Source: Minisyncoccota bacterium (GTDB taxonomy: Bacteria > Patescibacteriota > Minisyncoccia > Phycocordibacterales > CALRHW01). Taken from it: a stretch of DNA of 64,000 bases. The translations under genes were made by a program, and so were the position numbers. Shown one piece after another: positions 1-64,000 of the stretch. The DNA is taken from positions 80,468 through 144,467 of the forward strand of contig JAXLZT010000001.1 in the NCBI GenBank assembly GCA_046350795.1, written 5' to 3'. Position 1 is the stretch's first letter, and every line of letters starts with the position of its first letter. The notes under the pieces were generated by a model. That model worked only from the letters and a program-made list of their open reading frames with translations, was not told the DNA's origin and did not search any database.

Positions 1-194
1 ATAATGCTCTTTTATATATTCTCCATTTTAAAAATTTTCTTGTACATGGATAGTAAGTCGCATTCTGTAAGCGATACACTCATCAGCTTTTCTATACCAT
101 TTATAATATTAACCTGTCTTTTTCTTTTAATATGTTACAAAAAAGGTGAAAAACCTAGCTGGCATTGGGGTGATAAAAAATAAATAAACCAAAT

Positions 195-226
195 AAAAAA
201 ACCGGCATTAAGCCGGTTTTTTTATT
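195..226. terminator. rho-independent terminator hairpin ccggc-atta-gccgg flanked by A/T runs on both sides (bidirectional, ends ftsH)
   Basis: perfect GC stem with T-run seen in sequence 202-224. Confidence 0.6.
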
Positions 227-232
227 TGCTTA

Positions 233-2173
233 CTAGCCAGCATGTTCTATATCCATTTTATTTTTAAGCTGGATACCGTTTGCGACGATTATCTTTTCAT
301 ACTCTTCCCTTTCTATAGTTTCCACCTCTACTAGACGCAGAGCTATGATATCCAAAAGTTTTCTGTGTTTTGTAATAATATCCTCAGTTTTTTCGTAAGC
401 TTCTTTCATTATTTTAGACACTTCAGCATCTATCATCGCGCTTACCTCTTGGGAATATTCTTTTTCTTCTACACCTCTTCCAAACATAGCTCTACCACCA
501 GAACCCTCCAAAGCTATAGGTCCTATCTTTTCAGACATTCCGTATTTTGTAACCATATCGCGCGCGAGAGCTGTAGACACTTGCAAATCATTTGATGAAC
601 CGGTAGTAAGGTCGCCAAAAATATTTTTTTCTACTACATATCCACCAAGCGAAACCGCAATGTCATCTAGAAATTCATTTTTTGATTGCATCTTTTTGTC
701 ATCGAGAGGAAGCTTTAAAGTGTAGCCAGCCGCACGTCCACGAGAGATAATAGATATTTTGTGCACTGGATCAGCATACGGAAGCACTGAAGCGACGAGA
801 GCATGTCCGGCTTCGTGATACGCAGTGATTTCTTTTTCTTTTTTTGAAAGAATGTGACTTCTTCTCTCAGGACCAAGCATCACTTTTTCAATAGAACGAA
901 TCAGATCGTACTGAGAAACTTGTGTGCGGTTCTCTCGTGCAGCTAGTATTGCACCCTCATTCATTAGAGAGTACAAATCCGCACCAGAAAATCCTGGGGT
1001 ACGCTCTGCTATCACTCCCAAATTTACATCTTCTGCAAATGGTTTTGATTTTGAATGAATAGCCAAAATTTCTTCTCTGTCTTTTCTATCTGGAAAATCT
1101 AGAGTGACGCGTCGATCGAAACGTCCTGGTCGTAGCAGAGCCGGGTCAAGCACATCAGGTCTATTTGTCGCAGCCATTACTATCACCTTTTCATTTGGCT
1201 CAAAGCCGTCCATTTCTACAAGTATTTGATTTAGTGTCTGCTCTCTTTCATCATTTCCCCCACCAGCACCCACTCCTCTGACACGACCCACAGCGTCTAT
1301 TTCATCTACGAAAATTATCGCCGGCGCATTTTGTTTTGCCACCTTAAATAGATCACGCACACGTGAAGCTCCAACACCCACAAACATTTCAACAAACTCT
1401 GAACCAGAAATAGAAAAGAAAGAAACACCCGCTTCACCCGCGACCGCTCGCGCAAGCAAAGTCTTTCCTGTGCCGGGCGCGCCCATTAGCAAAATACCTT
1501 TTGGAATTCTTGCGCCAATATCTAGAAACTTTTTTGGATTCCTCAAAAAGTCGACAATTTCTTTCAATTCTTCTTTTGCTTCTTTTACACCAGCAACATC
1601 TTTAAAAGTCACTCTTTGTTTTTTGTCATCAGGAGAAATCATTCGCGCTTTTGATTGACCAAAAGTGAAAGCTTGTACTCCCGCACCACGCACCTGCCGA
1701 GTCATAAACCACAAAAAGAAAACTACGAAAATAATAGGAACGATTATCGGTGCTAAATTTATAACCCAATACCAAAAACCACTATCCCCCCTTATTTCTA
1801 TTTTCACTTCACTGAGTTTTTCTGGAGTGACCCCATAGTTTGTGAGAGTTTCAGAAAGTGCTGTCGTATCCTCTTTTTTTGCATCCTTTTTTTCTTGACT
1901 CTTGTAAACAATGTCTAAAAATTCCCCTTTTACATAAATATCTGACACAAGACCGGCATTTACATCACGTGCAAGCTCGCTGATAGATATTGTTGTGGAT
2001 TGTTTTTCTGCACCAGACAAAAAAGAATAAATAGTAAGAATGATAAAAAATATTAAAAATGTGCTACCAATATTTAGCCACATTTTATTTTTTTCTGGCA
2101 TACCTTTTTGTGGTACAGTTTTCTTTAAAACAACTTTAAGGTTTTTCTTATTTTTTTGATTAAATAGTTTCAT
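233..2173 (-). CDS. ftsH: ATP-dependent zinc metalloprotease FtsH
   Basis: N-terminal TM segments, AAA Walker [21 protein letters not shown], zinc site HEAGHALV; ORF-track start at 2290 adds 39 non-conserved codons, ATG at 2171-2173 (MKLFNQ) preferred. Confidence 0.93.
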
Positions 2174-2501
2174 ATGGACGATTATACAATAAAAGTTGAA
2201 GGGTCGCCTATGACAGCGACCCCTCCTGGGGACCAACGAGAGTTCGTGTGGCTCATGTATCGGGATTGAGCAACCTGCTAGAAAGCCCACGATTCCTCAT
2301 GCCTGTTGCGTGAGGATTGATCCTCCGTCTCGGAGGAAGTTTCTCCCACAGCCAGCTTCCCGCGTCACATGCCCAGGCAAGGGCAATGCAAAAGACAAGA
2401 ACAAACGTGGGAGGGAAATTGTCATCGAAACTCCCCTCAGCGTAACGTTCGCGACGCATAGCGTGTTCTCCTAAAGATGTGCGTACAGACCCTGCAAGAT
2501 T

Positions 2502-2984
2502 ATGCCAAAAATCCCCCATTTTTGCTATAGTAGGCTTGTGGCAACATTTATCCAAAATAAAAAAGCGCATTTCAACTATGAAATTACAGAAAAGCTCACT
2601 GCCGGTGTAGAGCTTCTTGGCTTTGAAGTAAAATCTGTGCGCGCGGGACAAGGATCTCTCGAAGGCTCATATGTCACCGTCCGTGGTGCAGAGGCATTCA
2701 TCATCGGCATGCATGTGGCACCATTTCAAGCTTTCAATACTCCACGCGATTACGATCCACTACGCAACCGCAAACTGCTTTTAACAAAAAAAGAAATCGC
2801 TACGCTCGGAGAAATAGAAAAAAAGAAGGGTTTGACAATAGTGCCTATTTCGGTGTATAGTATGGGCCGTAAGATCAAAGTGGAGCTAGGTATAGCGCGC
2901 GGAAAGAAAAGTTTTGATAAGCGCGAGACGATAAAAAAGCGAGACTCTGATCGAGACATACGACGCGCGATAAAAGATAGATAG
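2502..2984 (+). CDS. smpB: SsrA-binding protein SmpB
   Basis: KKAHFNYEI...GFEVKSVRAG...RNRKLLL..KKE...KG.TIVP..VY...KIKVELGIARGKK motifs typical of SmpB; true start may be GTG near 2538; located just upstream of tmRNA. Confidence 0.85.
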   Translation: MPKIPHFCYSRLVATFIQNKKAHFNYEITEKLTAGVELLGFEVKSVRAGQGSLEGSYVTVRGAEAFIIGMHVAPFQAFNTPRDYDPLRNRKLLLTKKEIATLGEIEKKKGLTIVPISVYSMGRKIKVELGIARGKKSFDKRETIKKRDSDRDIRRAIKDR

Positions 2985-3022
2985 TGATGCGCAGAAAATA
3001 CGCGTCGAGCGAACATTGAAAT

Positions 3023-3429
3023 GGGGATGATCGGCCTAGACAGGAGATCAAATCATATATGTGCAAAGTGGAGCTCTGGTGACTCCTAAATCCGCCAGAA
3101 ATTCTAAGTGCAAACGCCTTAGTTACAAAAGCAAAGATCGTCTCTCCATTTTTTGGACAGAAAGATTTTGCTTTCGCTTACGCTTTAGCCTAAGCGACGT
3201 CGCACGAGCCGGCTCCCGTAAAGCTCATTGCGGTGTTATATATTCGGGATAAAGTGTCAGGGCGTTTCGACTGACATTGAAAATAATTGAAACTAGGTAC
3301 TACAAGGTTTTGTTTGTTCCCTACTTGTAGTACTCAAATCGTTCGCAAGAACGAAGAAACATCCTAAACTTTGTAGACTCATATCTGATCATTTCTTGCA
3401 CCCGAGTTCGATTCTCGGCATCTCCACAA
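3023..3429 (+). ncRNA. ssrA: transfer-messenger RNA (tmRNA, one-piece)
   Basis: 5' GGGGAUGA pairs with 3' CAUCUCC to give a 7-bp acceptor stem plus discriminator A (3426); T-arm CCGAG-UUCGAUU-CUCGG at 3401-3419; internal tag ORF 3110-3193 reading ANALVTKAKIVSPFFGQKDFAFAYALA-stop (AYALA ending typical of tmRNA tags); adjacent to smpB. Confidence 0.8.
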
Positions 3430-3552
3430 ATTAGTTAAGAAAATCACGTGATGGAAAATAAGAAAAGAGAGTGGTCTATCGTTGAGACCCAAGATTTTTA
3501 TAAAAATCTGCTAAAAAAAGCGCTAGCGACTATTCCTGAAAAAGGAGCGGCT

Positions 3553-3855
3553 ATGGTACTTGGACCTATGTTTATTATTAGAGCGCCAGAAGAAAACTTC
3601 GCCTTATTTGAAAAAGCACAAAATGAGTTACAAGAAAAAGGTGTTGAGATTTTTAATCAATTACCTTTTGTTGACTATATTATCGGAGACGCACCATTTG
3701 ATTACAAAACTAAATTCGAATTATTTTATAAAGCACTCATAAACTCTGGGAAAATTACGTCCTGCTATTTACTTCCTGATTGGGAAAAGTCAGAAGGCAC
3801 AAGAAGCGAAATCCAGTATTGCAAAGATGCGAAAATACCGGTTTTTGAGATGTAA
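3553..3855 (+). CDS. DUF4406-like (nucleoside 2-deoxyribosyltransferase-like fold) protein
   Basis: MVLGPMFIIRAPEEN...CYLLPDWEKSEGTRSEIQYCKDAKIPVF resembles the DUF4406 pattern (AGPM...LPGWE.SRGA..E); RBS AAAGGAG 5 nt upstream of ATG 3553; ORF-track start 3448 probably too early. Confidence 0.5.
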   Translation: MVLGPMFIIRAPEENFALFEKAQNELQEKGVEIFNQLPFVDYIIGDAPFDYKTKFELFYKALINSGKITSCYLLPDWEKSEGTRSEIQYCKDAKIPVFEM

Positions 3856-3909
3856 GTATTTGTTGACATAATACACAAAAAGTACTATTTTCACTATGAA
3901 ATGCACAAA

Positions 3910-3927
3910 ACCGATAACGTTATCGGT
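3910..3927. promoter_or_regulatory. 18-bp perfect palindrome ACCGATAACGTTATCGGT upstream of high-GC gene (candidate operator)
   Basis: seen directly in sequence; lies between a TTGACA-like hexamer (3872) and the start codon at 3957. Confidence 0.3.
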
Positions 3928-3956
3928 CTGAACGAAGACCTGAAAGGATGGTCCAA

Positions 3957-4421
3957 ATGAAGGAGAACGACCTAAAAATCGGGAGAAAGGTGGAAGTGAC
4001 TTCCCTTTCCAACACACAGGATTGGGGAATTGATGACCAGTACCTCGCGGGGCGCAAGCTGGGGGCCGTAGGCACAGCGCACAAGGCTGCATTCGGCAGG
4101 TGCGCTGGTCTCTGGTACATCAGGGACAACGATGGGCGACTCTCCGTCTACCACGCAGACGAGCTGAGCATCCCTCGCGCGGAGCTCGAGCTAGAGCTTG
4201 CCGAAGCCAAGAACGCCATCGAGGAGTTGATCGCAAACGTGGATAGAGCGACCAATGAGGTGCTGTACCTGACCACTGCCCTGCACCATCTCTCCAATCT
4301 TCGGAAGGGCTGGTGGCCATTTGTCGCCAAGCACAGGATCGATGACATCTTCAAGGTACTCAAGGAGGCCCGCAGACTCTTTGAAGAAAGACTTGAAAAA
4401 AGCCGTGAGAAGCCGCAGTAA
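3957..4421 (+). CDS. hypothetical protein, high-GC, coiled-coil C-terminus
   Basis: long ORF with markedly higher GC and different codon usage than neighbours; second ATG preceded by GAAAGGA. Confidence 0.55.
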   Translation: MKENDLKIGRKVEVTSLSNTQDWGIDDQYLAGRKLGAVGTAHKAAFGRCAGLWYIRDNDGRLSVYHADELSIPRAELELELAEAKNAIEELIANVDRATNEVLYLTTALHHLSNLRKGWWPFVAKHRIDDIFKVLKEARRLFEERLEKSREKPQ

Positions 4422-4542
4422 GCGAGACTCACGGCTTTCTCATTTGTCTAAAGTTTTTTAATGGTAGATAATGTATGAGGCGTTCCCGTATCGCGCATTT
4501 ATGCGCAACAGAAGTTTGGGCAACTTACTGGGAGATCACATG

Positions 4543-4818
4543 GCTACGGTGGGAGACATCGTGGAGGTCGTGGACAAAATCAAGGAGGAAAACAAGAAAC
4601 TCAAGGGGTTGGACTTCACACGAGAGCAGTGTGAACTCATCAGCAAACTTGGAGACATCGTCTTTGAGCACATCGGACTGAGAGATGTTCGACGTCCATT
4701 CGCGCTCACCATTCAGGTCAACGCAGAAGCGGAGAGTGTCTTGCACACTCTCCGGGGGTTCTTGATCCAAACACACACAGAGACAAAGAGAAAGGAGCCT
4801 GAAGGCACACTCGTGTAG
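4543..4818 (+). CDS. hypothetical protein (high-GC)
   Basis: ORF 4471-4818; start ambiguous (MATVGDIV at 4543 plausible); followed by terminator. Confidence 0.4.
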   Translation, partial: ATVGDIVEVVDKIKEENKKLKGLDFTREQCELISKLGDIVFEHIGLRDVRRPFALTIQVNAEAESVLHTLRGFLIQTHTETKRKEPEGTLV

Positions 4819-4838
4819 GCGCAAGCCTGACACACATA

Positions 4839-4880
4839 CCGACCCGTAGGAAAGAAATTTCCCGGGTCGGTTTAATATTT
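4839..4880. terminator. bidirectional terminator hairpin CCGACCCG...CGGGTCGG plus T-run
   Basis: 8-bp GC stem 4839-4846 / 4863-4870 followed by TTTAATATTTT; sits between convergent genes. Confidence 0.55.
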
Positions 4881-5438
4881 TCTAACCACACCTTTTACCA
4901 CAGCAGCGATACGAAAACTTTCTGTGGGATAAATGGGTTTGTAGTTTTTGTTGGCTGGCTCGAGCCAAACTTTACCATTTTTTGATCTGTAAAATTTCAT
5001 AGTCCACCCACCATCTACTTCCGCAATAACTATTTCACCATCGCGTGCATACTCGCGTCTCTCCGCAACCACCATGTCTCCTTCTTGTATACCTTCTTCT
5101 ATCATTGAATCACCCTTTACCTCCAACATGTAGGTTTTGCTCTGATCTTCGATAAGAAGCTCGTCTATACTCATAGTGTCTAGCTGATCCTCTTCTGCAA
5201 CAGAAGGAAAACCAGCTTCCACCAAACCAAGGACAGGGACTTGTCCAAACATATTTTTAGGAATGAGCCGGCCTTGAGAATCTTTTTCTACTATCCCCGC
5301 CTCTACCATTTTATTGATGAGTTTGTAGACAGCATTTTTAGATTTGAAACCAACGAGTGCCATGATTTCTTTGTATCCAGGCATTCGTCGATGCTTTTTA
5401 TAAAATCCTAAAATTTTTTGTTTGTATTGTTCGTTCAT
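4872..5438 (-). CDS. lexA: LexA-family transcriptional repressor (S24 peptidase)
   Basis: N-terminal winged-helix (PGYKEIMALVGFKSKNAVYKLINKM), Ala-Gly cleavage site VEAGFP, catalytic Ser in VKGDSM and Lys in TMKFYRS. Confidence 0.85.
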   Translation of the reverse strand: MNEQYKQKILGFYKKHRRMPGYKEIMALVGFKSKNAVYKLINKMVEAGIVEKDSQGRLIPKNMFGQVPVLGLVEAGFPSVAEEDQLDTMSIDELLIEDQSKTYMLEVKGDSMIEEGIQEGDMVVAERREYARDGEIVIAEVDGGWTMKFYRSKNGKVWLEPANKNYKPIYPTESFRIAAVVKGVVRKY

Positions 5439-5459
5439 TTAAATCTATTGCACTCCTGA

Positions 5460-5654
5460 TTAAAGAAACGACGCAAAGCCAAATGATCTTGTGAGCCAAG
5501 CACTGCGACGCATCTGACTGAGCTGACTGCGAAGACGCTTGTGTGCTTTTGCTTCTTTGGAATATGATTGGCCTTTTATAATTTTTAAATCTATCTGATC
5601 ATTTAGCCTTTTGAGCTCATCGTGTATTGAATATAACATTCTGTTTTTACTCAT
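5460..5654 (-). CDS. small hypothetical protein co-transcribed upstream of lexA
   Basis: 64-aa basic ORF between LexA box and lexA, same strand. Confidence 0.35.
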   Translation of the reverse strand: MSKNRMLYSIHDELKRLNDQIDLKIIKGQSYSKEAKAHKRLRSQLSQMRRSAWLTRSFGFASFL

Positions 5655-5697
5655 GTTTTTTATGTTATTAAATAATTAATCTTTATATAGAGTATAG

Positions 5698-5713
5698 GTG
5701 AACTAGGGTTCAC
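5698..5713. promoter_or_regulatory. LexA (SOS) box GTGAAC-TAGG-GTTCAC
   Basis: perfect GAAC-N4-GTTC palindrome (Cheo-box type) about 45-60 bp upstream of the lexA operon start and in the divergent promoter of the 5867 gene. Confidence 0.55.
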
Positions 5714-5866
5714 CAGTCAATGTGGACAAGATTCTAGAAAATAAAAAATGGGTGCGGTCAACTCTACCCTATTTAAATTACGAGTGTATACTTTTATACG
5801 GCGTTCACAAACATTGTGCTGAGAAACAGACCCGGTCTTGCCACTTACAAAAGGAATGGTGACACA

Positions 5867-6205
5867 ATGTCCACCGAAGAAACACCGGAATACGATTTCG
5901 AGGGCGTAGCCCACAGGGTGTACCCAGGAACAAGGACTCGCAACCCCAACATTGCACCGATCCACGTCAGGGCATTCGGTACGTGCGGAGGAATCCAGCA
6001 TCCCATTCACGCTCAGCTGTTGGGTCTCGAAAGACCACAGTCGGCCACTGACCAACGCTCTCAGCCCTCTCTCTTTGGGGATGATGAAGAAAAGAGGTGC
6101 TGTGGCAATCCATCTTGTGCAGGATCTTGTCCGCACAAGAGAGAGGGTGCCGAGATCTCCGCTGACACCGACAGCGTCAACGTCACCTCTTCGGTGAAGC
6201 ACTAG
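5867..6205 (+). CDS. hypothetical Cys-rich protein (high-GC)
   Basis: ORF 5816-6205; MSTEETPEY start likely; CCGNPSCAGSCPH motif; followed by strong terminator. Confidence 0.45.
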   Translation: MSTEETPEYDFEGVAHRVYPGTRTRNPNIAPIHVRAFGTCGGIQHPIHAQLLGLERPQSATDQRSQPSLFGDDEEKRCCGNPSCAGSCPHKREGAEISADTDSVNVTSSVKH

Positions 6206-6237
6206 CCCACATCGCGACCAACGTGGTCGCGGTACAA

Positions 6238-6283
6238 GCCCAACCCCTATGGACGGGGGTTGGGCACTTTTTTTATTTTTTTT
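6238..6283 (+). terminator. rho-independent terminator GCCCAACCCC-tatggac-GGGGGTTGGGC plus T9
   Basis: seen in sequence. Confidence 0.65.
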
Positions 6284-6299
6284 GATGTAAAATAAGTAA

Positions 6300-7376
6300 A
6301 TGGAAAAAAACACTCCACAATTTTTCACCAGAACAGAAGAAGCTTGGGATGCAATGTTGGCCGAATGCTCAAAAGCAGAGCACTCTATAGATATAGAACA
6401 ATACATCTTTACAAATGATACCGTCGGTAAACGTTTCCTAGAGACATTAATACGAAAACAAAAAGAAGGAGTGAGAGTGCGTATGATTTGCGACACAGTG
6501 GGAAGTTATTTTTTTTATAATTCACTCACCCCAGATGAACTAAGAGCAATAGGAATACAAATACAATTTTTTAATATCATAAGTCCGTGGAGGTTGCATA
6601 ATATTTTTTCTTGGTATTTTAGAGATCACAGAAAAATACTCGTTATAGACGGAAAAACAGCTATCGTCGGTGGATCTGGAATACGAGAAGATATGCGTTT
6701 TTGGCGTGACACAAATGTGAAAGTGACGGGTGCGATAGCAGAAGAAATGCAAGAAATATTTAATGAAATGTGGGTGCTTGCTAAAGAAAAAAATATATTT
6801 AAAAGAATAAACAGGTCTAGAAGAAGAAAAAAACTGCAACACATCGTTACCAATGCCCCCTACCTACGTAGACGATTTTTATATCGCAGATTTCTAAAAG
6901 AAATACGTTATTCAAAAAAATATATTTTACTAACAACGCCGTATTTTGTACCAAATCAAAAATTACTTAATGCTTTATGCTACGCTGTGCGACGTGGAGT
7001 GGATGTGCGAGTTATAGTACCAAAAACATCTGACACCATCTTAGTAAACCGCGCATCTCATAGTTTTTTCTATGATCTACTAATGGGAGGGGTAAAAATA
7101 TACCAATACCCACATTATTTTATACACACAAAGACAGCCGTAATAGACGACACATGGTCTACGATAGGTAGTTTTAATTTTGATAATCTCAGTTTCTTTT
7201 ATAATCACGAAGCAAACATAGTTTCCAACAACAAATCGTTTATTTTCCCTCTAAAAAGACACTTTGAATATGATATGGCCAAATCTGAGATGGTCACTCT
7301 AGAGAATTGGAAAAAAAGGCCTATTTTATGGAAATTTCGTGAATTTATGGTTACCCCAATAAGGCGTTTTCTATAA
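6300..7376 (+). CDS. phospholipase D-family protein (cardiolipin synthase-like)
   Basis: two HKD motifs: HRKILVIDGKTAIVGGSGI and HTKTAVIDDTWSTIGSFNFD. Confidence 0.8.
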   Translation: MEKNTPQFFTRTEEAWDAMLAECSKAEHSIDIEQYIFTNDTVGKRFLETLIRKQKEGVRVRMICDTVGSYFFYNSLTPDELRAIGIQIQFFNIISPWRLHNIFSWYFRDHRKILVIDGKTAIVGGSGIREDMRFWRDTNVKVTGAIAEEMQEIFNEMWVLAKEKNIFKRINRSRRRKKLQHIVTNAPYLRRRFLYRRFLKEIRYSKKYILLTTPYFVPNQKLLNALCYAVRRGVDVRVIVPKTSDTILVNRASHSFFYDLLMGGVKIYQYPHYFIHTKTAVIDDTWSTIGSFNFDNLSFFYNHEANIVSNNKSFIFPLKRHFEYDMAKSEMVTLENWKKRPILWKFREFMVTPIRRFL

Positions 7377-7461
7377 ATAACATCAAGCCCCGTAGCCTAT
7401 TGCTCTATTTTCAAAAGAATGCTATATTTTTGGGACGTTATCAGGTTATTTCACACATATA

Positions 7462-7971
7462 TTGAGTACCAAGGTTAGAATCAATCATCAAATAAAAGCA
7501 CCGCAATTGCGGGTTTTAAGTGCCGATGGGGAAAATTTTGGGGTTATCTCTCTAGAAGAGGCCCTAAAAAAGGCAGAATTGGCTGGATTAGATCTCATTG
7601 AGATATCGCCAAACGCTACACCACCCGTTGCAAAGATAATGGACTATGGTAAATTCCAGTACGACGATAACAAAAAGCAGAAGCTCGCAAAGGCAAAAGC
7701 TCACGTAGTGGAAGTCAAAAATATACAGGTAAAAGTAGGTACCGGCGATCACGATCTAGCTCTAAAAGCAAAAAAGGCTTCAGAGTGGCTAGAAGAAGGA
7801 AATCGAGTAAAAATAGATCTTTTTCTACCAGGAAGAACTAAATACATGGATCTAAACTTTCTAAAAGAAAGAATGGATAGAGTACTTAAGCTCATCACAG
7901 TAGAATTTAAAATCGCAGATGCGCCAAAGAAAAGCCTAAAAGGACTTACAGCAATAATAGAGAGAAAATAG
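7462..7971 (+). CDS. infC: translation initiation factor IF-3
   Basis: INHQIKAPQLRVLSADGENFGVISLEEALKKAELAGLDLIEISPNATPPVAKIMDYGKF matches IF-3; TTG (or upstream ATA) non-canonical start as usual for infC. Confidence 0.9.
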   Translation: MSTKVRINHQIKAPQLRVLSADGENFGVISLEEALKKAELAGLDLIEISPNATPPVAKIMDYGKFQYDDNKKQKLAKAKAHVVEVKNIQVKVGTGDHDLALKAKKASEWLEEGNRVKIDLFLPGRTKYMDLNFLKERMDRVLKLITVEFKIADAPKKSLKGLTAIIERK

Positions 7972-7994
7972 AAAAGTGCACAAAAATAAAAATT

Positions 7995-8180
7995 ATGAAA
8001 ACAAACAAATCATTTTCAAAAAGATTAAAGCTTACAAAGCAAGGAAAAATCATTGCTCGTAAGACTGGTCAAAACCACTTCAATTCAAAAGAGAGTGGTC
8101 GAAGTCAGATTTCAAAAAAGCGATCTGTGGGTTTTGTGATGAGTAATAAAACAAAAAGCCGATATCTGATAAACATGTAA
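7995..8180 (+). CDS. rpmI: 50S ribosomal protein L35 (bL35)
   Basis: small basic protein between infC and rplT, KTNKSFSKRLKLTKQGKI pattern. Confidence 0.85.
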   Translation: MKTNKSFSKRLKLTKQGKIIARKTGQNHFNSKESGRSQISKKRSVGFVMSNKTKSRYLINM

Positions 8181-8199
8181 TAAATTTTAAATAAAGACC

Positions 8200-8544
8200 A
8201 TGACAAGAGTAAAAAAAGGAGTAAATGCATTAAAGACAAGAAAAAATGTACTCAAAAGAGTAAAGGGTTTTAGATTTGGACGTGGAACAAAAGAGCGCCA
8301 AGCATACGACGCTATCGCCCACGCCGGAGCACACTCTTTTGCACATCGACGCGATAAGAAAAATGATATGCGAAAGCTTTGGAATGTACGTATCAATGCT
8401 GCCCTAGATCCAAAAGGTCTTTCTTACAGTAAATTTATTGGTGCTTTAAAAAAGAAAAATATTGTCATAGACAGAAAAATACTTTCTCTCCTTGCAGACA
8501 AAAACCCAGAAACATTTGATCGAATCATAGCAAAGGTAAAATAA
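8200..8544 (+). CDS. rplT: 50S ribosomal protein L20 (bL20)
   Basis: MTRVKKGVNALKTRKNVLKRVKGFRFGR...LWNVRINAA...SYSKFIGALKK. Confidence 0.92.
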   Translation: MTRVKKGVNALKTRKNVLKRVKGFRFGRGTKERQAYDAIAHAGAHSFAHRRDKKNDMRKLWNVRINAALDPKGLSYSKFIGALKKKNIVIDRKILSLLADKNPETFDRIIAKVK

Positions 8545-8576
8545 CAAAAAACCCGCAGTAAGCGGGTTTTTTGTTT
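8545..8576. terminator. terminator CCCGC-agta-GCGGG plus T-run
   Basis: seen in sequence after rplT. Confidence 0.65.
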
Positions 8577-9961
8577 TAACAAGGCAACTCGTAAGTCTTC
8601 CCCCTTTCTGGATACAGTGCATCCACTCCCACATAGTCACGCAATCTTTGAACCAAAAAAAGGCCTGATTTTGGTTCACCTAAAACAACAAAAACTTTTT
8701 TTACAGTTTTACTAGTATGTTCTACGAATTCTATTAAATGATCAGAATCCTTGTGCGCAGAATATCCAGAAATATTTTCTATTCTTGCCCTTACAGATAC
8801 GTGCTCCCCTTTTATCACCACCTCACGCACGCCATCTTGTAGTTGGCGACCAAAAGTGCCCAGCCCTTGATACCCGATAAGTAAAATAGTATTTTTTTCA
8901 TCTGGCAAATAGTGCGCTTCATGTCCCACCACTCGCCCACCATTACTCATACCAGAACCAGCAATAATTATTTTTGGATTTGGTGTATTTATAATTCCTC
9001 GAGAATCCTCGCTACGAATAACATTTTTGAGTTTTGGAAAATTAAATATATGGTCACCACCAGCAATATCCCTTCTCGTAGCCTCGTTGAAGAGTTTTTG
9101 CGAACTCTGACGTTGATATATATCTGTAATCTTTATTGCAAGCGGAGAATCTAGGTAAACCGGAATTTGCGGTACAACTCCATCTTCCATCATATTATTT
9201 ATTTTATATAAGATAATCTGTGTGCGTTCTAGAGAAAAAGAAGGAATCACGAGAACTCCTTGTTTTTTTATAGTATCTTTTATGACCGCCACAAGTTTCT
9301 TATCAGAATCAGCCTGATTTTCATGATTCCTGTCACCGTATACACTATCTAAAACAAGATAGTCTGCATCCGTAACCCACTCTGTATCCTTTAAAAGCAT
9401 AGCCGGAGAATTACCCAAATCGCCACAAAAAACGATCTTTTTACCATTGTATGAAAGCTCGTATATAGCCGAACCAAGCACGTGTCCAGCATCCTTTAAA
9501 TATACTTTAAAGTCCGGCGCGCTTAGGTTGCCACCGACCACTTTCTCCTGATGATATGGAATAGTCTGCCAAAGCGAAAAAGCTTGGTTTACATGAATAT
9601 CAAAATACATTGGCGGTTTACCATTTGCCTTTGACTCCATTTCAATAATTTTTACAGCGTCTTCTAGCATCAGACGTGCTATTTCTCTCGTCTGCTCTGT
9701 AGAATAAATAACTCCCTTAAAACCGTCTTTTACGAGTTTTGGAATTCTACCTATATGATCTATGTGAGCGTGTGTTACAAAAAGTATATCAATACTCGCT
9801 GGATCATATGAAAAATCTTTTTTATTTTCTTCTTCTGCGTACTGACTTCCCTGCATTAATCCGCAATCAACAAGTATTTTTGTCTTGTCGCTTTCTAATA
9901 AAAAGTTGGCGCCAGTCACGGTGCCCACTCCCGTGCAAAATGTAAGTTTAAGAGATGACAT
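8576..9961 (-). CDS. metallo-beta-lactamase fold, beta-CASP family RNA-metabolising hydrolase
   Basis: HAHIDHIGRIP motif, MBL fold then beta-CASP-like C-terminal region; start taken at MSSLKLTF (9961), ORF-track start 10027. Confidence 0.7.
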   Translation of the reverse strand: MSSLKLTFCTGVGTVTGANFLLESDKTKILVDCGLMQGSQYAEEENKKDFSYDPASIDILFVTHAHIDHIGRIPKLVKDGFKGVIYSTEQTREIARLMLEDAVKIIEMESKANGKPPMYFDIHVNQAFSLWQTIPYHQEKVVGGNLSAPDFKVYLKDAGHVLGSAIYELSYNGKKIVFCGDLGNSPAMLLKDTEWVTDADYLVLDSVYGDRNHENQADSDKKLVAVIKDTIKKQGVLVIPSFSLERTQIILYKINNMMEDGVVPQIPVYLDSPLAIKITDIYQRQSSQKLFNEATRRDIAGGDHIFNFPKLKNVIRSEDSRGIINTPNPKIIIAGSGMSNGGRVVGHEAHYLPDEKNTILLIGYQGLGTFGRQLQDGVREVVIKGEHVSVRARIENISGYSAHKDSDHLIEFVEHTSKTVKKVFVVLGEPKSGLFLVQRLRDYVGVDALYPERGKTYELPC

Positions 9962-10379
9962 TTTTTTTGTTAGCAAAATATAAAAATATTGCAGAAACAA
10001 CACCACCCAAAGAATCCATAATGACATCTTTTACTGTATCAAAAATATGGTCGGCTAGTGGACCATATAAAAAAGTAATACCTGTAACGTATTCGAAAAT
10101 TTCCCAAACAAAACCTATACCAATAGCAACTGTGGTAGCGACAAGTATAAAAAACTTGAGATCACTCCTTTTTGGTACAGATATATATCCAGAAAAGAAA
10201 AGAATCCATAATGAAAAATACCCAAACCAAAAACCGCCAAGAAAATGCATTAAAATATCAAACCAATCCAAAGTCCAATACAGATAATAATGTACAGCGA
10301 CCTGCTGAAGTATTCCAATAACAAGTATTATGAAAAAAAGAAACAAAAAAAGTGGTTTTTTGAGCATCATTCTTTTCAA
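9948..10379 (-). CDS. VanZ-like integral membrane protein
   Basis: 4 predicted TM helices and D-x3-D-x2-GG motif (IFDTVKDVIMDSLGG). Confidence 0.45.
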   Translation of the reverse strand: MKRMMLKKPLFLFLFFIILVIGILQQVAVHYYLYWTLDWFDILMHFLGGFWFGYFSLWILFFSGYISVPKRSDLKFFILVATTVAIGIGFVWEIFEYVTGITFLYGPLADHIFDTVKDVIMDSLGGVVSAIFLYFANKKNVIS

Positions 10380-10710
10380 TAATAACTTTTTTATCTGAAA
10401 ATTAAAACATCCGCTTTCGCGGATATCTTAATAAGGGTTACTCGAGTATATTGCCCTAGTGTTTAGCTAGGTGGGTGCCCGAAACGCTATACCAAGGTAT
10501 AGAATTATCTTTGGCTCCCTGAATATTTATTTAATCTAGATAATATCCCAAATAACCCTGTCATAATTATACGCCTGTCTACACACCATTCAATCTTTTT
10601 GCACACATTTTGCATCATTGTGATACAAATCAGAAAGAGAAGCAAGAAAAGCAACAAAAAATGGCTTCAAAAAAGAGTTAAGTGAGATTGATTTTTAAAT
10701 GTACAAAATT

Positions 10711-11328
10711 TTATTCCAAAATACCGTCTAAATTTACATCGTAAAGCATCTGCTCTGCGAGAAGTCTGTAGTCCACCACCTCTTCTGGAGAAAACCAGTG
10801 ATTTATTTCATTGTTTGCTTCCTCTACTGAGCCTGAAGCATGCACTAGATTGCGCACTGCACGTCCATCTGTATCTGACATCATGTATGAATCAAGAACA
10901 AAGTCTCCGCGAATAGTACCGACATCTGTAGAAAGTGGCTCTGTGCCTCCAGTGATCTTGCGAACAATCTTTACAGCATGTGCACCCTGCCAGACCATAG
11001 CTATCACAGGACCACTTGTCATGTATTTCTTTAAAACATCCAAAACAACTCTTGTTATTTCTAGAGGGTCTTCTGTTGTGAGAGTCTCCCCTTTTTCTTT
11101 TGCTACTTTGATGCGCTTTTCACCTGTAATGCGTCGCCACTCTGGATCTAGTGTGTAATGTTGCTCGATTTTTTCTGCTGTAGGCACCAACATTTTGATA
11201 GCTACTAGCTTGAGGCCAGCTCGCTCGTATCTTTTGATAATCTCTCCGATGAGAGTTCGTTGCACGCCGTCTGGTTTGATAATCACGAGAGTCCGCTCGT
11301 TTTTCGGATGTGAATTTTTTGTCATTTT
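10711..11328 (-). CDS. ndk: nucleoside diphosphate kinase
   Basis: ERTLVIIKPDGVQR..., NLVHASGSVEEANNEINHWF; start at MTKNS. Confidence 0.85.
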   Translation of the reverse strand, partial: KMTKNSHPKNERTLVIIKPDGVQRTLIGEIIKRYERAGLKLVAIKMLVPTAEKIEQHYTLDPEWRRITGEKRIKVAKEKGETLTTEDPLEITRVVLDVLKKYMTSGPVIAMVWQGAHAVKIVRKITGGTEPLSTDVGTIRGDFVLDSYMMSDTDGRAVRNLVHASGSVEEANNEINHWFSPEEVVDYRLLAEQMLYDVNLDGILE

Positions 11329-11462
11329 GTAAGTATAAAAGAGGGGTTTGAAAAAGACAAGTTTAAAAATCAAAAAAGTGACTCCCTCTCTAAAGCGCTT
11401 CGCTAACCCATTCGGGAATTACTTTCTTGATTTTTTTACATTATCCTTTATTATTCAAAATT

Positions 11463-12143
11463 ATGAATGACTATGTTTTACTATCAGAAAGATTCTCCCG
11501 CTTTAAAGAAATAAGTAGAGAGGAGGAAACTATAATTAATCTAATAAGACAAAACATTTTGGTCAATGAAAATTGCAAAATATTGGATATTGGTTCAAAT
11601 AGAGGTGCAATATCTCATGCCCTGCAAAAAAATACAAACAACATAACCTTAATAGATGTAGAAGATTTTGACATTAAGACAGGTGCAAGATTTTTTAAAG
11701 GAAAATGGGAAGATCTAAATCTAGATGAAAAATTTGATGTTATCCTAGCTAGTCATATTTGGGGACATTTTCATTATGAAAAAACAACAAGAAAGTCTTT
11801 CGAAAAAGCTCTAAACTCCCTTACCCCTAAAGGCAAAATAATTCTTTGTTACAATTCCAACGATGATTTTGTTGGAAAACTAGTAAATTTTTGTAATACA
11901 ATATTTAATGATTTCCAATACGATATCTTTGATGAATCATTATTGGACAATCCCAAAATAGTAAACTTTTCTTTAACATTAAAATGTAAAGATTTCGGAG
12001 AGTTGGCAGATTTAGTCCAGGTATTGATTATCGTTCCAGATACTGAATTTGAGTCTAAGAAAGCAGAGATAGAAAGTTTTTTGCGCAACAATCTGGAAAA
12101 ACCAGAATTTGCTATAAACCAAAAACTGGTAATCATTGGTTAG
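11463..12143 (+). CDS. class I SAM-dependent methyltransferase
   Basis: motif I ILDIGSNRG, acidic residue after beta2 (LIDVED). Confidence 0.6.
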   Translation: MNDYVLLSERFSRFKEISREEETIINLIRQNILVNENCKILDIGSNRGAISHALQKNTNNITLIDVEDFDIKTGARFFKGKWEDLNLDEKFDVILASHIWGHFHYEKTTRKSFEKALNSLTPKGKIILCYNSNDDFVGKLVNFCNTIFNDFQYDIFDESLLDNPKIVNFSLTLKCKDFGELADLVQVLIIVPDTEFESKKAEIESFLRNNLEKPEFAINQKLVIIG

Positions 12144-12184
12144 TAAACAAAAAGTCCGTACCCTTTTTAGTACTTTTTGTTTAC
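12143..12184. terminator. bidirectional AT-rich hairpin GTAAACAAAAAGT...ACTTTTTGTTTAC
   Basis: 13-bp inverted repeat between convergent methyltransferase and map. Confidence 0.45.
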
Positions 12185-12188
12185 TACC

Positions 12189-12959
12189 TTACTCCCCCTT
12201 TGTCAAAACAATTGGCGGGCCATCTGTGATGGCCACAGTGTGTTCAAAGTGCGCGCTACGTTTGCCGTCGCGTGTGCGAAAAGTGTATCCATCCTGATCT
12301 AGTTTTATTTTTCCTGTACCAATATTTAGCATCGGCTCTATAGCTATGACCATACCGGGCTTGAGTAATATACCTGTACCTTTTTTACCGGTATTTGGTA
12401 CATACGGCTCTTCATGCACAGCATACCCCACACCATGACCAGCAAGACCTTCAGCATTTGAAAATCCACGTGATGTAGCAAAAGTTTCGATAGCGTATCC
12501 AATGTCACCTATGCGAGCTCCGCCACGCGCTGCTTCTATTCCCTTTTGCAAAGCTTCACGAGTCACTTTCAAAAGTGTCTTTGCTTCATCATCTATTTTT
12601 CCCACAGGCACAGTGATAGCAGAATCTACCACCATGCCTTTGTGTGTAATACAAAAATCCAAACCTACGATGTCGCCCTCTTTTAAGATACGATCTTCGC
12701 TCGGTATGCCATGTACCACTTCATCGTTTATAGAGACACACATACTAGCCGGATATGGTCTTTTTGCTCCATATGGCTTGTAGTGTAAAAGAGATAGCTC
12801 ATCCCCACCCTCTAGGGCAAGCTCGCGCGCACGGTCATCTAGAGCCTTTGTAGACACTCCCGGTGCCACCATCTTTTCTAGTTCACGCAAGATAAAAGCC
12901 AAGCGCTTTCCACCCTCTCTTAGAATCTCTATTTCCTCCTGTGTCTTTATTGTAACCAT
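12189..12959 (-). CDS. map: methionine aminopeptidase type I
   Basis: metal ligands in DIVGLDFC, GHGVG, VIAIEPM, HFEHTVAIT. Confidence 0.9.
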   Translation of the reverse strand: MVTIKTQEEIEILREGGKRLAFILRELEKMVAPGVSTKALDDRARELALEGGDELSLLHYKPYGAKRPYPASMCVSINDEVVHGIPSEDRILKEGDIVGLDFCITHKGMVVDSAITVPVGKIDDEAKTLLKVTREALQKGIEAARGGARIGDIGYAIETFATSRGFSNAEGLAGHGVGYAVHEEPYVPNTGKKGTGILLKPGMVIAIEPMLNIGTGKIKLDQDGYTFRTRDGKRSAHFEHTVAITDGPPIVLTKGE

Positions 12960-12995
12960 GGCAACAAGTGTATGAAACAAAAAGATAACTTTTAT

Positions 12996-13589
12996 TTAGT
13001 ATAAAATCAACTTTTCTTTGATGTCGGCAAAAACTTTTTCTCTCCCCTGCTCACCGTCTACTTCTATAAAATTATAGTTGGGATTGTTGCGATAATACTC
13101 TATAGCTGGCACCACATCAGTATCAAACCAGCCCAGACGTGTTTCTATGCCTTCTGGTGAGTCATCAGATCGTCCACGTGACATCAAATGCTTTCTGGAC
13201 CATTCGCGACTGACTCTAGGATAGATTACATTTGCCTTTCGCCCATAAAAAGAAAGCGCTGAATCGAAACTTTCAGCCTCTATGAGAGATCGAGCGACAC
13301 CGTCAATAATCAGATGCTCGTCTCCTTTGAAATTTTTTATCATCACATCAGCGGCAAGCCATATCGCAAGAAAATCTGGCTGACGTTCTTTTCTAGAATA
13401 AATTTTTGCAGAAAGCTCGCTCGTATAACCCTTTTCTTTTATAAACTCACGAAATTTTTCTCCGGACTCTAGATGAAAAACCGGACGGACTGCTGTGTCT
13501 TTTTCTTTTAAATATGCTTTTAAAAATTCAGCCTGAGTCCCCTTACCGCACCCCGAATTGCCTATGAATATAAATGTTTGTGGGTTCAT
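12996..13589 (-). CDS. adk: adenylate kinase-like nucleoside monophosphate kinase
   Basis: P-loop IGNSGCGKGTQAE, LIIDGVARS; conserved position after secY. Confidence 0.78.
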   Translation of the reverse strand: MNPQTFIFIGNSGCGKGTQAEFLKAYLKEKDTAVRPVFHLESGEKFREFIKEKGYTSELSAKIYSRKERQPDFLAIWLAADVMIKNFKGDEHLIIDGVARSLIEAESFDSALSFYGRKANVIYPRVSREWSRKHLMSRGRSDDSPEGIETRLGWFDTDVVPAIEYYRNNPNYNFIEVDGEQGREKVFADIKEKLILY

Positions 13590-13667
13590 GAGTTAAGTAT
13601 ACCAGTAGACAAGAGAAAAACATCATAGCGATTGACGCGTGCTTTTCAAATGATGTTTTTCGTTGGC

Positions 13668-14939
13668 CTAGTACTCTCTTATTGAGATTTGCGCCTCAGT
13701 CTTTTTGATGAGATCAATAACCACAGAAACCACGATAAGTAGCGCGGTACCACCAACAGAGAAAGCTGTGATACCTGTACCCGCTTTTACGACAAGAGGA
13801 AGCACAGCGATGATACCTAGGAATAGCGCACCAAAAAGTGTGAGACGAGTGAGTATGCGAGCGATATGATCTGAAGTGGATTGACCTGGTCGCACACCTG
13901 GGATAAATGCTCCACCTTTTTGCAGGTTTGTAGAAATAGAGTCTGGATCAAAAGTCACGGCTGTGTAGAAATATGTGAAGATAAACACAAGGAAGAAATA
14001 CAATACACCGTGTATCCAGCCGTTATTTAGGAAATCCAGGACAAACCTTGAAACACTCTGAAATGTTGCATTGTTTACATTATGAAGGAAATTAAAAATC
14101 ATCTGAGGGAAAAGCAGGATAGAAAGAGCAAAGATGATTGGAATCACTCCAGCTTGATTGAGTCGCAAAGGCAAATATGTAGACACGCCACCGTATACCT
14201 TTGCTCCACGAACACGCTTTGCATATGTAATAGGAATAGGTCGCTCTGCTTCTGTAATCACCACTACACCAGCGATGACCACGAGTGTCACAGCAACAAA
14301 CAAAATGTATGTAGGTATTTGAGAAGGTTCAAAAATCAAAGCAAGTTGAGAAATACCTGAAGGAAGTCTAGATACTATACCAGCGAAAATGATAAGTGAT
14401 AGACCGTTACCTATACCATACTCAGAAATAAGCTCACCTATCCACATAAGCAACATAGCACCAGCTACAATGATGGCGATATTTACTATCTGATCAAAAC
14501 CACTTATAGAAGCGAGTACACCGTTTGTTCTCAAAAGTGCCAAAAATCCAAAAGCTTGCACAGCTGCAATAGGCACAGTGAGCATACGTGAATATTGTGA
14601 AAACTTTTTTCGTCCAGCATCTCCCTCCTCTTGGTATAAAGCCTTTAATCTAGGAGACATGATGGTCGAAAGTTGCATGATAATAGAAGCCGTAATGTAT
14701 GGACTCACTCCAATCATCACTATAGATAGATTTGAAAAACCACCTCCAGAGAAAATATTGAAAAGATTTAGAAAATCATTACCAGCAAAAAGAGCTTGTA
14801 ACTTTAAAGTATCCACACCTGGAATAGGAATAGCAGCGAAAAGACGAAAGACCACTAGAGCTCCCAATGTGAACAAAATTCTCTTTCGTAGGATTCGATC
14901 CTGAAAGATTGATTTTATTTTTGCGAAAAAAGTTTTCAT
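13668..14939 (-). CDS. secY: preprotein translocase subunit SecY
   Basis: 10-TM protein, GGGFSNLSIVMIGVSPYITASIIMQL. Confidence 0.93.
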   Translation of the reverse strand: MKTFFAKIKSIFQDRILRKRILFTLGALVVFRLFAAIPIPGVDTLKLQALFAGNDFLNLFNIFSGGGFSNLSIVMIGVSPYITASIIMQLSTIMSPRLKALYQEEGDAGRKKFSQYSRMLTVPIAAVQAFGFLALLRTNGVLASISGFDQIVNIAIIVAGAMLLMWIGELISEYGIGNGLSLIIFAGIVSRLPSGISQLALIFEPSQIPTYILFVAVTLVVIAGVVVITEAERPIPITYAKRVRGAKVYGGVSTYLPLRLNQAGVIPIIFALSILLFPQMIFNFLHNVNNATFQSVSRFVLDFLNNGWIHGVLYFFLVFIFTYFYTAVTFDPDSISTNLQKGGAFIPGVRPGQSTSDHIARILTRLTLFGALFLGIIAVLPLVVKAGTGITAFSVGGTALLIVVSVVIDLIKKTEAQISIREY

Positions 14940-14940
14940 A

Positions 14941-15375
14941 TTATTCTGCTACTGTACCGCCAGCTTTTTCTATCTTTGTCTTTGCGCCAACTGATACTAG
15001 ACATCCTGAAATAGTTAGCTTTTTTGTAAGGTCACCACCAGCAAGAATCTTTACTGTTGCTCGTGTTCCCTTTCTTAAGTTTATCACACCCTTTTCTACT
15101 AGTGTGTTTGGGGTTACGCTTTCACCATTTGAAAAAGCAGTCTCTATTACGCCCAGGTTTACAGATATAGATTTTGAACGAATAGTGTTGAAAGAATATC
15201 CGCGTAGCTTTGGTAGACGCTTTATGAAATCACGAATCTCAGGTCGTAGCTTTCCACCTGCGCGAGCTTTCTGACCCTTTGTGCCTCGGCCAGAAGTTTT
15301 GCCACGCTTACCGCCACGTCCCACTGATTGAGACTTTTTGTTTGATGTTTTTCTTTTTATATTATGAATCTGCAT
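14941..15375 (-). CDS. rplO: 50S ribosomal protein L15 (uL15)
   Basis: Gly/Lys-rich N-terminus GRGGKRGKTSGRGTKGQKARAGG; operon position. Confidence 0.92.
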   Translation of the reverse strand: MQIHNIKRKTSNKKSQSVGRGGKRGKTSGRGTKGQKARAGGKLRPEIRDFIKRLPKLRGYSFNTIRSKSISVNLGVIETAFSNGESVTPNTLVEKGVINLRKGTRATVKILAGGDLTKKLTISGCLVSVGAKTKIEKAGGTVAE

Positions 15376-15379
15376 GGTT

Positions 15380-16024
15380 TTATGCTTTTACACTTTCAGC
15401 TGCCACTTTTGCCGCTTCTACTGAAGCTTTTACCTTTCTTGTTTTTAGTTTTCTCAAAGCTTCGATAGCTGCACGGGCATTGTTTAATTTGTTTTTACTT
15501 CGAGAAAAAATCTTTGCACCTGAGTTTTTAATACCAGCAAGCTCTAGTACAGGTCGTACTGAGCTACCTGCGATAATACCTTTTCCTGGAGCTGGCATAA
15601 TCATTACCCTAGATCCACAGTACTTTGCCTCCACGTCATGAGAAATAGACATGTCTTTTGTCAAAGTCACAGTAATCATGTTTTTCTTTGCATCTCGCAC
15701 TGCTTTATCAATAGCCAAAGAAGTGTCTCCTGCTTTTCCTATACCCACTCCCACAGAGCCTTTTTTATTACCAGCCACTATAGCCACACTAAAGCTAAAT
15801 CGGCGTCCTCCAGTTACCACACGAGTCACTCGGCGAATACTGATGATTTTCTGATCAAATTCTGGCTTTGCTCGAGCTTCGCGTCGTGGAGATTTTCTCG
15901 GATTTTTCTGAAAAGAAGATCGGCGATCTTGACCACCTACACCAAAAGTCTTTTGAGTTTTAGACTCTGTTGTCGCAGTCTCTACTGGTGGAATATTTTC
16001 TGTTGTAGTTGTTTCTGTTTCCAT
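15380..16024 (-). CDS. rpsE: 30S ribosomal protein S5 (uS5) with N-terminal extension
   Basis: VTRVVTGGRRFSFSVAIVAGNKKGSVGVGIGKA...IMPAPGKGIIAG. Confidence 0.92.
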   Translation of the reverse strand: METETTTTENIPPVETATTESKTQKTFGVGGQDRRSSFQKNPRKSPRREARAKPEFDQKIISIRRVTRVVTGGRRFSFSVAIVAGNKKGSVGVGIGKAGDTSLAIDKAVRDAKKNMITVTLTKDMSISHDVEAKYCGSRVMIMPAPGKGIIAGSSVRPVLELAGIKNSGAKIFSRSKNKLNNARAAIEALRKLKTRKVKASVEAAKVAAESVKA

Positions 16025-16027
16025 ATA

Positions 16028-16378
16028 TTAAAACTTTAATCCTCCCTCTCTAGCACCCTCTGCCACCGCTTTTATCTTGCCAGTATACACAAATCCGCCT
16101 CGATCAAAAACAACTTCTTTGATGTTTTTTTCCAAAGCTTTTTTTGCTATCTCTTTTCCAGCAGCCAAAGCCTTCTCTGTGCCAGTCTTTCCTTTTACAT
16201 CTTTTGTAGAAGAAGCGACTAGAGTCTTGCCCGCTTCATCATCTATAAGCTGTAGATAAAGAGCTGTGTTTGTTTTTGCTACTGAAAAACGTGGGCGTAG
16301 AGAAGTACCAGAAATCACTGTTCGGATTTTCTTGTGTCGTCTTACTCTTTTTTCTGTTTTAATCTGACTTTTACTCAT
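16028..16378 (-). CDS. rplR: 50S ribosomal protein L18 (uL18)
   Basis: RPRFSVAKTNTALYLQLIDD...FDRGGFVYTGKIKAVAEGAREGGL. Confidence 0.92.
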   Translation of the reverse strand: MSKSQIKTEKRVRRHKKIRTVISGTSLRPRFSVAKTNTALYLQLIDDEAGKTLVASSTKDVKGKTGTEKALAAGKEIAKKALEKNIKEVVFDRGGFVYTGKIKAVAEGAREGGLKF

Positions 16379-16387
16379 GTTATTTTT

Positions 16388-16918
16388 TTATGCGGCCTTC
16401 TTTCCCTGCTTTCGGCGAATTACTTCATCTGAATATCGGATACCCTTACCTTTGTAAGGCTCAGGCTTTTTCAGTGAACGAATCTTTGCCACAAACTGAC
16501 CTACTTTTTCTATATCAATACCAGTCACAGTGATATTACCTTTTTCAGAGACCACTTTTAGATCAGCTGGGATAGGCACTTTTACTAAATGTGAAAAACC
16601 AAGTCCCATCACTAGCTCAGCTCCCTTTACTTCCGCCTTGTATCCAATACCTTCTATGATGAGCTTTTTTTCAAATGCTTTGTTTACACCAGCAATCATG
16701 TTGGTTAGATGAGAAGCAAATGTGCCCCAAAGAGCTACGTTTTTGTTTTCTTTGTTTAGAGAAAGAACAGCAGTACCGTCAGCAACAGTCACCACTACTC
16801 CGCCACCAAACTCCCTTGAGATCTCACCGAGAGGACCTTTTACTATGACCATATCACCAGAAGTTTTCACTTCTGTTTTCTCTGGGATTGTTATTACTTT
16901 TTTACCGATTCTAGACAT
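16388..16918 (-). CDS. rplF: 50S ribosomal protein L6 (uL6)
   Basis: MSRIGKKVITIP...GIGYKAEVKG...GFSHLV; operon position. Confidence 0.92.
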   Translation of the reverse strand: MSRIGKKVITIPEKTEVKTSGDMVIVKGPLGEISREFGGGVVVTVADGTAVLSLNKENKNVALWGTFASHLTNMIAGVNKAFEKKLIIEGIGYKAEVKGAELVMGLGFSHLVKVPIPADLKVVSEKGNITVTGIDIEKVGQFVAKIRSLKKPEPYKGKGIRYSDEVIRRKQGKKAA

Positions 16919-16944
16919 TTTTGTTTTATTTTCTTCGCTGATTT

Positions 16945-17334
16945 TTACCAGATCTTAAACAATACTTCACCTCCCACCTTTTCTTTCTTTGCTTCTTTAT
17001 TTGTCATTATTCCTTTTGGTGTAGTGAGGACGAGTAAACCTGTGCCATATTTTACAGATCGCAAATCTTTTGATTTTTGATAAATTCTTTTTGAAAGTTT
17101 TGAAACGCGCTGTACACCTCTAACCTTTGGAGATCCATCAGCTTCATAGTTGAGCTCTGCCTCTATAAACTTTGTCACTTTTTTTCCTTTCTTTGCTACA
17201 GATTTTAGGTAACCCTCTTTTTGTAACACAGAAGCAATTTCGAATTTGATTTTTGAATATGGAAATACGAGAGACTCCTTTTTTACGTCTCCAGCGTTTT
17301 TTATTCTTGTTATCATGTCAGCTATTTGATCCAT
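16945..17334 (-). CDS. rpsH: 30S ribosomal protein S8 (uS8)
   Basis: MDQIADMITRIKNA...GGEVLFKIW; start at MDQIAD (17334). Confidence 0.9.
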   Translation of the reverse strand: MDQIADMITRIKNAGDVKKESLVFPYSKIKFEIASVLQKEGYLKSVAKKGKKVTKFIEAELNYEADGSPKVRGVQRVSKLSKRIYQKSKDLRSVKYGTGLLVLTTPKGIMTNKEAKKEKVGGEVLFKIW

Positions 17335-17344
17335 ATATGTATTT

Positions 17345-17530
17345 TTACCAAGAAGATTTCTTGATTCCCGGGATTTTACCCTCGTTAGCAAACTCTCTAA
17401 AACAGATACGGCATAGATCAAAATCTCTCATATATCCTCGCTTTCGACCACATCTAAAACATCGTCTTACCACTCTCGTGCTAAACTTTGGTTCCTTTTT
17501 TGATCTTGCTATAACTGATGTTTTTGCCAT
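17345..17530 (-). CDS. rpsZ: 30S ribosomal protein S14 type Z (zinc-binding)
   Basis: 61 aa, CFRCGRKRG...CRICFRE Zn ribbon. Confidence 0.92.
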   Translation of the reverse strand: MAKTSVIARSKKEPKFSTRVVRRCFRCGRKRGYMRDFDLCRICFREFANEGKIPGIKKSSW

Positions 17531-17550
17531 ATTGTGTAGGGATTAGAATA

Positions 17551-18138
17551 CTAGGATTTAGCCTTTTTAGCAACCTTTTTACCCTTTTCATTCTCCTCCG
17601 ACTTTTTGAATGGAAAACCTAGGTGGTCAAAGAAAGCCTTAGCCTCTTCCTTGCTTTTTGCTGTAGTCACCACAGTAATAGACATACCGAAAATATCCTT
17701 TAGTTCTTCATCTGTAGTTTCCGGGAAAATAGTATGCTCTCTGATGCCTAGGGTGTAGTTGCCCATACCATCAATAGCGCTAGAAGAAATACCTCGAAAA
17801 TCCTTTGTACGAGGCAAAGCGATATTGATGAGTTTATCTAGAAAGTCATACATTCGCTTGCCACGAAGTGTGACCTGAAAGCCTACTGGATCGCCTTGTC
17901 TTACCTTAAAGGCAGCGATAGAAACTTTTGCACCCTTTTTTACTGCTTTTTGTCCGGTAATTTTTGTTAGACGATCAGCTACTAGATCGATTTTCTTTTT
18001 ATCCTTAAAAGATCCAACACCAGAGCTCACTACCACTTTTACTATATGTGGAGCTTGCATAGGATTCTTATATCCCTGCATTTCTGAAAGAGCTTTAAAA
18101 GTTGAGTCGTTTTTTTCTTTTATAGTTTTGATAGACAT
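17551..18138 (-). CDS. rplE: 50S ribosomal protein L5 (uL5)
   Basis: NPMQAPHIVKVVVSSGVG...GFQVTLRGKRMYDFLDKLINIALPRTKDFRGI. Confidence 0.92.
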   Translation of the reverse strand: MSIKTIKEKNDSTFKALSEMQGYKNPMQAPHIVKVVVSSGVGSFKDKKKIDLVADRLTKITGQKAVKKGAKVSIAAFKVRQGDPVGFQVTLRGKRMYDFLDKLINIALPRTKDFRGISSSAIDGMGNYTLGIREHTIFPETTDEELKDIFGMSITVVTTAKSKEEAKAFFDHLGFPFKKSEENEKGKKVAKKAKS

Positions 18139-18149
18139 ACTTTTGAAAT

Positions 18150-18455
18150 TTATACCTTTGCTCCGCTCTTTTTAGTCATGCGGATTTTTTTACCATTCTC
18201 TATTTTTAGAGTGACACGTGTACCTTTATTTGTCTTAGGATCAACAATCATGACATTTGAAACGTTTATGGGCATAGCTTTGTCTATGATCTGACCCTTT
18301 TGTCCGCCGTTTCTTGCGCGCTCATGCACTTTGCGTAGGTTGATTCCAGCTACAATTACTTTATTTTCTTTAGGCAAAGACTTGGTAACTTTTCCAGTTT
18401 TACCTTTGTCTTTTCCAGTGATCACTATGATGTTGTCGTCTTTTCGGATTTTCAT
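18150..18455 (-). CDS. rplX: 50S ribosomal protein L24 (uL24)
   Basis: MKIRKDDNIIVITGKDKGKTGKV... KOW motif. Confidence 0.92.
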   Translation of the reverse strand: MKIRKDDNIIVITGKDKGKTGKVTKSLPKENKVIVAGINLRKVHERARNGGQKGQIIDKAMPINVSNVMIVDPKTNKGTRVTLKIENGKKIRMTKKSGAKV

Positions 18456-18460
18456 AATAT

Positions 18461-18832
18461 TTATACTACTTCTGGCGCCTTTGAAATGATTGTTTGAAAA
18501 CCTTTTTCAGCCATTTCTCTAGGAATAGGACCGAAGATTCTACCAGCGATAGGCTCATCTTTCTCTTTTTCTAGTATGACTACTGCGTTTTCATCAAATC
18601 GGATATATGATCCGTCCTTTCGGCGGAAAGCTGCTTTTTGTCGCACAACCACTGCGCGAAGTACATCTTTCTTTTTTACAGATTTTCTAGGAGCTGCTTT
18701 TTGCACAGAAAGAATAATAGTATCGCCAATAGTTGCCCATCTTTTCTTTGAGCTACCTAGCACCTTAAACACTCGTCCGATTTGTGCTCCGGAGTTGTCA
18801 GCTATTTTAATAATTGATCGTGGTTGAATCAT
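18461..18832 (-). CDS. rplN: 50S ribosomal protein L14 (uL14)
   Basis: MIQPRSIIKIADNSGAQIGRVFKVLG. Confidence 0.93.
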   Translation of the reverse strand: MIQPRSIIKIADNSGAQIGRVFKVLGSSKKRWATIGDTIILSVQKAAPRKSVKKKDVLRAVVVRQKAAFRRKDGSYIRFDENAVVILEKEKDEPIAGRIFGPIPREMAEKGFQTIISKAPEVV

Positions 18833-18843
18833 GGTTTTAAATT

Positions 18844-19098
18844 TTACGCCGCTTCTTGCACGACTTTAAAATGTTTATCCTTTGAAATAGGAGCTGTCTC
18901 CTCTATCACTACTTTGTCTCCAATCTTTTTTGTATTACCAGCATCGTGAGCTTTGTACTTTTTGTGTATATGAATATATTTGTGATACTTTGGATGTTTT
19001 TCGTATCGAGCTACACGCACAGTCACAGTATCCTTCATCTTGTCTGAAGTTACTATTCCTGTAAGTGTTCTTTTTGTTTTTTCTACTTTCTTTTCCAT
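18844..19098 (-). CDS. rpsQ: 30S ribosomal protein S17 (uS17)
   Basis: TLTGIVTSDKMKDTVTVRVARYEKHPKYHKYI. Confidence 0.92.
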   Translation of the reverse strand: MEKKVEKTKRTLTGIVTSDKMKDTVTVRVARYEKHPKYHKYIHIHKKYKAHDAGNTKKIGDKVVIEETAPISKDKHFKVVQEAA

Positions 19099-19121
19099 GT
19101 TTTTGTTTGTAGCTGTTTTGT

Positions 19122-19346
19122 TTAAGCTTTTTTGCTTAGTACAGAAAGCTCAGTCATGATACGCGCTATGTCTTTCTTTAGCTCTCGGCCTTCTTTTACG
19201 TTTCTGATCTTGCTTCCAGAAATACCAAAACGGAAATTCTTTAAAGCCACCCTCTTGTCGTAGAGTGCTTTTTGTAGATCTTTTTCTGTTTTGTTTTTAA
19301 ATTCTGACATAACGTTGTATACTATCTTTTTTTTGATTTTAGTCAA
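19122..19346 (-). CDS. rpmC: 50S ribosomal protein L29 (uL29)
   Basis: helical protein with KTEKDLQKALYDKRVALKNFRF; true start may be MSEF at 19310. Confidence 0.85.
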   Translation of the reverse strand: MTKIKKKIVYNVMSEFKNKTEKDLQKALYDKRVALKNFRFGISGSKIRNVKEGRELKKDIARIMTELSVLSKKA

Positions 19347-19349
19347 ACT

Positions 19350-19775
19350 TTAAGCCATTTCTCGGGCTATCACCTTTGATTTAAGTGGTAGCTTTGTACC
19401 CGCCTTTCGCAAAGCCTCGCGAGCTGTAGCCTCATCTACTCCGTCTACTTCAAAGACCACTCGTCCTGGCTTTACAGGTACCTGATATCCCTGAGGATCT
19501 CCCTTTCCTTTTCCAAGCTTTACTTCAGCTGGCTTTGATGTAAATGGCATGTCTGGGAAAACGCGAATCCAGATACGGCCGTTTTTACCGAGAGCTTTTG
19601 AAAGCGCCTTTCGAGCAGCTTCTAGCTGATTTGAACGCACTCGCTCATATGTAAGAGCCTTTAGTCCAAAAGATCCAAAAGAGATTTTTGTACCACGAGT
19701 AGCCACGCCGATTTTTTTCGGGTTTTCACGGAAGGTATGCCACTTTCGATATTTTACTTTTTTAGGGACTAACAT
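19350..19775 (-). CDS. rplP: 50S ribosomal protein L16 (uL16)
   Basis: MLVPKKVKYRKWH...RIWIRVFPD... Confidence 0.93.
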   Translation of the reverse strand: MLVPKKVKYRKWHTFRENPKKIGVATRGTKISFGSFGLKALTYERVRSNQLEAARKALSKALGKNGRIWIRVFPDMPFTSKPAEVKLGKGKGDPQGYQVPVKPGRVVFEVDGVDEATAREALRKAGTKLPLKSKVIAREMA

Positions 19776-19789
19776 GGTGTTTATTTAAA

Positions 19790-20461
19790 TTATGCTTTCT
19801 TTATATCCTTTGCGAAAATATCGCCTTTGTAAATCCAAGTCTTGATACCTATTTTTCCGTAAGGCAAATAAGCTTCGTATTTACAAAAATCTACATCAGC
19901 ACGCAAAGTCTGTAGAGGGATGCGTCCTTTTTTAAGCTTTTCTGTACGTGACATTTCAGCTCCACCTAGACGACCTGATAGCTCTATTTTTACTCCAAGC
20001 ACCTCACGATTTGCCATGACTTTTTCTACCATTTGCTTCATGACTCGGCGGAAAGGCATTCTTTTTTCTAGACCCTCAGATACCATTTGAGCTACGATGA
20101 CAGCGTTTGATTCTGGGTATCGGATTTCTTTGATGTCTATTTTTAGATCTTCTTTTACTTCAAGACCTTTTTTAGCAAGCATTGAAAGAAGGTCAGCGCG
20201 TAGCTTTGTCATTCCCTCTCCATTTCGGCCGATGATAGCTCCCGGTCGTGAACTCTCGATAATGATGCGTAGAGTCTTTGAACCTCGCTCAATGTCTATG
20301 CCACTCACAAACATTCCTCGGAGTTTCTTTTCTAGATATTCTCGAATAGTAATATCACTCTTTAGAAATTTTTTGTATTGTGTTCCCACACCAAACCAGC
20401 GAGATTTCCAATCTTTTATTATTCCTAGTCTATGTGCATATGGATGGACTCTGTGTGACAT
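19790..20461 (-). CDS. rpsC: 30S ribosomal protein S3 (uS3)
   Basis: MSHRVHPYAHRLGIIKDWKSRWF, KH domain. Confidence 0.93.
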   Translation of the reverse strand: MSHRVHPYAHRLGIIKDWKSRWFGVGTQYKKFLKSDITIREYLEKKLRGMFVSGIDIERGSKTLRIIIESSRPGAIIGRNGEGMTKLRADLLSMLAKKGLEVKEDLKIDIKEIRYPESNAVIVAQMVSEGLEKRMPFRRVMKQMVEKVMANREVLGVKIELSGRLGGAEMSRTEKLKKGRIPLQTLRADVDFCKYEAYLPYGKIGIKTWIYKGDIFAKDIKKA

Positions 20462-20467
20462 ATTATT

Positions 20468-20866
20468 TTATTTTTTTACGGCCTTAGCCTTTACTGGCTT
20501 TGGTTTTGAAACTTTTTCTACTTTTTCTTTAGCCATTTTTTCTCCAAGTACCACTACTACCTTGCTAGTGCGCTTTCGCATAGGAAAAGCTCGGCCTCGT
20601 GCCATAGGTAGAGATCGGTAAAGAATAGCACCACCGTTTACTGTGACAGATTTTACTACTAGATTTTCTACATCTAGATTTAGGTTTTTTGCATTTGAAA
20701 GTGCAGATCGCAAAAGCTTTTCGATAGGAAGAGCTGCTTTTTTGTCTGCAAACTGAAGAGCAGATATGGCTTGCTCTACTTTTTTTCCTCTAACGAGGTC
20801 TGCTACGAGACGAACCTTTCTCGGAGATTGTCGGTAGTTATTGAGTTGTGCTGTAGCAGTGTTCAT
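20468..20866 (-). CDS. rplV: 50S ribosomal protein L22 (uL22)
   Basis: SPRKVRLVADLVRGKKVEQA...GAILYRSLPMARGRAFPMRKRTS. Confidence 0.92.
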   Translation of the reverse strand: MNTATAQLNNYRQSPRKVRLVADLVRGKKVEQAISALQFADKKAALPIEKLLRSALSNAKNLNLDVENLVVKSVTVNGGAILYRSLPMARGRAFPMRKRTSKVVVVLGEKMAKEKVEKVSKPKPVKAKAVKK

Positions 20867-20874
20867 ATATAAAT

Positions 20875-21228
20875 TTATTTCTTAGCGCCTGCGCCTGCAG
20901 TAGTAGCAGCCTTTGCTGATTGTGCAGCAGCAATCTCGCTTTCCTTCTTTTTAATTTCAAGGTCTTTCTGCATCTTTCCACCGTGCTTAATAAACTTTCG
21001 AGTAGGAGAAAATTCACCGAGTCTGTGACCTACCATGTCTTCTGTAACAAGCACTTCTATGTGCTCTCGGCCGTTGTGAACCCCAAACACGAAACCAACC
21101 ATTTCTGGCGCTATTTGACTATCACGAGCCCAAGTCTTTATAACCCCAGTTTCTAGGGGTTTTTTGCCCTCAATTTTTTTGAGAAGCTTTTCGTAGACGT
21201 ATGGACCTTTTTTAAGTGATCGTGTCAT
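20875..21228 (-). CDS. rpsS: 30S ribosomal protein S19 (uS19) with Ala-rich C-terminal tail
   Basis: [11 protein letters not shown]...[36 protein letters not shown]. Confidence 0.92.
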
Positions 21229-21324
21229 TTTTTAAATATTTTTTGACGGATATAAACAAAAACAGCACCAAGCTGCGTATGCACCATAATAGCCAAAAGG
21301 GCTATAATAGTCAATCGCTAAACC

Positions 21325-22164
21325 TTATTTCTTCCCCACCTTTCGACGGCTAACAATAAGTCGATTTGAGTACTTCTTTGGAGTACGTGACTTTTGTCCC
21401 TTGCCTGTAGGCTTGCCCCAACGGCTCTTTGCACGTCGTGTACCTCGTCCTTGTCGTCCTTCTCCTCCACCGTATGGATGATCCACAGGGTTCATGGCTG
21501 TACCACGAACAGTAGGACGGATACCAAGCCATCGGCTTCGGCCAGCTTTTCCGATATTTACAAGGCGATTTTCATCATTTGATACTTCACCTACAGTAGC
21601 CCAAGCAGTCTCAGGCATCTTTCGCACTTCTGTAGAAGGCATCTTGATATCTACATATCCAGCGTCTTTTGCTACTACTTCTGCAAAACTTCCAGCAGAT
21701 CGAACGAGCTTTGCTCCACCCTTTGGCTTGATTTCAATATTGTATACAAATGTTCCTACAGTAATGTTGCGTAGTGAAAGACGATTACCCGGCTTGATGT
21801 CTGCCTTATCTGAGTTGATGAGAGTATCGCCTACTTTTACACCCTTTGGCAAAAGCACATATCGCTTTTCACCATCTTTGTAGAAAACAAGACCGATAAA
21901 ACCAGAACGATTTGGATCATACTCTACAGTCTTTACAGTGTAAGGAATGTCTATTTTTTCTAAAGTAAAATCAATCTCTCGATAAAGGCGCTTGTGTCCA
22001 CCTCCTTTGTGACGAGTAGTGATACGTCCGCGGTTGTTGCGTCCGACAGCTCGAGTAAAACCATGAGTTAAAGATTTCTCAGGAGTGCTAGTAGTAATGA
22101 CATTGCTGTATGCAATACCTGTCATTCCGCGACGTGATGGTGATGTTGGTTTATATCTTTTCAT
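21325..22164 (-). CDS. rplB: 50S ribosomal protein L2 (uL2)
   Basis: GGGHKRLYR..., ...GRNNRGRITTRHKGGG. Confidence 0.94.
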   Translation of the reverse strand: MKRYKPTSPSRRGMTGIAYSNVITTSTPEKSLTHGFTRAVGRNNRGRITTRHKGGGHKRLYREIDFTLEKIDIPYTVKTVEYDPNRSGFIGLVFYKDGEKRYVLLPKGVKVGDTLINSDKADIKPGNRLSLRNITVGTFVYNIEIKPKGGAKLVRSAGSFAEVVAKDAGYVDIKMPSTEVRKMPETAWATVGEVSNDENRLVNIGKAGRSRWLGIRPTVRGTAMNPVDHPYGGGEGRQGRGTRRAKSRWGKPTGKGQKSRTPKKYSNRLIVSRRKVGKK

Positions 22165-22182
22165 GGTTTTATTTATGCAGGA

Positions 22183-22461
22183 TTAAATTATTTCAATCTT
22201 GTCTCCTGCCTTTAGATAAACATAGGCTTTTTTGATAGCCGCTTTTTTGCCGACTTTTCCTCGGACAAACACTTTCTTTGCTGGGGTCTTTGTGATGTTT
22301 ACAGATATTGGATGCACTTTGTAGTTTTCAAAAATAGCGTTTGCCACATCTGTTTTGTTTGCCTTTGCATCAATCTCAAAAACATATGCATTCTTTTCAT
22401 TTTGCACTGTAGCTTTTTCTGTAATTCTCGGTCGGAGAAGTGTTGTTGTAGAGTTTTTCAT
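22183..22461 (-). CDS. rplW: 50S ribosomal protein L23 (uL23)
   Basis: LLRPRITEKAT...YVFEIDAKANKTDV. Confidence 0.9.
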   Translation of the reverse strand: MKNSTTTLLRPRITEKATVQNEKNAYVFEIDAKANKTDVANAIFENYKVHPISVNITKTPAKKVFVRGKVGKKAAIKKAYVYLKAGDKIEII

Positions 22462-22462
22462 A

Positions 22463-23221
22463 TTATTTCTTTGCTACTGTTTTCTTTTTTGGCGCAGGCT
22501 TAGCCTTTGTCGCTTTAGCTACTTTTGGCTTTGACGGTGCCTTTTCTTTTACCTCTCCCACAACTTCTGTACGAGAAATAGCTCGTAGAGACGTCTCTGG
22601 ATCTACGATGACTACATATTTTGTATTTACGAGCTGCACTGGATTTATATTTCGTGCCTCACTCATTTCTATATTTGAAAAATTACGGAAACTTTTTTCT
22701 GTAGCAGAATCTTTTTTTGAAAGCGCGATAGTCGCTGCGTTGTTTTTCTTATTTGAAATTGCCTCAAAACCTTTGACAGTGGCAAAAGCATTTAGAACTG
22801 TTTTTGCTTCTGCTGTCTTTGGCGCATTAAATGAAAGTGAATCTATGAAAAGTACTTCGCCATCCTTAAACTTTCGAGAAAGTATAGTAAAGAGAGCCTT
22901 CGCCTTCATCTTTTTATTTATCTTTCGATCAAAGTTTTTGTCATTGCGAGGACCATGTGTGACTCCTCCACCCACCCATATAGGAGAACGTGTAGAACCA
23001 TGTCGAGCACGACCAGTACCTTTTTGCTGCCAAGGCTTTTTTCCTCCTCCACGTACATCACCTCGCATTTTTGTATGAGCTATAGGACTACGAGCACTAG
23101 AAGTCATAGAAGTAACAACCTGATGCACTAAATCAGAATTCCATTTTAAGCCAAAAACACTCTCTGGAAGTGTGATGCTTCCTGTCTCTTTGCCTTTTTG
23201 GTTGTATACTTTTGCTTCCAT
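22463..23221 (-). CDS. rplD: 50S ribosomal protein L4 (uL4) with Lys/Ala-rich C-terminal extension
   Basis: KKPWQQKGTGRARHGSTRSPIWVGGGVTHGP. Confidence 0.92.
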   Translation of the reverse strand: MEAKVYNQKGKETGSITLPESVFGLKWNSDLVHQVVTSMTSSARSPIAHTKMRGDVRGGGKKPWQQKGTGRARHGSTRSPIWVGGGVTHGPRNDKNFDRKINKKMKAKALFTILSRKFKDGEVLFIDSLSFNAPKTAEAKTVLNAFATVKGFEAISNKKNNAATIALSKKDSATEKSFRNFSNIEMSEARNINPVQLVNTKYVVIVDPETSLRAISRTEVVGEVKEKAPSKPKVAKATKAKPAPKKKTVAKK

Positions 23222-23239
23222 TTTAAATTTCTAAATTTA

Positions 23240-23857
23240 TTACATTCCAAACACCTCTACTACAGTGCCACGTCGTCCTGGAATAGATCCACTGATTAAA
23301 ATCTGATTGTTGGCTGTGTCTACATCTACAATCTTTAGATTTTTTGTAGTCATACGATCACCACCCATGCGTCCGGCCATGCGCATATTTTTTGGCACAC
23401 GTCCTCCGTTGCGCACTCCTCCAGAAATACTTCCAGGCTCTCGCTCTGAATGCTTTTGTCCGTGACTTCGTGGGCCTCCACCGAAACCATGTCGCTTGAC
23501 CACACCCTGGAAGCCTTTTCCTTTTGAAACAGAAGAAACAACAACAGCATCCCCCGCTACAAAAGCGCCTACATCTATCTTGTCACCCACCTTTATTGTG
23601 ATGTCACCGCTCTTTACCCGAAATTCTTTTGTATGAGCAAAATTGCCTAGATTTTTGAAATGTCCCTTTTGAGCTTTAGCAATGTTGCTTTCTTTTCGCT
23701 CTCCAAAACCTACCTGCACAGCCTTGTATCCATCCTTTCCACCATCTTTCACCTGAGTTACTACCACAGGTCCGGCATCAATAACAGTCACAGGAACAAC
23801 CTCGCCTTTGGCGTTGAAGATTTGTGACATATTTACCTTTTTTCCAAGAATGAATTT
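23240..23857 (-). CDS. rplC: 50S ribosomal protein L3 (uL3)
   Basis: GKKVNMSQIF...QVGFGERKESN..., FQGVVKRHGFGGGPRSHGQ; start at MKFILG. Confidence 0.92.
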   Translation of the reverse strand, partial: KFILGKKVNMSQIFNAKGEVVPVTVIDAGPVVVTQVKDGGKDGYKAVQVGFGERKESNIAKAQKGHFKNLGNFAHTKEFRVKSGDITIKVGDKIDVGAFVAGDAVVVSSVSKGKGFQGVVKRHGFGGGPRSHGQKHSEREPGSISGGVRNGGRVPKNMRMAGRMGGDRMTTKNLKIVDVDTANNQILISGSIPGRRGTVVEVFGM

Positions 23858-23938
23858 CATGCTAATACTGTTTGTTTTACAGAGTATATTAAGGCTCAAG
23901 GCAGGCTCTCACCCGCCTATTGAAGCCCCATACTACCC

Positions 23939-24298
23939 TTACATTATCTTTACGTCAATGTTTACACCCGATGGCAGACTCAAGTTGGTCAAAGATTCAA
24001 TAATCTTTGGACTTGGGTTTAAAATATCGATGAGTCTCTTGTGGATTCTCATTTCAAACTGTTCTCGTGCATTTTTGTACACGAACGCAGCTCTGTTTAC
24101 TGTGTACTTCTTTATCTCTGTTGGAAGAGGAATAGGACCAAGTACTTTTGCATCATATCTGATAGCAGTGTCGATGATTTGCTTTACAGAAATGTCTAGC
24201 ACTTTGTATTCATATGCTTGCACACGAATACGAAGCTTTTGAATGACATCTCCGTCTGCTTTCTTTGGCGATTTTTTTGTTGCTGTTGCTTTGGTCAT
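23939..24298 (-). CDS. rpsJ: 30S ribosomal protein S10 (uS10)
   Basis: KLRIRVQAYEYKVLD...GPIPLPT...FEMRIHKRLIDI. Confidence 0.92.
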   Translation of the reverse strand: MTKATATKKSPKKADGDVIQKLRIRVQAYEYKVLDISVKQIIDTAIRYDAKVLGPIPLPTEIKKYTVNRAAFVYKNAREQFEMRIHKRLIDILNPSPKIIESLTNLSLPSGVNIDVKIM

Positions 24299-24337
24299 AT
24301 TTTTAAAGTACTAGATTTTTGCGTGTGTTGCTTTTGA

Positions 24338-25537
24338 CTATGCAATGATCTTTGTAACAACTCCCGCACCCACTGTCTTGCCTCCTTCTCGAATAGCAAA
24401 GTTTTGTTTTTCCTCAAGAGCAACTGGCGCTACAAGCTTTACCTTGAAAGTCACTGTATCTCCAGGCATAACCATTTCTACTCCCTCTTTTAGAGTCACA
24501 TCTCCTGTAACGTCTGTTGTACGGATGTAAAATTGTGGCTTGTATCCTGAGAAGAATGGAGTATGTCGTCCACCTTCTTCTTTCTTTAGAATGTAAACTT
24601 CTGCTTCGAAATCAGTGTGAGGAGTCACAGATCCTGGCTTTGCTAGCACCTGTCCTCGAGAGATATCTTCTTTCTTTAGACCTCGCACTAGAATACCGGC
24701 GTTGTCTCCAGCCATACCTTCTGATAGAGATTTGTTGAACATTTCAATACCAGTCACCACTGTCTTTGCAGCAGCCTTTAGACCAATAACCTCAACTTCT
24801 TCACCTACCTTGATGCGTCCTCGCTCAATACGACCTGTAACCACTGTTCCACGGCCTTCGATAGAGAAGATGTCTTCTACTGGCATAAGGAAAGGTTTTT
24901 CTAGATCACGCTCTGGGATTGGTACATATGTATCAAGAGCGTTTGCGAGCTCAAGAATCTTTTGTGCCCATTCATCTGAGTTGTCCTTTGACTCAAGAGC
25001 CTTTAGACCAGAACCTCGAATAATAGGAGTATTTGCTCCATCGTAACCATTCTTTGTAAGGAGCTCTCGCACCTCTTCTTCCACAAGGTCAATAAGCTCT
25101 TTATCAGGCACCATATCACACTTGTTTAGGAACACGAGGATTTTTGGCACACCGATTTGATGAGCTAGGAGTACGTGCTCACGAGTTTGTGGCATCACAC
25201 CGTCAGTAGCAGCTACCACGATAATAGCGCCGTCCATTTGAGCAGCACCAGTAATCATGTTTTTGATGTAGTCGGCATGTCCAGGAGCATCAATATGAGC
25301 ATAATGACGAGTAGGAGTCTCGTATTCATTGTGAGAAAGGGCAATAGTAATTCCACGAGCCTTTTCTTCAGGCGCCTTATCAATACCGTCGATACCGACG
25401 ATCTTTGCACTATAGCCATTACCCTGTCGTCCAAGGACTGAAAGGATAGCCGCTGTCAAAGTTGTTTTACCATGATCCACGTGTCCGATTGTTCCTACGT
25501 TCACGTGTGGTTTTGATCGATCAAATTCTCCTGCCAT
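24338..25537 (-). CDS. tuf: elongation factor Tu
   Basis: [29 protein letters not shown], full-length EF-Tu. Confidence 0.97.
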
Positions 25538-25680
25538 ATTTTTATAAAATTAATTTTTAATAAATAATTATTTTATGCCCTATTTTGCTAGTGTTTTTGT
25601 CGGATTTTTAAAAACCCAAAAACAAAAACGGCGCAAAAAGCGATAACGCTCATATTAACAAACGCCTTGCAATAGTCAAG

Positions 25681-26805
25681 TTATTTTTTACTACCGTCTG
25701 GATAGAAAAACTCTGGTATGGTTTTATGGAAATCTCGCTTTGATTCGTAAGTGAGGCATGCCCACAAAACAGGTCCTTTTTTATTTATACATGACTCAAT
25801 CATCTCCTTTACCTCCGGAAAATCATTACCATAATAATCAGTGTAAGGACTAATAGCTACGCGTTGTCCTTCAAAATCTAAAAAGTTGCCATGCTCATCT
25901 AAACCGCGCAAATACTGTGTGTATGGGTACGCTTTATATAATTTATCGCGTAGTGGCAAATGTGGTGGCACTTGGTCAAATGGCCCATCAAAATAATTGT
26001 TTGCCATGATACTGTAAGCATCAACCCCTATCAATATCTTCCTTCGTGTATCTTCATCGTTCCAATAAATAAATTTTGTCCTATCACCCAGCAAAAGATG
26101 CTCACCTAAATCAGTAAGTGTCTCTGTAATAGGATAATCTTCATTTACAACATAATAAAAACTCTTTGTCGTATTATTAAAAATTAAAAAAAATCTAATA
26201 GCGGACTCGTCTTGTATATTTGCCACAAACTCCTCATCTGGTAAGAGAGAAAAACTATTAGGTAAATTTGTGTCCTGTGATGGTAGATGGAAAAAGACCG
26301 TTTTGCCAGCATAAGATAACTTTACAAGTTTTTCAGAGATCATTTTTACATCTAAACCATCTTTTTGCGATAAAACAGTATACTGAAACTGTAGTGTATC
26401 CTCTGTATTAAAATATGCGAAAGACAATAAACCAGTCTCGATATCCGCAAACCTCAGATTACCAGCAAGTGATATTGATGGGATAGAAAAATAATAATAC
26501 CTTTCGGTTGGATATACGATAGCGTAATAAGGTAGTTTTTTCCAAACATAATCAAAAACATTCTTAGGATTAGACAAATCAAGCTCTTCAGAAAAGCTAC
26601 CGTTAAAAAAATTATTTAACCTAGCTGAATAATTTGATAGACCAAACAATAAGAAATCACTCTTTGAATAAGATTTAAAACTTCTAAATAGTTCTTCCTG
26701 AAATCGTTGATTGAACGAGATATTATTACTCTTAAATGGGACGTTGAAAGATAAAACAATAGTTAAAAAAATAACAACACCAAGCAATACTAGAGATTTT
26801 TTCAT
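25681..26805 (-). CDS. hypothetical signal-anchored extracytoplasmic protein (inserted between tuf and fusA)
   Basis: N-terminal hydrophobic anchor LVLLGVVIFLTIVL, Tyr/Phe-rich 374-aa body, no recognised motif. Confidence 0.6.
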   Translation of the reverse strand: MKKSLVLLGVVIFLTIVLSFNVPFKSNNISFNQRFQEELFRSFKSYSKSDFLLFGLSNYSARLNNFFNGSFSEELDLSNPKNVFDYVWKKLPYYAIVYPTERYYYFSIPSISLAGNLRFADIETGLLSFAYFNTEDTLQFQYTVLSQKDGLDVKMISEKLVKLSYAGKTVFFHLPSQDTNLPNSFSLLPDEEFVANIQDESAIRFFLIFNNTTKSFYYVVNEDYPITETLTDLGEHLLLGDRTKFIYWNDEDTRRKILIGVDAYSIMANNYFDGPFDQVPPHLPLRDKLYKAYPYTQYLRGLDEHGNFLDFEGQRVAISPYTDYYGNDFPEVKEMIESCINKKGPVLWACLTYESKRDFHKTIPEFFYPDGSKK

Positions 26806-26822
26806 AATTTAAACTAAAGCCT

Positions 26823-27854
26823 CTATCTGCTTGTACTAGGAGTAACTATCCCTGAAGCCGGCTTGCCTCCCAAAGAAACATTGTATAAATGATCAATCGA
26901 CATAGACGAACTTATAGTAGCACTGTGGTTTGGTGGCCATGTTTGACTATGCTGAAAGCTATGTGTCGGTGGCCAAGACTGACTAGTATTAACGGCGTGC
27001 TGAGAATAATCAGAACTAGTAGTCTTATCATGATTTGGTGGCCAAGAAGGACTAGTCATTGGCATGTGGCTTGGTGGCCAAGTGAGACTTGTATCTGTTT
27101 TATGATTTGGTGGCCACGGTAGTGGTAAAGGAGGATATTGATACTGACTACTCCATGCAGTCTTATGATTTGGTGGCCAATCCTTACTGTAATAAAGATT
27201 ATGTCCAGCCGGCCAAGTAGCACTTAATGCTGTATTATGAGAAACCCACGTATTACTAGGATACGCCTGATGACCAGTAGGCCACAAACTACTCATAGCG
27301 AAAGAGTGATTTTTTGGCCAATTTTTACTTAGATCTACACTGTGATTATTCTCGGTCCATGTTTTACTAAAAGAATACTCATGATTTGGCAACCAAGTTT
27401 TACTTAGAGTATAAGAATGGTTGAAAGGCATTGGCCAACCTTTACTTATAGAAAAACCGTGATTAGCTGGCCAAGATGAGCTGTCGGCAAGAGAGTGGTT
27501 GTTTTGATTCCAAACCTTACTTACACTTAAATTGTGATTTGGTGGCCATGTCCAGCTTGTATTTACAGAATGATTGGTCCAAGTAGTACTCACCTGAGAA
27601 CCATGACCTGGTGGCCATGTTCTGCTTATTGATTGAGAATGTTCTGGTTGGATTGTGCCTTCTGCAGACAGAGTGGTTTGTGAAGAAGGGCCACTTTTTA
27701 CAATAGTCGTTCCAGCTGAGACAGAAGCTAAGCTTTCGTAATTATCAGAAGAAAAAAAGCCCTCACCATCATCTCTAAATAGAAAGAATATGTTCCAAAT
27801 TATAAATAATAATAAAACAACATCAATAACGTTTCTTGTTTTTTTACTAACCAT
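26823..27854 (-). CDS. membrane-anchored protein composed of ~18 tandem ~12-aa W-P-P-N-H repeats
   Basis: N-terminal TM VIDVVLLLFIIWNIFFLF then repeats such as TWPPGHGSQVST / WPPNHNLSVSK / SWPANHGFSISK / TWLPNHEYSFSK / WPPNHKTDTSL / WPPTHSFQHSQT / WPPNHSATISS seen in translation. Confidence 0.7.
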   Translation of the reverse strand: MVSKKTRNVIDVVLLLFIIWNIFFLFRDDGEGFFSSDNYESLASVSAGTTIVKSGPSSQTTLSAEGTIQPEHSQSISRTWPPGHGSQVSTTWTNHSVNTSWTWPPNHNLSVSKVWNQNNHSLADSSSWPANHGFSISKGWPMPFNHSYTLSKTWLPNHEYSFSKTWTENNHSVDLSKNWPKNHSFAMSSLWPTGHQAYPSNTWVSHNTALSATWPAGHNLYYSKDWPPNHKTAWSSQYQYPPLPLPWPPNHKTDTSLTWPPSHMPMTSPSWPPNHDKTTSSDYSQHAVNTSQSWPPTHSFQHSQTWPPNHSATISSSMSIDHLYNVSLGGKPASGIVTPSTSR

Positions 27855-27871
27855 ATGCCCTAAGTATAGGA

Positions 27872-30016
27872 CTATTTTCGAGACTCAACAATAGTCTTCT
27901 CCACGTTTGGAGGTACGATTTCGTAGTGATCGAATTCCATTCCAGCGTTTCCACGACCTTCTGTCATAGAGCGAAGCTGTGTAGTGTATCCAAACATTTC
28001 AGAAAGAGGCACCATCGCACGAATTACTTTTATATTCGCAGGACGATCTTCAAAGCCTTCGATAGTTGCACGCTTTGATGAAAGGCTACCCGTAATATCT
28101 CCAAAGAATTTTTCAGGCACAGTCACTTCTACTTTCATTATAGGCTCCAAGATAACAGGTCGTGCTTTCTTTGCGGCTTCTTGGAAAGCTTGTGAAGCGG
28201 CGATTTTGTAAGCGATTTCAGATGAGTCCACATCATGGTAAGAACCAAAAGTAAGCTCACAGGATACGTTTACCATTTTGTAGCCAGCCACGATACCTCT
28301 ATCCATAGCTTCTTTTACTCCCTTTTCTACAGCAGGAATAAACTCCTGAGGAATAACTCCTCCTTTGATAGAATCAATAAACTCAAATTCATCGTATCGT
28401 TTTACGTTTTTTGGTACCTTTGCTCCCTCTTCAAGCTTTTCCATAGGCTTGATAGTGATACGCACGTGACCGTACTGACCTTTTCCTCCAGATTGCTTGA
28501 TATATTTGTGTTCTGCCTCAGCAGTACCTGTAATAGTTTCCTTGTATGACACTTGTGGCTGACCGACGTTTGCTTCTACAGCAAATTCTCGTTTCATACG
28601 ATCCACCATGATTTCTAGATGCAACTCTCCCATTCCTGAGATAATAGTCTCACCTGTGTCAGAGTTTGAACTGATTTTAAATGTAGGATCTTCGTCTGAA
28701 AGTTTTTTTAGAGCAATACCCATCTTTTCCTGATCAGCTTTTGTCTTTGGCTCTATACGTAGAGATACCACAGGCTCTACGAATTTAATAGGATCAAGAA
28801 CTATCGGATTATTTTCATCAGAGAAAGTGTGAGATGTACGTGCAGATTTTAGTCCCACAGCAGCAGCGATCTCTCCAGCAAAAACTTTTTTCACTTCTTC
28901 TCGCTTGTCTGCTTGTAGTCGCACGATACGACCAAGTCGTTCTTTTTCACCAGTTGTTGAGTTGTAAATATATGTTCCCGCTTCGATAGTACCAGAATAC
29001 ACGCGGAAGAATGTGAGCTGTCCTACGAATGGGTCGTTTTGTAGTTTGAAAGCAAGTGCAGCAAATGGCTCTGTATCAGATGCTTTACGCTCTATAGTCT
29101 CTCCTGTCTTTGGATCCAGACCCGTTACAGGTGGAATATCAAGTGGAGACGGAAGGTACTCCACCACACCGTCGAGCACTAGCTGTACTCCTTTATTTTT
29201 TAGAGCAGAACCAGCGTATACAGGAATGAGTTTTACAGCTAGAGTCGCTTTTCGAAGGGTTGCCTTTAGCTCTGCAAGAGACGGCTCTTTTCCCTCTAGG
29301 TACATACTCATCTGTGCATCATCTTGCTCTACGATTTTTTCTATAAGCTCTGCGCGAAACTTTTTTGCTTCTTCTAAATATTCAGCAGGGATTTCAGCCT
29401 CACGAATAGTGTTACCCATGTTTCCTTCAAAATAGTAGGCCTTCATTTTCAAAAGATCTATCACACCTTCGAAATTTTCTTCTAGACCAATAGGAATCTG
29501 CACTCGCACAGCATTTTTATTTAGTCTGTCTACGATAGACTTGTATGAACGCTCAAAGCTTGCACCCATTCGATCGAGTTTGTTTATAAAACACACTCGT
29601 GGCACCTTTCCATCATCAGCATATCGCCAGTTGGTCTCAGATTGAGGCTCCACTCCAGCCACTCCGTCGAAAACTACCACAGCTCCGTCGAGTACTCGCA
29701 AAGAACGCTTTACCTCAGCAGTAAAGTCGATGTGTCCCGGTGTGTCGATAATATTGAATCGAAACATTTTCGCAGGATCTTTTACCTCGTATGTAGGATT
29801 CCAGAAACATGTGATAGCAGCGGCAGTAATAGTGATACCTCGCTCTCTCTCCTGCTCCATCCAGTCAGTAGTAGTGTTTCCTTCGTGCACTTCACCTATT
29901 TTGTGGCTTTCTCCTGTGTAATAAAGTACGCGCTCTGATGTAGTCGTCTTTCCAGCGTCGATATGCGCAATGATTCCAAAATTTCTAACTTTCTCTAATG
30001 GGTAGTCTCTGTTCAT
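27872..30016 (-). CDS. fusA: elongation factor G
   Basis: [19 protein letters not shown], five-domain EF-G length. Confidence 0.96.
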
Positions 30017-30041
30017 AAGTATTTTTGTTCTGTTTTATTTA

Positions 30042-30566
30042 TTAGAAAAAGAGTCGGCTAAATACAAAGAAGAAGTAAGCCAAGACGATAACAAGAACGA
30101 TACCGCCAATAGAGAAATTCCTACCCTGCTTCTTGAACACTGTATTCCCTTCTCCCTGAAGACAAGTCATTACAATGATAAATGAGCCAAAAGCGAGTAC
30201 TGCTACTGAGCCAAGAGATTTGTAAAGCACATCCTTATCAGCAATAACATCCCAAATAGCAAGTACACCAAGAAGTGCCAAAATAGCAGCTGAAATTATT
30301 AGTATTACTACAGTTACGCTTCTTATTACTTGAAAAGCTGGATTTGCTACTACTGGCATAGTGATTTCTACAGCATTTTTACTTTGCATAAACTTTCCAG
30401 CGACCATTATTACTACAGCAACCGCCGCAAGAAGACCTAGAGTCTCAAAAGATTTTACGATTACATCGCTAGCAAAGAAATCCCAAATACCCAACACTGA
30501 GATGATAGAAAGCAAAGCTACCGCACAAATAAAAATAAGCCCAGCAACGTCTTGAAGTTTTTTCAT
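30042..30566 (-). CDS. hypothetical 4-TM membrane protein with internal two-fold duplication (inserted between rpsG and fusA)
   Basis: halves LLSIISVLGIWDFFASDVIVKSFETLGLLAAVAVVIMVAG and ILALLGVLAIWDVIADKDVLYKSLGSVAVLAFGSFIIVMT align. Confidence 0.55.
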   Translation of the reverse strand: MKKLQDVAGLIFICAVALLSIISVLGIWDFFASDVIVKSFETLGLLAAVAVVIMVAGKFMQSKNAVEITMPVVANPAFQVIRSVTVVILIISAAILALLGVLAIWDVIADKDVLYKSLGSVAVLAFGSFIIVMTCLQGEGNTVFKKQGRNFSIGGIVLVIVLAYFFFVFSRLFF

Positions 30567-30609
30567 AAAAACATTTACTAATTTTTAATTATTAAAATAC
30601 TAACCAATT

Positions 30610-31080
30610 TTACCATGCAAAATGAGCAAAAGCTTTGTTTGCTTCAGCCATCTTGTGTGTGTTTTCTCGCTTCTTCACAGCCTCACCTTCATTTTTACTT
30701 GCTGCGATTATTTCCTCAGCTAGTCTCATGTGCATAGGAGAGCCTTTTTTTGCACGAGCTGCCTCGATAATCCATTTCATAGATAGAGCTAGCTTTCTCT
30801 CTGGTCGTACTTCACGAGGAATTTGATAGTTGGCACCTCCCACTCGGCGAGATCGCACCTCCATCAAAGGGCCAGTATTTTTCAAAGCCATATCAAGAAC
30901 CTCAATAGGGTCTTCTGTTTTTTGCTTCTCTTTTATCTCTTGTAGAGCACCGTATACTATCTTTTGAGCAGTCTGCTTTTTGCCACTGTCCATCACATAG
31001 TTGATAAGCTTGCCCACTTTTGTGGAGTCGTATGTAAAGTCTGGACCTACTATATTTCTATTTTTTACTTTTCTTCGCAT
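30610..31080 (-). CDS. rpsG: 30S ribosomal protein S7 (uS7)
   Basis: MRRKVKNRNIVGPD..., GGANYQIPREVRPERKLAL..., AFAHFAW C-terminus. Confidence 0.93.
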   Translation of the reverse strand: MRRKVKNRNIVGPDFTYDSTKVGKLINYVMDSGKKQTAQKIVYGALQEIKEKQKTEDPIEVLDMALKNTGPLMEVRSRRVGGANYQIPREVRPERKLALSMKWIIEAARAKKGSPMHMRLAEEIIAASKNEGEAVKKRENTHKMAEANKAFAHFAW

Positions 31081-31097
31081 GGGAAATTCTGTTTATT

Positions 31098-31508
31098 TTA
31101 TTTCTTAGGCTTTTTAGCTCCGTACACAGATCGACTTGTCATTCTGTCTGCAACGCCAGTAGCATCAAGTACTCCTCGCACGATAGTGTATCGTAGACCT
31201 ACGTCCTTTACACGTCCACCTCGTATCATTACCACTGAATGCTCTTGGAGATTGTGACCAATACCTGGGATGTATGCTGTGACTTCCATACCGTTTGTAA
31301 GGCGTACACGAGCGATTTTTCGGATAGCTGAGTTTGGCTTTTTAGGAGTCTTTGTTGTCACTTTTGTACATACACCTCGCTTGAAAGGAGCAGGATAGTA
31401 GACTGGTCGGTTTTTGATAACGTTAAATCCACGAGAAAGAGCGACAGCTTTTGACTTTCGCTTGTTTTTACTTCTCTTTCGTTTTACGAGCTGATTTATC
31501 GTTGACAT
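31098..31508 (-). CDS. rpsL: 30S ribosomal protein S12 (uS12)
   Basis: MSTINQLV...[45 protein letters not shown]; start at MSTINQ. Confidence 0.94.
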
Positions 31509-31610
31509 TTTGTCGATCGGCACAATTTGCCGAATAAAAAACCGCCTAGCGGAATACCACACACTTTAATATGTAACCGTAAAAAATGCAAGCGCCTTGG
31601 CGACTGCCGG

Positions 31611-32225
31611 CTAAAAACCAAGACCTGTAATCAAAGAAAAGAAAAATCCTATGATCGGAGATAAAAATCCAGCTAGGAAAAATATGAAGAAAAGCACCAT
31701 AACAAAGCCGTAGGATTCAAAAGCATTTCTAAATCTCTGGAAGTGATATGGCAATACAGAGAAAAGTATTTTTGAACCATCAAGTGGTGGAATGGGTACC
31801 AGATTAAAAACAGCAAGCATTAGATTGATGATGACCAATGTCGCAGAAATAGAAATAAATGCCGGTGAAAGTAACCCAGATCCTCCCGCGAATCTAATGA
31901 GTAAACCAAAAAATAAAGCAATGATAATATTGGACGCCGGCCCAGCCCCCGCTACTATCGCCTCTCCCCATCGTCGCGCGCGCAGATTGTAAGGATTATA
32001 CGGCACTGGTTTTGCCCAACCAAAAAGAAATCCTGATTTTGTAATAACCAAAAACGCGGGAATAATAATAGAACCCCAAAGATCGAGGTGTTTTATAGGG
32101 TTTAAAGTAAGTCTTCCCTGATGTTTGGCGGTAGGATCACCCAACATATAAGCTGCATATCCGTGAGATACTTCGTGTACCACTACGGACATTACCAAAA
32201 GAATAATTTGAAAAAAGGTTTCCAT
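31611..32225 (-). CDS. site-2 protease family (M50) zinc metalloprotease
   Basis: HEVSHG (HExxH) in TM helix and NLVPIPPLDGSKIL (LDG motif). Confidence 0.8.
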   Translation of the reverse strand: METFFQIILLVMSVVVHEVSHGYAAYMLGDPTAKHQGRLTLNPIKHLDLWGSIIIPAFLVITKSGFLFGWAKPVPYNPYNLRARRWGEAIVAGAGPASNIIIALFFGLLIRFAGGSGLLSPAFISISATLVIINLMLAVFNLVPIPPLDGSKILFSVLPYHFQRFRNAFESYGFVMVLFFIFFLAGFLSPIIGFFFSLITGLGF

Positions 32226-32278
32226 ATACTTGCCAAATATGAAACATATGATAGCATACAGAACATTCATTTAAAAAC

Positions 32279-32521
32279 ATGGCTAATACATGCGCAGTTA
32301 CAAAAAGGGGTTCAATTGTTGGCGGTGGCTATAGCAACCGTACTCGTGCTACACAATTTAATCCAACAGGAAAAGTCCGAAAATACCTAAATCTTCAAAA
32401 GAAGAAAATCTACGTGCCTGAATTAAAAAAGTACGTAAATATTACACTATCCACACGAGCGATAAAGACTATTAATAAAAACGGGGCTTTCGCAACACTA
32501 AAGAAAGCAGGACTAATTTAA
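32279..32521 (+). CDS. rpmB: 50S ribosomal protein L28 (bL28)
   Basis: MANTCAVTKRGSIVGGGYSNRTRATQFNPTGKVRKY... Confidence 0.85.
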   Translation: MANTCAVTKRGSIVGGGYSNRTRATQFNPTGKVRKYLNLQKKKIYVPELKKYVNITLSTRAIKTINKNGAFATLKKAGLI

Positions 32522-32546
32522 AAAACCGCCTTCGGGCGGTTTTTTG
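32521..32546 (+). terminator. terminator CCGCC-ttcg-GGCGG plus T-run
   Basis: seen in sequence right after rpmB. Confidence 0.7.
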
Positions 32547-32618
32547 CAATTGAAAACCCCACGCGCAGATACGCATGGGGTCGTGATTCATGATTGCCCG
32601 GAATCAATTCGGGTCAGG

Positions 32619-33356
32619 TCAGCCCCTCTCTCCCAACAACTCTTGATCTATGGGAGAAAATTTCGCCCTCGCCACACTCCAGTAGCGTCCTGCCTCTGAG
32701 ACAAGACCAAACTTCAGAGCAGCGGCATACAGCGATGAAAACTCCCTCTTGCGGTAATAACGATGAAACGCGGCCCGACACTGCTCATCCATACTCAGCT
32801 TCTTGTCACCCAAAGAAAGTTCCGCCTTGAGCACCATGAAGGCCAAGTCAACGAGGTGGCGTTCGACCATTTCCCTGCCCAGAGACTCACCCAGATACTC
32901 GCTTCCAAGACCGAGCTCATCCCGAAGACTGTGGATGTTGCGCACGATCTCAACACCAGCAGAACGGAGGCGGTCAAAATGACGACGAAACTTGATGACA
33001 ATCTCAAGCAGGATGAAGGAGATTGCCATGGCGATGGTGTGGTATACCAACTGAAAATCTGGTTCAAAGGACCACACAACAATTCCCAAGGAGGACAAGG
33101 TCGTCCCGAACCCGAAGAGAATAATCAGCCACATCACAATCCCCAGAATGTGAAACAGTCGGTCCGCCCTCAACACACCGTCAACCGTTTGCTGAGTTTT
33201 CTCCCAGCCAATCCATCGATCGACAAGATCCCTCGACGCCAGATTCTGATTAAGAACAGATTGCAGTGTCATTACGACACTCCTTGTTGCCCAGATTGAA
33301 ATTGGTGGGGTCAGCCACATCCATTTGCAAGTGTCAGCAAGCAAAGGATACTTCAA
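32619..33356 (-). CDS. hypothetical high-GC protein with two central TM helices and helical C-terminal domain
   Basis: TM1 FHILGIVMWLIILFGFGTTL, TM2 HTIAMAISFILLEIVI; GC and codon usage differ from flanks; start ambiguous (33356/33320/33272). Confidence 0.5.
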   Translation of the reverse strand: MKYPLLADTCKWMWLTPPISIWATRSVVMTLQSVLNQNLASRDLVDRWIGWEKTQQTVDGVLRADRLFHILGIVMWLIILFGFGTTLSSLGIVVWSFEPDFQLVYHTIAMAISFILLEIVIKFRRHFDRLRSAGVEIVRNIHSLRDELGLGSEYLGESLGREMVERHLVDLAFMVLKAELSLGDKKLSMDEQCRAAFHRYYRKREFSSLYAAALKFGLVSEAGRYWSVARAKFSPIDQELLGERG

Positions 33357-33423
33357 TTTCTGATAATGCGGGCCACATTTCTCTAAAGTTGATTAAATAT
33401 CGTTTTTAGTTAAAAGTCAATGT

Positions 33424-34329
33424 CTATTTTCTACCAAACCACCCCTCCCCGTCTGATTCAAAAATAATCGTGCCACTATCGTACGTACCAAAAATCTGAA
33501 TTTTATTCTCTTTTAAACGATGAGTGACTTCTGGGCTCGGATGACCATAAGAATTGTTTTTTCCAGCAGAGATAACTGCGTATTTAGGTAAAACTTTTTG
33601 CAAAAAATCCTGACTTGTAGAAGTTTTTGATCCATGATGACCCACTTTTAAGATATCGCTATATAAATGCGCGCTACTTGTAGCAGAAAGACCCGTCTCA
33701 AGTGCGACCAAATATTTTTCTGTTTTTTCTGGAGCATCACCAGTGAGCATTATAGATGTGTTTTTATACACCAACTTCGCGACTATCGAGCCGTCATTTG
33801 TAGAAAAAGTCGATACGTCTTTGTCAGGAAAAAGTATGAATAGATGCACGTCAGTATCAAGTAAAAAATCCATGCCTCGGCGTGCGATTATCTTTTTTGC
33901 TGGCACATCATTTATATTTTTCTCTGTAGCAATAGCTTTCTCTAAATTTTTATATACCTGTGTGTCAGTGACTGTCCCAGGCTCGACCACCAAACCAACA
34001 TCAAACTTTTTTAAAACACCAAGAAAACCTTCTATATGATCCCTATCGGGATTTGTTACCACAATCATGTCTATTGAATCATCAAAAAAAGACATTCGTT
34101 TTGATAATTCACCAATGACATTATTACCAGGTCCTCCATCTACAAGAATCTGATTTCCGTTGGGGGTTTCAATAAAAATAGCGTCACCCTGTCCAATATT
34201 TAAAAAAGCAACCTCAAGCAAACCACCGCCTTTGCTAGAAAAGATAAACACCTGATACCAGACAAGCATTGAAGTAATAACGAAAAGTGTTATGAGCGAA
34301 AGTCGTGGGTATTTAAATAAGTTTTTCAT
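33424..34329 (-). CDS. ComEC/Rec2-related membrane-anchored MBL-fold protein (ComEC C-terminal domain as separate gene)
   Basis: N-terminal TM then LNIGQGDAIFIETPNGNQILVDGG and HHGSKTS MBL motifs. Confidence 0.75.
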   Translation of the reverse strand: MKNLFKYPRLSLITLFVITSMLVWYQVFIFSSKGGGLLEVAFLNIGQGDAIFIETPNGNQILVDGGPGNNVIGELSKRMSFFDDSIDMIVVTNPDRDHIEGFLGVLKKFDVGLVVEPGTVTDTQVYKNLEKAIATEKNINDVPAKKIIARRGMDFLLDTDVHLFILFPDKDVSTFSTNDGSIVAKLVYKNTSIMLTGDAPEKTEKYLVALETGLSATSSAHLYSDILKVGHHGSKTSTSQDFLQKVLPKYAVISAGKNNSYGHPSPEVTHRLKENKIQIFGTYDSGTIIFESDGEGWFGRK

Positions 34330-34473
34330 GATGAAGGTGATTTTTGGATTATGACCTTCGAAGGGGGTCGCGAGCGCGACGGTGCGAGCGTTTCAGGACT
34401 TTTTAAGCTTCAAAAAGTCCGTACCCTGAGAATGTCATAATCCAAAAATCAAATAATTTGATATGATAAACGC

Positions 34474-35073
34474 ATGAAACCATACACAGAACAAAAATTT
34501 AATATTCCAGAGCTTACAGGTATTTCTAAGAAAAATATCGAAGAGCATCTCAAGCTTTACTCAGGGTATGTAAAAAATACCAACCTTATAGCAGAAAAAA
34601 TAGCCGATCTGCAAAAAGACAGCGAAAAAAATGCTTACATGATCGGCGAGCTTCAGAGGCGTTTTGGTTTTGAATTTGATGGAATGAGAAATCATGAATA
34701 TTATTTTAAAAGCTTAGAGGGCGGACACTCAGAGATCAACGCAGGTGACCTAAAGAGTATGATTGAGTCCCAGTTTGGTAGCTTTGACGCTTGGCTTGCT
34801 ACATTTACAGCTATGGCAATGACTCGAGGAGTGGGCTGGGCAATGCTTTACTACGATCATCACGCTGGACAGCTCGTACATGCTTGGGTAGAAGAACAAC
34901 ACCTCGGACATCTTACCGGTCTACAGCCAGTCCTCGCTCTCGATATGTGGGAACATGCATATGTATATGACTATGCAACATCTGAAAAGAAAAAATACAT
35001 CGAGGCTTTTTTCAAAAATCTAAATTGGACTGCAATCGAAAATAATTTTACGGCGGCAAAGAAACTCGGCTAG
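34474..35073 (+). CDS. sodA: Fe/Mn superoxide dismutase
   Basis: HH..H N-terminal metal ligand region and DMWEHAYVYDY C-terminal motif. Confidence 0.9.
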   Translation: MKPYTEQKFNIPELTGISKKNIEEHLKLYSGYVKNTNLIAEKIADLQKDSEKNAYMIGELQRRFGFEFDGMRNHEYYFKSLEGGHSEINAGDLKSMIESQFGSFDAWLATFTAMAMTRGVGWAMLYYDHHAGQLVHAWVEEQHLGHLTGLQPVLALDMWEHAYVYDYATSEKKKYIEAFFKNLNWTAIENNFTAAKKLG

Positions 35074-36547
35074 AACGACCCCTTACCTTTCTCCATACGT
35101 AGACGACAGCAAAAACAAAATAGAAAGAAAAAACTAGCCACACGGACACTTGTGGCAAGTTTACATACGCAAAAGGCAAAGCTGAAAATATTTCTACAAC
35201 AGAAAGCATGTATTGCAGTAACAAATAAGCAAGATACCCCACCACAACAGAGAAAAAGCTACTCACGAAACCCAATATTCCTGCCAAAAAGCTCACAGCC
35301 ATAGCCATAGGCACCACAATTAACACTAAAATATTTGTAACAAGGGAAACTATAGACACCATGCCTGTCATGTATACAAGCATTGGCAAAAGAAAAACTT
35401 GAGTCGCTAAAGTCGAAGCAATAGTAGCGCGAATACCAAGTCTTTCTGGCAAAAACCATAAATACCTTTCAAAAAATGGCGAGCATACCACCAAAGCAAA
35501 TGTAGCCATACAAGAAAGCTGAAAAGATGGATCCGAAAGTAAAATAAATGGATTATGAAAGACCATCACACACGCGGCCAGAAAAAGTGCGCGCATGATG
35601 TCATACGTCCTGCCTGTCGATCTACCCACAAGTGCAATACAGGCCATGACAGAAGCACGTACCACTGTAGCACCACTACCAGTGATGAGAGCAAAAGCGA
35701 AAATACCAAATATTCCACCAGCTACACCAGCATACTTTGGCAGAAAAGAAAATATTTTTATTATAAAATCAGCGACTATAGTGACGTTGTATCCAGACAA
35801 TACCACTACATGTATGAGTCCGGACTGTCTGAATGCATTTGTAAGCTCTTTACCCAAAGAATGTTTTGCGCCAAGCAAAATGCCACCAGCTAGAGATGAG
35901 TGCGGCGCAGGTATTGCACTTTCTAAATTTTCTATAAAAGACTTCTTAGCAAACAGAAGTATACTTTTTATAAAATGACCTTGGCTGTGCGCTATGAGTG
36001 AGATCTCAGGCCGATACATTTGATAACCGATACCATCTTTTGCTAGATATGACACATAATCAAACTCTCTTCCTGTATCAGTTTCAAAATTTTCAGGCAA
36101 CTCAAGAGTGCCGGACACTAGCACTGAGTCTCCGTATGAAAAATCCTCACCCAAAGCATCATGAGCTACAGTAACCAGTATTTTCTTTTTAAAATTTTCA
36201 GCATAAGCAAATCTTTTTGGCAAAAAAGTAAGACGTGTATTATTTTCACGGATATCTGGCTCATCTACTATGAGCCCATCAATCTCTACATTTTCTCCTA
36301 CAAAATCTTCCAATGAATCATCTGAAAAATTATAAATAGCGTACGAATTCCGTAATATCCCTATGCTGGCCGAAAATACAAATACTGCACATAAAAAAAT
36401 CACAATAACCTTACGAAACAAAATAAAAACAAACAAAGATAAAACAAAAATCAATAAAGATAAGTAAAAACTCAATGGTACCAAAGAATCTATAGCCACA
36501 CCGCACAAAAAACCTGCCAAAACTGTGTATAAAATATAACCGCGCAT
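35048..36547 (-). CDS. comEC: ComEC/Rec2 DNA internalisation channel (DUF4131 + competence domain), lacks MBL domain
   Basis: multi-TM, GLIHVVVLSGYNVTIV competence-domain motif; 3' end overlaps sodA convergently by 26 nt. Confidence 0.8.
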   Translation of the reverse strand: MRGYILYTVLAGFLCGVAIDSLVPLSFYLSLLIFVLSLFVFILFRKVIVIFLCAVFVFSASIGILRNSYAIYNFSDDSLEDFVGENVEIDGLIVDEPDIRENNTRLTFLPKRFAYAENFKKKILVTVAHDALGEDFSYGDSVLVSGTLELPENFETDTGREFDYVSYLAKDGIGYQMYRPEISLIAHSQGHFIKSILLFAKKSFIENLESAIPAPHSSLAGGILLGAKHSLGKELTNAFRQSGLIHVVVLSGYNVTIVADFIIKIFSFLPKYAGVAGGIFGIFAFALITGSGATVVRASVMACIALVGRSTGRTYDIMRALFLAACVMVFHNPFILLSDPSFQLSCMATFALVVCSPFFERYLWFLPERLGIRATIASTLATQVFLLPMLVYMTGMVSIVSLVTNILVLIVVPMAMAVSFLAGILGFVSSFFSVVVGYLAYLLLQYMLSVVEIFSALPFAYVNLPQVSVWLVFSFYFVFAVVYVWRKVRGRSSRVSLPP

Positions 36548-36591
36548 CTATAAAATATAATGCGCAGTTATAAATTATTTTTAAATAAAAA

Positions 36592-37332
36592 CTAAAGTTT
36601 TTTCCAATCAGCAATAATCGCTTTTTCGTCACTTGCACTTAGCGCTTTTTTAAATTTAGCTCCTCGCACGCCTTTTACATGCTTTTCACACTCCGCCCAA
36701 GTAGTGTGCGTCTTTACAACACCATTTACCATACTGACATATGAATACGCTTTTGCGCGGGATCTACTTTTTGCTTCACTTTTGTCTTTTTTCTGTGCTA
36801 TTTGCCTTTCATCTAAAGAAACATTTTTTATACCACTTTTATATTCAGAAATTCTCCCAGAAAAAAGTGTTGGTGTATCTCCGGTTGCAAAACTAGACGC
36901 TATCTCATCTACCCTTTCATTACCCACAATACCAATATGACCACCAACGTAGACCCATTTTATTTTTACATCATTATTACGGAAATTTTCTACCAATAAA
37001 TCGAGCTTCTCCCACAAATCTCTATTTACCACATCTTCTTTTTGCAAAGTCTTCCAGTCACGCTTTTTCCAGTTGGAAATCCATTTTGTAATGCCATTTA
37101 TAACATAGCGTGAGTCTGTATATAGTGTGACAGATGCGGAAATTTTCTTACTAGCAAAATTTTCTAGCGCCTTTATAGCACCCACGAGCTCCATTCTGTT
37201 GTTGGTTGTATATGTTTCTCGTCCACCAAGCTCTACCACATCACCACCCGCAACAACAACAGCGCCCCACCCTCCCGGACCAGGATTTCCCTTTGATGCA
37301 CCATCACTAAATACAACGATTTCTTCTGTCAT
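36592..37332 (-). CDS. rnhA: ribonuclease HI with C-terminal hybrid-binding-like domain
   Basis: DGASKGNPGPGGWG, TNNRMEL, DSRYV catalytic motifs; C-terminal YSYVSMVNGVVKTHTTWAECEKHVKGVRGAKFKK resembles RNase H HBD/Cauli_VI domain. Confidence 0.85.
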   Translation of the reverse strand: MTEEIVVFSDGASKGNPGPGGWGAVVVAGGDVVELGGRETYTTNNRMELVGAIKALENFASKKISASVTLYTDSRYVINGITKWISNWKKRDWKTLQKEDVVNRDLWEKLDLLVENFRNNDVKIKWVYVGGHIGIVGNERVDEIASSFATGDTPTLFSGRISEYKSGIKNVSLDERQIAQKKDKSEAKSRSRAKAYSYVSMVNGVVKTHTTWAECEKHVKGVRGAKFKKALSASDEKAIIADWKKL

Positions 37333-37334
37333 TG

Positions 37335-39068
37335 TTAAACAATAATATCAACCACCCTTAAACGCAATTCTGGATAATTTTTAAACATAGATTTTTCAAA
37401 AGTCGCTACCAGATTGATTTTCATACCAGCGACCAAACTTTCCCGATAATGTACTGAAGCAAAAAAACAAATAGCTGGGACCGACTTACCTTGTGGATGC
37501 GCAAAGCGAAGCTCTAAGTGGTTTTTTTCTTTACCAAAAAGTTTGGCTTCTTTTATCTCTACTTGCTCAAAAAGAAAAAGTGGCTTTGGATTGCCCACAC
37601 CAAAAGGAGCCAGCTTTTCTATCATCTTATATGTATTCCAGTTTACGTCCCCGATTGTGAGTTTTTTATCTATGACAATCTTTTCTATCTCCCGCCCCTT
37701 ATCACCGGCCATGATTTTTTCGTATGCAGACAAAATCTCATCTTCTAGTGTGTGAATTTTTTCATGAGACACAGCAAACCCACCAGACATTTTATGTCCA
37801 CCAAAGTGTGTAAAAGAATCTTTCGTCGCTTCCATCAGCTCCACCACACTTACTCTACCATCAGACCGACAAGATCCTTTTATAGTAGATCCGCCTTCAC
37901 GACCCCACAAAAACACAGTTACACCATAGTCATCTTTCAAAGTATTGGCCGCCAATCCGAGTAGTGATGGTCTCCAGTCAGGATTACCTATGACCACAAC
38001 TTTTTTCATTGTGCCGTTTTCTACACGATGTGTCAGAATTTTTTTAATCTCTTTTACCATTGATGCGACAATTCCCTTTCTCTCATCATTTATACTATTT
38101 AAATGCTCACTCAACACCCCGGCCTCGACTTCATCGCGAGTAGAAAGGAGTTTGAAAGCATCTAGTGGTACACCCATACGAGATGCGGCGTTGATACGAG
38201 GAGAAATCATAAAACCAATATCATCTTCAGAAATATGTCGTTGATTTGTTTTTACGGTGCGCAAAAGTTTGAGCAATCCAACACGAGGAGAAATCCGTAA
38301 AACCTTTAAACCATAATACGCAAAGACTCTATTTTCTCCGACAAGTGGCACCATATCTGAAAGCGTTGCAAGCCCCACCATATCCAGAAGCCATTTTTCC
38401 CAGCCATATCGCACATCTTTTATCATGTCCCTCTGACGCATGGTGTAAATAAGGCCCTGAACAAATTTAAAAATCACCCCAGAACCACAAAGAGTCTTTT
38501 CTGGATACTGACAGTCTACTTGTTTTGGATTGAGGATTGCGTATGCGGGAGGTATTTCACTACCAGCCTCATGATGATCTGTAATAATCACATCTAAACC
38601 AAGCTCTGATGCACGCTTTACAGCAACCACATCAGTAATGCCACAATCAATACTAATGACCAATCCCGCCCCACTCTTTGCAAACTCTTCTATAGCATCC
38701 ACGTGTATACCAAAGCCTTCATCTATACGATGTGGAATATAATTTTCAAAATTCTCGTAGCCGATTTTTTTAAAAATATCATGAAGCACTACCGCACCTG
38801 GTATACCATCAGCATCATAGTCACTATAAATAATTATTTTTTGTTTTTCTGATATTGCTTTTAGCACTCGCTCTACTGCGCGCTCCATATCTTTCATTCT
38901 ATATGGATGATGATTGTCTCGATCGTAGTCTGGATTTAAAAATTGCTCTGCTTGTTCACGACTCATTATCCCCCGCGCTCGCAACAAATCTCTGAGTAGC
39001 TCGGGGTAAGTATCCATTTCACCTTCTGTCGTTTGTGGTAAATTTTCCCGAAGCAAATATTGATTCAT
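37335..39068 (-). CDS. recJ: single-stranded-DNA-specific exonuclease RecJ
   Basis: DHH family motifs [23 protein letters not shown]1 domains. Confidence 0.88.
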
Positions 39069-39090
39069 ACATTTATTTTATCACATCAAA

Positions 39091-39468
39091 ATGTATAATA
39101 TAGATATGAATGATTGTATCTTTTGTAAAATAGTGCGCGGAGAAATACCTTCGCATAAAGTATACGAGGACGATAAGTTTTTAGCTTTTTTGGACATCAA
39201 CCCTCGTGCGCCAGGACATACGCTAGTGGTACCAAAAGAGCATCACAGATGGGTATGGGACGTGCCCGAAGTAGGCGCTTATTTTGAAATCGCTTCCAAA
39301 ATAGCAAAAGCTCAGCAAAAAGCTTTTGACACAGAAATGATTCTCTCTAGAGTCACAGGAGAAGAAGTACCTCATGCACACATTTGGGTATTTCCAAATG
39401 CAGAAAAAGCTGTCGGTGATAAAAAAGATTTTGTATCAAACGCAGATAAAATAAAAGAAAACTTATAA
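39091..39468 (+). CDS. HIT-family (histidine triad) hydrolase
   Basis: CIFCKIV...[11 protein letters not shown]...HAHIWVFP. Confidence 0.85.
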
Positions 39469-39586
39469 ATAAAAGACGTATTAGACCAGACTTGACTTTT
39501 CTATAAAAAATGTTAGATTTTGCTGGTTCGTGGAAACAATTCACGACAAGCACATTCACACTTCAAATCTCACAGGAGACTGGACA

Positions 39587-40673
39587 CATGAAGAAGGTTC
39601 TTTTCGTCGCACAAGATGCGGCGCCAAGCAGGGCATTCCAGAGGTTTGCCCCTGCTTTGACTGAGGCTGGTTTTGGCGTTGAGCTCATTGTCGCTGACGG
39701 CAAGACCTTCCCGACAATCGACGGAGGCATGTCTCGAAAGGTGGGGTCTGCGGACCTACTTGTCATTGGCATGTCCTCACGACCTGAGTACGCAACGGAC
39801 GAATTGTTTGCCGCCAAGCAAGCAATCAAGTCTGGGGTGCCACTCGCCTGCTACGGTGACGTGCCAGGCTGTCATGTGCGTCACGCTTTCTGGGGGAATG
39901 ACATCTCCCGAGAGCTTTCGCTCTACCTCGGCTACAACCAAGCAGAGGAGGACGGCGTGCGGAAGTCTTTCCCAAACGCTCGTTTCCGTGCGATCGGCAA
40001 CCCACTTCGTGAGGAGATGGCATTTGCGCGATATACTCGCGAAGAGGTGCGTCTCCGTCTGGGTGTCACCCCAGATGACAAGGTCATTCTGGTGGGCGGT
40101 GGCAAGAGTCCATACAGCAACATGGTTCGTATCGGGCTCGTGCTCGAAACGATGAACATGTTGGATGGATTCCGCAAGACGCCCATCAAGGTGTTGCTCT
40201 CTCTGCATCCGGGAGACAAGGCGCCGGTCTCCAACTACGACGAAATCGTCAAGGAGAGTCCGGTGCCATTCCGGATTGCTGAGTCCATCAAGGGAAAGTT
40301 CGAGACCTCCGACATGATCGGGGGCGCCGATCTGGTCTTTTGCGGACTCACTGGTTCGACAGCCATCGAAGCCGCCTACAAGCGGATTCCGGTCATTCAG
40401 ACCGGTGGTGAGATCGAGCTTGTGAAGCTCTTCAAGGAAACCGGATCAAGGACTCCTGAAGCAGTGGCCGTTGGAGCATCATTGTTCTGCAACGGAGGAA
40501 ACTGCGGGCTCGATCTCGTAAGAGCAATGGATCTGATCTGGGGCACTGGTGTGGGAGCAAGCCTCATGAACGACCAAGCCTCCGCCTACCCGATCCCACA
40601 AAGGGTCGGGCAGGCAACGGAAAACGCTGTCAACGTAATCCGTGAATTCTTGGAAGTTCCGGCCATGGCCTGA
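39587..40673 (+). CDS. high-GC hypothetical protein, two Rossmann-like halves (GT-B glycosyltransferase / UDP-sugar epimerase-like)
   Basis: RBS AGGAGA before ATG 39587; KVLFVAQDAAPSRAFQRFAPAL N-terminus, KVILVGGGKSP and DLVFCGLTGSTAIEAAYKRIPVI in second half; about 60% GC. Confidence 0.5.
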
Positions 40674-40715
40674 CGACCTTGCACCAAGTGGTGCACACGC
40701 TCTTTTTGAAACAGT

Positions 40716-40760
40716 GGGGCCGGCGCGTTTCGCGCCGGCCCTTTCTCTTTGTATTTTATT
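40716..40760. terminator. bidirectional terminator GGGGCCGGCGCG-tttc-GCGCCGGCCC plus T-rich tail
   Basis: 12-bp GC stem between convergent genes. Confidence 0.7.
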
Positions 40761-41880
40761 TTTTCAAAGCTTCAATCCCCGGCAGTGTCCCATTCGCCAA
40801 AAAATCAAGCATCGCACCACCACCAGAAGATACGAAGTTAAATTTTTTTTCTAGATCCATAGAAGAAATAGCAGCAAGAGTATCTGCCCCACCCACCACA
40901 GACTCTGCAGATGTATCTGCTATTTTCCCAGCAAGCTCCAGGGTTCCTTCCTTAAAACCAATTTCAAAATTACCCAGAGGTCCATTCCATAATACATACT
41001 GGGCACTATCTACAAGCTCAGCTAGATTTATGAGAGTCTCAGCACCAGCGTCTACTATTACATCATCCTGTCCCACCTCAGTCGGTAACTTTATAGATAT
41101 CTCATCACCATGCTTTACCACCACATCCGTAGGCAAAACTATCTTTTTGCTATCAAGCATTTCTTTTAGTTCAAAAACTCCCTCAGACACAACAGACGCA
41201 CCGATAGGATAGCCTAGCTCTTTGAAAAAATTGTGTGCAAGTGCCCCACCCACAAATACAGTGTCAGCTATTTTCAAAAACTTTTTTATAAGAGGTATTT
41301 TTGTATCAAACTTTGCGCCACCGAGAATAAAAACAAAAGGATGCGGAGGATTGAACGTTTTTGATAAATGCTCTATCTCACTTTGAAAAAGAAGACCGAC
41401 AAATCCGGGTAAATATTTAGGAATACCGACTATAGAAGAGTGCTCTCTGTGTGAACAAGAAAAAGCATCATTTACATAAAAATCAGCAAGGCTAGCGAGT
41501 GACTTTGCAAAATCTTGATCATTTTCTTTTTCACCTGGATATACTCGTAAATTTTCAAACAAAACCACCTCACCATCTTTCATAGCGTTAACGGTCTCTA
41601 AGGTCGTAACATCTACATATTTTTCTATAAAAGAAATCGGCATTCTTTCTTTTAAATATTCAAAAACGGGTTTTAAAGTAGCGGACTCCTTCCCTTCGCA
41701 GTGACTTAGTATGATTATTTTTGCTCCACGAGACTGTAGTAGCTCTATGGTAGGCATGGATTTTCTAATACGAAAATCATCAAAAACTTTTCCATTACGC
41801 AAAGGCACATTAAAATCTAAACGCAAAATAACCTTTTTACCCCTTACATCATTCATTTCTGTTACTGAGCGTGGCATCAT
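40756..41880 (-). CDS. pgk: phosphoglycerate kinase
   Basis: RLDFNVPL, hinge and C-terminal GGGA motifs. Confidence 0.92.
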   Translation of the reverse strand: MMPRSVTEMNDVRGKKVILRLDFNVPLRNGKVFDDFRIRKSMPTIELLQSRGAKIIILSHCEGKESATLKPVFEYLKERMPISFIEKYVDVTTLETVNAMKDGEVVLFENLRVYPGEKENDQDFAKSLASLADFYVNDAFSCSHREHSSIVGIPKYLPGFVGLLFQSEIEHLSKTFNPPHPFVFILGGAKFDTKIPLIKKFLKIADTVFVGGALAHNFFKELGYPIGASVVSEGVFELKEMLDSKKIVLPTDVVVKHGDEISIKLPTEVGQDDVIVDAGAETLINLAELVDSAQYVLWNGPLGNFEIGFKEGTLELAGKIADTSAESVVGGADTLAAISSMDLEKKFNFVSSGGGAMLDFLANGTLPGIEALKK

Positions 41881-41893
41881 AATATTAAAAATT

Positions 41894-42670
41894 TTATTTT
41901 GCAGTACTAACTATTTTTATAATCTCTCCAAAATTTATTGGCTCAAGACTTTGTCTACCCACCAAAAAACCATCAACCTGCCCAGACTCTATAATATCCC
42001 TAGCGTTTATCGGCGCCACAGATCCACCATATAAAATAAGATTTTTTGATGTCTCATCTTTACCGTAAATATCCGCGAGTACTTTTTTTATAAAAATAGA
42101 AATTTCCTGCATGTCTTTTCCAACCATTGCATTGTTAAAACTTTTTCCTATAGCCCAGACAGGTTCGTATGCAATAACTATGTTTGATAGGTAACGCTTT
42201 TGCACTTTTGAAAGCGACTCGGTAAGTTGGTTTTTTAAAAACTCCAGATAATCACCATTTTCATCACGCACTTTTTCACCAATACACAAAATAACTTTTA
42301 GATTTTTCTCGACAGCTTCCTTTACCTTTTTTGTAATCATCTCACTTGTTTCTCCCATCGCCCTCCTCTCAGAATGTCCCACTATCACATATGTACATCC
42401 TAAATCACGCAACATACTAGCGCTCACCTCTCCAGTAAAAGAACCCGCCTCCTCCCAAAACACATCCTGAGCACCAATAAATATACCTCCGGCTATTTTA
42501 TTGAGAGGATAGATATGAGAAAAAGAAGGACATATTGCTACATTTACACCCTTTATGCTATCTGCCGCCTTTTTTATTCTTTTAAAAATTTTACGTGCGT
42601 CTTCTGTTGTCTGCGGATTCATCTTCCAGTTACCCACCACTAGTTTCTCTCTTTTTGTTGTTTTTGCCAT
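41894..42670 (-). CDS. tpiA: triosephosphate isomerase
   Basis: VVGNWKMN, IVGHSERR, YEPVWAIGKS. Confidence 0.93.
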   Translation of the reverse strand: MAKTTKREKLVVGNWKMNPQTTEDARKIFKRIKKAADSIKGVNVAICPSFSHIYPLNKIAGGIFIGAQDVFWEEAGSFTGEVSASMLRDLGCTYVIVGHSERRAMGETSEMITKKVKEAVEKNLKVILCIGEKVRDENGDYLEFLKNQLTESLSKVQKRYLSNIVIAYEPVWAIGKSFNNAMVGKDMQEISIFIKKVLADIYGKDETSKNLILYGGSVAPINARDIIESGQVDGFLVGRQSLEPINFGEIIKIVSTAK

Positions 42671-42686
42671 TACTGTATTTTATCAC

Positions 42687-44162
42687 TTATTCTATCTCTT
42701 CCCAAGACAGTATCGTATATTGATCAGATGTAAGAGGAAAACTAGGCGGTGGACCATATAGAAGATTGGCATCATATATTATCTGTCTTGTGTCATATCC
42801 GGTCCCATCTGTATAAGCAAAACCATAACGATTGTAGGTAGCCAACATTCCATACAGAGTAATAATGCTTCTTGTATACCAATTATTTCCACCAGATTTA
42901 CAGCTAGTACTGTAATAATACCTTCCCACTCTGCCGTTTTGTGCCACCAAAGCAGCATCTATACGTAGATCGTTCTCGCTCACCATTCCCACGTTTATAT
43001 CTTTCTGTGCAATAAGAGAAAGAACGTCTTGTCCATCATAGTTTGTATATTTTAAATCATTATTTACTGTAATACTCGTGCGTGTAGACGAGTTATCTGG
43101 AAACTTACCCGAAGCAATGGTGAGTCTAGCTGTATTTATAGTGCCCTCTACCCACAAATTGTCCTCAACAAAAATAATTCCGTTGGTTGGAAAGTTCTGA
43201 TTTGATTGCAAAAGAGTCGTACCATTGACACTCCATGTTCCCCATCCAGTTTGATTTTGAGAATTGGAACAACTACCGGGTGGAGACACCAGTGTGTTTA
43301 CTTTGTATAAATCAAACTTATCATTATTTTTTAAAACTAGTTTATATCCAAGGGCACCAGATCCAGCAAAATATCTTCCAGAAGACTGAGCGCTGGATTT
43401 CATCTGGGCTAAATCAGAAGTAAGACCAGTAAAATCAACTGCTGGCACAGGAAACTGTCTGCCGGCCTCAAAAACATCTGCTCTAGTGGGCACGGGACTA
43501 GTAGGCGGTGCCTCATTTGGACGAAAAGCATCATTTATTCCAGAAGACGGTGGTGCGTTAACATGTGTATGTACAGCAAACTCATTATTACCACTATGAT
43601 CTGGGTCGTCGTACTCAGAAAGAGCACTTGAAATAGTGTTATGTGCCAAACCATCAAAACGAATTCCACCGTTTGAATGAATTGGTCCAAATACTTCTGT
43701 ACCTTCTCCAAAACGCATATCTCCGTTTGAAACAAAAGCAAATTTTGCAAAAGAAGCTATAGCCAACTGTGATTCTATAGTACGAGAGGCGCTGGGATCA
43801 GCGAGTACATTACCGGTAGACCTAATCTTTACAATAGTTGTGCCAGTAGGCGGTGGTGTTATGGTTAAAACAAAATTTCCAACTTCCACACCGTCTTTAT
43901 CATAAAAAGAATGAGTATATGGTCCAGGCTGACCAGTACCATCTTGATAGTCTTGTGGTGCATGAGCTAAATGCCACCTATAATAATCTATCCCTGCTTC
44001 TGCTATTTGTATTGCTTGCTCTCTGTATACAGAGCGTTTTGATAATTTTATATTTGAAGCGCCCCACATAATAAGACCACCCATTACAACCACAGCAATA
44101 GAAGAAAAAACGAGCGCTTGGATTATTAGAAAACCACTTTTTTTGTTTCGAGAAGCTATCAT
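42687..44162 (-). CDS. type IV pilus-associated protein with PilX-like N-terminal anchor (putative minor/tip pilin)
   Basis: N-terminal KKSGFLIIQALVFSSIAVVVMGG hydrophobic helix, large Gly/Asn/Thr-rich beta domain; in pilin cluster. Confidence 0.55.
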   Translation of the reverse strand: MIASRNKKSGFLIIQALVFSSIAVVVMGGLIMWGASNIKLSKRSVYREQAIQIAEAGIDYYRWHLAHAPQDYQDGTGQPGPYTHSFYDKDGVEVGNFVLTITPPPTGTTIVKIRSTGNVLADPSASRTIESQLAIASFAKFAFVSNGDMRFGEGTEVFGPIHSNGGIRFDGLAHNTISSALSEYDDPDHSGNNEFAVHTHVNAPPSSGINDAFRPNEAPPTSPVPTRADVFEAGRQFPVPAVDFTGLTSDLAQMKSSAQSSGRYFAGSGALGYKLVLKNNDKFDLYKVNTLVSPPGSCSNSQNQTGWGTWSVNGTTLLQSNQNFPTNGIIFVEDNLWVEGTINTARLTIASGKFPDNSSTRTSITVNNDLKYTNYDGQDVLSLIAQKDINVGMVSENDLRIDAALVAQNGRVGRYYYSTSCKSGGNNWYTRSIITLYGMLATYNRYGFAYTDGTGYDTRQIIYDANLLYGPPPSFPLTSDQYTILSWEEIE

Positions 44163-44776
44163 AAATTATCTTTCAAATTTCTTGGTGTTACTTGAGATGT
44201 AACAGTAGATGGACCAGGTGGACGATTTACATCTTTATCAATTGTAACGTTGATTTTTATAAGGCGCACTGAAAGCGTATCTACCGGCATAGATAAAGGT
44301 GTAGTAGTGCCAGCATAAGATGAATCATAATAACTAAATATTGGTGAGCTTGTAGCGTTTACCACATTTGTTATTAAAGTTTCTATTTTTTCTGTACCAG
44401 TATAACCCACTGGATTACCCGAAGGATCTACCACACCCTTTTTTAAAGATCCATTTTGTAAATAATAACGCACTTTTTCTTTTGACCCATCATTATCTAT
44501 ATCAGTGTAAAAAGTCATAGTACTAGTGGCCGCCTGAGCTATAGGATATGCACCGGCTGCAGACTGAGACATAGATCGTAATTCCCCCACCATAATACGA
44601 AGCACCCTACCACCTTCAAATTGCGCATTGAGACTACCCTGCAAACTATAATTGAGAGAAAAAATATCTTTCTGAAATGTTGTAATGCCCACTATTATCA
44701 GAGTCAAAATACCGAGCACCACTAGGGTTTCTACAATCGAATATCCGCTATTATTTTTTTTAAATCTAAAATACAT
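44159..44776 (-). CDS. type IV pilin-like protein (prepilin-type N-terminal domain)
   Basis: NNSG-YSIVETLVVLGILTLIIVGI class III signal / methylation motif. Confidence 0.7.
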   Translation of the reverse strand: MYFRFKKNNSGYSIVETLVVLGILTLIIVGITTFQKDIFSLNYSLQGSLNAQFEGGRVLRIMVGELRSMSQSAAGAYPIAQAATSTMTFYTDIDNDGSKEKVRYYLQNGSLKKGVVDPSGNPVGYTGTEKIETLITNVVNATSSPIFSYYDSSYAGTTTPLSMPVDTLSVRLIKINVTIDKDVNRPPGPSTVTSQVTPRNLKDNL

Positions 44777-44780
44777 AAAT

Positions 44781-46559
44781 TTATTCTGGTAAAAGGACAA
44801 TGTCATGTTGTTGCCAATTTGCTGAGACCGGTACAGAATCAGTCACATCCTCATATCCAGTTCTAGAAACAGTTACATCATAAGTGCCAGCAGATAAATC
44901 AGAGAAGAAAGCTTGTCCGGGCGGTATACAAGAGGAGGTATAAGTAAAAGAAATCTGCGCGATATTTGGTGTAAGCGTTGTGCTAGCTGTGTTTAAGAAA
45001 ATTTTATATCTTAAATATTCATTGTTATTGTGTGCTGAACTTAAATCTGGTGTAGAAATTGTGTAATAAGATCCAGCGGTACCATCTGGTCCAATAAAAT
45101 TCCATGTAGCATTGTCATTGTTAGTTGCCACTTTGAAACGTACATTGTCAGCACCAGTATCTGCTGGCTGACCTACAGGCTCCCACAATATCTTATTAAA
45201 ATTGCTTGTCGTACCGGTATCAAAAGTTGAGCTTATCAAAAAACCATCAGTAATATATGTACCGAATACATTTCTCAATCTCAACTCACCTGTCGGATTA
45301 TTTGTCTCAATATTTCCATCTGAACTAAAATACTGATCATCATTTACCATATTTGATTGACCACTACCGCCAGACCAATCACTTTGAGTAGAGAAACCTT
45401 GACCAGTAATAAGGGTTTGAGTGAAAGAACCAGATGTAATAGTCACCTCTGCGCCAGATATCGGTAGTTGTGTACTCGCATCCCTCACAGATACGAGCAG
45501 GCTTTTAGTATTTTTAGGAACCACAATCAAGTCCACGTCTTGGGACGAATTTGGAACAAGAGCAAATGGGTTTGGCGGATTCATACCCACCAAATCATAT
45601 GAGCTATCAGTAAGGTCAACAGTGTATGTATCCCAGCGCATATTTGACACAGTTTTTCTCCCAGAAGAATTTGTAACATGATCCACAGAATATTTCCTTA
45701 CATCAGGATTTGTACCAATAGAAGTAGCGCCGGTAAGTGTAAAATCGATATTTGGCACCGTCGCGCAAGATGGAGTAATACTAGAAAAATTGATGGTGCT
45801 CACGCGATCTATAACCAAAGTGACTTGGGTCACTTGTTGCACTGCCACAGTTGCGTGTGGCTTTATTGGATTTGGATTATTTACATCACCTGAAGTATAT
45901 GTCTGATCACTTGTATACCCGGACTTGCTTACTGTTATCTGATAAGACTGCACTCCAGGTGGCACATCCACCACCTGCAACATACCAGATGTATTGGTAA
46001 CGTCATCAATTACAAGATCCGGATTGGGTTGCGTATTTACAATATGCACATCTGCATCAGATACGGGCTGACCATTTGAATCCAATACCTGAATAAAAAG
46101 TGCGCCATTTGTAGAAGCTGTCTCTAAATTTTTTGGAGCAACCCTAGAAGTAATACTCATTCCAGAAAAATTTTTACATGTATCACAAGTCACCCCTATT
46201 TCCACAAGACGATAGTCAGCTGGAGAGAGATCATTTGGTGATTGACCAATAAGCCCATCAAAAGGATCGTCTATATTTCTTATGGTTGTGGTGACCAAAA
46301 AAGAAACACCGTCTCGCACCAAAGTCTGCTCATGTGGCAAAACACCAGACGGCACAGAGTTGACTATACCTACATCTACATATTCAAGATTGCGAATAAT
46401 TTCAAACTGTTCGTTTATCAAATTCGCAGCTGTTATTTTTACATGCGAAGCGCCTACTACACCATATATAGAAGTAAATCCGCCATAAACACTGACAGAT
46501 ACAAGTAAAAACAGAGCGACTCCCACAAGCACTTCTACTAGAGTAAGACCTTTATTCAT
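44781..46559 (-). CDS. large (592 aa) type IV pilin-like protein with C-terminal beta-sandwich domains
   Basis: MNKG-LTLVEVLVGVALFLLV prepilin N-terminus followed by long Thr/Ser/Asn/Val-rich domains. Confidence 0.7.
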   Translation of the reverse strand: MNKGLTLVEVLVGVALFLLVSVSVYGGFTSIYGVVGASHVKITAANLINEQFEIIRNLEYVDVGIVNSVPSGVLPHEQTLVRDGVSFLVTTTIRNIDDPFDGLIGQSPNDLSPADYRLVEIGVTCDTCKNFSGMSITSRVAPKNLETASTNGALFIQVLDSNGQPVSDADVHIVNTQPNPDLVIDDVTNTSGMLQVVDVPPGVQSYQITVSKSGYTSDQTYTSGDVNNPNPIKPHATVAVQQVTQVTLVIDRVSTINFSSITPSCATVPNIDFTLTGATSIGTNPDVRKYSVDHVTNSSGRKTVSNMRWDTYTVDLTDSSYDLVGMNPPNPFALVPNSSQDVDLIVVPKNTKSLLVSVRDASTQLPISGAEVTITSGSFTQTLITGQGFSTQSDWSGGSGQSNMVNDDQYFSSDGNIETNNPTGELRLRNVFGTYITDGFLISSTFDTGTTSNFNKILWEPVGQPADTGADNVRFKVATNNDNATWNFIGPDGTAGSYYTISTPDLSSAHNNNEYLRYKIFLNTASTTLTPNIAQISFTYTSSCIPPGQAFFSDLSAGTYDVTVSRTGYEDVTDSVPVSANWQQHDIVLLPE

Positions 46560-46567
46560 GGTTTAAA

Positions 46568-47788
46568 TTAAATTGCGTCGGCAAGAGAATACATCGGTCC
46601 GAGCATAGATATCGCAAAAAATCCAACACCGATACCAATAACGACCATCAAAAATGGTTCTATAATGGTCGACATGTCTTTTGTTTTTTGATCAACCTCT
46701 TCTTCATAAAATTGAGCTACGTTTGCAAGCATTTCAGATAATTTTCCTGTCTCCTCTCCAATGCTCACCATCTCCCCCACAAACACCGGGTAAAGTTTTT
46801 CGTGTTTTAAGAAAATATTTGAAACCGGATCTCCTTTTTCTATATTTATCTCAGCCTCTTTTAACACAGCTTTATAATAAGAATTTTGAATAACATCTTG
46901 TGTAATACGTACAGCCACAAGCACATCCACACCAGAAGAAAGTAGAGAAGAAAAAGTACGTGCAGTACGAGCGGAGTTGAGATCTTTTACAATTCCAGAA
47001 ATCACGGGTACGTGAAGCACAAAAGTATCTAAAGCCCTCTTGCCTCTTTTTGTCTTTATAGAAAAATAAAAAACCAAACCAACAGTAATAAGGATTAATA
47101 GATTTATAATAATATGATTTTTCAAAAAGTCTGACAGCCAAATAACCATTTTTGTAGAAAAAGGTAAGGAAACATTCAAATCTTTAAAGGTTGATGTAAG
47201 TGTCGGCACCAAATATATAAGCATCAAAACACCTATAGTAATCATAATAGACAAAATAATTGCTGGATATATGAGCGCTCCACGAATTTTTTTTGTAAGC
47301 TGATAAGCTTTTTCAAGCTGAGCAGACACCACCTTAAGAGACTGAGTGACACTACCGCTTTCCTCTCCAGATTTAACCATTGATACAAAGAGTGAAGAAA
47401 AAACATCCAAATGCTTTGCCATTGCCTCACTTAGAGCACTTCCCTTGCCGATATCAACATTGAGTTCACCTATTACTTTTTTAAATTTCTTATTTTTTGT
47501 CTGTCGCTCCATTACAGAAAGCGCACGCGCCAAAGGCAATCCAGCTTCTATCATTGTGCCGAGGTTTTTTGCAAACATTATCTTGTCTATTGTCTTAACC
47601 CTACCCAGTAGATTGCCAAAATGAATATTTTTAACAAAACCCACTCCATCTTTTTGCTCCTCAGCAAAAGTAACGGTGTCCCCGTCTAGACGAATCTGCT
47701 GATATAGAGCAGATTTACTTTCTGCTTCTTTTACACCACTATATTTTTCACCCGTCTTTTTTACCGCTTTGAAGTTAAATTTTGGCAT
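46568..47788 (-). CDS. pilC: type IV pilus assembly platform protein PilC (GspF family)
   Basis: two T2SS-F repeats, three TM segments. Confidence 0.88.
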   Translation of the reverse strand: MPKFNFKAVKKTGEKYSGVKEAESKSALYQQIRLDGDTVTFAEEQKDGVGFVKNIHFGNLLGRVKTIDKIMFAKNLGTMIEAGLPLARALSVMERQTKNKKFKKVIGELNVDIGKGSALSEAMAKHLDVFSSLFVSMVKSGEESGSVTQSLKVVSAQLEKAYQLTKKIRGALIYPAIILSIMITIGVLMLIYLVPTLTSTFKDLNVSLPFSTKMVIWLSDFLKNHIIINLLILITVGLVFYFSIKTKRGKRALDTFVLHVPVISGIVKDLNSARTARTFSSLLSSGVDVLVAVRITQDVIQNSYYKAVLKEAEINIEKGDPVSNIFLKHEKLYPVFVGEMVSIGEETGKLSEMLANVAQFYEEEVDQKTKDMSTIIEPFLMVVIGIGVGFFAISMLGPMYSLADAI

Positions 47789-47815
47789 ATAGTTTTACGA
47801 TATTTATTAGAAAAA

Positions 47816-49570
47816 TTATTCTGATACCACACGCAATATTTCTTCTATTGTGGTCTGACCCTGAACAGCTTTGAAAATGCCGTCTTCTATCATAGACAAC
47901 ATACCTTCGGCTTTTGCTTGTTTCTCTATTTCTTTATCAGTCTTACCCTGCATCACAAGCTCTTTTATAGCTGGAGACACCTTGAGCACTTCGTATATAC
48001 CCACTCGGCCACTAAAAGCTTGCTCAGGGTCTACACCGGCTTTTGGTCTATAAAAAGGTATTTTGTCCCAAGACACTTTTCCTTCTACCACCTTTTCTTC
48101 TTTCAAAAACTTTAAGACACGATCAAGGTCAACGGTTTTTTTCAAAGTTTCTATCTCGGCGTCAGTCAAAAAGTATTTTTCTTTTTTATCAGTAAGTTTA
48201 CGAACGAGACGCTGTGCAATAACTACGTTTAATGTAGAGACGATTAAAAACGGCTCGACTTTCATATCTATGAGACGAGGTATCGCACCTGCAGCTGAGT
48301 TGGTGTGCAGTGTGGAAAGCACGAGATGACCTGTAAGTGATGCGTTGACCGCAAGAGAAGCTGTCTCACCATCACGGATCTCTCCCACCATGATAATGTC
48401 TGGGTCCTGACGCACTAGTGTGCGTAGACCGTTACTAAAGGTCAATCCTATCTCAGACTTTACTTGCGTTTGGTTGATACGATTCATTTGATACTCTACC
48501 GGATCCTCTATAGTAGAAATATTTACGTCAGGCGTATTTAAAATATCAAGCATTGTATATAGAGAAGTGGTCTTTCCAGATCCTGTCGGTCCAGTAGTGA
48601 GTATGAGTCCAGTCGTCTGATTCATTGCCTTGTGTATTTGCTCTAGAGCCTCACCGTGATAACCGAGTACTTCGAGAGTAAATCCAGAAGCTGATTCGCG
48701 AAGCAAACGCATTACAGTCTTTTCTCCGTAGTAAATAGGCAAAGTAGAAACACGGAAAGAAACTTTTTCTCCGTTCATGTCTATTTTAAAGCGACCGTCT
48801 TGTGGTAAACGCTTTTCATCTAGCTTTAGATTTGCGAGCACTTTTATGCGTGCGGTGATACTAGTAGAAATATTTTTAGGTAATGTCATAGCGTCATGAA
48901 GCATACCGTCGATACGGTATCTGACTATCACCTGATTTTCGAGGGGCTCGATGTGAATATCAGAAGCGTTTTGAATAATTGCATGTTTTAAAAGAGTATC
49001 GACTATGCGCACCACAGGCATATCCTCAGCAAGCTTCTTGAGGTCGCTCTCTGACACATCTTCGTTTTCACCTCCATCGGCTACAGCTTTTATGGACACG
49101 GATTCTTTTTGAATCAAATCTCCAAATTCTGCCTTAAGACTTTTTTGATATTGCAAAAGCACACTCTTAATAGATTCGCTATCAGTCAAACGAGGCAATA
49201 TTTTCAATCCAACTTTCTTTTTTACAAAATCAATAGCGGTCAGATTGGCAATATCAAGCATTGCCACCTCGAGTCCCCCAGGTACTTTTTTAAAACCAAC
49301 TATATTGTGATTGCGAGCAATAGGTTCTGGAATAAGAGCGAGCACATCAAAATCTATCTTTATACCCTTTAAATCAACAAAAGGAATACCTAAAATATTA
49401 GCCTGAATCTTGCGCAATTCATCCTCACCTATCTTACCCTTGCTTACAAGTACTTCTCCCACATCAACATCCTTTTCCTCTGCCTCTTTTTCTGCAGAAG
49501 CAAAATCGGCTTTTGATACAAGACCAGAGTCCAAGATGAAATCTTTAAATTGTTTTTCTTCAATGTGCAT
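47816..49570 (-). CDS. pilB: type IV pilus assembly ATPase PilB (GspE family)
   Basis: N-terminal GSPII_E_N domain, Walker A TGPTGSGKTTSLY, Asp box, His box. Confidence 0.92.
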   Translation of the reverse strand: MHIEEKQFKDFILDSGLVSKADFASAEKEAEEKDVDVGEVLVSKGKIGEDELRKIQANILGIPFVDLKGIKIDFDVLALIPEPIARNHNIVGFKKVPGGLEVAMLDIANLTAIDFVKKKVGLKILPRLTDSESIKSVLLQYQKSLKAEFGDLIQKESVSIKAVADGGENEDVSESDLKKLAEDMPVVRIVDTLLKHAIIQNASDIHIEPLENQVIVRYRIDGMLHDAMTLPKNISTSITARIKVLANLKLDEKRLPQDGRFKIDMNGEKVSFRVSTLPIYYGEKTVMRLLRESASGFTLEVLGYHGEALEQIHKAMNQTTGLILTTGPTGSGKTTSLYTMLDILNTPDVNISTIEDPVEYQMNRINQTQVKSEIGLTFSNGLRTLVRQDPDIIMVGEIRDGETASLAVNASLTGHLVLSTLHTNSAAGAIPRLIDMKVEPFLIVSTLNVVIAQRLVRKLTDKKEKYFLTDAEIETLKKTVDLDRVLKFLKEEKVVEGKVSWDKIPFYRPKAGVDPEQAFSGRVGIYEVLKVSPAIKELVMQGKTDKEIEKQAKAEGMLSMIEDGIFKAVQGQTTIEEILRVVSE

Positions 49571-49656
49571 AATAGTAGTGCAACAATGAAATTATTATAT
49601 CAGAAAACAAAACACACATCTGTGGAGATGTGTGTTTTGTTTAAAAAAACGCAAAA

Positions 49657-50463
49657 TTAATTTTTAACACAATACAACAAAGCAATGTATGGATTTAACA
49701 TGTTCATTGCCTCAGCGTTTCCAGTAGCACCTATACTAGGTGAGGACGTATTTGGATTATCCCAAGGAATGTCTACGTTTTGTTGACAAGTGCCCCCAGA
49801 ACAATAATTTTTTCCTGTATTTCCAAAAGCGTTTACAAGATAATTTCCATTATTATTTATGGTGTGATTATGAGATGCCATCTGTTCTAAAGTCTGTACA
49901 ATAGCCTCCTGACCACCCTTTTGTCCTAAAGTATGATTTGTACTAGCAGTGGATCCACTTCCTGTATTAGAGTTTCCTACTCCCAGTATTACTCTACCTG
50001 CACCATCAGTAAAAGGACTCCATCCAGATGGGCATGAAGATAGGTTGAAAGACATGACCGCACCAGAAGGAGCATTTATCACAACACCGCCACTATTTGT
50101 CGGCCACTGTGTAATACAAGCATCTCCTATACAAAAACCTGTGCGACTTTTTGAGTATCCCACCACATCAAGCATTTGAGTTGGCGCATCTGTACCAATA
50201 CCAACCTTGCCAGCATAAGCAGAAAAACCGAGATCATCTTGCAACACAGCGGCGCCCACAGTAAGTCCTCCTTGTTTTATCTGACCGACTGTACCTAAAT
50301 TTATAGGCGGTCTACATCCAGGCGTAAAGTTGTTAGCACAATCTGGCGGTGGAGATGAAGGCGCACTCCAACCAAAAACAGTTACAGAACCAAAGTAAAA
50401 TACGCAGGTTAAAAGAACAATCTTAATATTTTTTATAATTTCTTTTTTATTATTCATATTCAT
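49657..50463 (-). CDS. secreted phage tail-collar/MdpB-like domain protein, paralog 1
   Basis: signal peptide, conserved CPSGWSPFTDGAGRVILGVG...LGQKGGQEAIVQ...H-x-H...NPYIALLYCVKN resembling tail-collar / microcystin-dependent protein domains. Confidence 0.65.
   Translation of the reverse strand: MNMNNKKEIIKNIKIVLLTCVFYFGSVTVFGWSAPSSPPPDCANNFTPGCRPPINLGTVGQIKQGGLTVGAAVLQDDLGFSAYAGKVGIGTDAPTQMLDVVGYSKSRTGFCIGDACITQWPTNSGGVVINAPSGAVMSFNLSSCPSGWSPFTDGAGRVILGVGNSNTGSGSTASTNHTLGQKGGQEAIVQTLEQMASHNHTINNNGNYLVNAFGNTGKNYCSGGTCQQNVDIPWDNPNTSSPSIGATGNAEAMNMLNPYIALLYCVKN
49895..50051. repeat. 157-bp block 100% identical to 50711-50867 and 51530-51686 (within three paralogous genes)
   Basis: direct comparison of sequence text. 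Confidence 0.9.
50132..50184. repeat. 53-bp block identical to 50939-50991 and 51770-51822
   Basis: direct comparison; encodes QMLDVVGYSKSRTGFC on minus strand. Confidence 0.85.
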
Positions 50464-50469
50464 AATCTT

Positions 50470-51267
50470 CTAAGGTAAATCTTTAGAACAATAAAGCAAT
50501 GTGACATATGGATCCGTAATATTCATTGGACTGCCACCCAAATTGTTATTAACGGTTGGGGTAAAAAAATCTCCAGTAGTAATAATAGAATTTGAACTAA
50601 CACAAGATTGATTGGTGCAAAAATTTTTTTGTTGTTTACCAAGATAGTTCACCCAAATAGGATAGTTGCCGGTCGCGGCATGATTGTGCGGAGGAAGTTG
50701 AGACGCTTCTTGTACAATAGCCTCCTGACCACCCTTTTGTCCTAAAGTATGATTTGTACTAGCAGTGGATCCACTTCCTGTATTAGAGTTTCCTACTCCC
50801 AGTATTACTCTACCTGCACCATCAGTAAAAGGACTCCATCCAGATGGGCATGAAGATAGGTTGAAAGCCGCAACAATAGCGCCAGAAGGTATACTTGATC
50901 CACCAGCATTCCAGTTTTGTATACAACTATCATTGATGCAAAAACCTGTGCGACTTTTTGAGTATCCCACCACATCAAGCATTTGAGTTGGTTCAATAGT
51001 GCCTATACCGGCCTTTCCTTTCAAGACCAAAAGGCTTGGTTGGCTTGCATCCAAACCATAACCAACAGTAAGGCCTCCCTGTTTTATTTGACCGTCACCC
51101 CCCAAGTGTAATGGCGCATCACATCCAGGATAATTTGTAGGGCAATTGGTTGGACTGCCTGGTGGAGGGCTCCATGCTCCATAAACAGCATTTACACCAA
51201 CACTCAAAAAAAATGCAATTACTACTATCTTAAAATTTTGTAATATTTTTTCTTTTAGAAGATTCAT
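50470..51267 (-). CDS. secreted phage tail-collar/MdpB-like domain protein, paralog 2
   Basis: same conserved core as 49657-50463, divergent N- and C-terminal flanks. Confidence 0.65.
   Translation of the reverse strand: MNLLKEKILQNFKIVVIAFFLSVGVNAVYGAWSPPPGSPTNCPTNYPGCDAPLHLGGDGQIKQGGLTVGYGLDASQPSLLVLKGKAGIGTIEPTQMLDVVGYSKSRTGFCINDSCIQNWNAGGSSIPSGAIVAAFNLSSCPSGWSPFTDGAGRVILGVGNSNTGSGSTASTNHTLGQKGGQEAIVQEASQLPPHNHAATGNYPIWVNYLGKQQKNFCTNQSCVSSNSIITTGDFFTPTVNNNLGGSPMNITDPYVTLLYCSKDLP
50711..50867. repeat. 157-bp identical block, copy 2
   Basis: direct comparison. Confidence 0.9.
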
Positions 51268-51279
51268 GGCGTATTTAAA

Positions 51280-52107
51280 TTAATTTTTGGAACAATAAAG
51301 TAATGTGACATATGGATCCATAATATTCATCGGTAACGGACTATCTGAACCTATTGGTTGCAACCACACCGTACCTTGATTGTTATATGCATTTTTAAAA
51401 TTTCCACCACTGCAATTATTTGATCCCTGTTGACAGCTATTAATACTAGGAACACCAATAGGCCTCAACCAACCAGAAGACCCGCCACCATTAAACGAAT
51501 GGCTATGAACTGCCACCTGTGATTCGTCTTGTACAATAGCCTCCTGACCACCCTTTTGTCCTAAAGTATGATTTGTACTAGCAGTGGATCCACTTCCTGT
51601 ATTAGAGTTTCCTACTCCCAGTATTACTCTACCTGCACCATCAGTAAAAGGACTCCATCCAGATGGGCATGAAGATAGGTTGAAAGGTAAAACGGTACCA
51701 GAAGGAAGTTCTACCACATTATCACCGCCAGTCGCCCATGAAAAAGACGTGATACAGCTATCGTTGATGCAAAAACCTGTGCGACTTTTTGAGTATCCCA
51801 CCACATCAAGCATTTGAGTTGGTTCGGTCGTACCTATACCAGCTTTTCCGCCAGCAACAGCAAAGCCAAGAGAATCTGTAGACAAACTTTCACCAAGTAT
51901 TAAACCGCCGTCTTTTATCTGCCCGTAAGATCCAATATGAACTGGTTTATCACAACCAGTAGCGCCAGAAGGGCAATTGTTTTCAATGTTTGGAATACCA
52001 GGTGGACCCACCCAAGCCAAAAGAGTGCTCACCCCTGTGCCAAGCATAAAGGTTAACAAAGCTATTTTCATCCAATCAATAATTTCTTTTTTTATAAAGC
52101 TTTTCAT
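51280..52107 (-). CDS. secreted phage tail-collar/MdpB-like domain protein, paralog 3
   Basis: same conserved core; C-terminus DPYVTLLYCSKN. Confidence 0.65.
   Translation of the reverse strand: MKSFIKKEIIDWMKIALLTFMLGTGVSTLLAWVGPPGIPNIENNCPSGATGCDKPVHIGSYGQIKDGGLILGESLSTDSLGFAVAGGKAGIGTTEPTQMLDVVGYSKSRTGFCINDSCITSFSWATGGDNVVELPSGTVLPFNLSSCPSGWSPFTDGAGRVILGVGNSNTGSGSTASTNHTLGQKGGQEAIVQDESQVAVHSHSFNGGGSSGWLRPIGVPSINSCQQGSNNCSGGNFKNAYNNQGTVWLQPIGSDSPLPMNIMDPYVTLLYCSKN
51530..51686. repeat. 157-bp identical block, copy 3
   Basis: direct comparison. Confidence 0.9.
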
Positions 52108-52116
52108 TTTTTAAAA

Positions 52117-52452
52117 TTATTTTGCTGTCATTGAGTTGATAAGTTTGTTCTTTTTCTCTACGGACAGGCCCGCTTGGCTTGATTTTGCTGTACTAGACTT
52201 TATAAGTGCCTGTCTTTCTTTTTCAGTAAGATTTGATGGGCCTTTTGCTGTCATTGAATTGATAAGTTTTTGTTCTGGAGTCATCTGAGAATCTGGAGAA
52301 GTGCCCGTCTTTTCTTTAAACATAAAAATTATAGCAACAAAAACAATTAGGCACGCTATAAAAATAACAACCCATCTAGTTTTATTGTGTTGAGAGTCGG
52401 CAACTTGATTTATGTTATTTAGATTGTTATCCATGTCATTTAAATTATACAT
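52117..52452 (-). CDS. small single-TM protein with three (L/I)INSMTAKGPS-type repeats
   Basis: TM WVVIFIACLIVFVAIIFMF; repeats seen in translation; ATG overlaps stop of upstream 762-aa gene (translational coupling). Confidence 0.55.
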   Translation of the reverse strand: MYNLNDMDNNLNNINQVADSQHNKTRWVVIFIACLIVFVAIIFMFKEKTGTSPDSQMTPEQKLINSMTAKGPSNLTEKERQALIKSSTAKSSQAGLSVEKKNKLINSMTAK

Positions 52453-54740
52453 TAAAATTCATTTGTATCTGGTTGCGCTACTACAACTATAGAGTTATCA
52501 CATTTTTTAACAGTAGAAACACCATTTACATTTGTAGCTGTAACATAAAGCTCTTTTATTCCAGTTGTAGCATATGTTTTTACAAAGTTTGTATTAGAAC
52601 CCGTAGATGTTGGATTAACATTTGTTCCCTCCCAAGAATATGTTAGTGGATTTAGTGGATCAACAGTCGCTGGTGTAGCCACCCAAGTAACAGGATTGTT
52701 TACCAAATATGGCGGACCGCCCGCTGCTTTACATGAGGCCAAATCGAAAGATGGTACAAGCACTGGAATAGTAACTGTTTTTTCTGGAATAGAAGATTGG
52801 CCCTTAACAATAACTTCGTACATACCAGGGTCAGTATCTGGAGATACATTTATTGAAAGAGTCTTTTGACAATCTGGTTTGCAACTAGCATTTGCAGGCA
52901 GAGACGCTGTGAGTGGTGAGGTAGCACCACCCGGCGCATTTACCTGAACTGATAAATCAACTGTTTCTGTCTTTCCAGAAGTAAGGGTTAAATTGATATC
53001 GGAAGTTACATTGTGAGTTTCTCCCGGAACAGTCCAGCTAGTAAAACCACTCGGTAAAGCAGTAATAGAATAATCAAAAGGAGCTGGAACGCCATAGGTT
53101 ACCTTATGATAACCATTCACAGGATCATTAAACCGGATCCATCCAAGCGCTTCTCCACCCCACATTGATCCCATTATACGAGCAGTCTTTCTGTTGTAAG
53201 TAAGTCCAGCATCTCCGTGTTCATGACTATAGCCGGTTGGGAAAGTATTATCAGAAAGTTTTATCCAACCATCAAATCCTGGAGTGCTATCTCCACTCAA
53301 GACTCTAGCCCAACCAGCAATAGAACCAACATTCTGATCTATGTTTGTTAGACTAGCAACGTCACTTGAATTATTTGGTCCTGTTAGACCACCAAAATTT
53401 ATCCAACCCACAGAATCACTCCAAGCATGACCAGAAAGTGTTCCAGATCCACCCATAACACCGCCATTATTTACACTTACTCCAAAACCACCGGATGTAG
53501 CACAAGGTGAATCGGCCACACCATCCTGATCTTCATCAAAACAACTATTCATCTGTATCCAGCCAATGTTGTCTGACCAAGCATATCCAAAAATATTACC
53601 AATTTCATTTTCTACACACTGGCCATTTACAGGCTCAGTATTGCCCTGACACTTTGCTTCACATTTTGGCGCACTACCAGATGGAGAACTACATGAAGCT
53701 ACTGTTGTATAAGGAGTATCAGCTGTCAGACCGGTGCCATCTCCAGCACAAAGGGTAGAATTTGCAGGAAGAGTACCTGTGCATGAATAGGTGGGAGCTG
53801 GAACACAAGAATCTGAATTACCCGGACCAGGAGAATAAACGTATCCTATGTCACACTCTCTTTCACATTTTGGTGCGCTTCCTGTTGGAACGCTACAAGA
53901 CTGGACCAAATCATACTGTATATTGCCACTAAACCCAGCGTTGTCTCCCGAACAAAGTACTGAATTTGATGCAACATTTCCATTACATGACCCACTCAAA
54001 CCACCTCCACCGGATTGAGTAATAGTGCCTGATTGTCTCCACTCACTCCACAATCCCTGACAGCTATCCCAATTACGCACTGCTATTTTTATAGGTTCTC
54101 CTTGATATTTTGTTGGGGTCTGAAGTTGAGCTACACCACTATATCCAGCAGGAATTACTGGTGGATAATCTACCCATATCGGCACACTTACATCTTCTGG
54201 CTCCTGATTATTTAAAATTACAATAACCTGATGCTCCTCTCCTGTTCCGTTGTTTGCAGCTGGCGGAATAGTAATATTTAGATCGTTTAAACCGGGATTT
54301 ACATACGAACCAGAAAAGCTACCGGATACCCATGTAGGTGGTACTGGAAAATCATTTGTACAAGGACCCTCTTTTCCGCCTCCACCATTGCCTCCATCAC
54401 CATCTGACATTGTTGGAGTGTAATCTTGAATACCTCCCACACCATCATTATCAATAGTAGTTATCTGGCAAGTACCGACGTTTTCAGCAGTACAAGCTGG
54501 TGGATTTCCAATACCGTTCACACCCACACAAAGACCAGACTGACACTGACTATTACTAACACATATACCACCATTTGGGGTGTTATTGGTACAAGAGAGT
54601 ACTGTTGGGTTAGCACCTTTTCCCTCTACACCAGGTGAATGAGCAACAAAAAGCATTCCTCCAAAAAGCACAGCCACAGCTAAAGCAAAAAACAAAAGTG
54701 ATCTATTACGAATAATTCCTTCTTTTATATTTTTCACCAT
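52452..54740 (-). CDS. large Cys-rich secreted surface protein with AWS-x-NIGWI repeats and C-terminal PKD-like domain
   Basis: signal anchor; CSxPxGSAPKCE Cys repeats; four G(Y/W)AWSxNIGWI-like repeats; C-terminal PYLVNNPVTW...YSWEGTN...TTGIKELYVTATNVNG PKD-like; ends ...PDTNEF. Confidence 0.65.
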   Translation of the reverse strand: MVKNIKEGIIRNRSLLFFALAVAVLFGGMLFVAHSPGVEGKGANPTVLSCTNNTPNGGICVSNSQCQSGLCVGVNGIGNPPACTAENVGTCQITTIDNDGVGGIQDYTPTMSDGDGGNGGGGKEGPCTNDFPVPPTWVSGSFSGSYVNPGLNDLNITIPPAANNGTGEEHQVIVILNNQEPEDVSVPIWVDYPPVIPAGYSGVAQLQTPTKYQGEPIKIAVRNWDSCQGLWSEWRQSGTITQSGGGGLSGSCNGNVASNSVLCSGDNAGFSGNIQYDLVQSCSVPTGSAPKCERECDIGYVYSPGPGNSDSCVPAPTYSCTGTLPANSTLCAGDGTGLTADTPYTTVASCSSPSGSAPKCEAKCQGNTEPVNGQCVENEIGNIFGYAWSDNIGWIQMNSCFDEDQDGVADSPCATSGGFGVSVNNGGVMGGSGTLSGHAWSDSVGWINFGGLTGPNNSSDVASLTNIDQNVGSIAGWARVLSGDSTPGFDGWIKLSDNTFPTGYSHEHGDAGLTYNRKTARIMGSMWGGEALGWIRFNDPVNGYHKVTYGVPAPFDYSITALPSGFTSWTVPGETHNVTSDINLTLTSGKTETVDLSVQVNAPGGATSPLTASLPANASCKPDCQKTLSINVSPDTDPGMYEVIVKGQSSIPEKTVTIPVLVPSFDLASCKAAGGPPYLVNNPVTWVATPATVDPLNPLTYSWEGTNVNPTSTGSNTNFVKTYATTGIKELYVTATNVNGVSTVKKCDNSIVVVAQPDTNEF

Positions 54741-54907
54741 ATAAAAACAACAAAGATTAATGTCGATTAAAATTATAGCACATTGCTCAAACTAAAATTT
54801 AGTTTTAAATCTGTTATGTGGATAATACTTGACTTATTGCTCAAATTTTGCTACTGTATTTGTATTAGAAGTTCGCCTCACGGCGGACTAATTTTTTTAA
54901 AAAATAT

Positions 54908-56050
54908 ATGTTAGATCTAAAAGTAATTCATTCAGTGCTTCATCAGCTCGAAGAAGAGCGAGGCATTCCAAAAGAGAAAATAATAGAGGCCATAGAAATG
55001 GCTCTTGCTACTGCGTATAAAAAAGAATATGGCGAAAAAGGCCAAATTGTTCGCGCTAAATTTGATATAAACTCAGGAAAAACAGAATTTTTGCAGGTGA
55101 AAATCGTCGTAGACGATACTACAGTTATAATTCCAGATAAAAATGGCGAGGTAGATTTTGAGCGTGCAGAAGCCGAAGAAAAAGATATTTTCAATCCAGA
55201 ACATCACATTCTCCTAAACGATGCTAAAAAAATCAAAAAAGACGTAGCGCTTGGCGAAGAAATGGTTTTCCCTCTAGAGGGACATGACGACTACGGACGC
55301 ATTGCTTCTCAAACAGCAAAGCAGGTCATCATCCAAAAGATTCGCGAGGCAGAAAAAACAGCTGTGCTAGGTGAATACGGCAAACAAGAAGGAACTATAG
55401 TAAACGGAACAGTTCAAAGAATGGAAAGAGGTGCAATATTCGTCGATATGGGCAGAGCTACAGGTATTCTTTCATATGAAGACCAAATTCCAGGAGAGAG
55501 ATACTCTCAAGGAGAGCGTGTCCGAGCATATCTATATAGAGTAGAAGAGACTCCTCGAGGAATCTTCCTACGACTTTCTCGTTCACATCCACAATTCCTA
55601 CAAAAACTTTTTGAGGTAGAAACTCCAGAGATCGGTGCGGGTGTAGTGCAGGTAAAATCTGTTGCCCGCGAAGCTGGTGCTCGTACAAAAATAGCAGTAG
55701 CTTCTACAGATGAGCATATTGACCCTGTCGGCTCTATGGTGGGTCAGCGTGGAGTACGCGTAAGCACAGTCATGAGCGAGCTTGGTGGCGAAAAAATTGA
55801 TATTATAGAGTGGTCAGCAGATCCTAAAAAGTTTGTTGAGGACTCTCTTTCTCCAGCAAAAGTTATTTCTGTTGAAATAGATGAGACAGAAAAGAAAGCT
55901 ACAGTAAAAGTCTCAGAAGACCAACAGTCTCTGGCTATCGGAAAAGGTGGTCAAAACGTGCGACTAGCAGCAAAGCTCACAGGATGGAAAATAGACATAC
56001 AGTCTGTGAAAGGAGAATCCGTAGCTGACTCAGAAGAAGTACAAGCTTAA
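54908..56050 (+). CDS. nusA: transcription termination/antitermination factor NusA
   Basis: N-terminal domain, S1 and two KH domains; 380 aa (no AR repeats). Confidence 0.9.
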   Translation: MLDLKVIHSVLHQLEEERGIPKEKIIEAIEMALATAYKKEYGEKGQIVRAKFDINSGKTEFLQVKIVVDDTTVIIPDKNGEVDFERAEAEEKDIFNPEHHILLNDAKKIKKDVALGEEMVFPLEGHDDYGRIASQTAKQVIIQKIREAEKTAVLGEYGKQEGTIVNGTVQRMERGAIFVDMGRATGILSYEDQIPGERYSQGERVRAYLYRVEETPRGIFLRLSRSHPQFLQKLFEVETPEIGAGVVQVKSVAREAGARTKIAVASTDEHIDPVGSMVGQRGVRVSTVMSELGGEKIDIIEWSADPKKFVEDSLSPAKVISVEIDETEKKATVKVSEDQQSLAIGKGGQNVRLAAKLTGWKIDIQSVKGESVADSEEVQA

Positions 56051-56089
56051 ATTTATCAGGGTGCATTTGCACCATAATAAAAAATAAAT

Positions 56090-56614
56090 ATGAATTTGTG
56101 GCACGATATTGCATCAGGAGAAAAAGATTCAATAAATACTATTATTGAAATCAACAAAGGTTCAAAAAATAAATATGAAATAGACAAAGAAACAGGCATG
56201 ATCGCTCTTGATCGTGTTCTCCACTCTTCCCAAGATTACCCCTTTGACTATGGCTTTGTACCACAGACTCTTTGGGATGACGGAGACGCTGTAGACGTAA
56301 TAGTCCTTACTACTTACCCGCTTTTACCTGGCATTCTAGTACGAGTACGCCCTGTAGCTATCATGGACATGGTTGATAGCGGTGAGTCAGATGCAAAAAT
56401 AATTGCTGTGCCAGTAGATGATCCTAGATGGAATGATGTAAAAGATTTAGCTGATGTAAATAAACACACCCTAAAAGAAATGGAACACTTCTTTTCAACG
56501 TATAAAAAACTACAAAACAAAGAAGTGTCAGTGCAAGGATTCCACGGAAAGGACAAAGCAGAAGAAGCGTTTTTGCGAGGAATAGAGTTATATAAACAAA
56601 AGTTTTCTAAATAA
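56090..56614 (+). CDS. ppa: inorganic pyrophosphatase (family I)
   Basis: DYPFDYGFVPQTLWDDGDAVDVIV signature. Confidence 0.92.
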   Translation: MNLWHDIASGEKDSINTIIEINKGSKNKYEIDKETGMIALDRVLHSSQDYPFDYGFVPQTLWDDGDAVDVIVLTTYPLLPGILVRVRPVAIMDMVDSGESDAKIIAVPVDDPRWNDVKDLADVNKHTLKEMEHFFSTYKKLQNKEVSVQGFHGKDKAEEAFLRGIELYKQKFSK

Positions 56615-56619
56615 ACAAA

Positions 56620-56657
56620 ACAAAAAACACCAATGCATAAGCTTGGTGTTTTTTGTT
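56620..56657 (+). terminator. terminator ACACCAA-tgcataagc-TTGGTGT plus T-run
   Basis: seen in sequence after ppa. Confidence 0.6.
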
Positions 56658-56750
56658 TGTCTAACAATTTATCTGTATAATGTAAGCAGACAAGACGCTT
56701 TCCGTCTTATTATTTAGTAGAACACGCTTATAAAATATAACTTACAAAAT

Positions 56751-57485
56751 ATGAAAAAAATTATCTATAGCTTTTTGTTTATTGCACTCGCTTTTGTTTT
56801 ATTTCCTGGTTTTTCACATGCACAAACAGGTGTTGCGCCAATGAAAAACAATTATGCTGGTAAAAAAATCGATCCACCAGGAGTAAGGCCTACCAACATG
56901 ATGGAAAAGGCACAAAACATAAAAGACACAGCCTTTGATGACAGAGTTCGACTCGCTCCAGATCTAGAAAAAAGACGTGAATTTGAAATGACAAAAGACG
57001 GTCAGATACGAGCAAAAGACGGTCAACCAGTAGGTAGACGAGAGAAACTTGGAAAACACGTTGAAATAATCACAACCAGACTAAATGCTGGTGTAATGCG
57101 ACTAGAACAAATAATCACCAGAATAGAATCTCGAAATGAAAAGATAAAATCAGAAGGAGGTGATGTTTCCGCTTCAGAAAAAGCAATAACTAGCGCACAA
57201 ACAGAAATAGAAAAGGCAAAAACAGACATCTCTTCCCTATCGACAATGTTTGAAAGTGTTGTAGAAGAATCAGATTTGTCCACAACAGAAGGAGCTGCTG
57301 CGATAAGCGCTATAAAAGCCACACAACAAGCAAATAAAGACGCACTAATGAAAATGCGCGCAACTATTCAAAGTGCGAAAGGACACCTAGAGTCTGCAAG
57401 AAAATATCTCGTAAACTCTGTTACAGTAATAAAAAGTATGCGTTCAACATCACCAACATCCGCTACGCCAGTTGAATCAATATAA
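56751..57485 (+). CDS. hypothetical secreted coiled-coil protein
   Basis: signal peptide ending FSHA-QT, charged helical body. Confidence 0.5.
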   Translation: MKKIIYSFLFIALAFVLFPGFSHAQTGVAPMKNNYAGKKIDPPGVRPTNMMEKAQNIKDTAFDDRVRLAPDLEKRREFEMTKDGQIRAKDGQPVGRREKLGKHVEIITTRLNAGVMRLEQIITRIESRNEKIKSEGGDVSASEKAITSAQTEIEKAKTDISSLSTMFESVVEESDLSTTEGAAAISAIKATQQANKDALMKMRATIQSAKGHLESARKYLVNSVTVIKSMRSTSPTSATPVESI

Positions 57486-57519
57486 AAAATTAATAATTAA
57501 TTATTAAGAAAATAAAAAT

Positions 57520-57891
57520 ATGGATATACAACAAAATGGAATGGGAATGCAAAGTGGAATGAACACACCCCCACCTACACCACAACCACCAGTAATGCCA
57601 ACAATAGAATCTCCAAAGAAAAGCCCAATTGGTCCAATGATTGGTCTAATAGTAATACTGGCAATAATAGTAGTGGGCACATTATATTTTTGGGGCCAAA
57701 GAGTAGATAAAACACAAAATGTTCAACAAAAAACAGAAACACAAACAGAAAATGTAGCACCGGTAGTGACAGACACTCAAACAGAACAGTTACAGGTTCA
57801 AAACACATCAGACGATATAGATTCAATAGACGCTGATCTAAACTCAACAGATTTTGGAAATATAGACTCAGGAGTAGAACAACTACAATAA
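57520..57891 (+). CDS. hypothetical single-TM protein (Pro-rich N-term, acidic/Thr/Gln-rich C-term)
   Basis: TM IGPMIGLIVILAIIVVGTLYFW. Confidence 0.45.
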   Translation: MDIQQNGMGMQSGMNTPPPTPQPPVMPTIESPKKSPIGPMIGLIVILAIIVVGTLYFWGQRVDKTQNVQQKTETQTENVAPVVTDTQTEQLQVQNTSDDIDSIDADLNSTDFGNIDSGVEQLQ

Positions 57892-57973
57892 ACCGCTCTC
57901 GTATTTCTTGCAAAAAATAAGCGCAGACTATACACTGTAGCCTATTATTTCATCACATTTTTTACCAAAGCAC

Positions 57974-59026
57974 ATGTCAAAAAAAGATAAAAAATATTCA
58001 AATATAAAGATATCAAACCTTGAAAACTCTGAAGTGGAGATAGAGGGAGAAATCGCTGCCGACCTACTCGAAGAGCATCGTCAAATTGTTATAAAAAAAT
58101 TGGTTAGCAGTGCGGAACTACCGGGCTTCCGCAAAGGTTTTGCTCCAGAAAATCTAGTAGTACAAAAGTTTGGTGACATGAGAATATTAGAAGACGCTGC
58201 AGAAGAAGCCTTGCATTCACAATACGTTAGTATAATCACTGATAATTCTATACAAGCTATGGGTGATCCAAAAGTAACGATCACAAAACTCGCAGTGGGT
58301 AGTCCACTTGGTTTTAAAATAAAGACTGCTATTTTCCCAGAAGTAAAACTGCCTGATTACAAATCAATCGCCAAAAAAGAAATGGCGAGCGTAAAAGAAA
58401 TCACAGAAGTAGATGAAAAAGAAATAGAGGCAATCATTGATCAAATTCGAAAATCAAAAGCAAAAGAAGGTGGTGAAGAAAAAGAAAATACCGAAGGAAA
58501 AACAGAACTTCCCGATCTTGATGACAACTTTGCCCAATCACTCGGTGACTTTAAAACAGTAAATGATCTTAAAGAAAAAATAAAAGAAAATGCTTTGTTT
58601 GAGAAGAAAATGCAAGCAAAAGAAAAGAGTAGACTTTCTATTATTGAAGCTATAGTCAAAGAGAGCGACATCACTGTGCCAGAACTCATGATAGAAAGTG
58701 AGTTTCTAAAAATGTTAGCTCAATTTAAAGACGATATCACTCGCGCAGGATTAACGTATGAGGCCTATCTTTCTCATATAAAAAAGACTGAGGATGATAT
58801 TAGAAAAGAGTGGAGAGACAACGCGATAAAGCGCGCAAAAACACAACTCATTTTGGCAAAAATAGCCAAAGAAGAAAAACTAGCACCAGATGAAGAGGTG
58901 ATAAAAAAAGAAGTAGATCATATTATTTCACACCACAAAGATGCTGACAGATATAGAGTACGAATGTATGTAGAAAATATGTTGACTAATGAGAAGGTGT
59001 TGGAGTTTTTGGAAAATCAAAAATAG
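57974..59026 (+). CDS. tig: trigger factor lacking the PPIase domain
   Basis: ribosome-binding signature LPGFRKGFAPENLVVQKFG in N-domain; 350 aa (too short to contain FKBP domain); precedes clpP region. Confidence 0.65.
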   Translation: MSKKDKKYSNIKISNLENSEVEIEGEIAADLLEEHRQIVIKKLVSSAELPGFRKGFAPENLVVQKFGDMRILEDAAEEALHSQYVSIITDNSIQAMGDPKVTITKLAVGSPLGFKIKTAIFPEVKLPDYKSIAKKEMASVKEITEVDEKEIEAIIDQIRKSKAKEGGEEKENTEGKTELPDLDDNFAQSLGDFKTVNDLKEKIKENALFEKKMQAKEKSRLSIIEAIVKESDITVPELMIESEFLKMLAQFKDDITRAGLTYEAYLSHIKKTEDDIRKEWRDNAIKRAKTQLILAKIAKEEKLAPDEEVIKKEVDHIISHHKDADRYRVRMYVENMLTNEKVLEFLENQK

Positions 59027-59259
59027 CAATAGCGTAAAAAGAGCTTTTGAAAAGCACGCGTCAATCGCTGCTGCGATTGCTGCTCCGCTCGGCGCCGTCG
59101 CGCCTGCGCGAGTCTTTTCAAAAGCTATTTTTACTTGACCCTCCTTATTTGTTTATACAAAAGAAAAAGCTCCCGGTCCGCTTGCGCGAAACCGAGAGCT
59201 TGAGATCAAAACCGAGTGATAGTGCTGTAGCCGAAGCCAGAGCACAGAACTCAGTCAAT

Positions 59260-59814
59260 TCAGTTGTTGTGTGGAGAGAAGCGACCTCCATAGCTGTCGT
59301 CCCCCGGGGACTTTCCCTTCTTCCACCAGTCAGCGGGGTCTTCTGTCTCCCTCTTGGGGCCAAACAGATTCTTGAGAAACACCCCCCAGAATCTTGCCTT
59401 GGCAGATCCAGTCTTCCTTGACTGGTGTTCTGCAACATCCGCGGCTGCCATCAGCCCAGCGGTAATCACATCCGCCAAGACGTCGTTGTCAGTGTTGATC
59501 TTCCTGGGTTCCTTCCACCGGAACGTCCAGGCCACCACAAGTCCCACCATCGCACACATCAAAGATTTGACGATCCACAACTGAGTTATGGAGAGGCCCG
59601 TGCTGGTCGGGACACCGTCGATCAGCATCGACATGCAGAAGCATGTCACGGCGACCGCCCTCACTGCATTGTTTGCCATCGTTCGCTTCCACCGAAGCGG
59701 AAGGACAAACGACACAAACAGAACGCCTGAAGAGATGAGAAACATCATAGCGGGAACGAAGGTCATGAATAGCTCCTTGTAAATCAAGTTTTTGACCACC
59801 GCATTGGTAGCCAT
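59260..59814 (-). CDS. hypothetical high-GC membrane protein
   Basis: 3 predicted TM helices, about 58% GC, start at MATNAVV (ORF-track start 59871). Confidence 0.45.
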   Translation of the reverse strand: MATNAVVKNLIYKELFMTFVPAMMFLISSGVLFVSFVLPLRWKRTMANNAVRAVAVTCFCMSMLIDGVPTSTGLSITQLWIVKSLMCAMVGLVVAWTFRWKEPRKINTDNDVLADVITAGLMAAADVAEHQSRKTGSAKARFWGVFLKNLFGPKRETEDPADWWKKGKSPGDDSYGGRFSPHNN

Positions 59815-59934
59815 ATTTACAAAACCCCCACTGATAAAGAATCTTGTAAATATGGCCACCTCACACAACAAATGTTAAAGAACCCTACTTTTATATTATA
59901 CACCTAAAATATCTACCTGTCAATAGACCATATT

Positions 59935-60663
59935 TCACCCCATCAAAAACAATGTCGCCGTTGCGACAGCCGCCGTCTCCGCCCGCAGTATCTGATTGCC
60001 CATAGTTTTTAGGTCTACCTCTTGTTTTTTAAAAAATTCAATCTCTTTTTCACTCCAACCACCCTCTGGTCCGATGAAAATAGCGACAGGCTCTGTATCA
60101 GACGTGTCCTTTGAAATCATGGCTATACCCCCTGGATCAAAGGCTATTTTATGAGCCGGAAATTTAAAAAACGAATCATTACTGTTAGAAAAAATATCTT
60201 CAAGTGTCATCACCGGATGAATTTCTGGCACAGTACCTCTACCAGACTGCTCACTTGCTTCGCGAGCTATTTTTATGAGACGCTCCATATTTAAATCTTT
60301 TTTCTCAGAACGCTCTGCAACCACCGGTACAAAATGATTGACGCCTATTTCAGTCCCCTTTTCTACTATCCATTCAAAATTATCTTTTTTTACAATAGCC
60401 ATACAAAGCCATACGTCTTTTTTGGCTGTAGGTACGGTGCGTGATTCACCTACAGAGATTTGCGCTGATTCTTTTGAAAGCATTTCTATCTTGCATGTGT
60501 ACTCTCGGCCAGAGCCGTCAAAAAGTATCACATTGTCGCCCGTGCCTAGCCGGAAAACCTTTTTCCATTGATGTATCAAATCCGCATCAAAAATATCGAG
60601 TCTTTTTTGCTCTCCTATCTGCTTAGCACCTTTCTCTCCGACAAAAAATCTATGTAATCTCAT
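59935..60663 (-). CDS. rsmE: 16S rRNA (uracil1498-N3)-methyltransferase RsmE (SPOUT)
   Basis: MRLHRFFV N-terminus, PUA-like domain, GPEGGWSEKE SPOUT knot motif. Confidence 0.85.
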   Translation of the reverse strand: MRLHRFFVGEKGAKQIGEQKRLDIFDADLIHQWKKVFRLGTGDNVILFDGSGREYTCKIEMLSKESAQISVGESRTVPTAKKDVWLCMAIVKKDNFEWIVEKGTEIGVNHFVPVVAERSEKKDLNMERLIKIAREASEQSGRGTVPEIHPVMTLEDIFSNSNDSFFKFPAHKIAFDPGGIAMISKDTSDTEPVAIFIGPEGGWSEKEIEFFKKQEVDLKTMGNQILRAETAAVATATLFLMG

Positions 60664-60723
60664 ATGGTTTGATTATACACAAATTTTGCTATAGTATATG
60701 GGTCTTATCATTAAATAAAACAT

Positions 60724-61293
60724 ATGTTAATACCAACAGTTATTGAAAAAACAAATTTTGGGGAGCGAGCATATGACATTTATTCTCGCTTACTAAAAGA
60801 GCGCATTATCTTTTTAGGAGGACCGATAGACGATCATATGGCAAATATAGTCATTGCTCAGCTACTTTTCCTAGAATCAGAAGACCCTAAAAAAGATATC
60901 CAACTATACATCAACTCTCCAGGTGGTTCTGTCACTGCTACCCTAGCAATGCTAGATACAATGAATCACATAAAACCAGACATTTCTACTGTATGCGTAG
61001 GTATTGCGGCGTCTGGTGCAGCTATTTTGCTAGCAGGGGGTAAAAAAGGAAAGCGACTTGCTCTACCAAATGCAGAAGTGATGATTCATCAACCTTGGGG
61101 TGGAGCGCAAGGACAAGCCACAGACATAGAAATCACAGCACGGCAAATACTAAAGACTCGATCAAAATTAAATAAAATTCTCGCAGACACTACAGGTAAG
61201 CCACTAGAACAAATAGAGAAAGATGTGGAACGTGACTACTTTATGGACGCAACAGAAGCAAAAAAGTACGGAATTATCGACAAAGTTTTGTAA
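60724..61293 (+). CDS. clpP: ATP-dependent Clp protease proteolytic subunit
   Basis: catalytic Ser in GIAASGAA, His in MIHQP, RIIFLGG. Confidence 0.94.
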
Positions 61294-61309
61294 TTATATT
61301 TACAAAATA

Positions 61310-62185
61310 TTATTGAATTCTCACAGCCCAACCGTTTCTTGTTTCTCCACAGTCGTAATCATTTCCTGTGGTTGTACAGTCTGTAGGTGGTACTCCTAAA
61401 ATACTTCCGATACTTGTGCCACCATTTACTACAGTCAAACTTACATATGGAATTGAAGTATACATTTCTCGATCAGCTGCACTATCTCCTATCTGATCCA
61501 TTCTCACCATATTTACCATCCACTTGGCACTAGATCCACCAGGCAAAGCTGGACCTGTACCACCAGTTACAGTACCGGCCCATGAAGTTGCCCACTTTCC
61601 ACCGGTCACACCAATATTATGACCAGGTTCTTGACCGTATGCTTCTGAATATCCAAAGGCAAAAGATACGGTAGCGCCCACACCAGTAGTTTGATTTGAT
61701 CCGGTTCCATATGGCTTCATATTAAGACCTGACTGTGCCTGAGGAAGATCTCTCCACTCCGCAACACCAGATGTACCAATAGCTGTAAGCACTTGCCCAT
61801 TTGAAATAAGACCATCAGAAGCTGTTGCTCCACCACGAATTCTTACTTGACCGCCCACATCAAGCTTGATGTTGTCATTTCCGGTATCATTTAAATAATT
61901 ATTTATAGCGACTCTACCGTTTACTACAAAAAGTCCAGGTGCTCCGGGAGCTGGAGTACCAGAAGATACTATCAACCCTCCTACCTTTGACTGAGCAACA
62001 CCACTTATGTTTATAGGTGGATTACAGCCAGGAATACTCATATCTGTACATACTGGAGGATCACCTGCTGGTGGTGGGGTCCATGCACCATGCACCACTC
62101 CTATGCCCATTACCAAAACAAGAGCAAGTATCAAAACCCTCACACTTTGTAATATTTCTTTTTTAAATGAATTCATTTTTTTCAT
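61310..62185 (-). CDS. secreted protein sharing the N-terminal AW(S/T)PPP...C...GC.PP...Q.K.GGL module with the tail-collar paralogs but with a different Gly/Thr-rich C-terminal domain
   Basis: VHGAWTPPPAGDPPVCTDMSIPGCNPPINISGVAQSKVGGLIV aligns with N-termini of 49657/50470/51280 proteins. Confidence 0.55.
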   Translation of the reverse strand: MKKMNSFKKEILQSVRVLILALVLVMGIGVVHGAWTPPPAGDPPVCTDMSIPGCNPPINISGVAQSKVGGLIVSSGTPAPGAPGLFVVNGRVAINNYLNDTGNDNIKLDVGGQVRIRGGATASDGLISNGQVLTAIGTSGVAEWRDLPQAQSGLNMKPYGTGSNQTTGVGATVSFAFGYSEAYGQEPGHNIGVTGGKWATSWAGTVTGGTGPALPGGSSAKWMVNMVRMDQIGDSAADREMYTSIPYVSLTVVNGGTSIGSILGVPPTDCTTTGNDYDCGETRNGWAVRIQ

Positions 62186-62212
62186 AATAATTTTAATAAT
62201 TTTTTGATTATT

Positions 62213-62488
62213 TTACTGACTACTCATCGACTTTATTATTTTTGCCATCTCCTCATCTGATATTGTACTTTCTTTTGTACTTGTCATCTCTTTTATAATT
62301 CTTTTACTTTCTTCAGAACTTAATGTCGATGGTCCGGTTGCGGTCATTTCTTCTATTATCCTCTGAGAATCTGTTGCTTCTGGTAAATTGGGAGCGGATG
62401 AGTATTTTTTTATTATCCCAAACACCACCACAATCACCGATATGCACATTATTAGAGTAATAATTTTTTTATTTTTTAAATAATTCAT
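62213..62488 (-). CDS. small single-TM protein with three RIIEEMTATGPS-type repeats (paralog of 52117-52452)
   Basis: TM IITLIMCISVIVVVFGII; repeats RIIEEMTATGPS / RIIKEMTSTKES / KIIKSMSSQ. Confidence 0.55.
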   Translation of the reverse strand: MNYLKNKKIITLIMCISVIVVVFGIIKKYSSAPNLPEATDSQRIIEEMTATGPSTLSSEESKRIIKEMTSTKESTISDEEMAKIIKSMSSQ

Positions 62489-62493
62489 GTTTT

Positions 62494-64000
62494 TTAAAAT
62501 TCACCAGTTTTTGGTTTAGCTAATATCAATACTTCAGCGTCATTACATGTCACAGGTATGCTTCCGCTTGAACTATCTCTAATGGTTAGACTCATTCTTT
62601 TTGTACCAGTAGTTTCATATGATCTATTAAAAGATACTTCTGTGGCATTTGTTGTCTCAGAACTTAAAACAACACCGCGCTCAACCCAATCGTATTGATA
62701 AGGTGGAGTACCTCCCGAAATTTGAGCCTTCCATTCTACTGGCTTGTTTATTACAACAATAGATTTTGTTGATTGTAGAGAGGAACATGTTGGACTAATC
62801 GAAACATCACCACTGATATTCGCAGTAACTGTTACCGGTATATCTATTGATTTTGTTGGTAAATCAGCTGTTGTCGCTTTTACACGAACATTATAAAGTC
62901 CCGGAGTAGTAAGCGTTCCAGCATTAACGGTAAGTGTTTTTTCACATGCAGGGGCCGGCGGTGTCGTAGGAATACATTTATTATTTCCATTAAAAGAAAC
63001 ACTTAAAGGATGGAGTAAATCATTGTTTGTAACGAGAGAAGCCAGAGTAACTTCTTGCGCTACAGGATTATCTAAAATAACACCAATTTTTGTTGTCTTT
63101 GAGCTTCTTTGCGTCATGGAAAGAGATGCGGGTGTCGCTGTAAGATGATAATTAAAAGTATTTGTTGGCACACTATATGTAACATCAGAAAAATTAACCC
63201 AACCCAACACATCACCACCCCAAGCATATCCTACGATGTGAGCTGTTGGCTTATTGAAAGTAACCCCAGCCAATCCATCGGTATGAGTAGGGCCAGATGG
63301 AAAAGAAGTACCGGCCAGACTAAGCCAACCATCCCAGCCAGATGTATTGTCACCCCAAAAAGCTCTTGCCCACCCACGAATAGTGGCTTGGTCTGGCATT
63401 AATTCTGCATTTACGGATTCTGTTCCACCGCCAGACGGAAAACCAGACAAGCCACCAAATTTAATAAAACCAATATTTGGACTCCAAGCATAACCAGTAA
63501 TGGTTCCAGGACCAGACGGTATGTTTGTGCTCACATCATTATTTGCATTATTGATTCTCACACCATAGCTGTTTGGTCCACAACTTCCAGAATCAGCAAA
63601 ACCGTTATGATCTTCATCTTTACAACTATTCATACTTATCAAACCAATATTTGAAGACCATGCCCAACCATACACATTACCCGTTTCAGTCATAGCAGAA
63701 ACAACTTCACACTTTGTATTTTGTGTACAACTAGAAACCACTGACCATGGTGTATTTTGTGTCACATTGGTATCACCGGGACACACTTGACCAGGTGGTT
63801 GTGTACCAACGCAAGAGGGCGCTGGTGGCAAAACACAAACACCGCCCTGATTTATATATGGCGCATTACAAGTCATTTCACACTTTTTACCGTCGGTACA
63901 AGCAGAAACGATTGACCATGGCACATCTCCGGATACACCATCTGTATCATTTGGACAAACTGTATTATTGGAAGGATCTGGTGGTGTACCAACACATTGA
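62494..64000 (-). CDS. large Cys-rich surface protein with AWS-x-NIGWI repeats and C-terminal PKD-like domain (paralog of 52452-54740), N-terminus beyond window
   Basis: frame stays open to 64000 with repeat CVGTPPDP...VCPNDTDG...PWSIVSACT; YGWAWSSNIGLI, GYAWSPNIGFI, GYAWGGDVLGWVNF repeats; PYQYDWVERG...TTGTKRMSLTIRD PKD-like; ends ...PKTGEF. Confidence 0.65.
   Translation of the reverse strand, partial: QCVGTPPDPSNNTVCPNDTDGVSGDVPWSIVSACTDGKKCEMTCNAPYINQGGVCVLPPAPSCVGTQPPGQVCPGDTNVTQNTPWSVVSSCTQNTKCEVVSAMTETGNVYGWAWSSNIGLISMNSCKDEDHNGFADSGSCGPNSYGVRINNANNDVSTNIPSGPGTITGYAWSPNIGFIKFGGLSGFPSGGGTESVNAELMPDQATIRGWARAFWGDNTSGWDGWLSLAGTSFPSGPTHTDGLAGVTFNKPTAHIVGYAWGGDVLGWVNFSDVTYSVPTNTFNYHLTATPASLSMTQRSSKTTKIGVILDNPVAQEVTLASLVTNNDLLHPLSVSFNGNNKCIPTTPPAPACEKTLTVNAGTLTTPGLYNVRVKATTADLPTKSIDIPVTVTANISGDVSISPTCSSLQSTKSIVVINKPVEWKAQISGGTPPYQYDWVERGVVLSSETTNATEVSFNRSYETTGTKRMSLTIRDSSSGSIPVTCNDAEVLILAKPKTGEF

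Follow-up and report, generated by a model that had tools for sequence, protein, structure and literature searches.

Two small genes in the window (the whole 64,000-nucleotide stretch of DNA analysed here, from a Candidatus Paceibacterota genome among the ultra-small CPR/Patescibacteria) encode members of a family of small membrane proteins in which one transmembrane (TM) helix is followed by three tandem repeat units. Members of this family are encoded beside genes for AWS-repeat proteins and fibre-family proteins, and the association is that of a three-gene module (small, AWS, and fibre) and not of an AWS pair alone. Judging from this linkage and from the architecture of the proteins, they probably assist in holding or building an attachment module at the cell surface.

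Small genes and their protein family

The small gene of cassette 1 is located at 52117..52452 (-), with its stop codon at 52117-52119, and is listed as an ORF of 111 aa, whose product is identical to U0522_00800 of NCBI (hypothetical protein). The small gene of cassette 2, located at 62213..62488 (-), encodes 91 aa identical to U0522_00855 (also hypothetical protein), with its TM residues 8-26 at 62411-62467 and its three units at 62216-62377 (-). The original prediction had proposed two ORFs of these lengths with a single TM helix each, and both points hold: the hydrophobic segments (19 residues each) comprise residues 27-45 in the cassette-1 protein and 8-26 in the cassette-2 protein, with mean Kyte-Doolittle values of 3.23 and 2.82, respectively. 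Both genes are located directly downstream of genes for AWS-repeat proteins. The cassette-1 small protein is 76% and 55% identical to its orthologues in other assemblies, and one orthologue (in locus L006) was recovered for the cassette-2 protein. Because dN/dS was 0.17-0.22 for the cassette-1 gene against its close orthologues and 0.11 for the cassette-2 gene against L006, both ORFs encode proteins and are subject to purifying selection. The small proteins of the two cassettes are 31% identical, and their AWS regions 37%; that each cassette has its own diverged set of small, AWS, and fibre genes would be as expected of partner-specific co-divergence.

An exhaustive HMMER profile search of 1.84 billion cluster representatives gave at least 89 clusters at 50% identity for the small family (E<=1e-3), 16 of them at E<=1e-10. 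This exhaustive search was needed, since a word-indexed homologue search had returned only 5 and then 7 small-family proteins. The family clusters are all 85-150 aa in length and nearly all are matched over most of that length; one unrelated repeat protein of 464 aa was left out. The 91 members, with a length of 104 aa in the median, all have a strong TM segment (91/91; median Kyte-Doolittle value 3.08). Their common plan is a short polar N-terminus, a TM helix, and three units such as LTPEQRAEIIKSLQA or LSDEERSAILESLSN. The window proteins match the family profile at E = 3.6e-36 and 1.4e-28, and share with the family its length and TM helix, its three units, and its adjacency to a partner gene.

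The family has been found so far only in Patescibacteria. No significant match for it was obtained among Pfam, NCBIfam, PHROG, and PDB sequences; the best hit of the PDB profile search (E=0.031) was FliL, in which the TM region alone was covered, and PHROG at E<=1e-3 gave nothing for either window small protein. Our literature search found no description of the small family or of the three-gene module. A scan of GTDB with a 13-sequence alignment of the small family matched 25 stretches, none of which was confirmed by tblastn, and an alignment of 42 sequences contains no sufficiently conserved stretch. Degenerate DNA or peptide patterns that are specific enough to be of use capture no more than 3-16% of the known members. 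Matches of the small-family HMM on the opposite strand of GTDB loci were excluded because they belong to another single-TM family, which was matched through its TM segment. That excluded family consists of relatives of the window gene at 57520-57891. Most CPR-enriched protein families are unannotated TM or surface proteins, linked to pili (PMC6744442, Méheust et al.).

The three units are a family-wide feature. A unit HMM detected three units in 65 of the 91 members, with a modal spacing of 20 aa, and in most of the remaining 26 members three diverged units are visible by inspection. The self-diagonal best scores of the window proteins are 43 (cassette 1) and 93 (cassette 2) against a shuffle mean of ~23 (sd 4.7), values reached by 2/2000 and 0/2000 shuffles, respectively, and the repeat is also present at the DNA level in the cassette-1 gene, as three copies with spacings of 63 and 60 nt. 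The original prediction of three copies of a ~16-residue repeat is thus correct in the number of tandem units in each protein, but not in their length, the period being 20-21 aa (63/60 nt in DNA; family mode 20). Its triplicated M-T-A-x-G-P-S motif did not survive, because the full motif is found in unit 1 alone of each protein. What is triplicated is a core of the form [LI]-[IL]-x-S-M-[TS]-A, following a [ST]-x-x-E helix cap.

These results leave virtually no chance that the small ORFs are chance ORFs or low-complexity artefacts. Such a reading could draw on the fact that they are short, AT-rich, and annotated only as "hypothetical protein", but it is refuted by the dN/dS values, by 89 clusters with matching length and architecture, by repeats that are significant against shuffles, and by the conserved position of the genes.

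Architecture, topology, and start codon

In the cassette-1 protein (111-aa numbering), the TM helix comprises residues 22-47, encoded at 52312..52389 (-), and was modelled by AlphaFold2 as a helix with pLDDT of up to 94. It is followed by unit 1, MTPEQKLINSMTAKGPSNLT, at 52225..52284 (-), with an AlphaFold2 helix at residues 59-67 and, within this protein, the only full MTAxGPS; by unit 2, EKERQALIKSSTAKSSQAGLS, at 52162..52224 (-), with a helix at 77-87; and by unit 3, VEKKNKLINSMTAK, at 52120..52161 (-), with a helix at 98-108, directly after which the protein ends. The AlphaFold2 model, obtained with the family alignment, thus consists of the TM helix and three short helices, with a pLDDT of 72, a pTM of 0.27, no confident packing, and a tail without beta strands. 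Such a poorly packed predicted tail fits a binding module better than a self-folding one. Because the tails of the 91 members contain only 2 Cys and 1.9% aromatic residues among 6357 residues, they cannot form a conventional hydrophobic core.

The small protein would be bitopic, its short N-terminus facing the cytoplasm and its tail of ~65 residues being extracytoplasmic; no signal-peptidase site is predicted after the single TM helix. This putative N-in/C-out topology is favored because the net charge of the N-side flank exceeds that of the C-side flank (+122 and +47, respectively, over 91 members), although, both flanks being basic, this positive-inside signal is a moderate one. Each unit is predicted to be a short amphipathic helix with a [ST]-x-x-E cap, a narrow hydrophobic stripe, and a G/P/S-rich linker, the stripe being formed by L, I, M, and A at positions i, i+1, i+4, and i+6.

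The small gene of cassette 1 had been proposed to be translationally coupled to the upstream 762-aa gene because its start codon overlaps the stop codon of that gene. The overlap itself is real in the window, where the junction reads TAATG and the ATG at 52450-52452 overlaps the TAA at 52452-54 with one A in common, but the same junction reads TAAGG in both orthologous loci, and the ATG is therefore absent there. All cassette-1 orthologues start at the equivalent of M7, which corresponds in the window to the ATG at 52432-52434 (-) and lies 18 nt past the AWS stop codon. As judged from these alignments, the stop/start overlap is a peculiarity of the window genome and is not conserved, and the conserved cassette-1 product is likely to have 105 aa. 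Coupling through the overlap accordingly finds no counterpart in the orthologues. In cassette 2, the AWS stop codon is located 5 nt before the ATG of the small gene. A Shine-Dalgarno-like motif was found in none of the 22 window genes checked. The scan for promoters and terminators around the cassette gave nothing beyond the shuffled expectation, and there are no terminator-like sites between the cassette genes beyond chance. A conserved GTATAAT, located 9-11 nt ahead of the ATG of the small gene, might be an internal promoter that yields a near-leaderless mRNA. Co-transcription of the cassette genes is plausible, while a specific translational coupling of the small gene is not supported.

The three-gene module and its neighborhood

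The AWS-repeat secreted protein of cassette 1 is encoded at 52452..54740 (-) and has 762 aa. It comprises an N-terminal signal or anchor, a Cys-rich region, four GxAWSxxxGWIxF-type beta repeats, and a C-terminal part with Ig/PKD-like domains that ends in a ..DTNEF tail. Its counterpart in cassette 2, at 62494..64000 (-), has a frame open to the end of the window; the protein ends in ..KTGEF and its orthologue has 803 aa. To call these surface proteins "giant", as had been done, is generous in view of the 762 aa of the first and the 803 aa in the orthologue of the second. AlphaFold2 predicted the AWS region to be all-beta (pLDDT 85.5), and structure searches with this model matched only the C-terminal Ig/FnIII/PKD-type domains; neither Pfam nor the fold searches gave any relative of the AWS repeat domain itself. 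About three quarters of 73 complete AWS proteins, inspected by eye, end in hydrophobic-x-E-x-COOH (e.g., FEEF, IEEI, or WKEI, beside DTNEF and KTGEF in the window).

On the other side of the cassette-1 small gene are the genes for three fibre-family proteins, which are paralogues of 265-275 aa. The first (51280..52107 (-), 275 aa) has a signal peptide, an N-terminus of the form AW..PPG..CP..GCD.P.H.G..GQIK.GGL, and a tail-collar-like C-terminus. The second (50470..51267 (-), 265 aa) matches a PHROG tail protein (8e-8) and, weakly, Gp10_C, and its gene has a shared 189-nt core. The third (49657..50463 (-), 268 aa) matches a PHROG tail protein (3e-7) and a tail collar fibre protein (1.4e-4). The fibre-family protein of cassette 2 (61310..62185 (-), 291 aa) has the shared N-terminal domain AWTPPPAG..C..PGCNPPINISGVAQSKVGGL. 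Across the family, whose lengths range from 250 to >1000 aa, a Sec signal peptide is followed by a mature N-terminus of the form W[TS]xP..PP..N..AP[IL]N[VI]G...Q.K.G.L, and among 10 sampled members Peptidase_S74 was found in 5 and collagen triple-helix repeats in 2. Collagen repeats and intramolecular chaperone domains of the endosialidase type are both characteristic of obligate trimers. Because these S74 and collagen domains mark trimers, we treat the fibre family as putative secreted trimeric fibre-like proteins with a common attachment end and variable tips.

Cassette 1 is followed by type IV pilus genes, the order on the minus strand being AWS, small, three fibre paralogues, PilB, PilC, two pilin-like genes, a 491-aa gene, tpi, and pgk. 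PilB (47816..49570 (-)) is the pilus assembly ATPase (T2SSE 1.9e-124, MshEN), PilC (46568..47788 (-)) is the platform protein (T2SSF 1.2e-53), and the two pilin-like genes (44159..46559 (-); 592 aa and 215 aa) have the prepilin N-terminal methylation motif with matches to N_methyl, CarboxypepD_reg, and TIGR02532. Cassette 2, in the order AWS (running past the window end), small, and the 291-aa fibre protein, is located ~12.6 kb from pilB, with nine unrelated genes (NusA to ClpP) between. In several lineages the region between nusA/ppa/tig and tpi/pgk is a conserved neighborhood, and part of the adjacency is therefore inherited synteny.

The original prediction depended on the small and AWS families co-occurring elsewhere, and the association does hold, from the small-protein side as well as from the AWS side. 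Every distant member with usable context, down to ~25-30% identity, adjoins an AWS or fibre gene; such adjacency was seen in the window (twice) and in L007, L011, L012, L013, and L016. The close relatives (L001-L008) retain the order AWS, small, fibre. In L011, L013, and L016, the small gene is followed immediately by a gene for an AWS-repeat protein, and L011, which has no pilBC nearby, contains a fibre-family gene farther along. In L012, which belongs to a high-GC lineage, the small gene is followed by a gene for a 924-aa fibre-family protein and then by PilB-PilC. The contigs of L009 and L010 are short, and in each the small gene comes after a stretch encoding the C-terminus of a larger protein. 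The partial upstream gene of L009 matches AWS weakly (E=4.9e-7); that of L010 was matched by no profile, and its PKD-like end is similar by eye only.

From the AWS side, an AWS-domain alignment was scanned over one genome per GTDB species and the loci were confirmed by tblastn. At least 553 AWS loci were found in GTDB species representatives, of which the best 80 (958 kb) were kept; nearly all of these 80 are from Patescibacteria (Paceibacterota, Taylor-, Nomura-, Kaiser-, Wolfe-, Yonath-, Harrison-, and Nealsonbacteria among others). According to HMM scans, a small gene lies no more than 250 nt from an AWS or fibre gene, and shares its strand, in 26-28 of the best 80 loci, while random placement of 1-2 copies in a genome of 0.5-1 Mb is estimated to give well under 1%. 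The order in the AWS-anchored loci varies: small-AWS(-fibre) in 13, AWS-small-fibre in 8, small-fibre(-AWS) in 4, and, more rarely, fibre-small-fibre in 2 and fibre-small-AWS in 2. Duplicated cassettes each keep a small gene (the window, L037, and L076).

In 41 loci the AWS gene has 2.5 kb or more of sequence on both sides. A small gene accompanies it in 16/20 of these where a fibre gene is nearby and in 4/21 where none is (OR 17, Fisher p=1.4e-4). The small gene thus tracks the fibre gene at least as well as the AWS gene. No association between the small gene and PilB was found in the same 41 loci (8/20 vs 8/21, OR 1.1). About 60% of the best 80 AWS loci have no detectable small-family member, and neither do 4/20 of the loci with both AWS and fibre genes. 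Because many such loci are without a member, the small protein either is not obligatory for either partner or has diverged past detection. In L017, unrelated TM proteins are encoded at the small-gene position, and in L018 the family is weakly matched by a TM protein of 85 aa that has two helical repeats.

Proposed role of the small protein

The known systems closest to the small protein differ from it in several ways. The membrane-anchored steric chaperones Lif/LipB (a lipase-specific foldase) and Acinetobacter CpaB are alike in that a single N-terminal TM segment anchors a helical region outside the cytoplasm and that their genes adjoin that of a Sec-exported partner, but their helical domain has ~300 aa and wraps an enzyme substrate, whereas the small protein has a ~65-aa tail with three short repeats. 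Nor is there any sequence relation between them (no Pfam match), and the partners of the small protein are beta-repeat and fibre proteins instead of enzymes. The LTXXQ proteins Spy, CpxP, and ZraP share L-T-x-x-Q/E caps, an extracytoplasmic place, and a helical, Cys-free composition. Spy, however, forms soluble cradle-shaped dimers of long helices, while the small protein has three ~10-residue helices on a membrane anchor, unpacked in the AlphaFold2 model. The window proteins were not matched by the LTXXQ clan (PF13801, PF07813), and the one match to Metal_resist among 42 members (E=1.2e-3) falls short of the curated threshold; we read the resemblance as a generic helix N-cap and not as homology.

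T4 gp57A and Tfa-type helpers are likewise small and helical and are encoded beside trimeric fibre genes. These phage helpers are cytoplasmic and soluble, whereas the small protein is membrane-anchored and cellular, and many of its partner fibres carry Peptidase_S74. A phage tail-fibre assembly chaperone was rejected as an identity, given the PHROG result for both window proteins. PilN, PilO, and T2SS M have a single N-terminal TM segment, an extracytoplasmic helical segment, and frequent adjacency to pilB/pilC in common with the small protein, which differs in being without a ferredoxin-like domain and in its presence being independent of PilB. Only 1/42 members matched T2SSM (E=0.009), and a tail of three short helices is not that of these proteins. 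The small proteins are not type IV pilins or pseudopilins either, having no N_methyl (PF07963) or TIGR02532 match and no GFxxxE motif, while the neighboring 592-aa and 215-aa genes do match.

We consider the small protein to be a candidate membrane tether or assembly adaptor of the three-gene surface module, a proposal that we make at somewhat less than even confidence. The original reading of the small proteins as a possible chaperone, anchor, or secretion partner of the AWS-repeat proteins is partly supported: the association holds, but it extends to the fibre family and is not universal among AWS loci. The small protein is the sole integral-membrane part of the recurring module, its AWS and fibre partners being Sec-exported. 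The three helical units would dock onto these partners on the outer surface of the membrane, and such docking would tether or nucleate a surface fibre apparatus in a cell without an outer membrane. The reality of the genes, their architecture, the three units across the family, and the genomic linkage are established, while the topology, any binding and the choice of partner, and the function as a tether or in assembly are what we infer here. The number of units may correspond to the three chains of a trimeric fibre; its conservation suggests engagement of such a trimer, which is a numerical coincidence so far. Some points speak against an adaptor: a tail of ~65 residues is short compared with the cell wall, the AWS proteins might be anchored by a hydrophobic N-terminal segment of their own, and fibres with Peptidase_S74 can trimerise unaided. 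A more specific form of the proposal, which we think unlikely in its entirety, is that the small protein is the single-chain, pseudo-threefold membrane socket of a surface apparatus of Patescibacteria not described before, in which each helical unit would grip one chain of a trimeric adhesin derived from phage tail fibres, with the AWS beta-repeat/Ig protein as base or stalk. The adhesins would share an N-terminal plug while their receptor-binding tips could be exchanged, and these episymbiotic bacteria would thereby recognize their hosts by means of domesticated phage receptor-binding proteins.

The same genomic linkage would also be expected if the small protein were a membrane-tethered extracytoplasmic folding chaperone, whose units bind AWS or fibre chains transiently and stay outside the final structure. 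By analogy, its N-terminal anchor and helical, core-less tail would suit such a function, and its repeats open with L-[ST]-x-E-[EQ], which resembles LTXXQ, one member weakly matching Metal_resist as noted above. Membrane-associated chaperones encoded beside their secreted substrates are described for Acinetobacter (PMC4713064). We regard a chaperone as rather unlikely, because 41/42 members have no LTXXQ-clan match and the sole match is sub-threshold, because Lif and CpaB are much larger than this tail, and because many fibre members have an intramolecular chaperone domain of their own. The position of the module raises, in turn, the idea of a type IV pilus accessory or secretion partner that would link AWS and fibre cargo to PilB/PilC, e.g., in the loading of a tip adhesin or in passage through the wall. 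The module is indeed located directly upstream of pilB-pilC and pilin genes in the window and in L007, L012, L020, L026, L039, L051, and L062, PilB is found within 8 kb in 21/80 AWS loci, and type IV pili are characteristic of the way in which CPR bacteria interact with hosts (PMC6744442). This idea is weakened by the absence of a PilB association (OR 1.1), and it also has to contend with the module of L011, which has no pilBC nearby, with the distance of cassette 2 from pilB in the window, and with a protein that has no prepilin motif and no PilN/PilO/T2SSM membership; we judge it very unlikely.

The small protein might instead be an envelope or regulatory membrane protein, such as a wall or membrane organizer, that is merely syntenic with its neighbors between nusA and tpi-pgk. 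The conservation of the nusA/ppa/tig-tpi/pgk neighborhood in several lineages and the many AWS loci without a small gene, which are the majority, are in line with this. Passive synteny is nevertheless improbable in our view: where the order of the module is permuted the small gene is still within 250 nt of a partner, duplicated cassettes each retain a copy, and the association with the fibre gene (p=1.4e-4) is unexpected on this basis.

A small membrane protein that is accessory to a surface module is of a familiar kind and introduces no new principle, and taken alone the small protein is a modest finding, a family of hypothetical proteins with a clear genomic partner; the interest is mostly in the module. 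Little is known, beyond the work on the Saccharibacteria pilus, of host recognition and attachment in uncultivated Patescibacteria. The analysis defines a compact recurring module of a three-repeat membrane protein, a beta-repeat/Ig protein, and multi-copy fibre-domain proteins, of which the small family and the module as such are unannotated in all of the libraries searched. If the small protein is an anchor or assembly factor, as we tentatively propose, it would provide a short conserved handle on fibre display and, if true, phage receptor-binding domains would be linked to cellular host recognition.

Upstream elements and gene starts of the cassettes

A GTATAAT element, kept in the window and in two loci orthologous or close to its cassettes (L001 and L002), precedes the small gene's conserved ATG by 9-11 nt; this gene encodes the membrane-anchored three-repeat protein, and in cassette 1 the element lies at the junction upstream of it (52435-52455). 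No Shine-Dalgarno-like motif was found in the 40 nt upstream of any of the 22 window genes examined. The GTATAAT element might be an internal promoter that gives rise to a near-leaderless transcript. The GTG start of the cassette-2 gene for the AWS protein, the secreted beta-repeat/Ig-domain partner, at 63924-64000 (-) in the ORF listing was rejected as a window-edge artefact, the frame being open to 63999; the orthologue of this protein in locus L006 has 803 aa.

The C-terminal tail of the AWS proteins

The AWS-repeat proteins of the window (tails encoded at 52455-52470 and 62497-62512) and of the loci from GTDB genomes (L020-L099) share a conserved tail at the extreme C-terminus, hydrophobic-x-E-x-COOH (e.g., DTNEF, KTGEF, FEEF, IEEI, or WKEI), and a second tail class reads LPxWxE[IV]xP[FW]. 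Such a tail was present, as counted by eye, in roughly three-quarters of the 73 complete C-termini, 30 of which matched a strict pattern. The tail may serve as a peptide for docking or sorting.

Other small membrane proteins and a neighbor with a pilin-like start

A distinct 123-aa single-TM protein, which is encoded between ppa and tig (57520-57891 (+)), has relatives with the C-terminal end ..DLDAQLKDIDYSF in many of the GTDB loci; it cross-matches the small-family HMM through its TM segment only. In locus L018, from another lineage than the window, an 85-aa TM protein that carries two helical repeats (VIIQNQLDELDSIR / EEIQIQLDELESLR; 4266-4523 (+)) is encoded 5' of a pair of AWS and fibre genes, with a 91-aa TM protein intervening. 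Its match to the small family is only weak (E=1.2e-3); this 85-aa protein is a highly divergent family member or else an analogue in the same position. Following two pilin-like genes, a gene of conserved synteny (42687-44162 (-)) encodes a 491-aa protein (502 aa in the related locus L007), which opens with the pilin-like segment KKSGFLIIQALVF and matched none of the families searched; possible identities are a large minor pilin and a pilus-associated protein.

Constant and variable parts of the fibre family

The secreted phage-tail-fibre-like proteins, with window copies at 49657-52107 (-) and 61310-62185 (-), are multi-copy in many loci (e.g., eight copies in L097). Their mature N-terminus is conserved (W[TS]xP..PP..N..AP[IL]NVG...Q.K.G.L), while their C-termini are highly variable and carry Peptidase_S74, collagen or tail-collar-like domains. 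Because three window paralogues have in common a 189-nt core of 89-94% DNA identity and differ in their tips, gene conversion or cassette-style diversification of the tips is suggested.

Follow-up and report, generated by a model that had tools for sequence, protein, structure and literature searches.

The window analysed here is the whole 64,000-nt stretch of DNA from a Minisyncoccota bacterium, an ultra-small member of the Patescibacteria (Candidatus Paceibacterota, CPR) represented by a MAG. The last segment of the window (61310-64000, minus strand) carries a large gene, followed by a 91-aa membrane gene and a 291-aa secreted gene. An earlier note, made from the sequence alone, had described the segment as a second cassette with the same gene order as the one at 49657-54740, and this order holds. 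The note had also correctly read the large gene as running off the window: the ORF is partial and remains open from 62494 to the edge, with no in-frame stop up to base 63999. The features of this copy (cassette 2) are as follows.

62494-64000, minus strand: 3' part of large gene 2, coding for residues 305-805 of 805; the remaining 5' 912 nt lie outside the window
63697-63999, minus strand: Cys-rich modules of large protein 2, residues 305-405 (alignment A2)
63157-63696, minus strand: 'AWS' domain (residues 406-585) of large protein 2, in which a β-hairpin of the GYAWSxNIGWIxF type is repeated four times
62812-63156, minus strand: first Ig-like β-sandwich domain of large protein 2, residues 586-700 (AlphaFold2 and Foldseek)
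62521-62811, minus strand: second, PKD-like Ig domain of large protein 2, residues 701-797 (AlphaFold2)
62497-62520, minus strand: flexible C-terminal tail AKPKTGEF of large protein 2 (P-x-x-x-E-F-COOH), with the stop codon at 62494-62496
62213-62488, minus strand: small bitopic membrane protein 2, 91 aa (ORF list and paralogy to 52117-52452)
61310-62185, minus strand: secreted fibre-like protein 2, 291 aa
62084-62185, minus strand: signal peptide of fibre 2, residues 1-34
61841-62083, minus strand: conserved N-terminal module of fibre 2, residues 35-~115 (W-x-x-P…Q-x-K-x-G-G-L…G-x-V-x-I…KLDV)
61313-61738, minus strand: lineage-specific C-terminal head of fibre 2, residues ~150-291

The complete large gene was found on the same contig in NCBI (GCA_964417815.1, L001) at L001:7578-9995. 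It is intact and encodes 805 aa, the last 501 residues being identical to the window fragment. A short fragment or pseudogene, which the note had considered as a possible outcome, is ruled out by this gene, the product of which starts with an N-terminal hydrophobic helix, and by the dN/dS values given below. The product is large as opposed to 'giant', at 805 aa in cassette 2 and 762 aa in cassette 1. Promoter and terminator scans around cassette 2 performed no better than on shuffled sequence. Cassette 1 comprises the following.

52452-54740, minus strand: large protein 1, 762 aa, paralog of large protein 2, C-terminus PDTNEF
52117-52452, minus strand: small bitopic protein 1, 111 aa; its gene overlaps the end of the large gene by 1 nt (TAATG)
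49657-52107, minus strand: three tandem fibre paralogs of 275, 265 and 268 aa with phage tail-collar-like heads

Pairwise BLASTP confirmed that the large proteins (34% identity over ~530 columns, E = 3e-79) and the small proteins (31% identity, E = 4e-13) are paralogous between the cassettes, as had been claimed. For the secreted proteins the proposed shared module extends to the N-terminal ~130 aa only (30% identity, E = 1e-8), the C-terminal halves being unrelated. Cassette 1 contains three tandem fibre genes, which share DNA blocks of 74-87% identity, compared with one in cassette 2. At the DNA level, the two cassettes have only two short patches in common, at 72-74% identity, which indicates an old divergence and rules out a recent duplication. 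In both, the small gene lies tight against the large gene, as noted earlier: cassette 1 has the TAATG overlap, while in cassette 2 the TAA stop is followed by 5 nt and ATG, with an in-frame TGA after the TAA. A gap of 27 nt (from the ORF coordinates) separates the small and fibre genes of cassette 2.

From its N-terminus, the large protein consists of a hydrophobic helix, Cys-rich modules, the AWS domain, two Ig-like domains and a flexible tail. The Cys-rich pattern (C..G..P....C.GD...W..V.SCT...KCE) occurs in multiple copies in other large proteins (profile positions ~270-395). In the AlphaFold2 model the four AWS hairpins are predicted to form an eight-stranded β-barrel, with hemophilin, HpuA, TbpB, fHbp and streptavidin as structural neighbours; such soluble or surface eight-stranded barrels (hemophilin, the TbpB/HpuA/fHbp C-lobes, streptavidin) are, with OmpA-like membrane barrels, among the closest known systems. 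Across 17 sequences of the AWS family, the invariant columns are G415, W418, S419, G423, A475, W476, G481, F485, G513, G525, G528, G561, W564, G565, G570 and W571. The cassette-2 protein has the four hairpin repeats with the invariant G, W, S and G-W columns and, after the barrel, both Ig-like domains and a terminal P-x-x-x-E-x-COOH (it ends PKTGEF). This AWS-barrel / Ig / P-x-Φ-x-E-x-tail family is uncurated and defined here by profile A2, which matched 2178 library proteins at E ≤ 1e-10 and 5291 related proteins at E ≤ 1e-3, many of them short and solo. No sequence match to the large or the small protein was found above threshold in Pfam, NCBIfam, PHROGs or the PDB.

The strands of the first Ig domain were modelled with pLDDT values of 72-89 (AlphaFold2), and Foldseek placed the Ig region with the tandem Ig-like domains of ICAM and of the S-layer proteins SbsC and EA1; the full 805-aa model yielded generic tandem Ig matches only. 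A PHROG Hoc-like match covers the second Ig domain (E = 0.004). The large proteins had been labelled 'PKD' in the earlier note. The match of PKD_4 (Pfam PF18911) to the cassette-1 protein is sub-threshold (E = 0.049, 14.1 bits against a cut-off of 27), the cassette-2 protein has no Pfam match to it and the homolog from L014 a weak one. With an Ig-like sandwich fold and PKD below the cut-off, the domain is PKD-like at most.

Both large proteins end in T-x-EF (PDTNEF and PKTGEF), which had been reported as a conserved C-terminus. The shared ending is real for the two cassettes; across the family, however, the Thr is variable and the conserved motif is P-x-Φ-x-E-x-COOH. Proline at -6, glutamate at -2 and phenylalanine at -1 (P800, E804 and F805) are invariant in all 7 close homologs, and 30 of 35 representatives of the wider family end in P-x-x-x-E-x-COOH; tails in the family include PDIIEF, PKIDEF, PNINEF, PSFIEI and PDIIER. 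The same pattern also ends 21 of 115 proteins of other architecture, but only 2 of the 106 window ORFs. The last block (residues 801-805) has a mean pLDDT of 45 (AlphaFold2). The tail had been suggested as a possible sorting signal, which would require a motif, a helix and a basic tail in one chain for the sortase or exosortase type (PMC4617865; 10.1101/2023.06.07.544157). No membrane helix follows the motif in the cassette-2 protein, which therefore lacks this tripartite domain and does not carry a classical sortase or exosortase-type signal. The tail resembles LPXTG/sortase, PEP-CTERM/exosortase, PGF-CTERM and MYXO-CTERM signals in being a short terminal motif found on several architectures of exported proteins. 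It differs in that it ends at the free carboxylate, with no helix, no basic cluster and no cognate processing enzyme identified. It fits no known sorting-signal class.

A sortase-like signal could conceivably be split, the T-x-EF end receiving its helix and basic residues from the next gene by read-through or frameshifting. KPKTGEF does resemble LPxTG-E, the next ORF encodes a short segment, a hydrophobic helix and KK, and the two genes are tightly adjacent or overlapping. Against this, both Thr and Gly vary in the family tails, the frame offset between large and small genes differs among loci, the in-frame TGA follows the TAA in cassette 2, and the tail persists in solo family members as well as in the L007 homolog, where no membrane gene follows; known signals, moreover, hold all three elements in a single chain. 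A split signal or frameshift fusion of the large and small genes is refuted at the sequence level, and we regard it as hardly credible.

The small protein of cassette 2 has an N-terminal membrane helix, followed by three helix-linker repeats (xRIIEEMTATGPSTLS / xRIIKEMTSTKESTIS / AKIIKSMSSQ). The extracellular part is ~60 aa of three short repeats, and the family alignment contains an invariant MTA.GPS. Only 12 clusters of this family were found in 5.8 billion proteins. A pattern scan of genomes and metagenomes returned just three loci, of which two were known contigs or near-identical Hainich assemblies and one was new. Either the family is genuinely scarce, or its members have diverged beyond the reach of the pattern.

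Each fibre begins with a Sec-type signal peptide, continues with a conserved N-terminal module and ends in a C-terminal head that varies. None of the large, small or fibre proteins has an N_methyl or IV_pilin match (PF07963 / TIGR02532), and the hydrophobic segment of the fibres precedes a conserved mature N-terminus, unlike the pilin layout. The heads are phage tail-collar-like in cassette 1, where two of the three fibres match PHROG 8763 (E = 8e-8 and 3e-7) and PHROG 1800 (E = 1e-4) and weak Pfam Gp10_C matches occur; the 275-aa fibre has no PHROG match and weak Gp10_C only. The cassette-2 fibre has no match in Pfam, NCBIfam, PHROG or the PDB, and its head does not fit a phage tail-collar or tail-fibre profile. 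At least 8 matches were returned by a protein search with the fibre profile.

The head matches, together with the logic of a conserved N-terminus and a variable C-terminus, raise the possibility that tail-fibre and accessory genes of a prophage or tailocin-like element persist here. However, there is no other phage gene, the flanks are housekeeping genes in conserved synteny, and every fibre carries a Sec-type signal peptide. A search of 2.9 million viral contigs yielded no relative of the fibre N-terminal module, a BFVD fold search gave no viral structural match for the barrel (best E 0.47), and the cassette-2 fibre lacks a phage match altogether. The GC content of the cassettes matches the rest of the genome, which rules out a foreign origin by composition. 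A remnant of this kind is largely refuted and very improbable. What the fibres do share with those of phages (PHROG 8763, 1800; Gp10_C) is the conserved N-terminus, exchangeable heads and tandem paralogs with gene conversion, while differing in their cellular locus, the lack of phage genes and the signal peptides.

Directly downstream of cassette 1 lies a block of type IV pilus genes (42687-49570).

47816-49570, minus strand: pilB, directly downstream of cassette 1
46568-47788, minus strand: pilC
44781-46559, minus strand: 592-aa pilin-like protein (N_methyl plus CarboxypepD_reg)
44159-44806, minus strand: 215-aa pilin-like protein
42687-44162, minus strand: 491-aa protein with no function assigned, at the end of the block

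The block matches Pfam T2SSE (E = 2e-124) and T2SSF (E = 1e-53), with N_methyl matches just under the cut-off and a marginal NCBIfam IV_pilin_GFxxxE match (16.5 against a cut-off of 16.3). A module of the same composition (large AWS protein, 85-120-aa bitopic repeat protein, signal-peptide fibre) was found between nusA and pilB-pilC in eight independent loci. Cassette 1 is one of the eight, the others being L008, L009, L011/L012, L013, L014, L017 and L021, where L021 was located via the fibre alone and L014 via the fibre head. The order is nusA <> large - small - fibre(s) - pilB - pilC - pilin-like genes, and what follows pilB-pilC varies: TIM comes directly after pilC in L014, and pilin-like genes elsewhere.

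Cassette 2 has the gene order of the nusA-pilB module but, in contrast to cassette 1, is not located directly upstream of pilB. It occupies the gap between RNase Y and ClpP, where it has an upstream region of its own and is ~7.5 kb away from the pilus genes, which counts against a role as a pilus platform. The same gap is occupied in the sister lineages L019 and L020, and carries no cassette in the close relative L008. The L008 cassette is nevertheless the nearest outside relative of all three cassette-2 proteins (large 50%, small 35% and fibre 48% identity, as compared with 36%, 29% and 31-38% for cassette 1); the module travels as a unit. In L014, a cassette-2-type fibre head adjoins pilB (full-length homolog P0032, 49% identity); with the nearest relatives in L008, this points to the two genomic positions being equivalent. 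Judged from these comparisons, cassette 2 is a displaced second copy, intact and selectively maintained. We read the module as having originally headed the type IV pilus operon in this Patescibacteria (Candidatus Paceibacterota) lineage.

The module diverges far faster than its surroundings. Across loci, the cassette proteins are 24-50% identical, compared with 64-92% for PilB and 77-97% for NusA. Between cassette 2 and its counterpart in the sister L019, the flanking proteins are 96-98% identical, while the large, small and fibre proteins reach 79%, 74% and 91%. The corresponding dN/dS values are 0.15 (large), 0.11 (small), 0.06 (fibre) and 0.02-0.04 (flanks), and are approximate since dS is near saturation in the pair used. 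The module is under purifying selection despite its rapid divergence. Within large gene 2, constraint is strongest on the AWS barrel and the first Ig domain, whereas the Cys-rich modules have the highest dN/dS (0.26) among the folded domains. The L008 large protein is a mosaic, and both large-protein segments and fibre heads have been reshuffled between loci. At 90-91% identity in sister lineages, the fibre varies least among the three cassette-2 genes, which is not expected of a pure arms-race receptor-binding protein.

The earlier note had concluded on a dedicated, possibly variable, surface system. This fits the data in so far as the module travels as a unit, varies, and encodes N-terminal hydrophobic export or anchor segments in all three cassette-2 products; the surface location and function are predictions, and membership of the pilus operon had been missed. 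Given that the module directly precedes the pilus motor genes in relatives, it is probably host-attachment equipment, and of an undescribed kind. To our knowledge, every member of the Patescibacteria in cultivation lives attached to other microbes. Type IV pili occur widely among CPR bacteria, a group that lacks PilQ and is enriched in disulfide-forming enzymes, and have been proposed as central to cell-cell association (PMC6744442). They drive episymbiosis in Saccharibacteria, and are the sole attachment device experimentally shown so far in Patescibacteria (PMC12206443).

The fixed position just 5' of pilB-pilC in eight loci could also mean that the large and small proteins are structural pilus parts, forming a sub-complex that spans the envelope or serves alignment and that replaces PilM/N/O or a secretin, with the fibres as secondary passengers. 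Neither the pilus operon nor the other scanned ORFs of the window yielded a pilM/N/O-like gene, the small protein resembles the alignment proteins in size class and bitopic topology, and constraint within the large protein is strongest on the barrel and first Ig domain. However, core machine parts normally evolve at the rate of PilB, as opposed to the 24-50% identity seen here, and a full second copy away from the pilus genes would be odd. Neither small protein matches a PilN or PilO profile beyond noise level (Pfam, NCBIfam), CPR genomes have been reported with PilM/N/O elsewhere (PMC6744442), and related barrel proteins occur as solo genes. We consider such a replacement distinctly unlikely.

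The solo genes bear on a further alternative, in which the barrel-Ig protein binds a small ligand or a macromolecule, in the manner of hemophilin-type and TbpB-type barrels, as part of a pilus-independent surface coat or capture system, and pilB adjacency reflects only shared regulation or old synteny. The structural neighbours of the barrel are secreted or surface ligand-binding proteins, the Ig matches include S-layer SbsC and EA1, many of the 5291 related proteins are short and solo, and cassette 2 itself sits at a non-pilus locus. Two further points count against the pilus-linked reading: the L007 homolog has neither a small gene nor a fibre after it, and AWS-barrel proteins further removed are encoded by single genes with no link to pili, so the barrel family as such is not pilus-specific. 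Yet eight independent loci keep the module at pilB although the neighbourhood downstream differs, and fibre heads resembling phage receptor-binding proteins point to surface recognition and away from nutrient capture. A pilus-independent system is unlikely, in our assessment.

For the host-attachment reading, we propose that the large, small and fibre products are all exported, and that a platform anchored in the membrane, at the pilus machine or close to it, would be built from the large protein and perhaps also the small bitopic one. The fibres would dock to this platform via their conserved N-terminal module, as phage tail fibres do to a baseplate, while the variable heads would bind the surface of the host cell of the episymbiont. 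A diverged second cassette with a different head may then widen or change the range of recognised surfaces. The conserved C-terminal tail could act as a short linear tag, distinct from the sortase type, that retains the protein or binds a partner. We assign a probability of roughly 0.5 to the reading as a whole, comprising an intact second copy of the module, its ancestral place in the pilus operon and the platform/fibre mechanism of host attachment. The stronger joint proposal, of an undescribed accessory apparatus of Patescibacteria type IV pili, in which a membrane-anchored barrel/Ig platform would display exchangeable phage-like fibres that set host specificity, and of P-x-Φ-x-E-x-COOH as a new helix-free C-terminal tag for surface retention or docking to a partner, is tentative and rather improbable.

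As a fast-evolving, duplicated module with swappable heads before the pilus motor genes, it is a concrete candidate host-specificity determinant in the largely uncultured Paceibacteria. The analysis also defines three searchable, unannotated elements: the AWS β-barrel, of which there are thousands, the N-terminal module of the fibres and the P-x-Φ-x-E-x tag.

Among known systems, PilY1 of Pseudomonas and PilC1/PilC2 of Neisseria are non-pilin, pilus-associated adhesins that are large, Sec-exported, β-rich and strain-variable; PilY1 contains a seven-bladed propeller and is encoded with minor pilins. The likeness to the large protein lies in a β-rich, Sec-exported protein beside pilus genes that is thought to mediate attachment. 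They differ in that neither sequence nor fold matches, the large protein being composed of barrel, Ig domains and tail and encoded with a small bitopic protein and fibres upstream of pilB. Modular minor pilins such as Streptococcus sanguinis PilB with its vWA module likewise present adhesive modules on the type IV pilus of a cell with no outer membrane (10.1101/2021.01.27.428410). Unlike the cassette proteins, which have no N_methyl match, these are genuine pilins and carry a class III signal peptide. The 592-aa pilin-like protein of the window is also bulky, in the manner of the modular minor pilins.

Cassette 2, composed of a large, a small and a fibre gene, has the gene order that an earlier note had read from the sequence, with three open reading frames (ORFs) within 61310-64000:

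62494 to window edge, minus strand: 3' part of large gene 2, ORF open throughout
62213-62488, minus strand: small gene 2, a 91-aa ORF starting 5 nt past the stop codon of the large gene
61310-62185, minus strand: fibre gene 2, a 291-aa ORF

The claimed paralogy of every gene to its counterpart in cassette 1 (49657-54740) was confirmed by protein alignment, with identities of 34% for the large (E = 3e-79), 31% for the small (E = 4e-13) and 30% for the fibre proteins (E = 1e-8, aligned over the first ~130 residues only). Unlike in cassette 2, the large and small genes of cassette 1 share 1 nt (TAATG); cassette 1 has three fibre genes in tandem, cassette 2 one. Sequence past the window edge was obtained from the NCBI copy of the contig (GCA_964417815.1) via exact look-up of the 91-aa protein, and 13 other contigs were also retrieved. 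Large gene 2, for which the earlier note had named a short fragment or pseudogene as the refuting outcome, is intact and therefore neither: it encodes 805 aa with a hydrophobic helix at the N-terminus, and the window portion is identical to the last 501 residues. RNase Y lies upstream (divergent) and ClpP downstream (convergent).

The main new result is the genomic context of the module, next to pilus genes. Cassette 1 is followed by five genes on the same strand, encoding PilB (T2SSE match, E = 2e-124), PilC (T2SSF match), pilin-like proteins of 592 and 215 aa, and an uncharacterised 491-aa protein. Cassette 1 and seven further loci, reached through different proteins, have the arrangement nusA <> large - small - fibre(s) - pilB - pilC:

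Loci with the module upstream of pilB-pilC
L008: related MAG, found via large protein
L009: sequencing-run assembly, via large protein
L011/L012: Hainich groundwater, via small protein
L013: sequencing-run assembly, via small protein
L014: metagenome scaffold, via fibre head
L017: metagenome contig, via small protein
L021: sequencing-run assembly, via fibre alone

The contigs that show nusA directly are those of cassette 1, L008, L011, L013, L014 and L021; those of L009, L012 and L017 end before it or carry other genes upstream. Cassette 2 is the sole copy without an adjoining pilB. The RNase Y/ClpP gap also houses cassette 2 in the sister lineages L019 and L020, and holds no cassette in the close relative L008 (NusA 97%, PilB 92% identical to the window genome); it looks like a variable insertion spot. 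In L008 the gap (L008:1700-2468) contains a small, GC-rich ORF that carries paired Cys motifs, and a similar-looking 115-aa ORF lies upstream of the cassette in L020 (L020:34-381).

A rival explanation is that the module forms a core part of the pilus machine. The small protein has a membrane helix at its N-terminus followed by three ~20-aa repeats, each a helix-like stretch plus a Ser/Thr-rich linker, and carries no PilN or PilO signal in Pfam or NCBIfam. MTA.GPS is invariant among its four closest sequences. The family comprises only 12 clusters among 5.8 billion proteins, and genome and metagenome scans yielded three loci; the more distant L014 and L021 encode a bitopic protein that resembles it in size and repeat pattern and differs in sequence.

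The large proteins have no above-threshold match in Pfam, NCBIfam or PDB sequences, and an exhaustive profile search returned 5291 relatives with a cut-off of E ≤ 1e-3, of which 2178 reach E ≤ 1e-10. Numerous members, 400-470 aa long, consist solely of barrel, a pair of Ig-like domains and tail; the minimal form, in L021 (443 aa), has a signal segment, the AWS domain (four hairpin repeats, a predicted eight-stranded β-barrel), the Ig-like pair and the tail. An AlphaFold2 model of the whole of large protein 2 (mean pLDDT 67) predicts:

Residues 11-31: hydrophobic helix
Residues 32-133: disordered Cys/Gly-rich stretch
Residues 160-295: β domain
Residues 305-405: Cys modules
Residues 410-580: AWS domain
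Residues ~585-797: two β-sandwich domains
Residues 801-805: tail end (mean pLDDT 45)

Tandem Ig-like domains were the sole Foldseek matches of this model. Structural neighbours of the barrel were a designed membrane barrel (7.4), hemophilin (7.3), OprF/OmpA (6-7), TbpB/HpuA/NHBA/fHbp (5-6) and streptavidin (5.2). A pilus-independent coat or ligand binder is a further rival; these neighbours speak for it, and the recurrent position upstream of pilB-pilC speaks against it.

The earlier note had described a conserved T-x-EF C-terminus and a possible sorting signal. In the seven close homologues the invariant residues do include E (-2) and F (-1), together with P (-6), while the Thr varies. Among 35 representatives (<50% mutual identity, alignable to the end), E at -2 and P at -6 each occur in 32 and both in 30; the residue at -4 is I, F, T or Y, and V or I stands at -8 and -10. 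P0005 (from L007) ends in PKIDEF, and two solo genes, P0007 and P0012, have related, non-canonical tails (…TETPF, …SLEEK). Of 115 other hits, 21 also terminate in the motif, in part within a differing local context (e.g. EPKGPGFIEN, KNKMPQFIER); among the 106 ORFs of the window only the two large proteins do so. No hydrophobic segment follows it, and the conserved ends are kept by family members without a downstream membrane gene; the tail therefore acts as a short linear tag of a modular kind. Sortase and exosortase-type signals are tripartite (PMC4617865; 10.1101/2023.06.07.544157), whereas this tail is helix-less and does not fit them; a split sorting signal is essentially excluded. In the P0005/P0006 branch, the large AWS genes adjoin proteins with PEP-CTERM-like ends (…VPEPAVLALLGSIPVFGGRRRRR; …VPTPSALAVLALAGLVGRRR; L007:10590-12021, L009:1145-1741), which in L007 take the place of the small and fibre genes; such ends are unexpected if these contigs are Patescibacteria.

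The N-terminus is built alike in all fibres, with a Sec-type signal peptide followed by W-x-x-P…Q-x-K-x-G-G-L and, after it, G-x-V-G-I-G…K-L-D-V. Of the three heads in cassette 1, two match phage tail/tail-collar families (PHROG 8763, E = 8e-8 and 3e-7; PHROG 1800, E = 1e-4), and all three fibres match Gp10_C weakly. The N-module was found in no viral contig, and a phage remnant is essentially excluded. The cassette-2 head matched only P0032, the fibre that occupies the pilB-linked site in L014 (49% identity, full length). Blocks of DNA with 74-87% identity recur among the tandem cassette-1 genes (49657-52107), whose products have the same ~50-aa core (FNLSSCPSGWSPFTDGAGRVILGVGNSNTGSGSTASTNHTLGQKGGQEAIVQ) and differing tips; this suggests gene conversion with tip diversification.

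DNA similarity between the two cassettes is almost absent and the GC content of both is typical of the genome; the duplication is therefore old. Between loci, cassette proteins are 24-50% identical, versus 64-92% for PilB and 77-97% for NusA. Relative to L019, identity is 96-98% for HU, RNase Y and ClpP, and 79%, 74% and 91% for the large, small and fibre proteins. Approximate Nei-Gojobori dN/dS values for this pair (dS near saturation) are 0.15, 0.11 and 0.06, respectively, and 0.02-0.04 for flanking genes; within large gene 2 the barrel (0.07) and first Ig domain (0.09) are most constrained, and the Cys modules (0.26) least among folded domains. The nearest outside relative of all three cassette-2 proteins is the pilB-linked L008 cassette, whose large protein is a mosaic, with ends like large protein 1 and a centre like large protein 2. 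The module behaves as one unit and undergoes reshuffling.

The best-supported reading is a fast-evolving surface module associated with the pilus operon. The large protein, possibly together with the small protein, would form a platform, onto which tail-fibre-like proteins would dock via the conserved N-module, with exchangeable heads recognising targets; cassette 2 would represent a second set that has been displaced. We infer docking, surface display and host binding by the module products. The reading agrees with the pilus biology of CPR bacteria, in which pili and functions in cell-cell interaction hold a central place, PilQ is absent and disulfide-forming enzymes are enriched (PMC6744442), and of Saccharibacteria, where a role of type IV pili in episymbiosis has been demonstrated (PMC12206443). 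Surface/adhesion proteins tied to type IV pili, with tail-fibre-like modularity, are already a known kind; the module, barrel family, fibre N-module and helix-less C-terminal tag have no annotation in the libraries that were searched, and our literature search found no description of them.

Directly after pilC, the 592-aa pilin-like protein (44781-46559) has an N-terminal methylation-motif match and CarboxypepD_reg, SpaA-like and PEGA-like modules; this candidate bulky modular pilin is conserved in L008 and L021. In L011:3350-7989 an AAA-ATPase/DUF4143 gene stands between one AWS-barrel gene of 637 aa (tail PDIIER) and another of 483 aa (tail PRIIEL), with four fibre paralogues and a collagen-like Gly-rich 359-aa protein between the barrel genes and pilB. 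L008 and L010 are deposited as 'uncultured Candidatus Saccharibacteria bacterium', versus a Candidatus Paceibacterota MAG for the window genome; given the NusA and PilB identities, one of these labels is probably mistaken. Between the trigger factor gene (57974-59026) and rsmE (59935-60663), which abut without insert in L008, a 53% GC island (59200-59800; background ~39%) without an Rfam match holds a 203-aa ORF with multiple membrane helices (59260-59871, minus strand). Two adjacent ORFs of 374 and 343 aa (25681-27854, minus strand), without a Pfam match, lie between ORFs of 399 aa (24338-25537) and 714 aa (27872-30016). The sole Rfam or ARAGORN RNA gene in the 64-kb window is a tmRNA gene (3023-3429), with tag peptide ANALVTKAKIVSPFFGQKDFAFAYALA.
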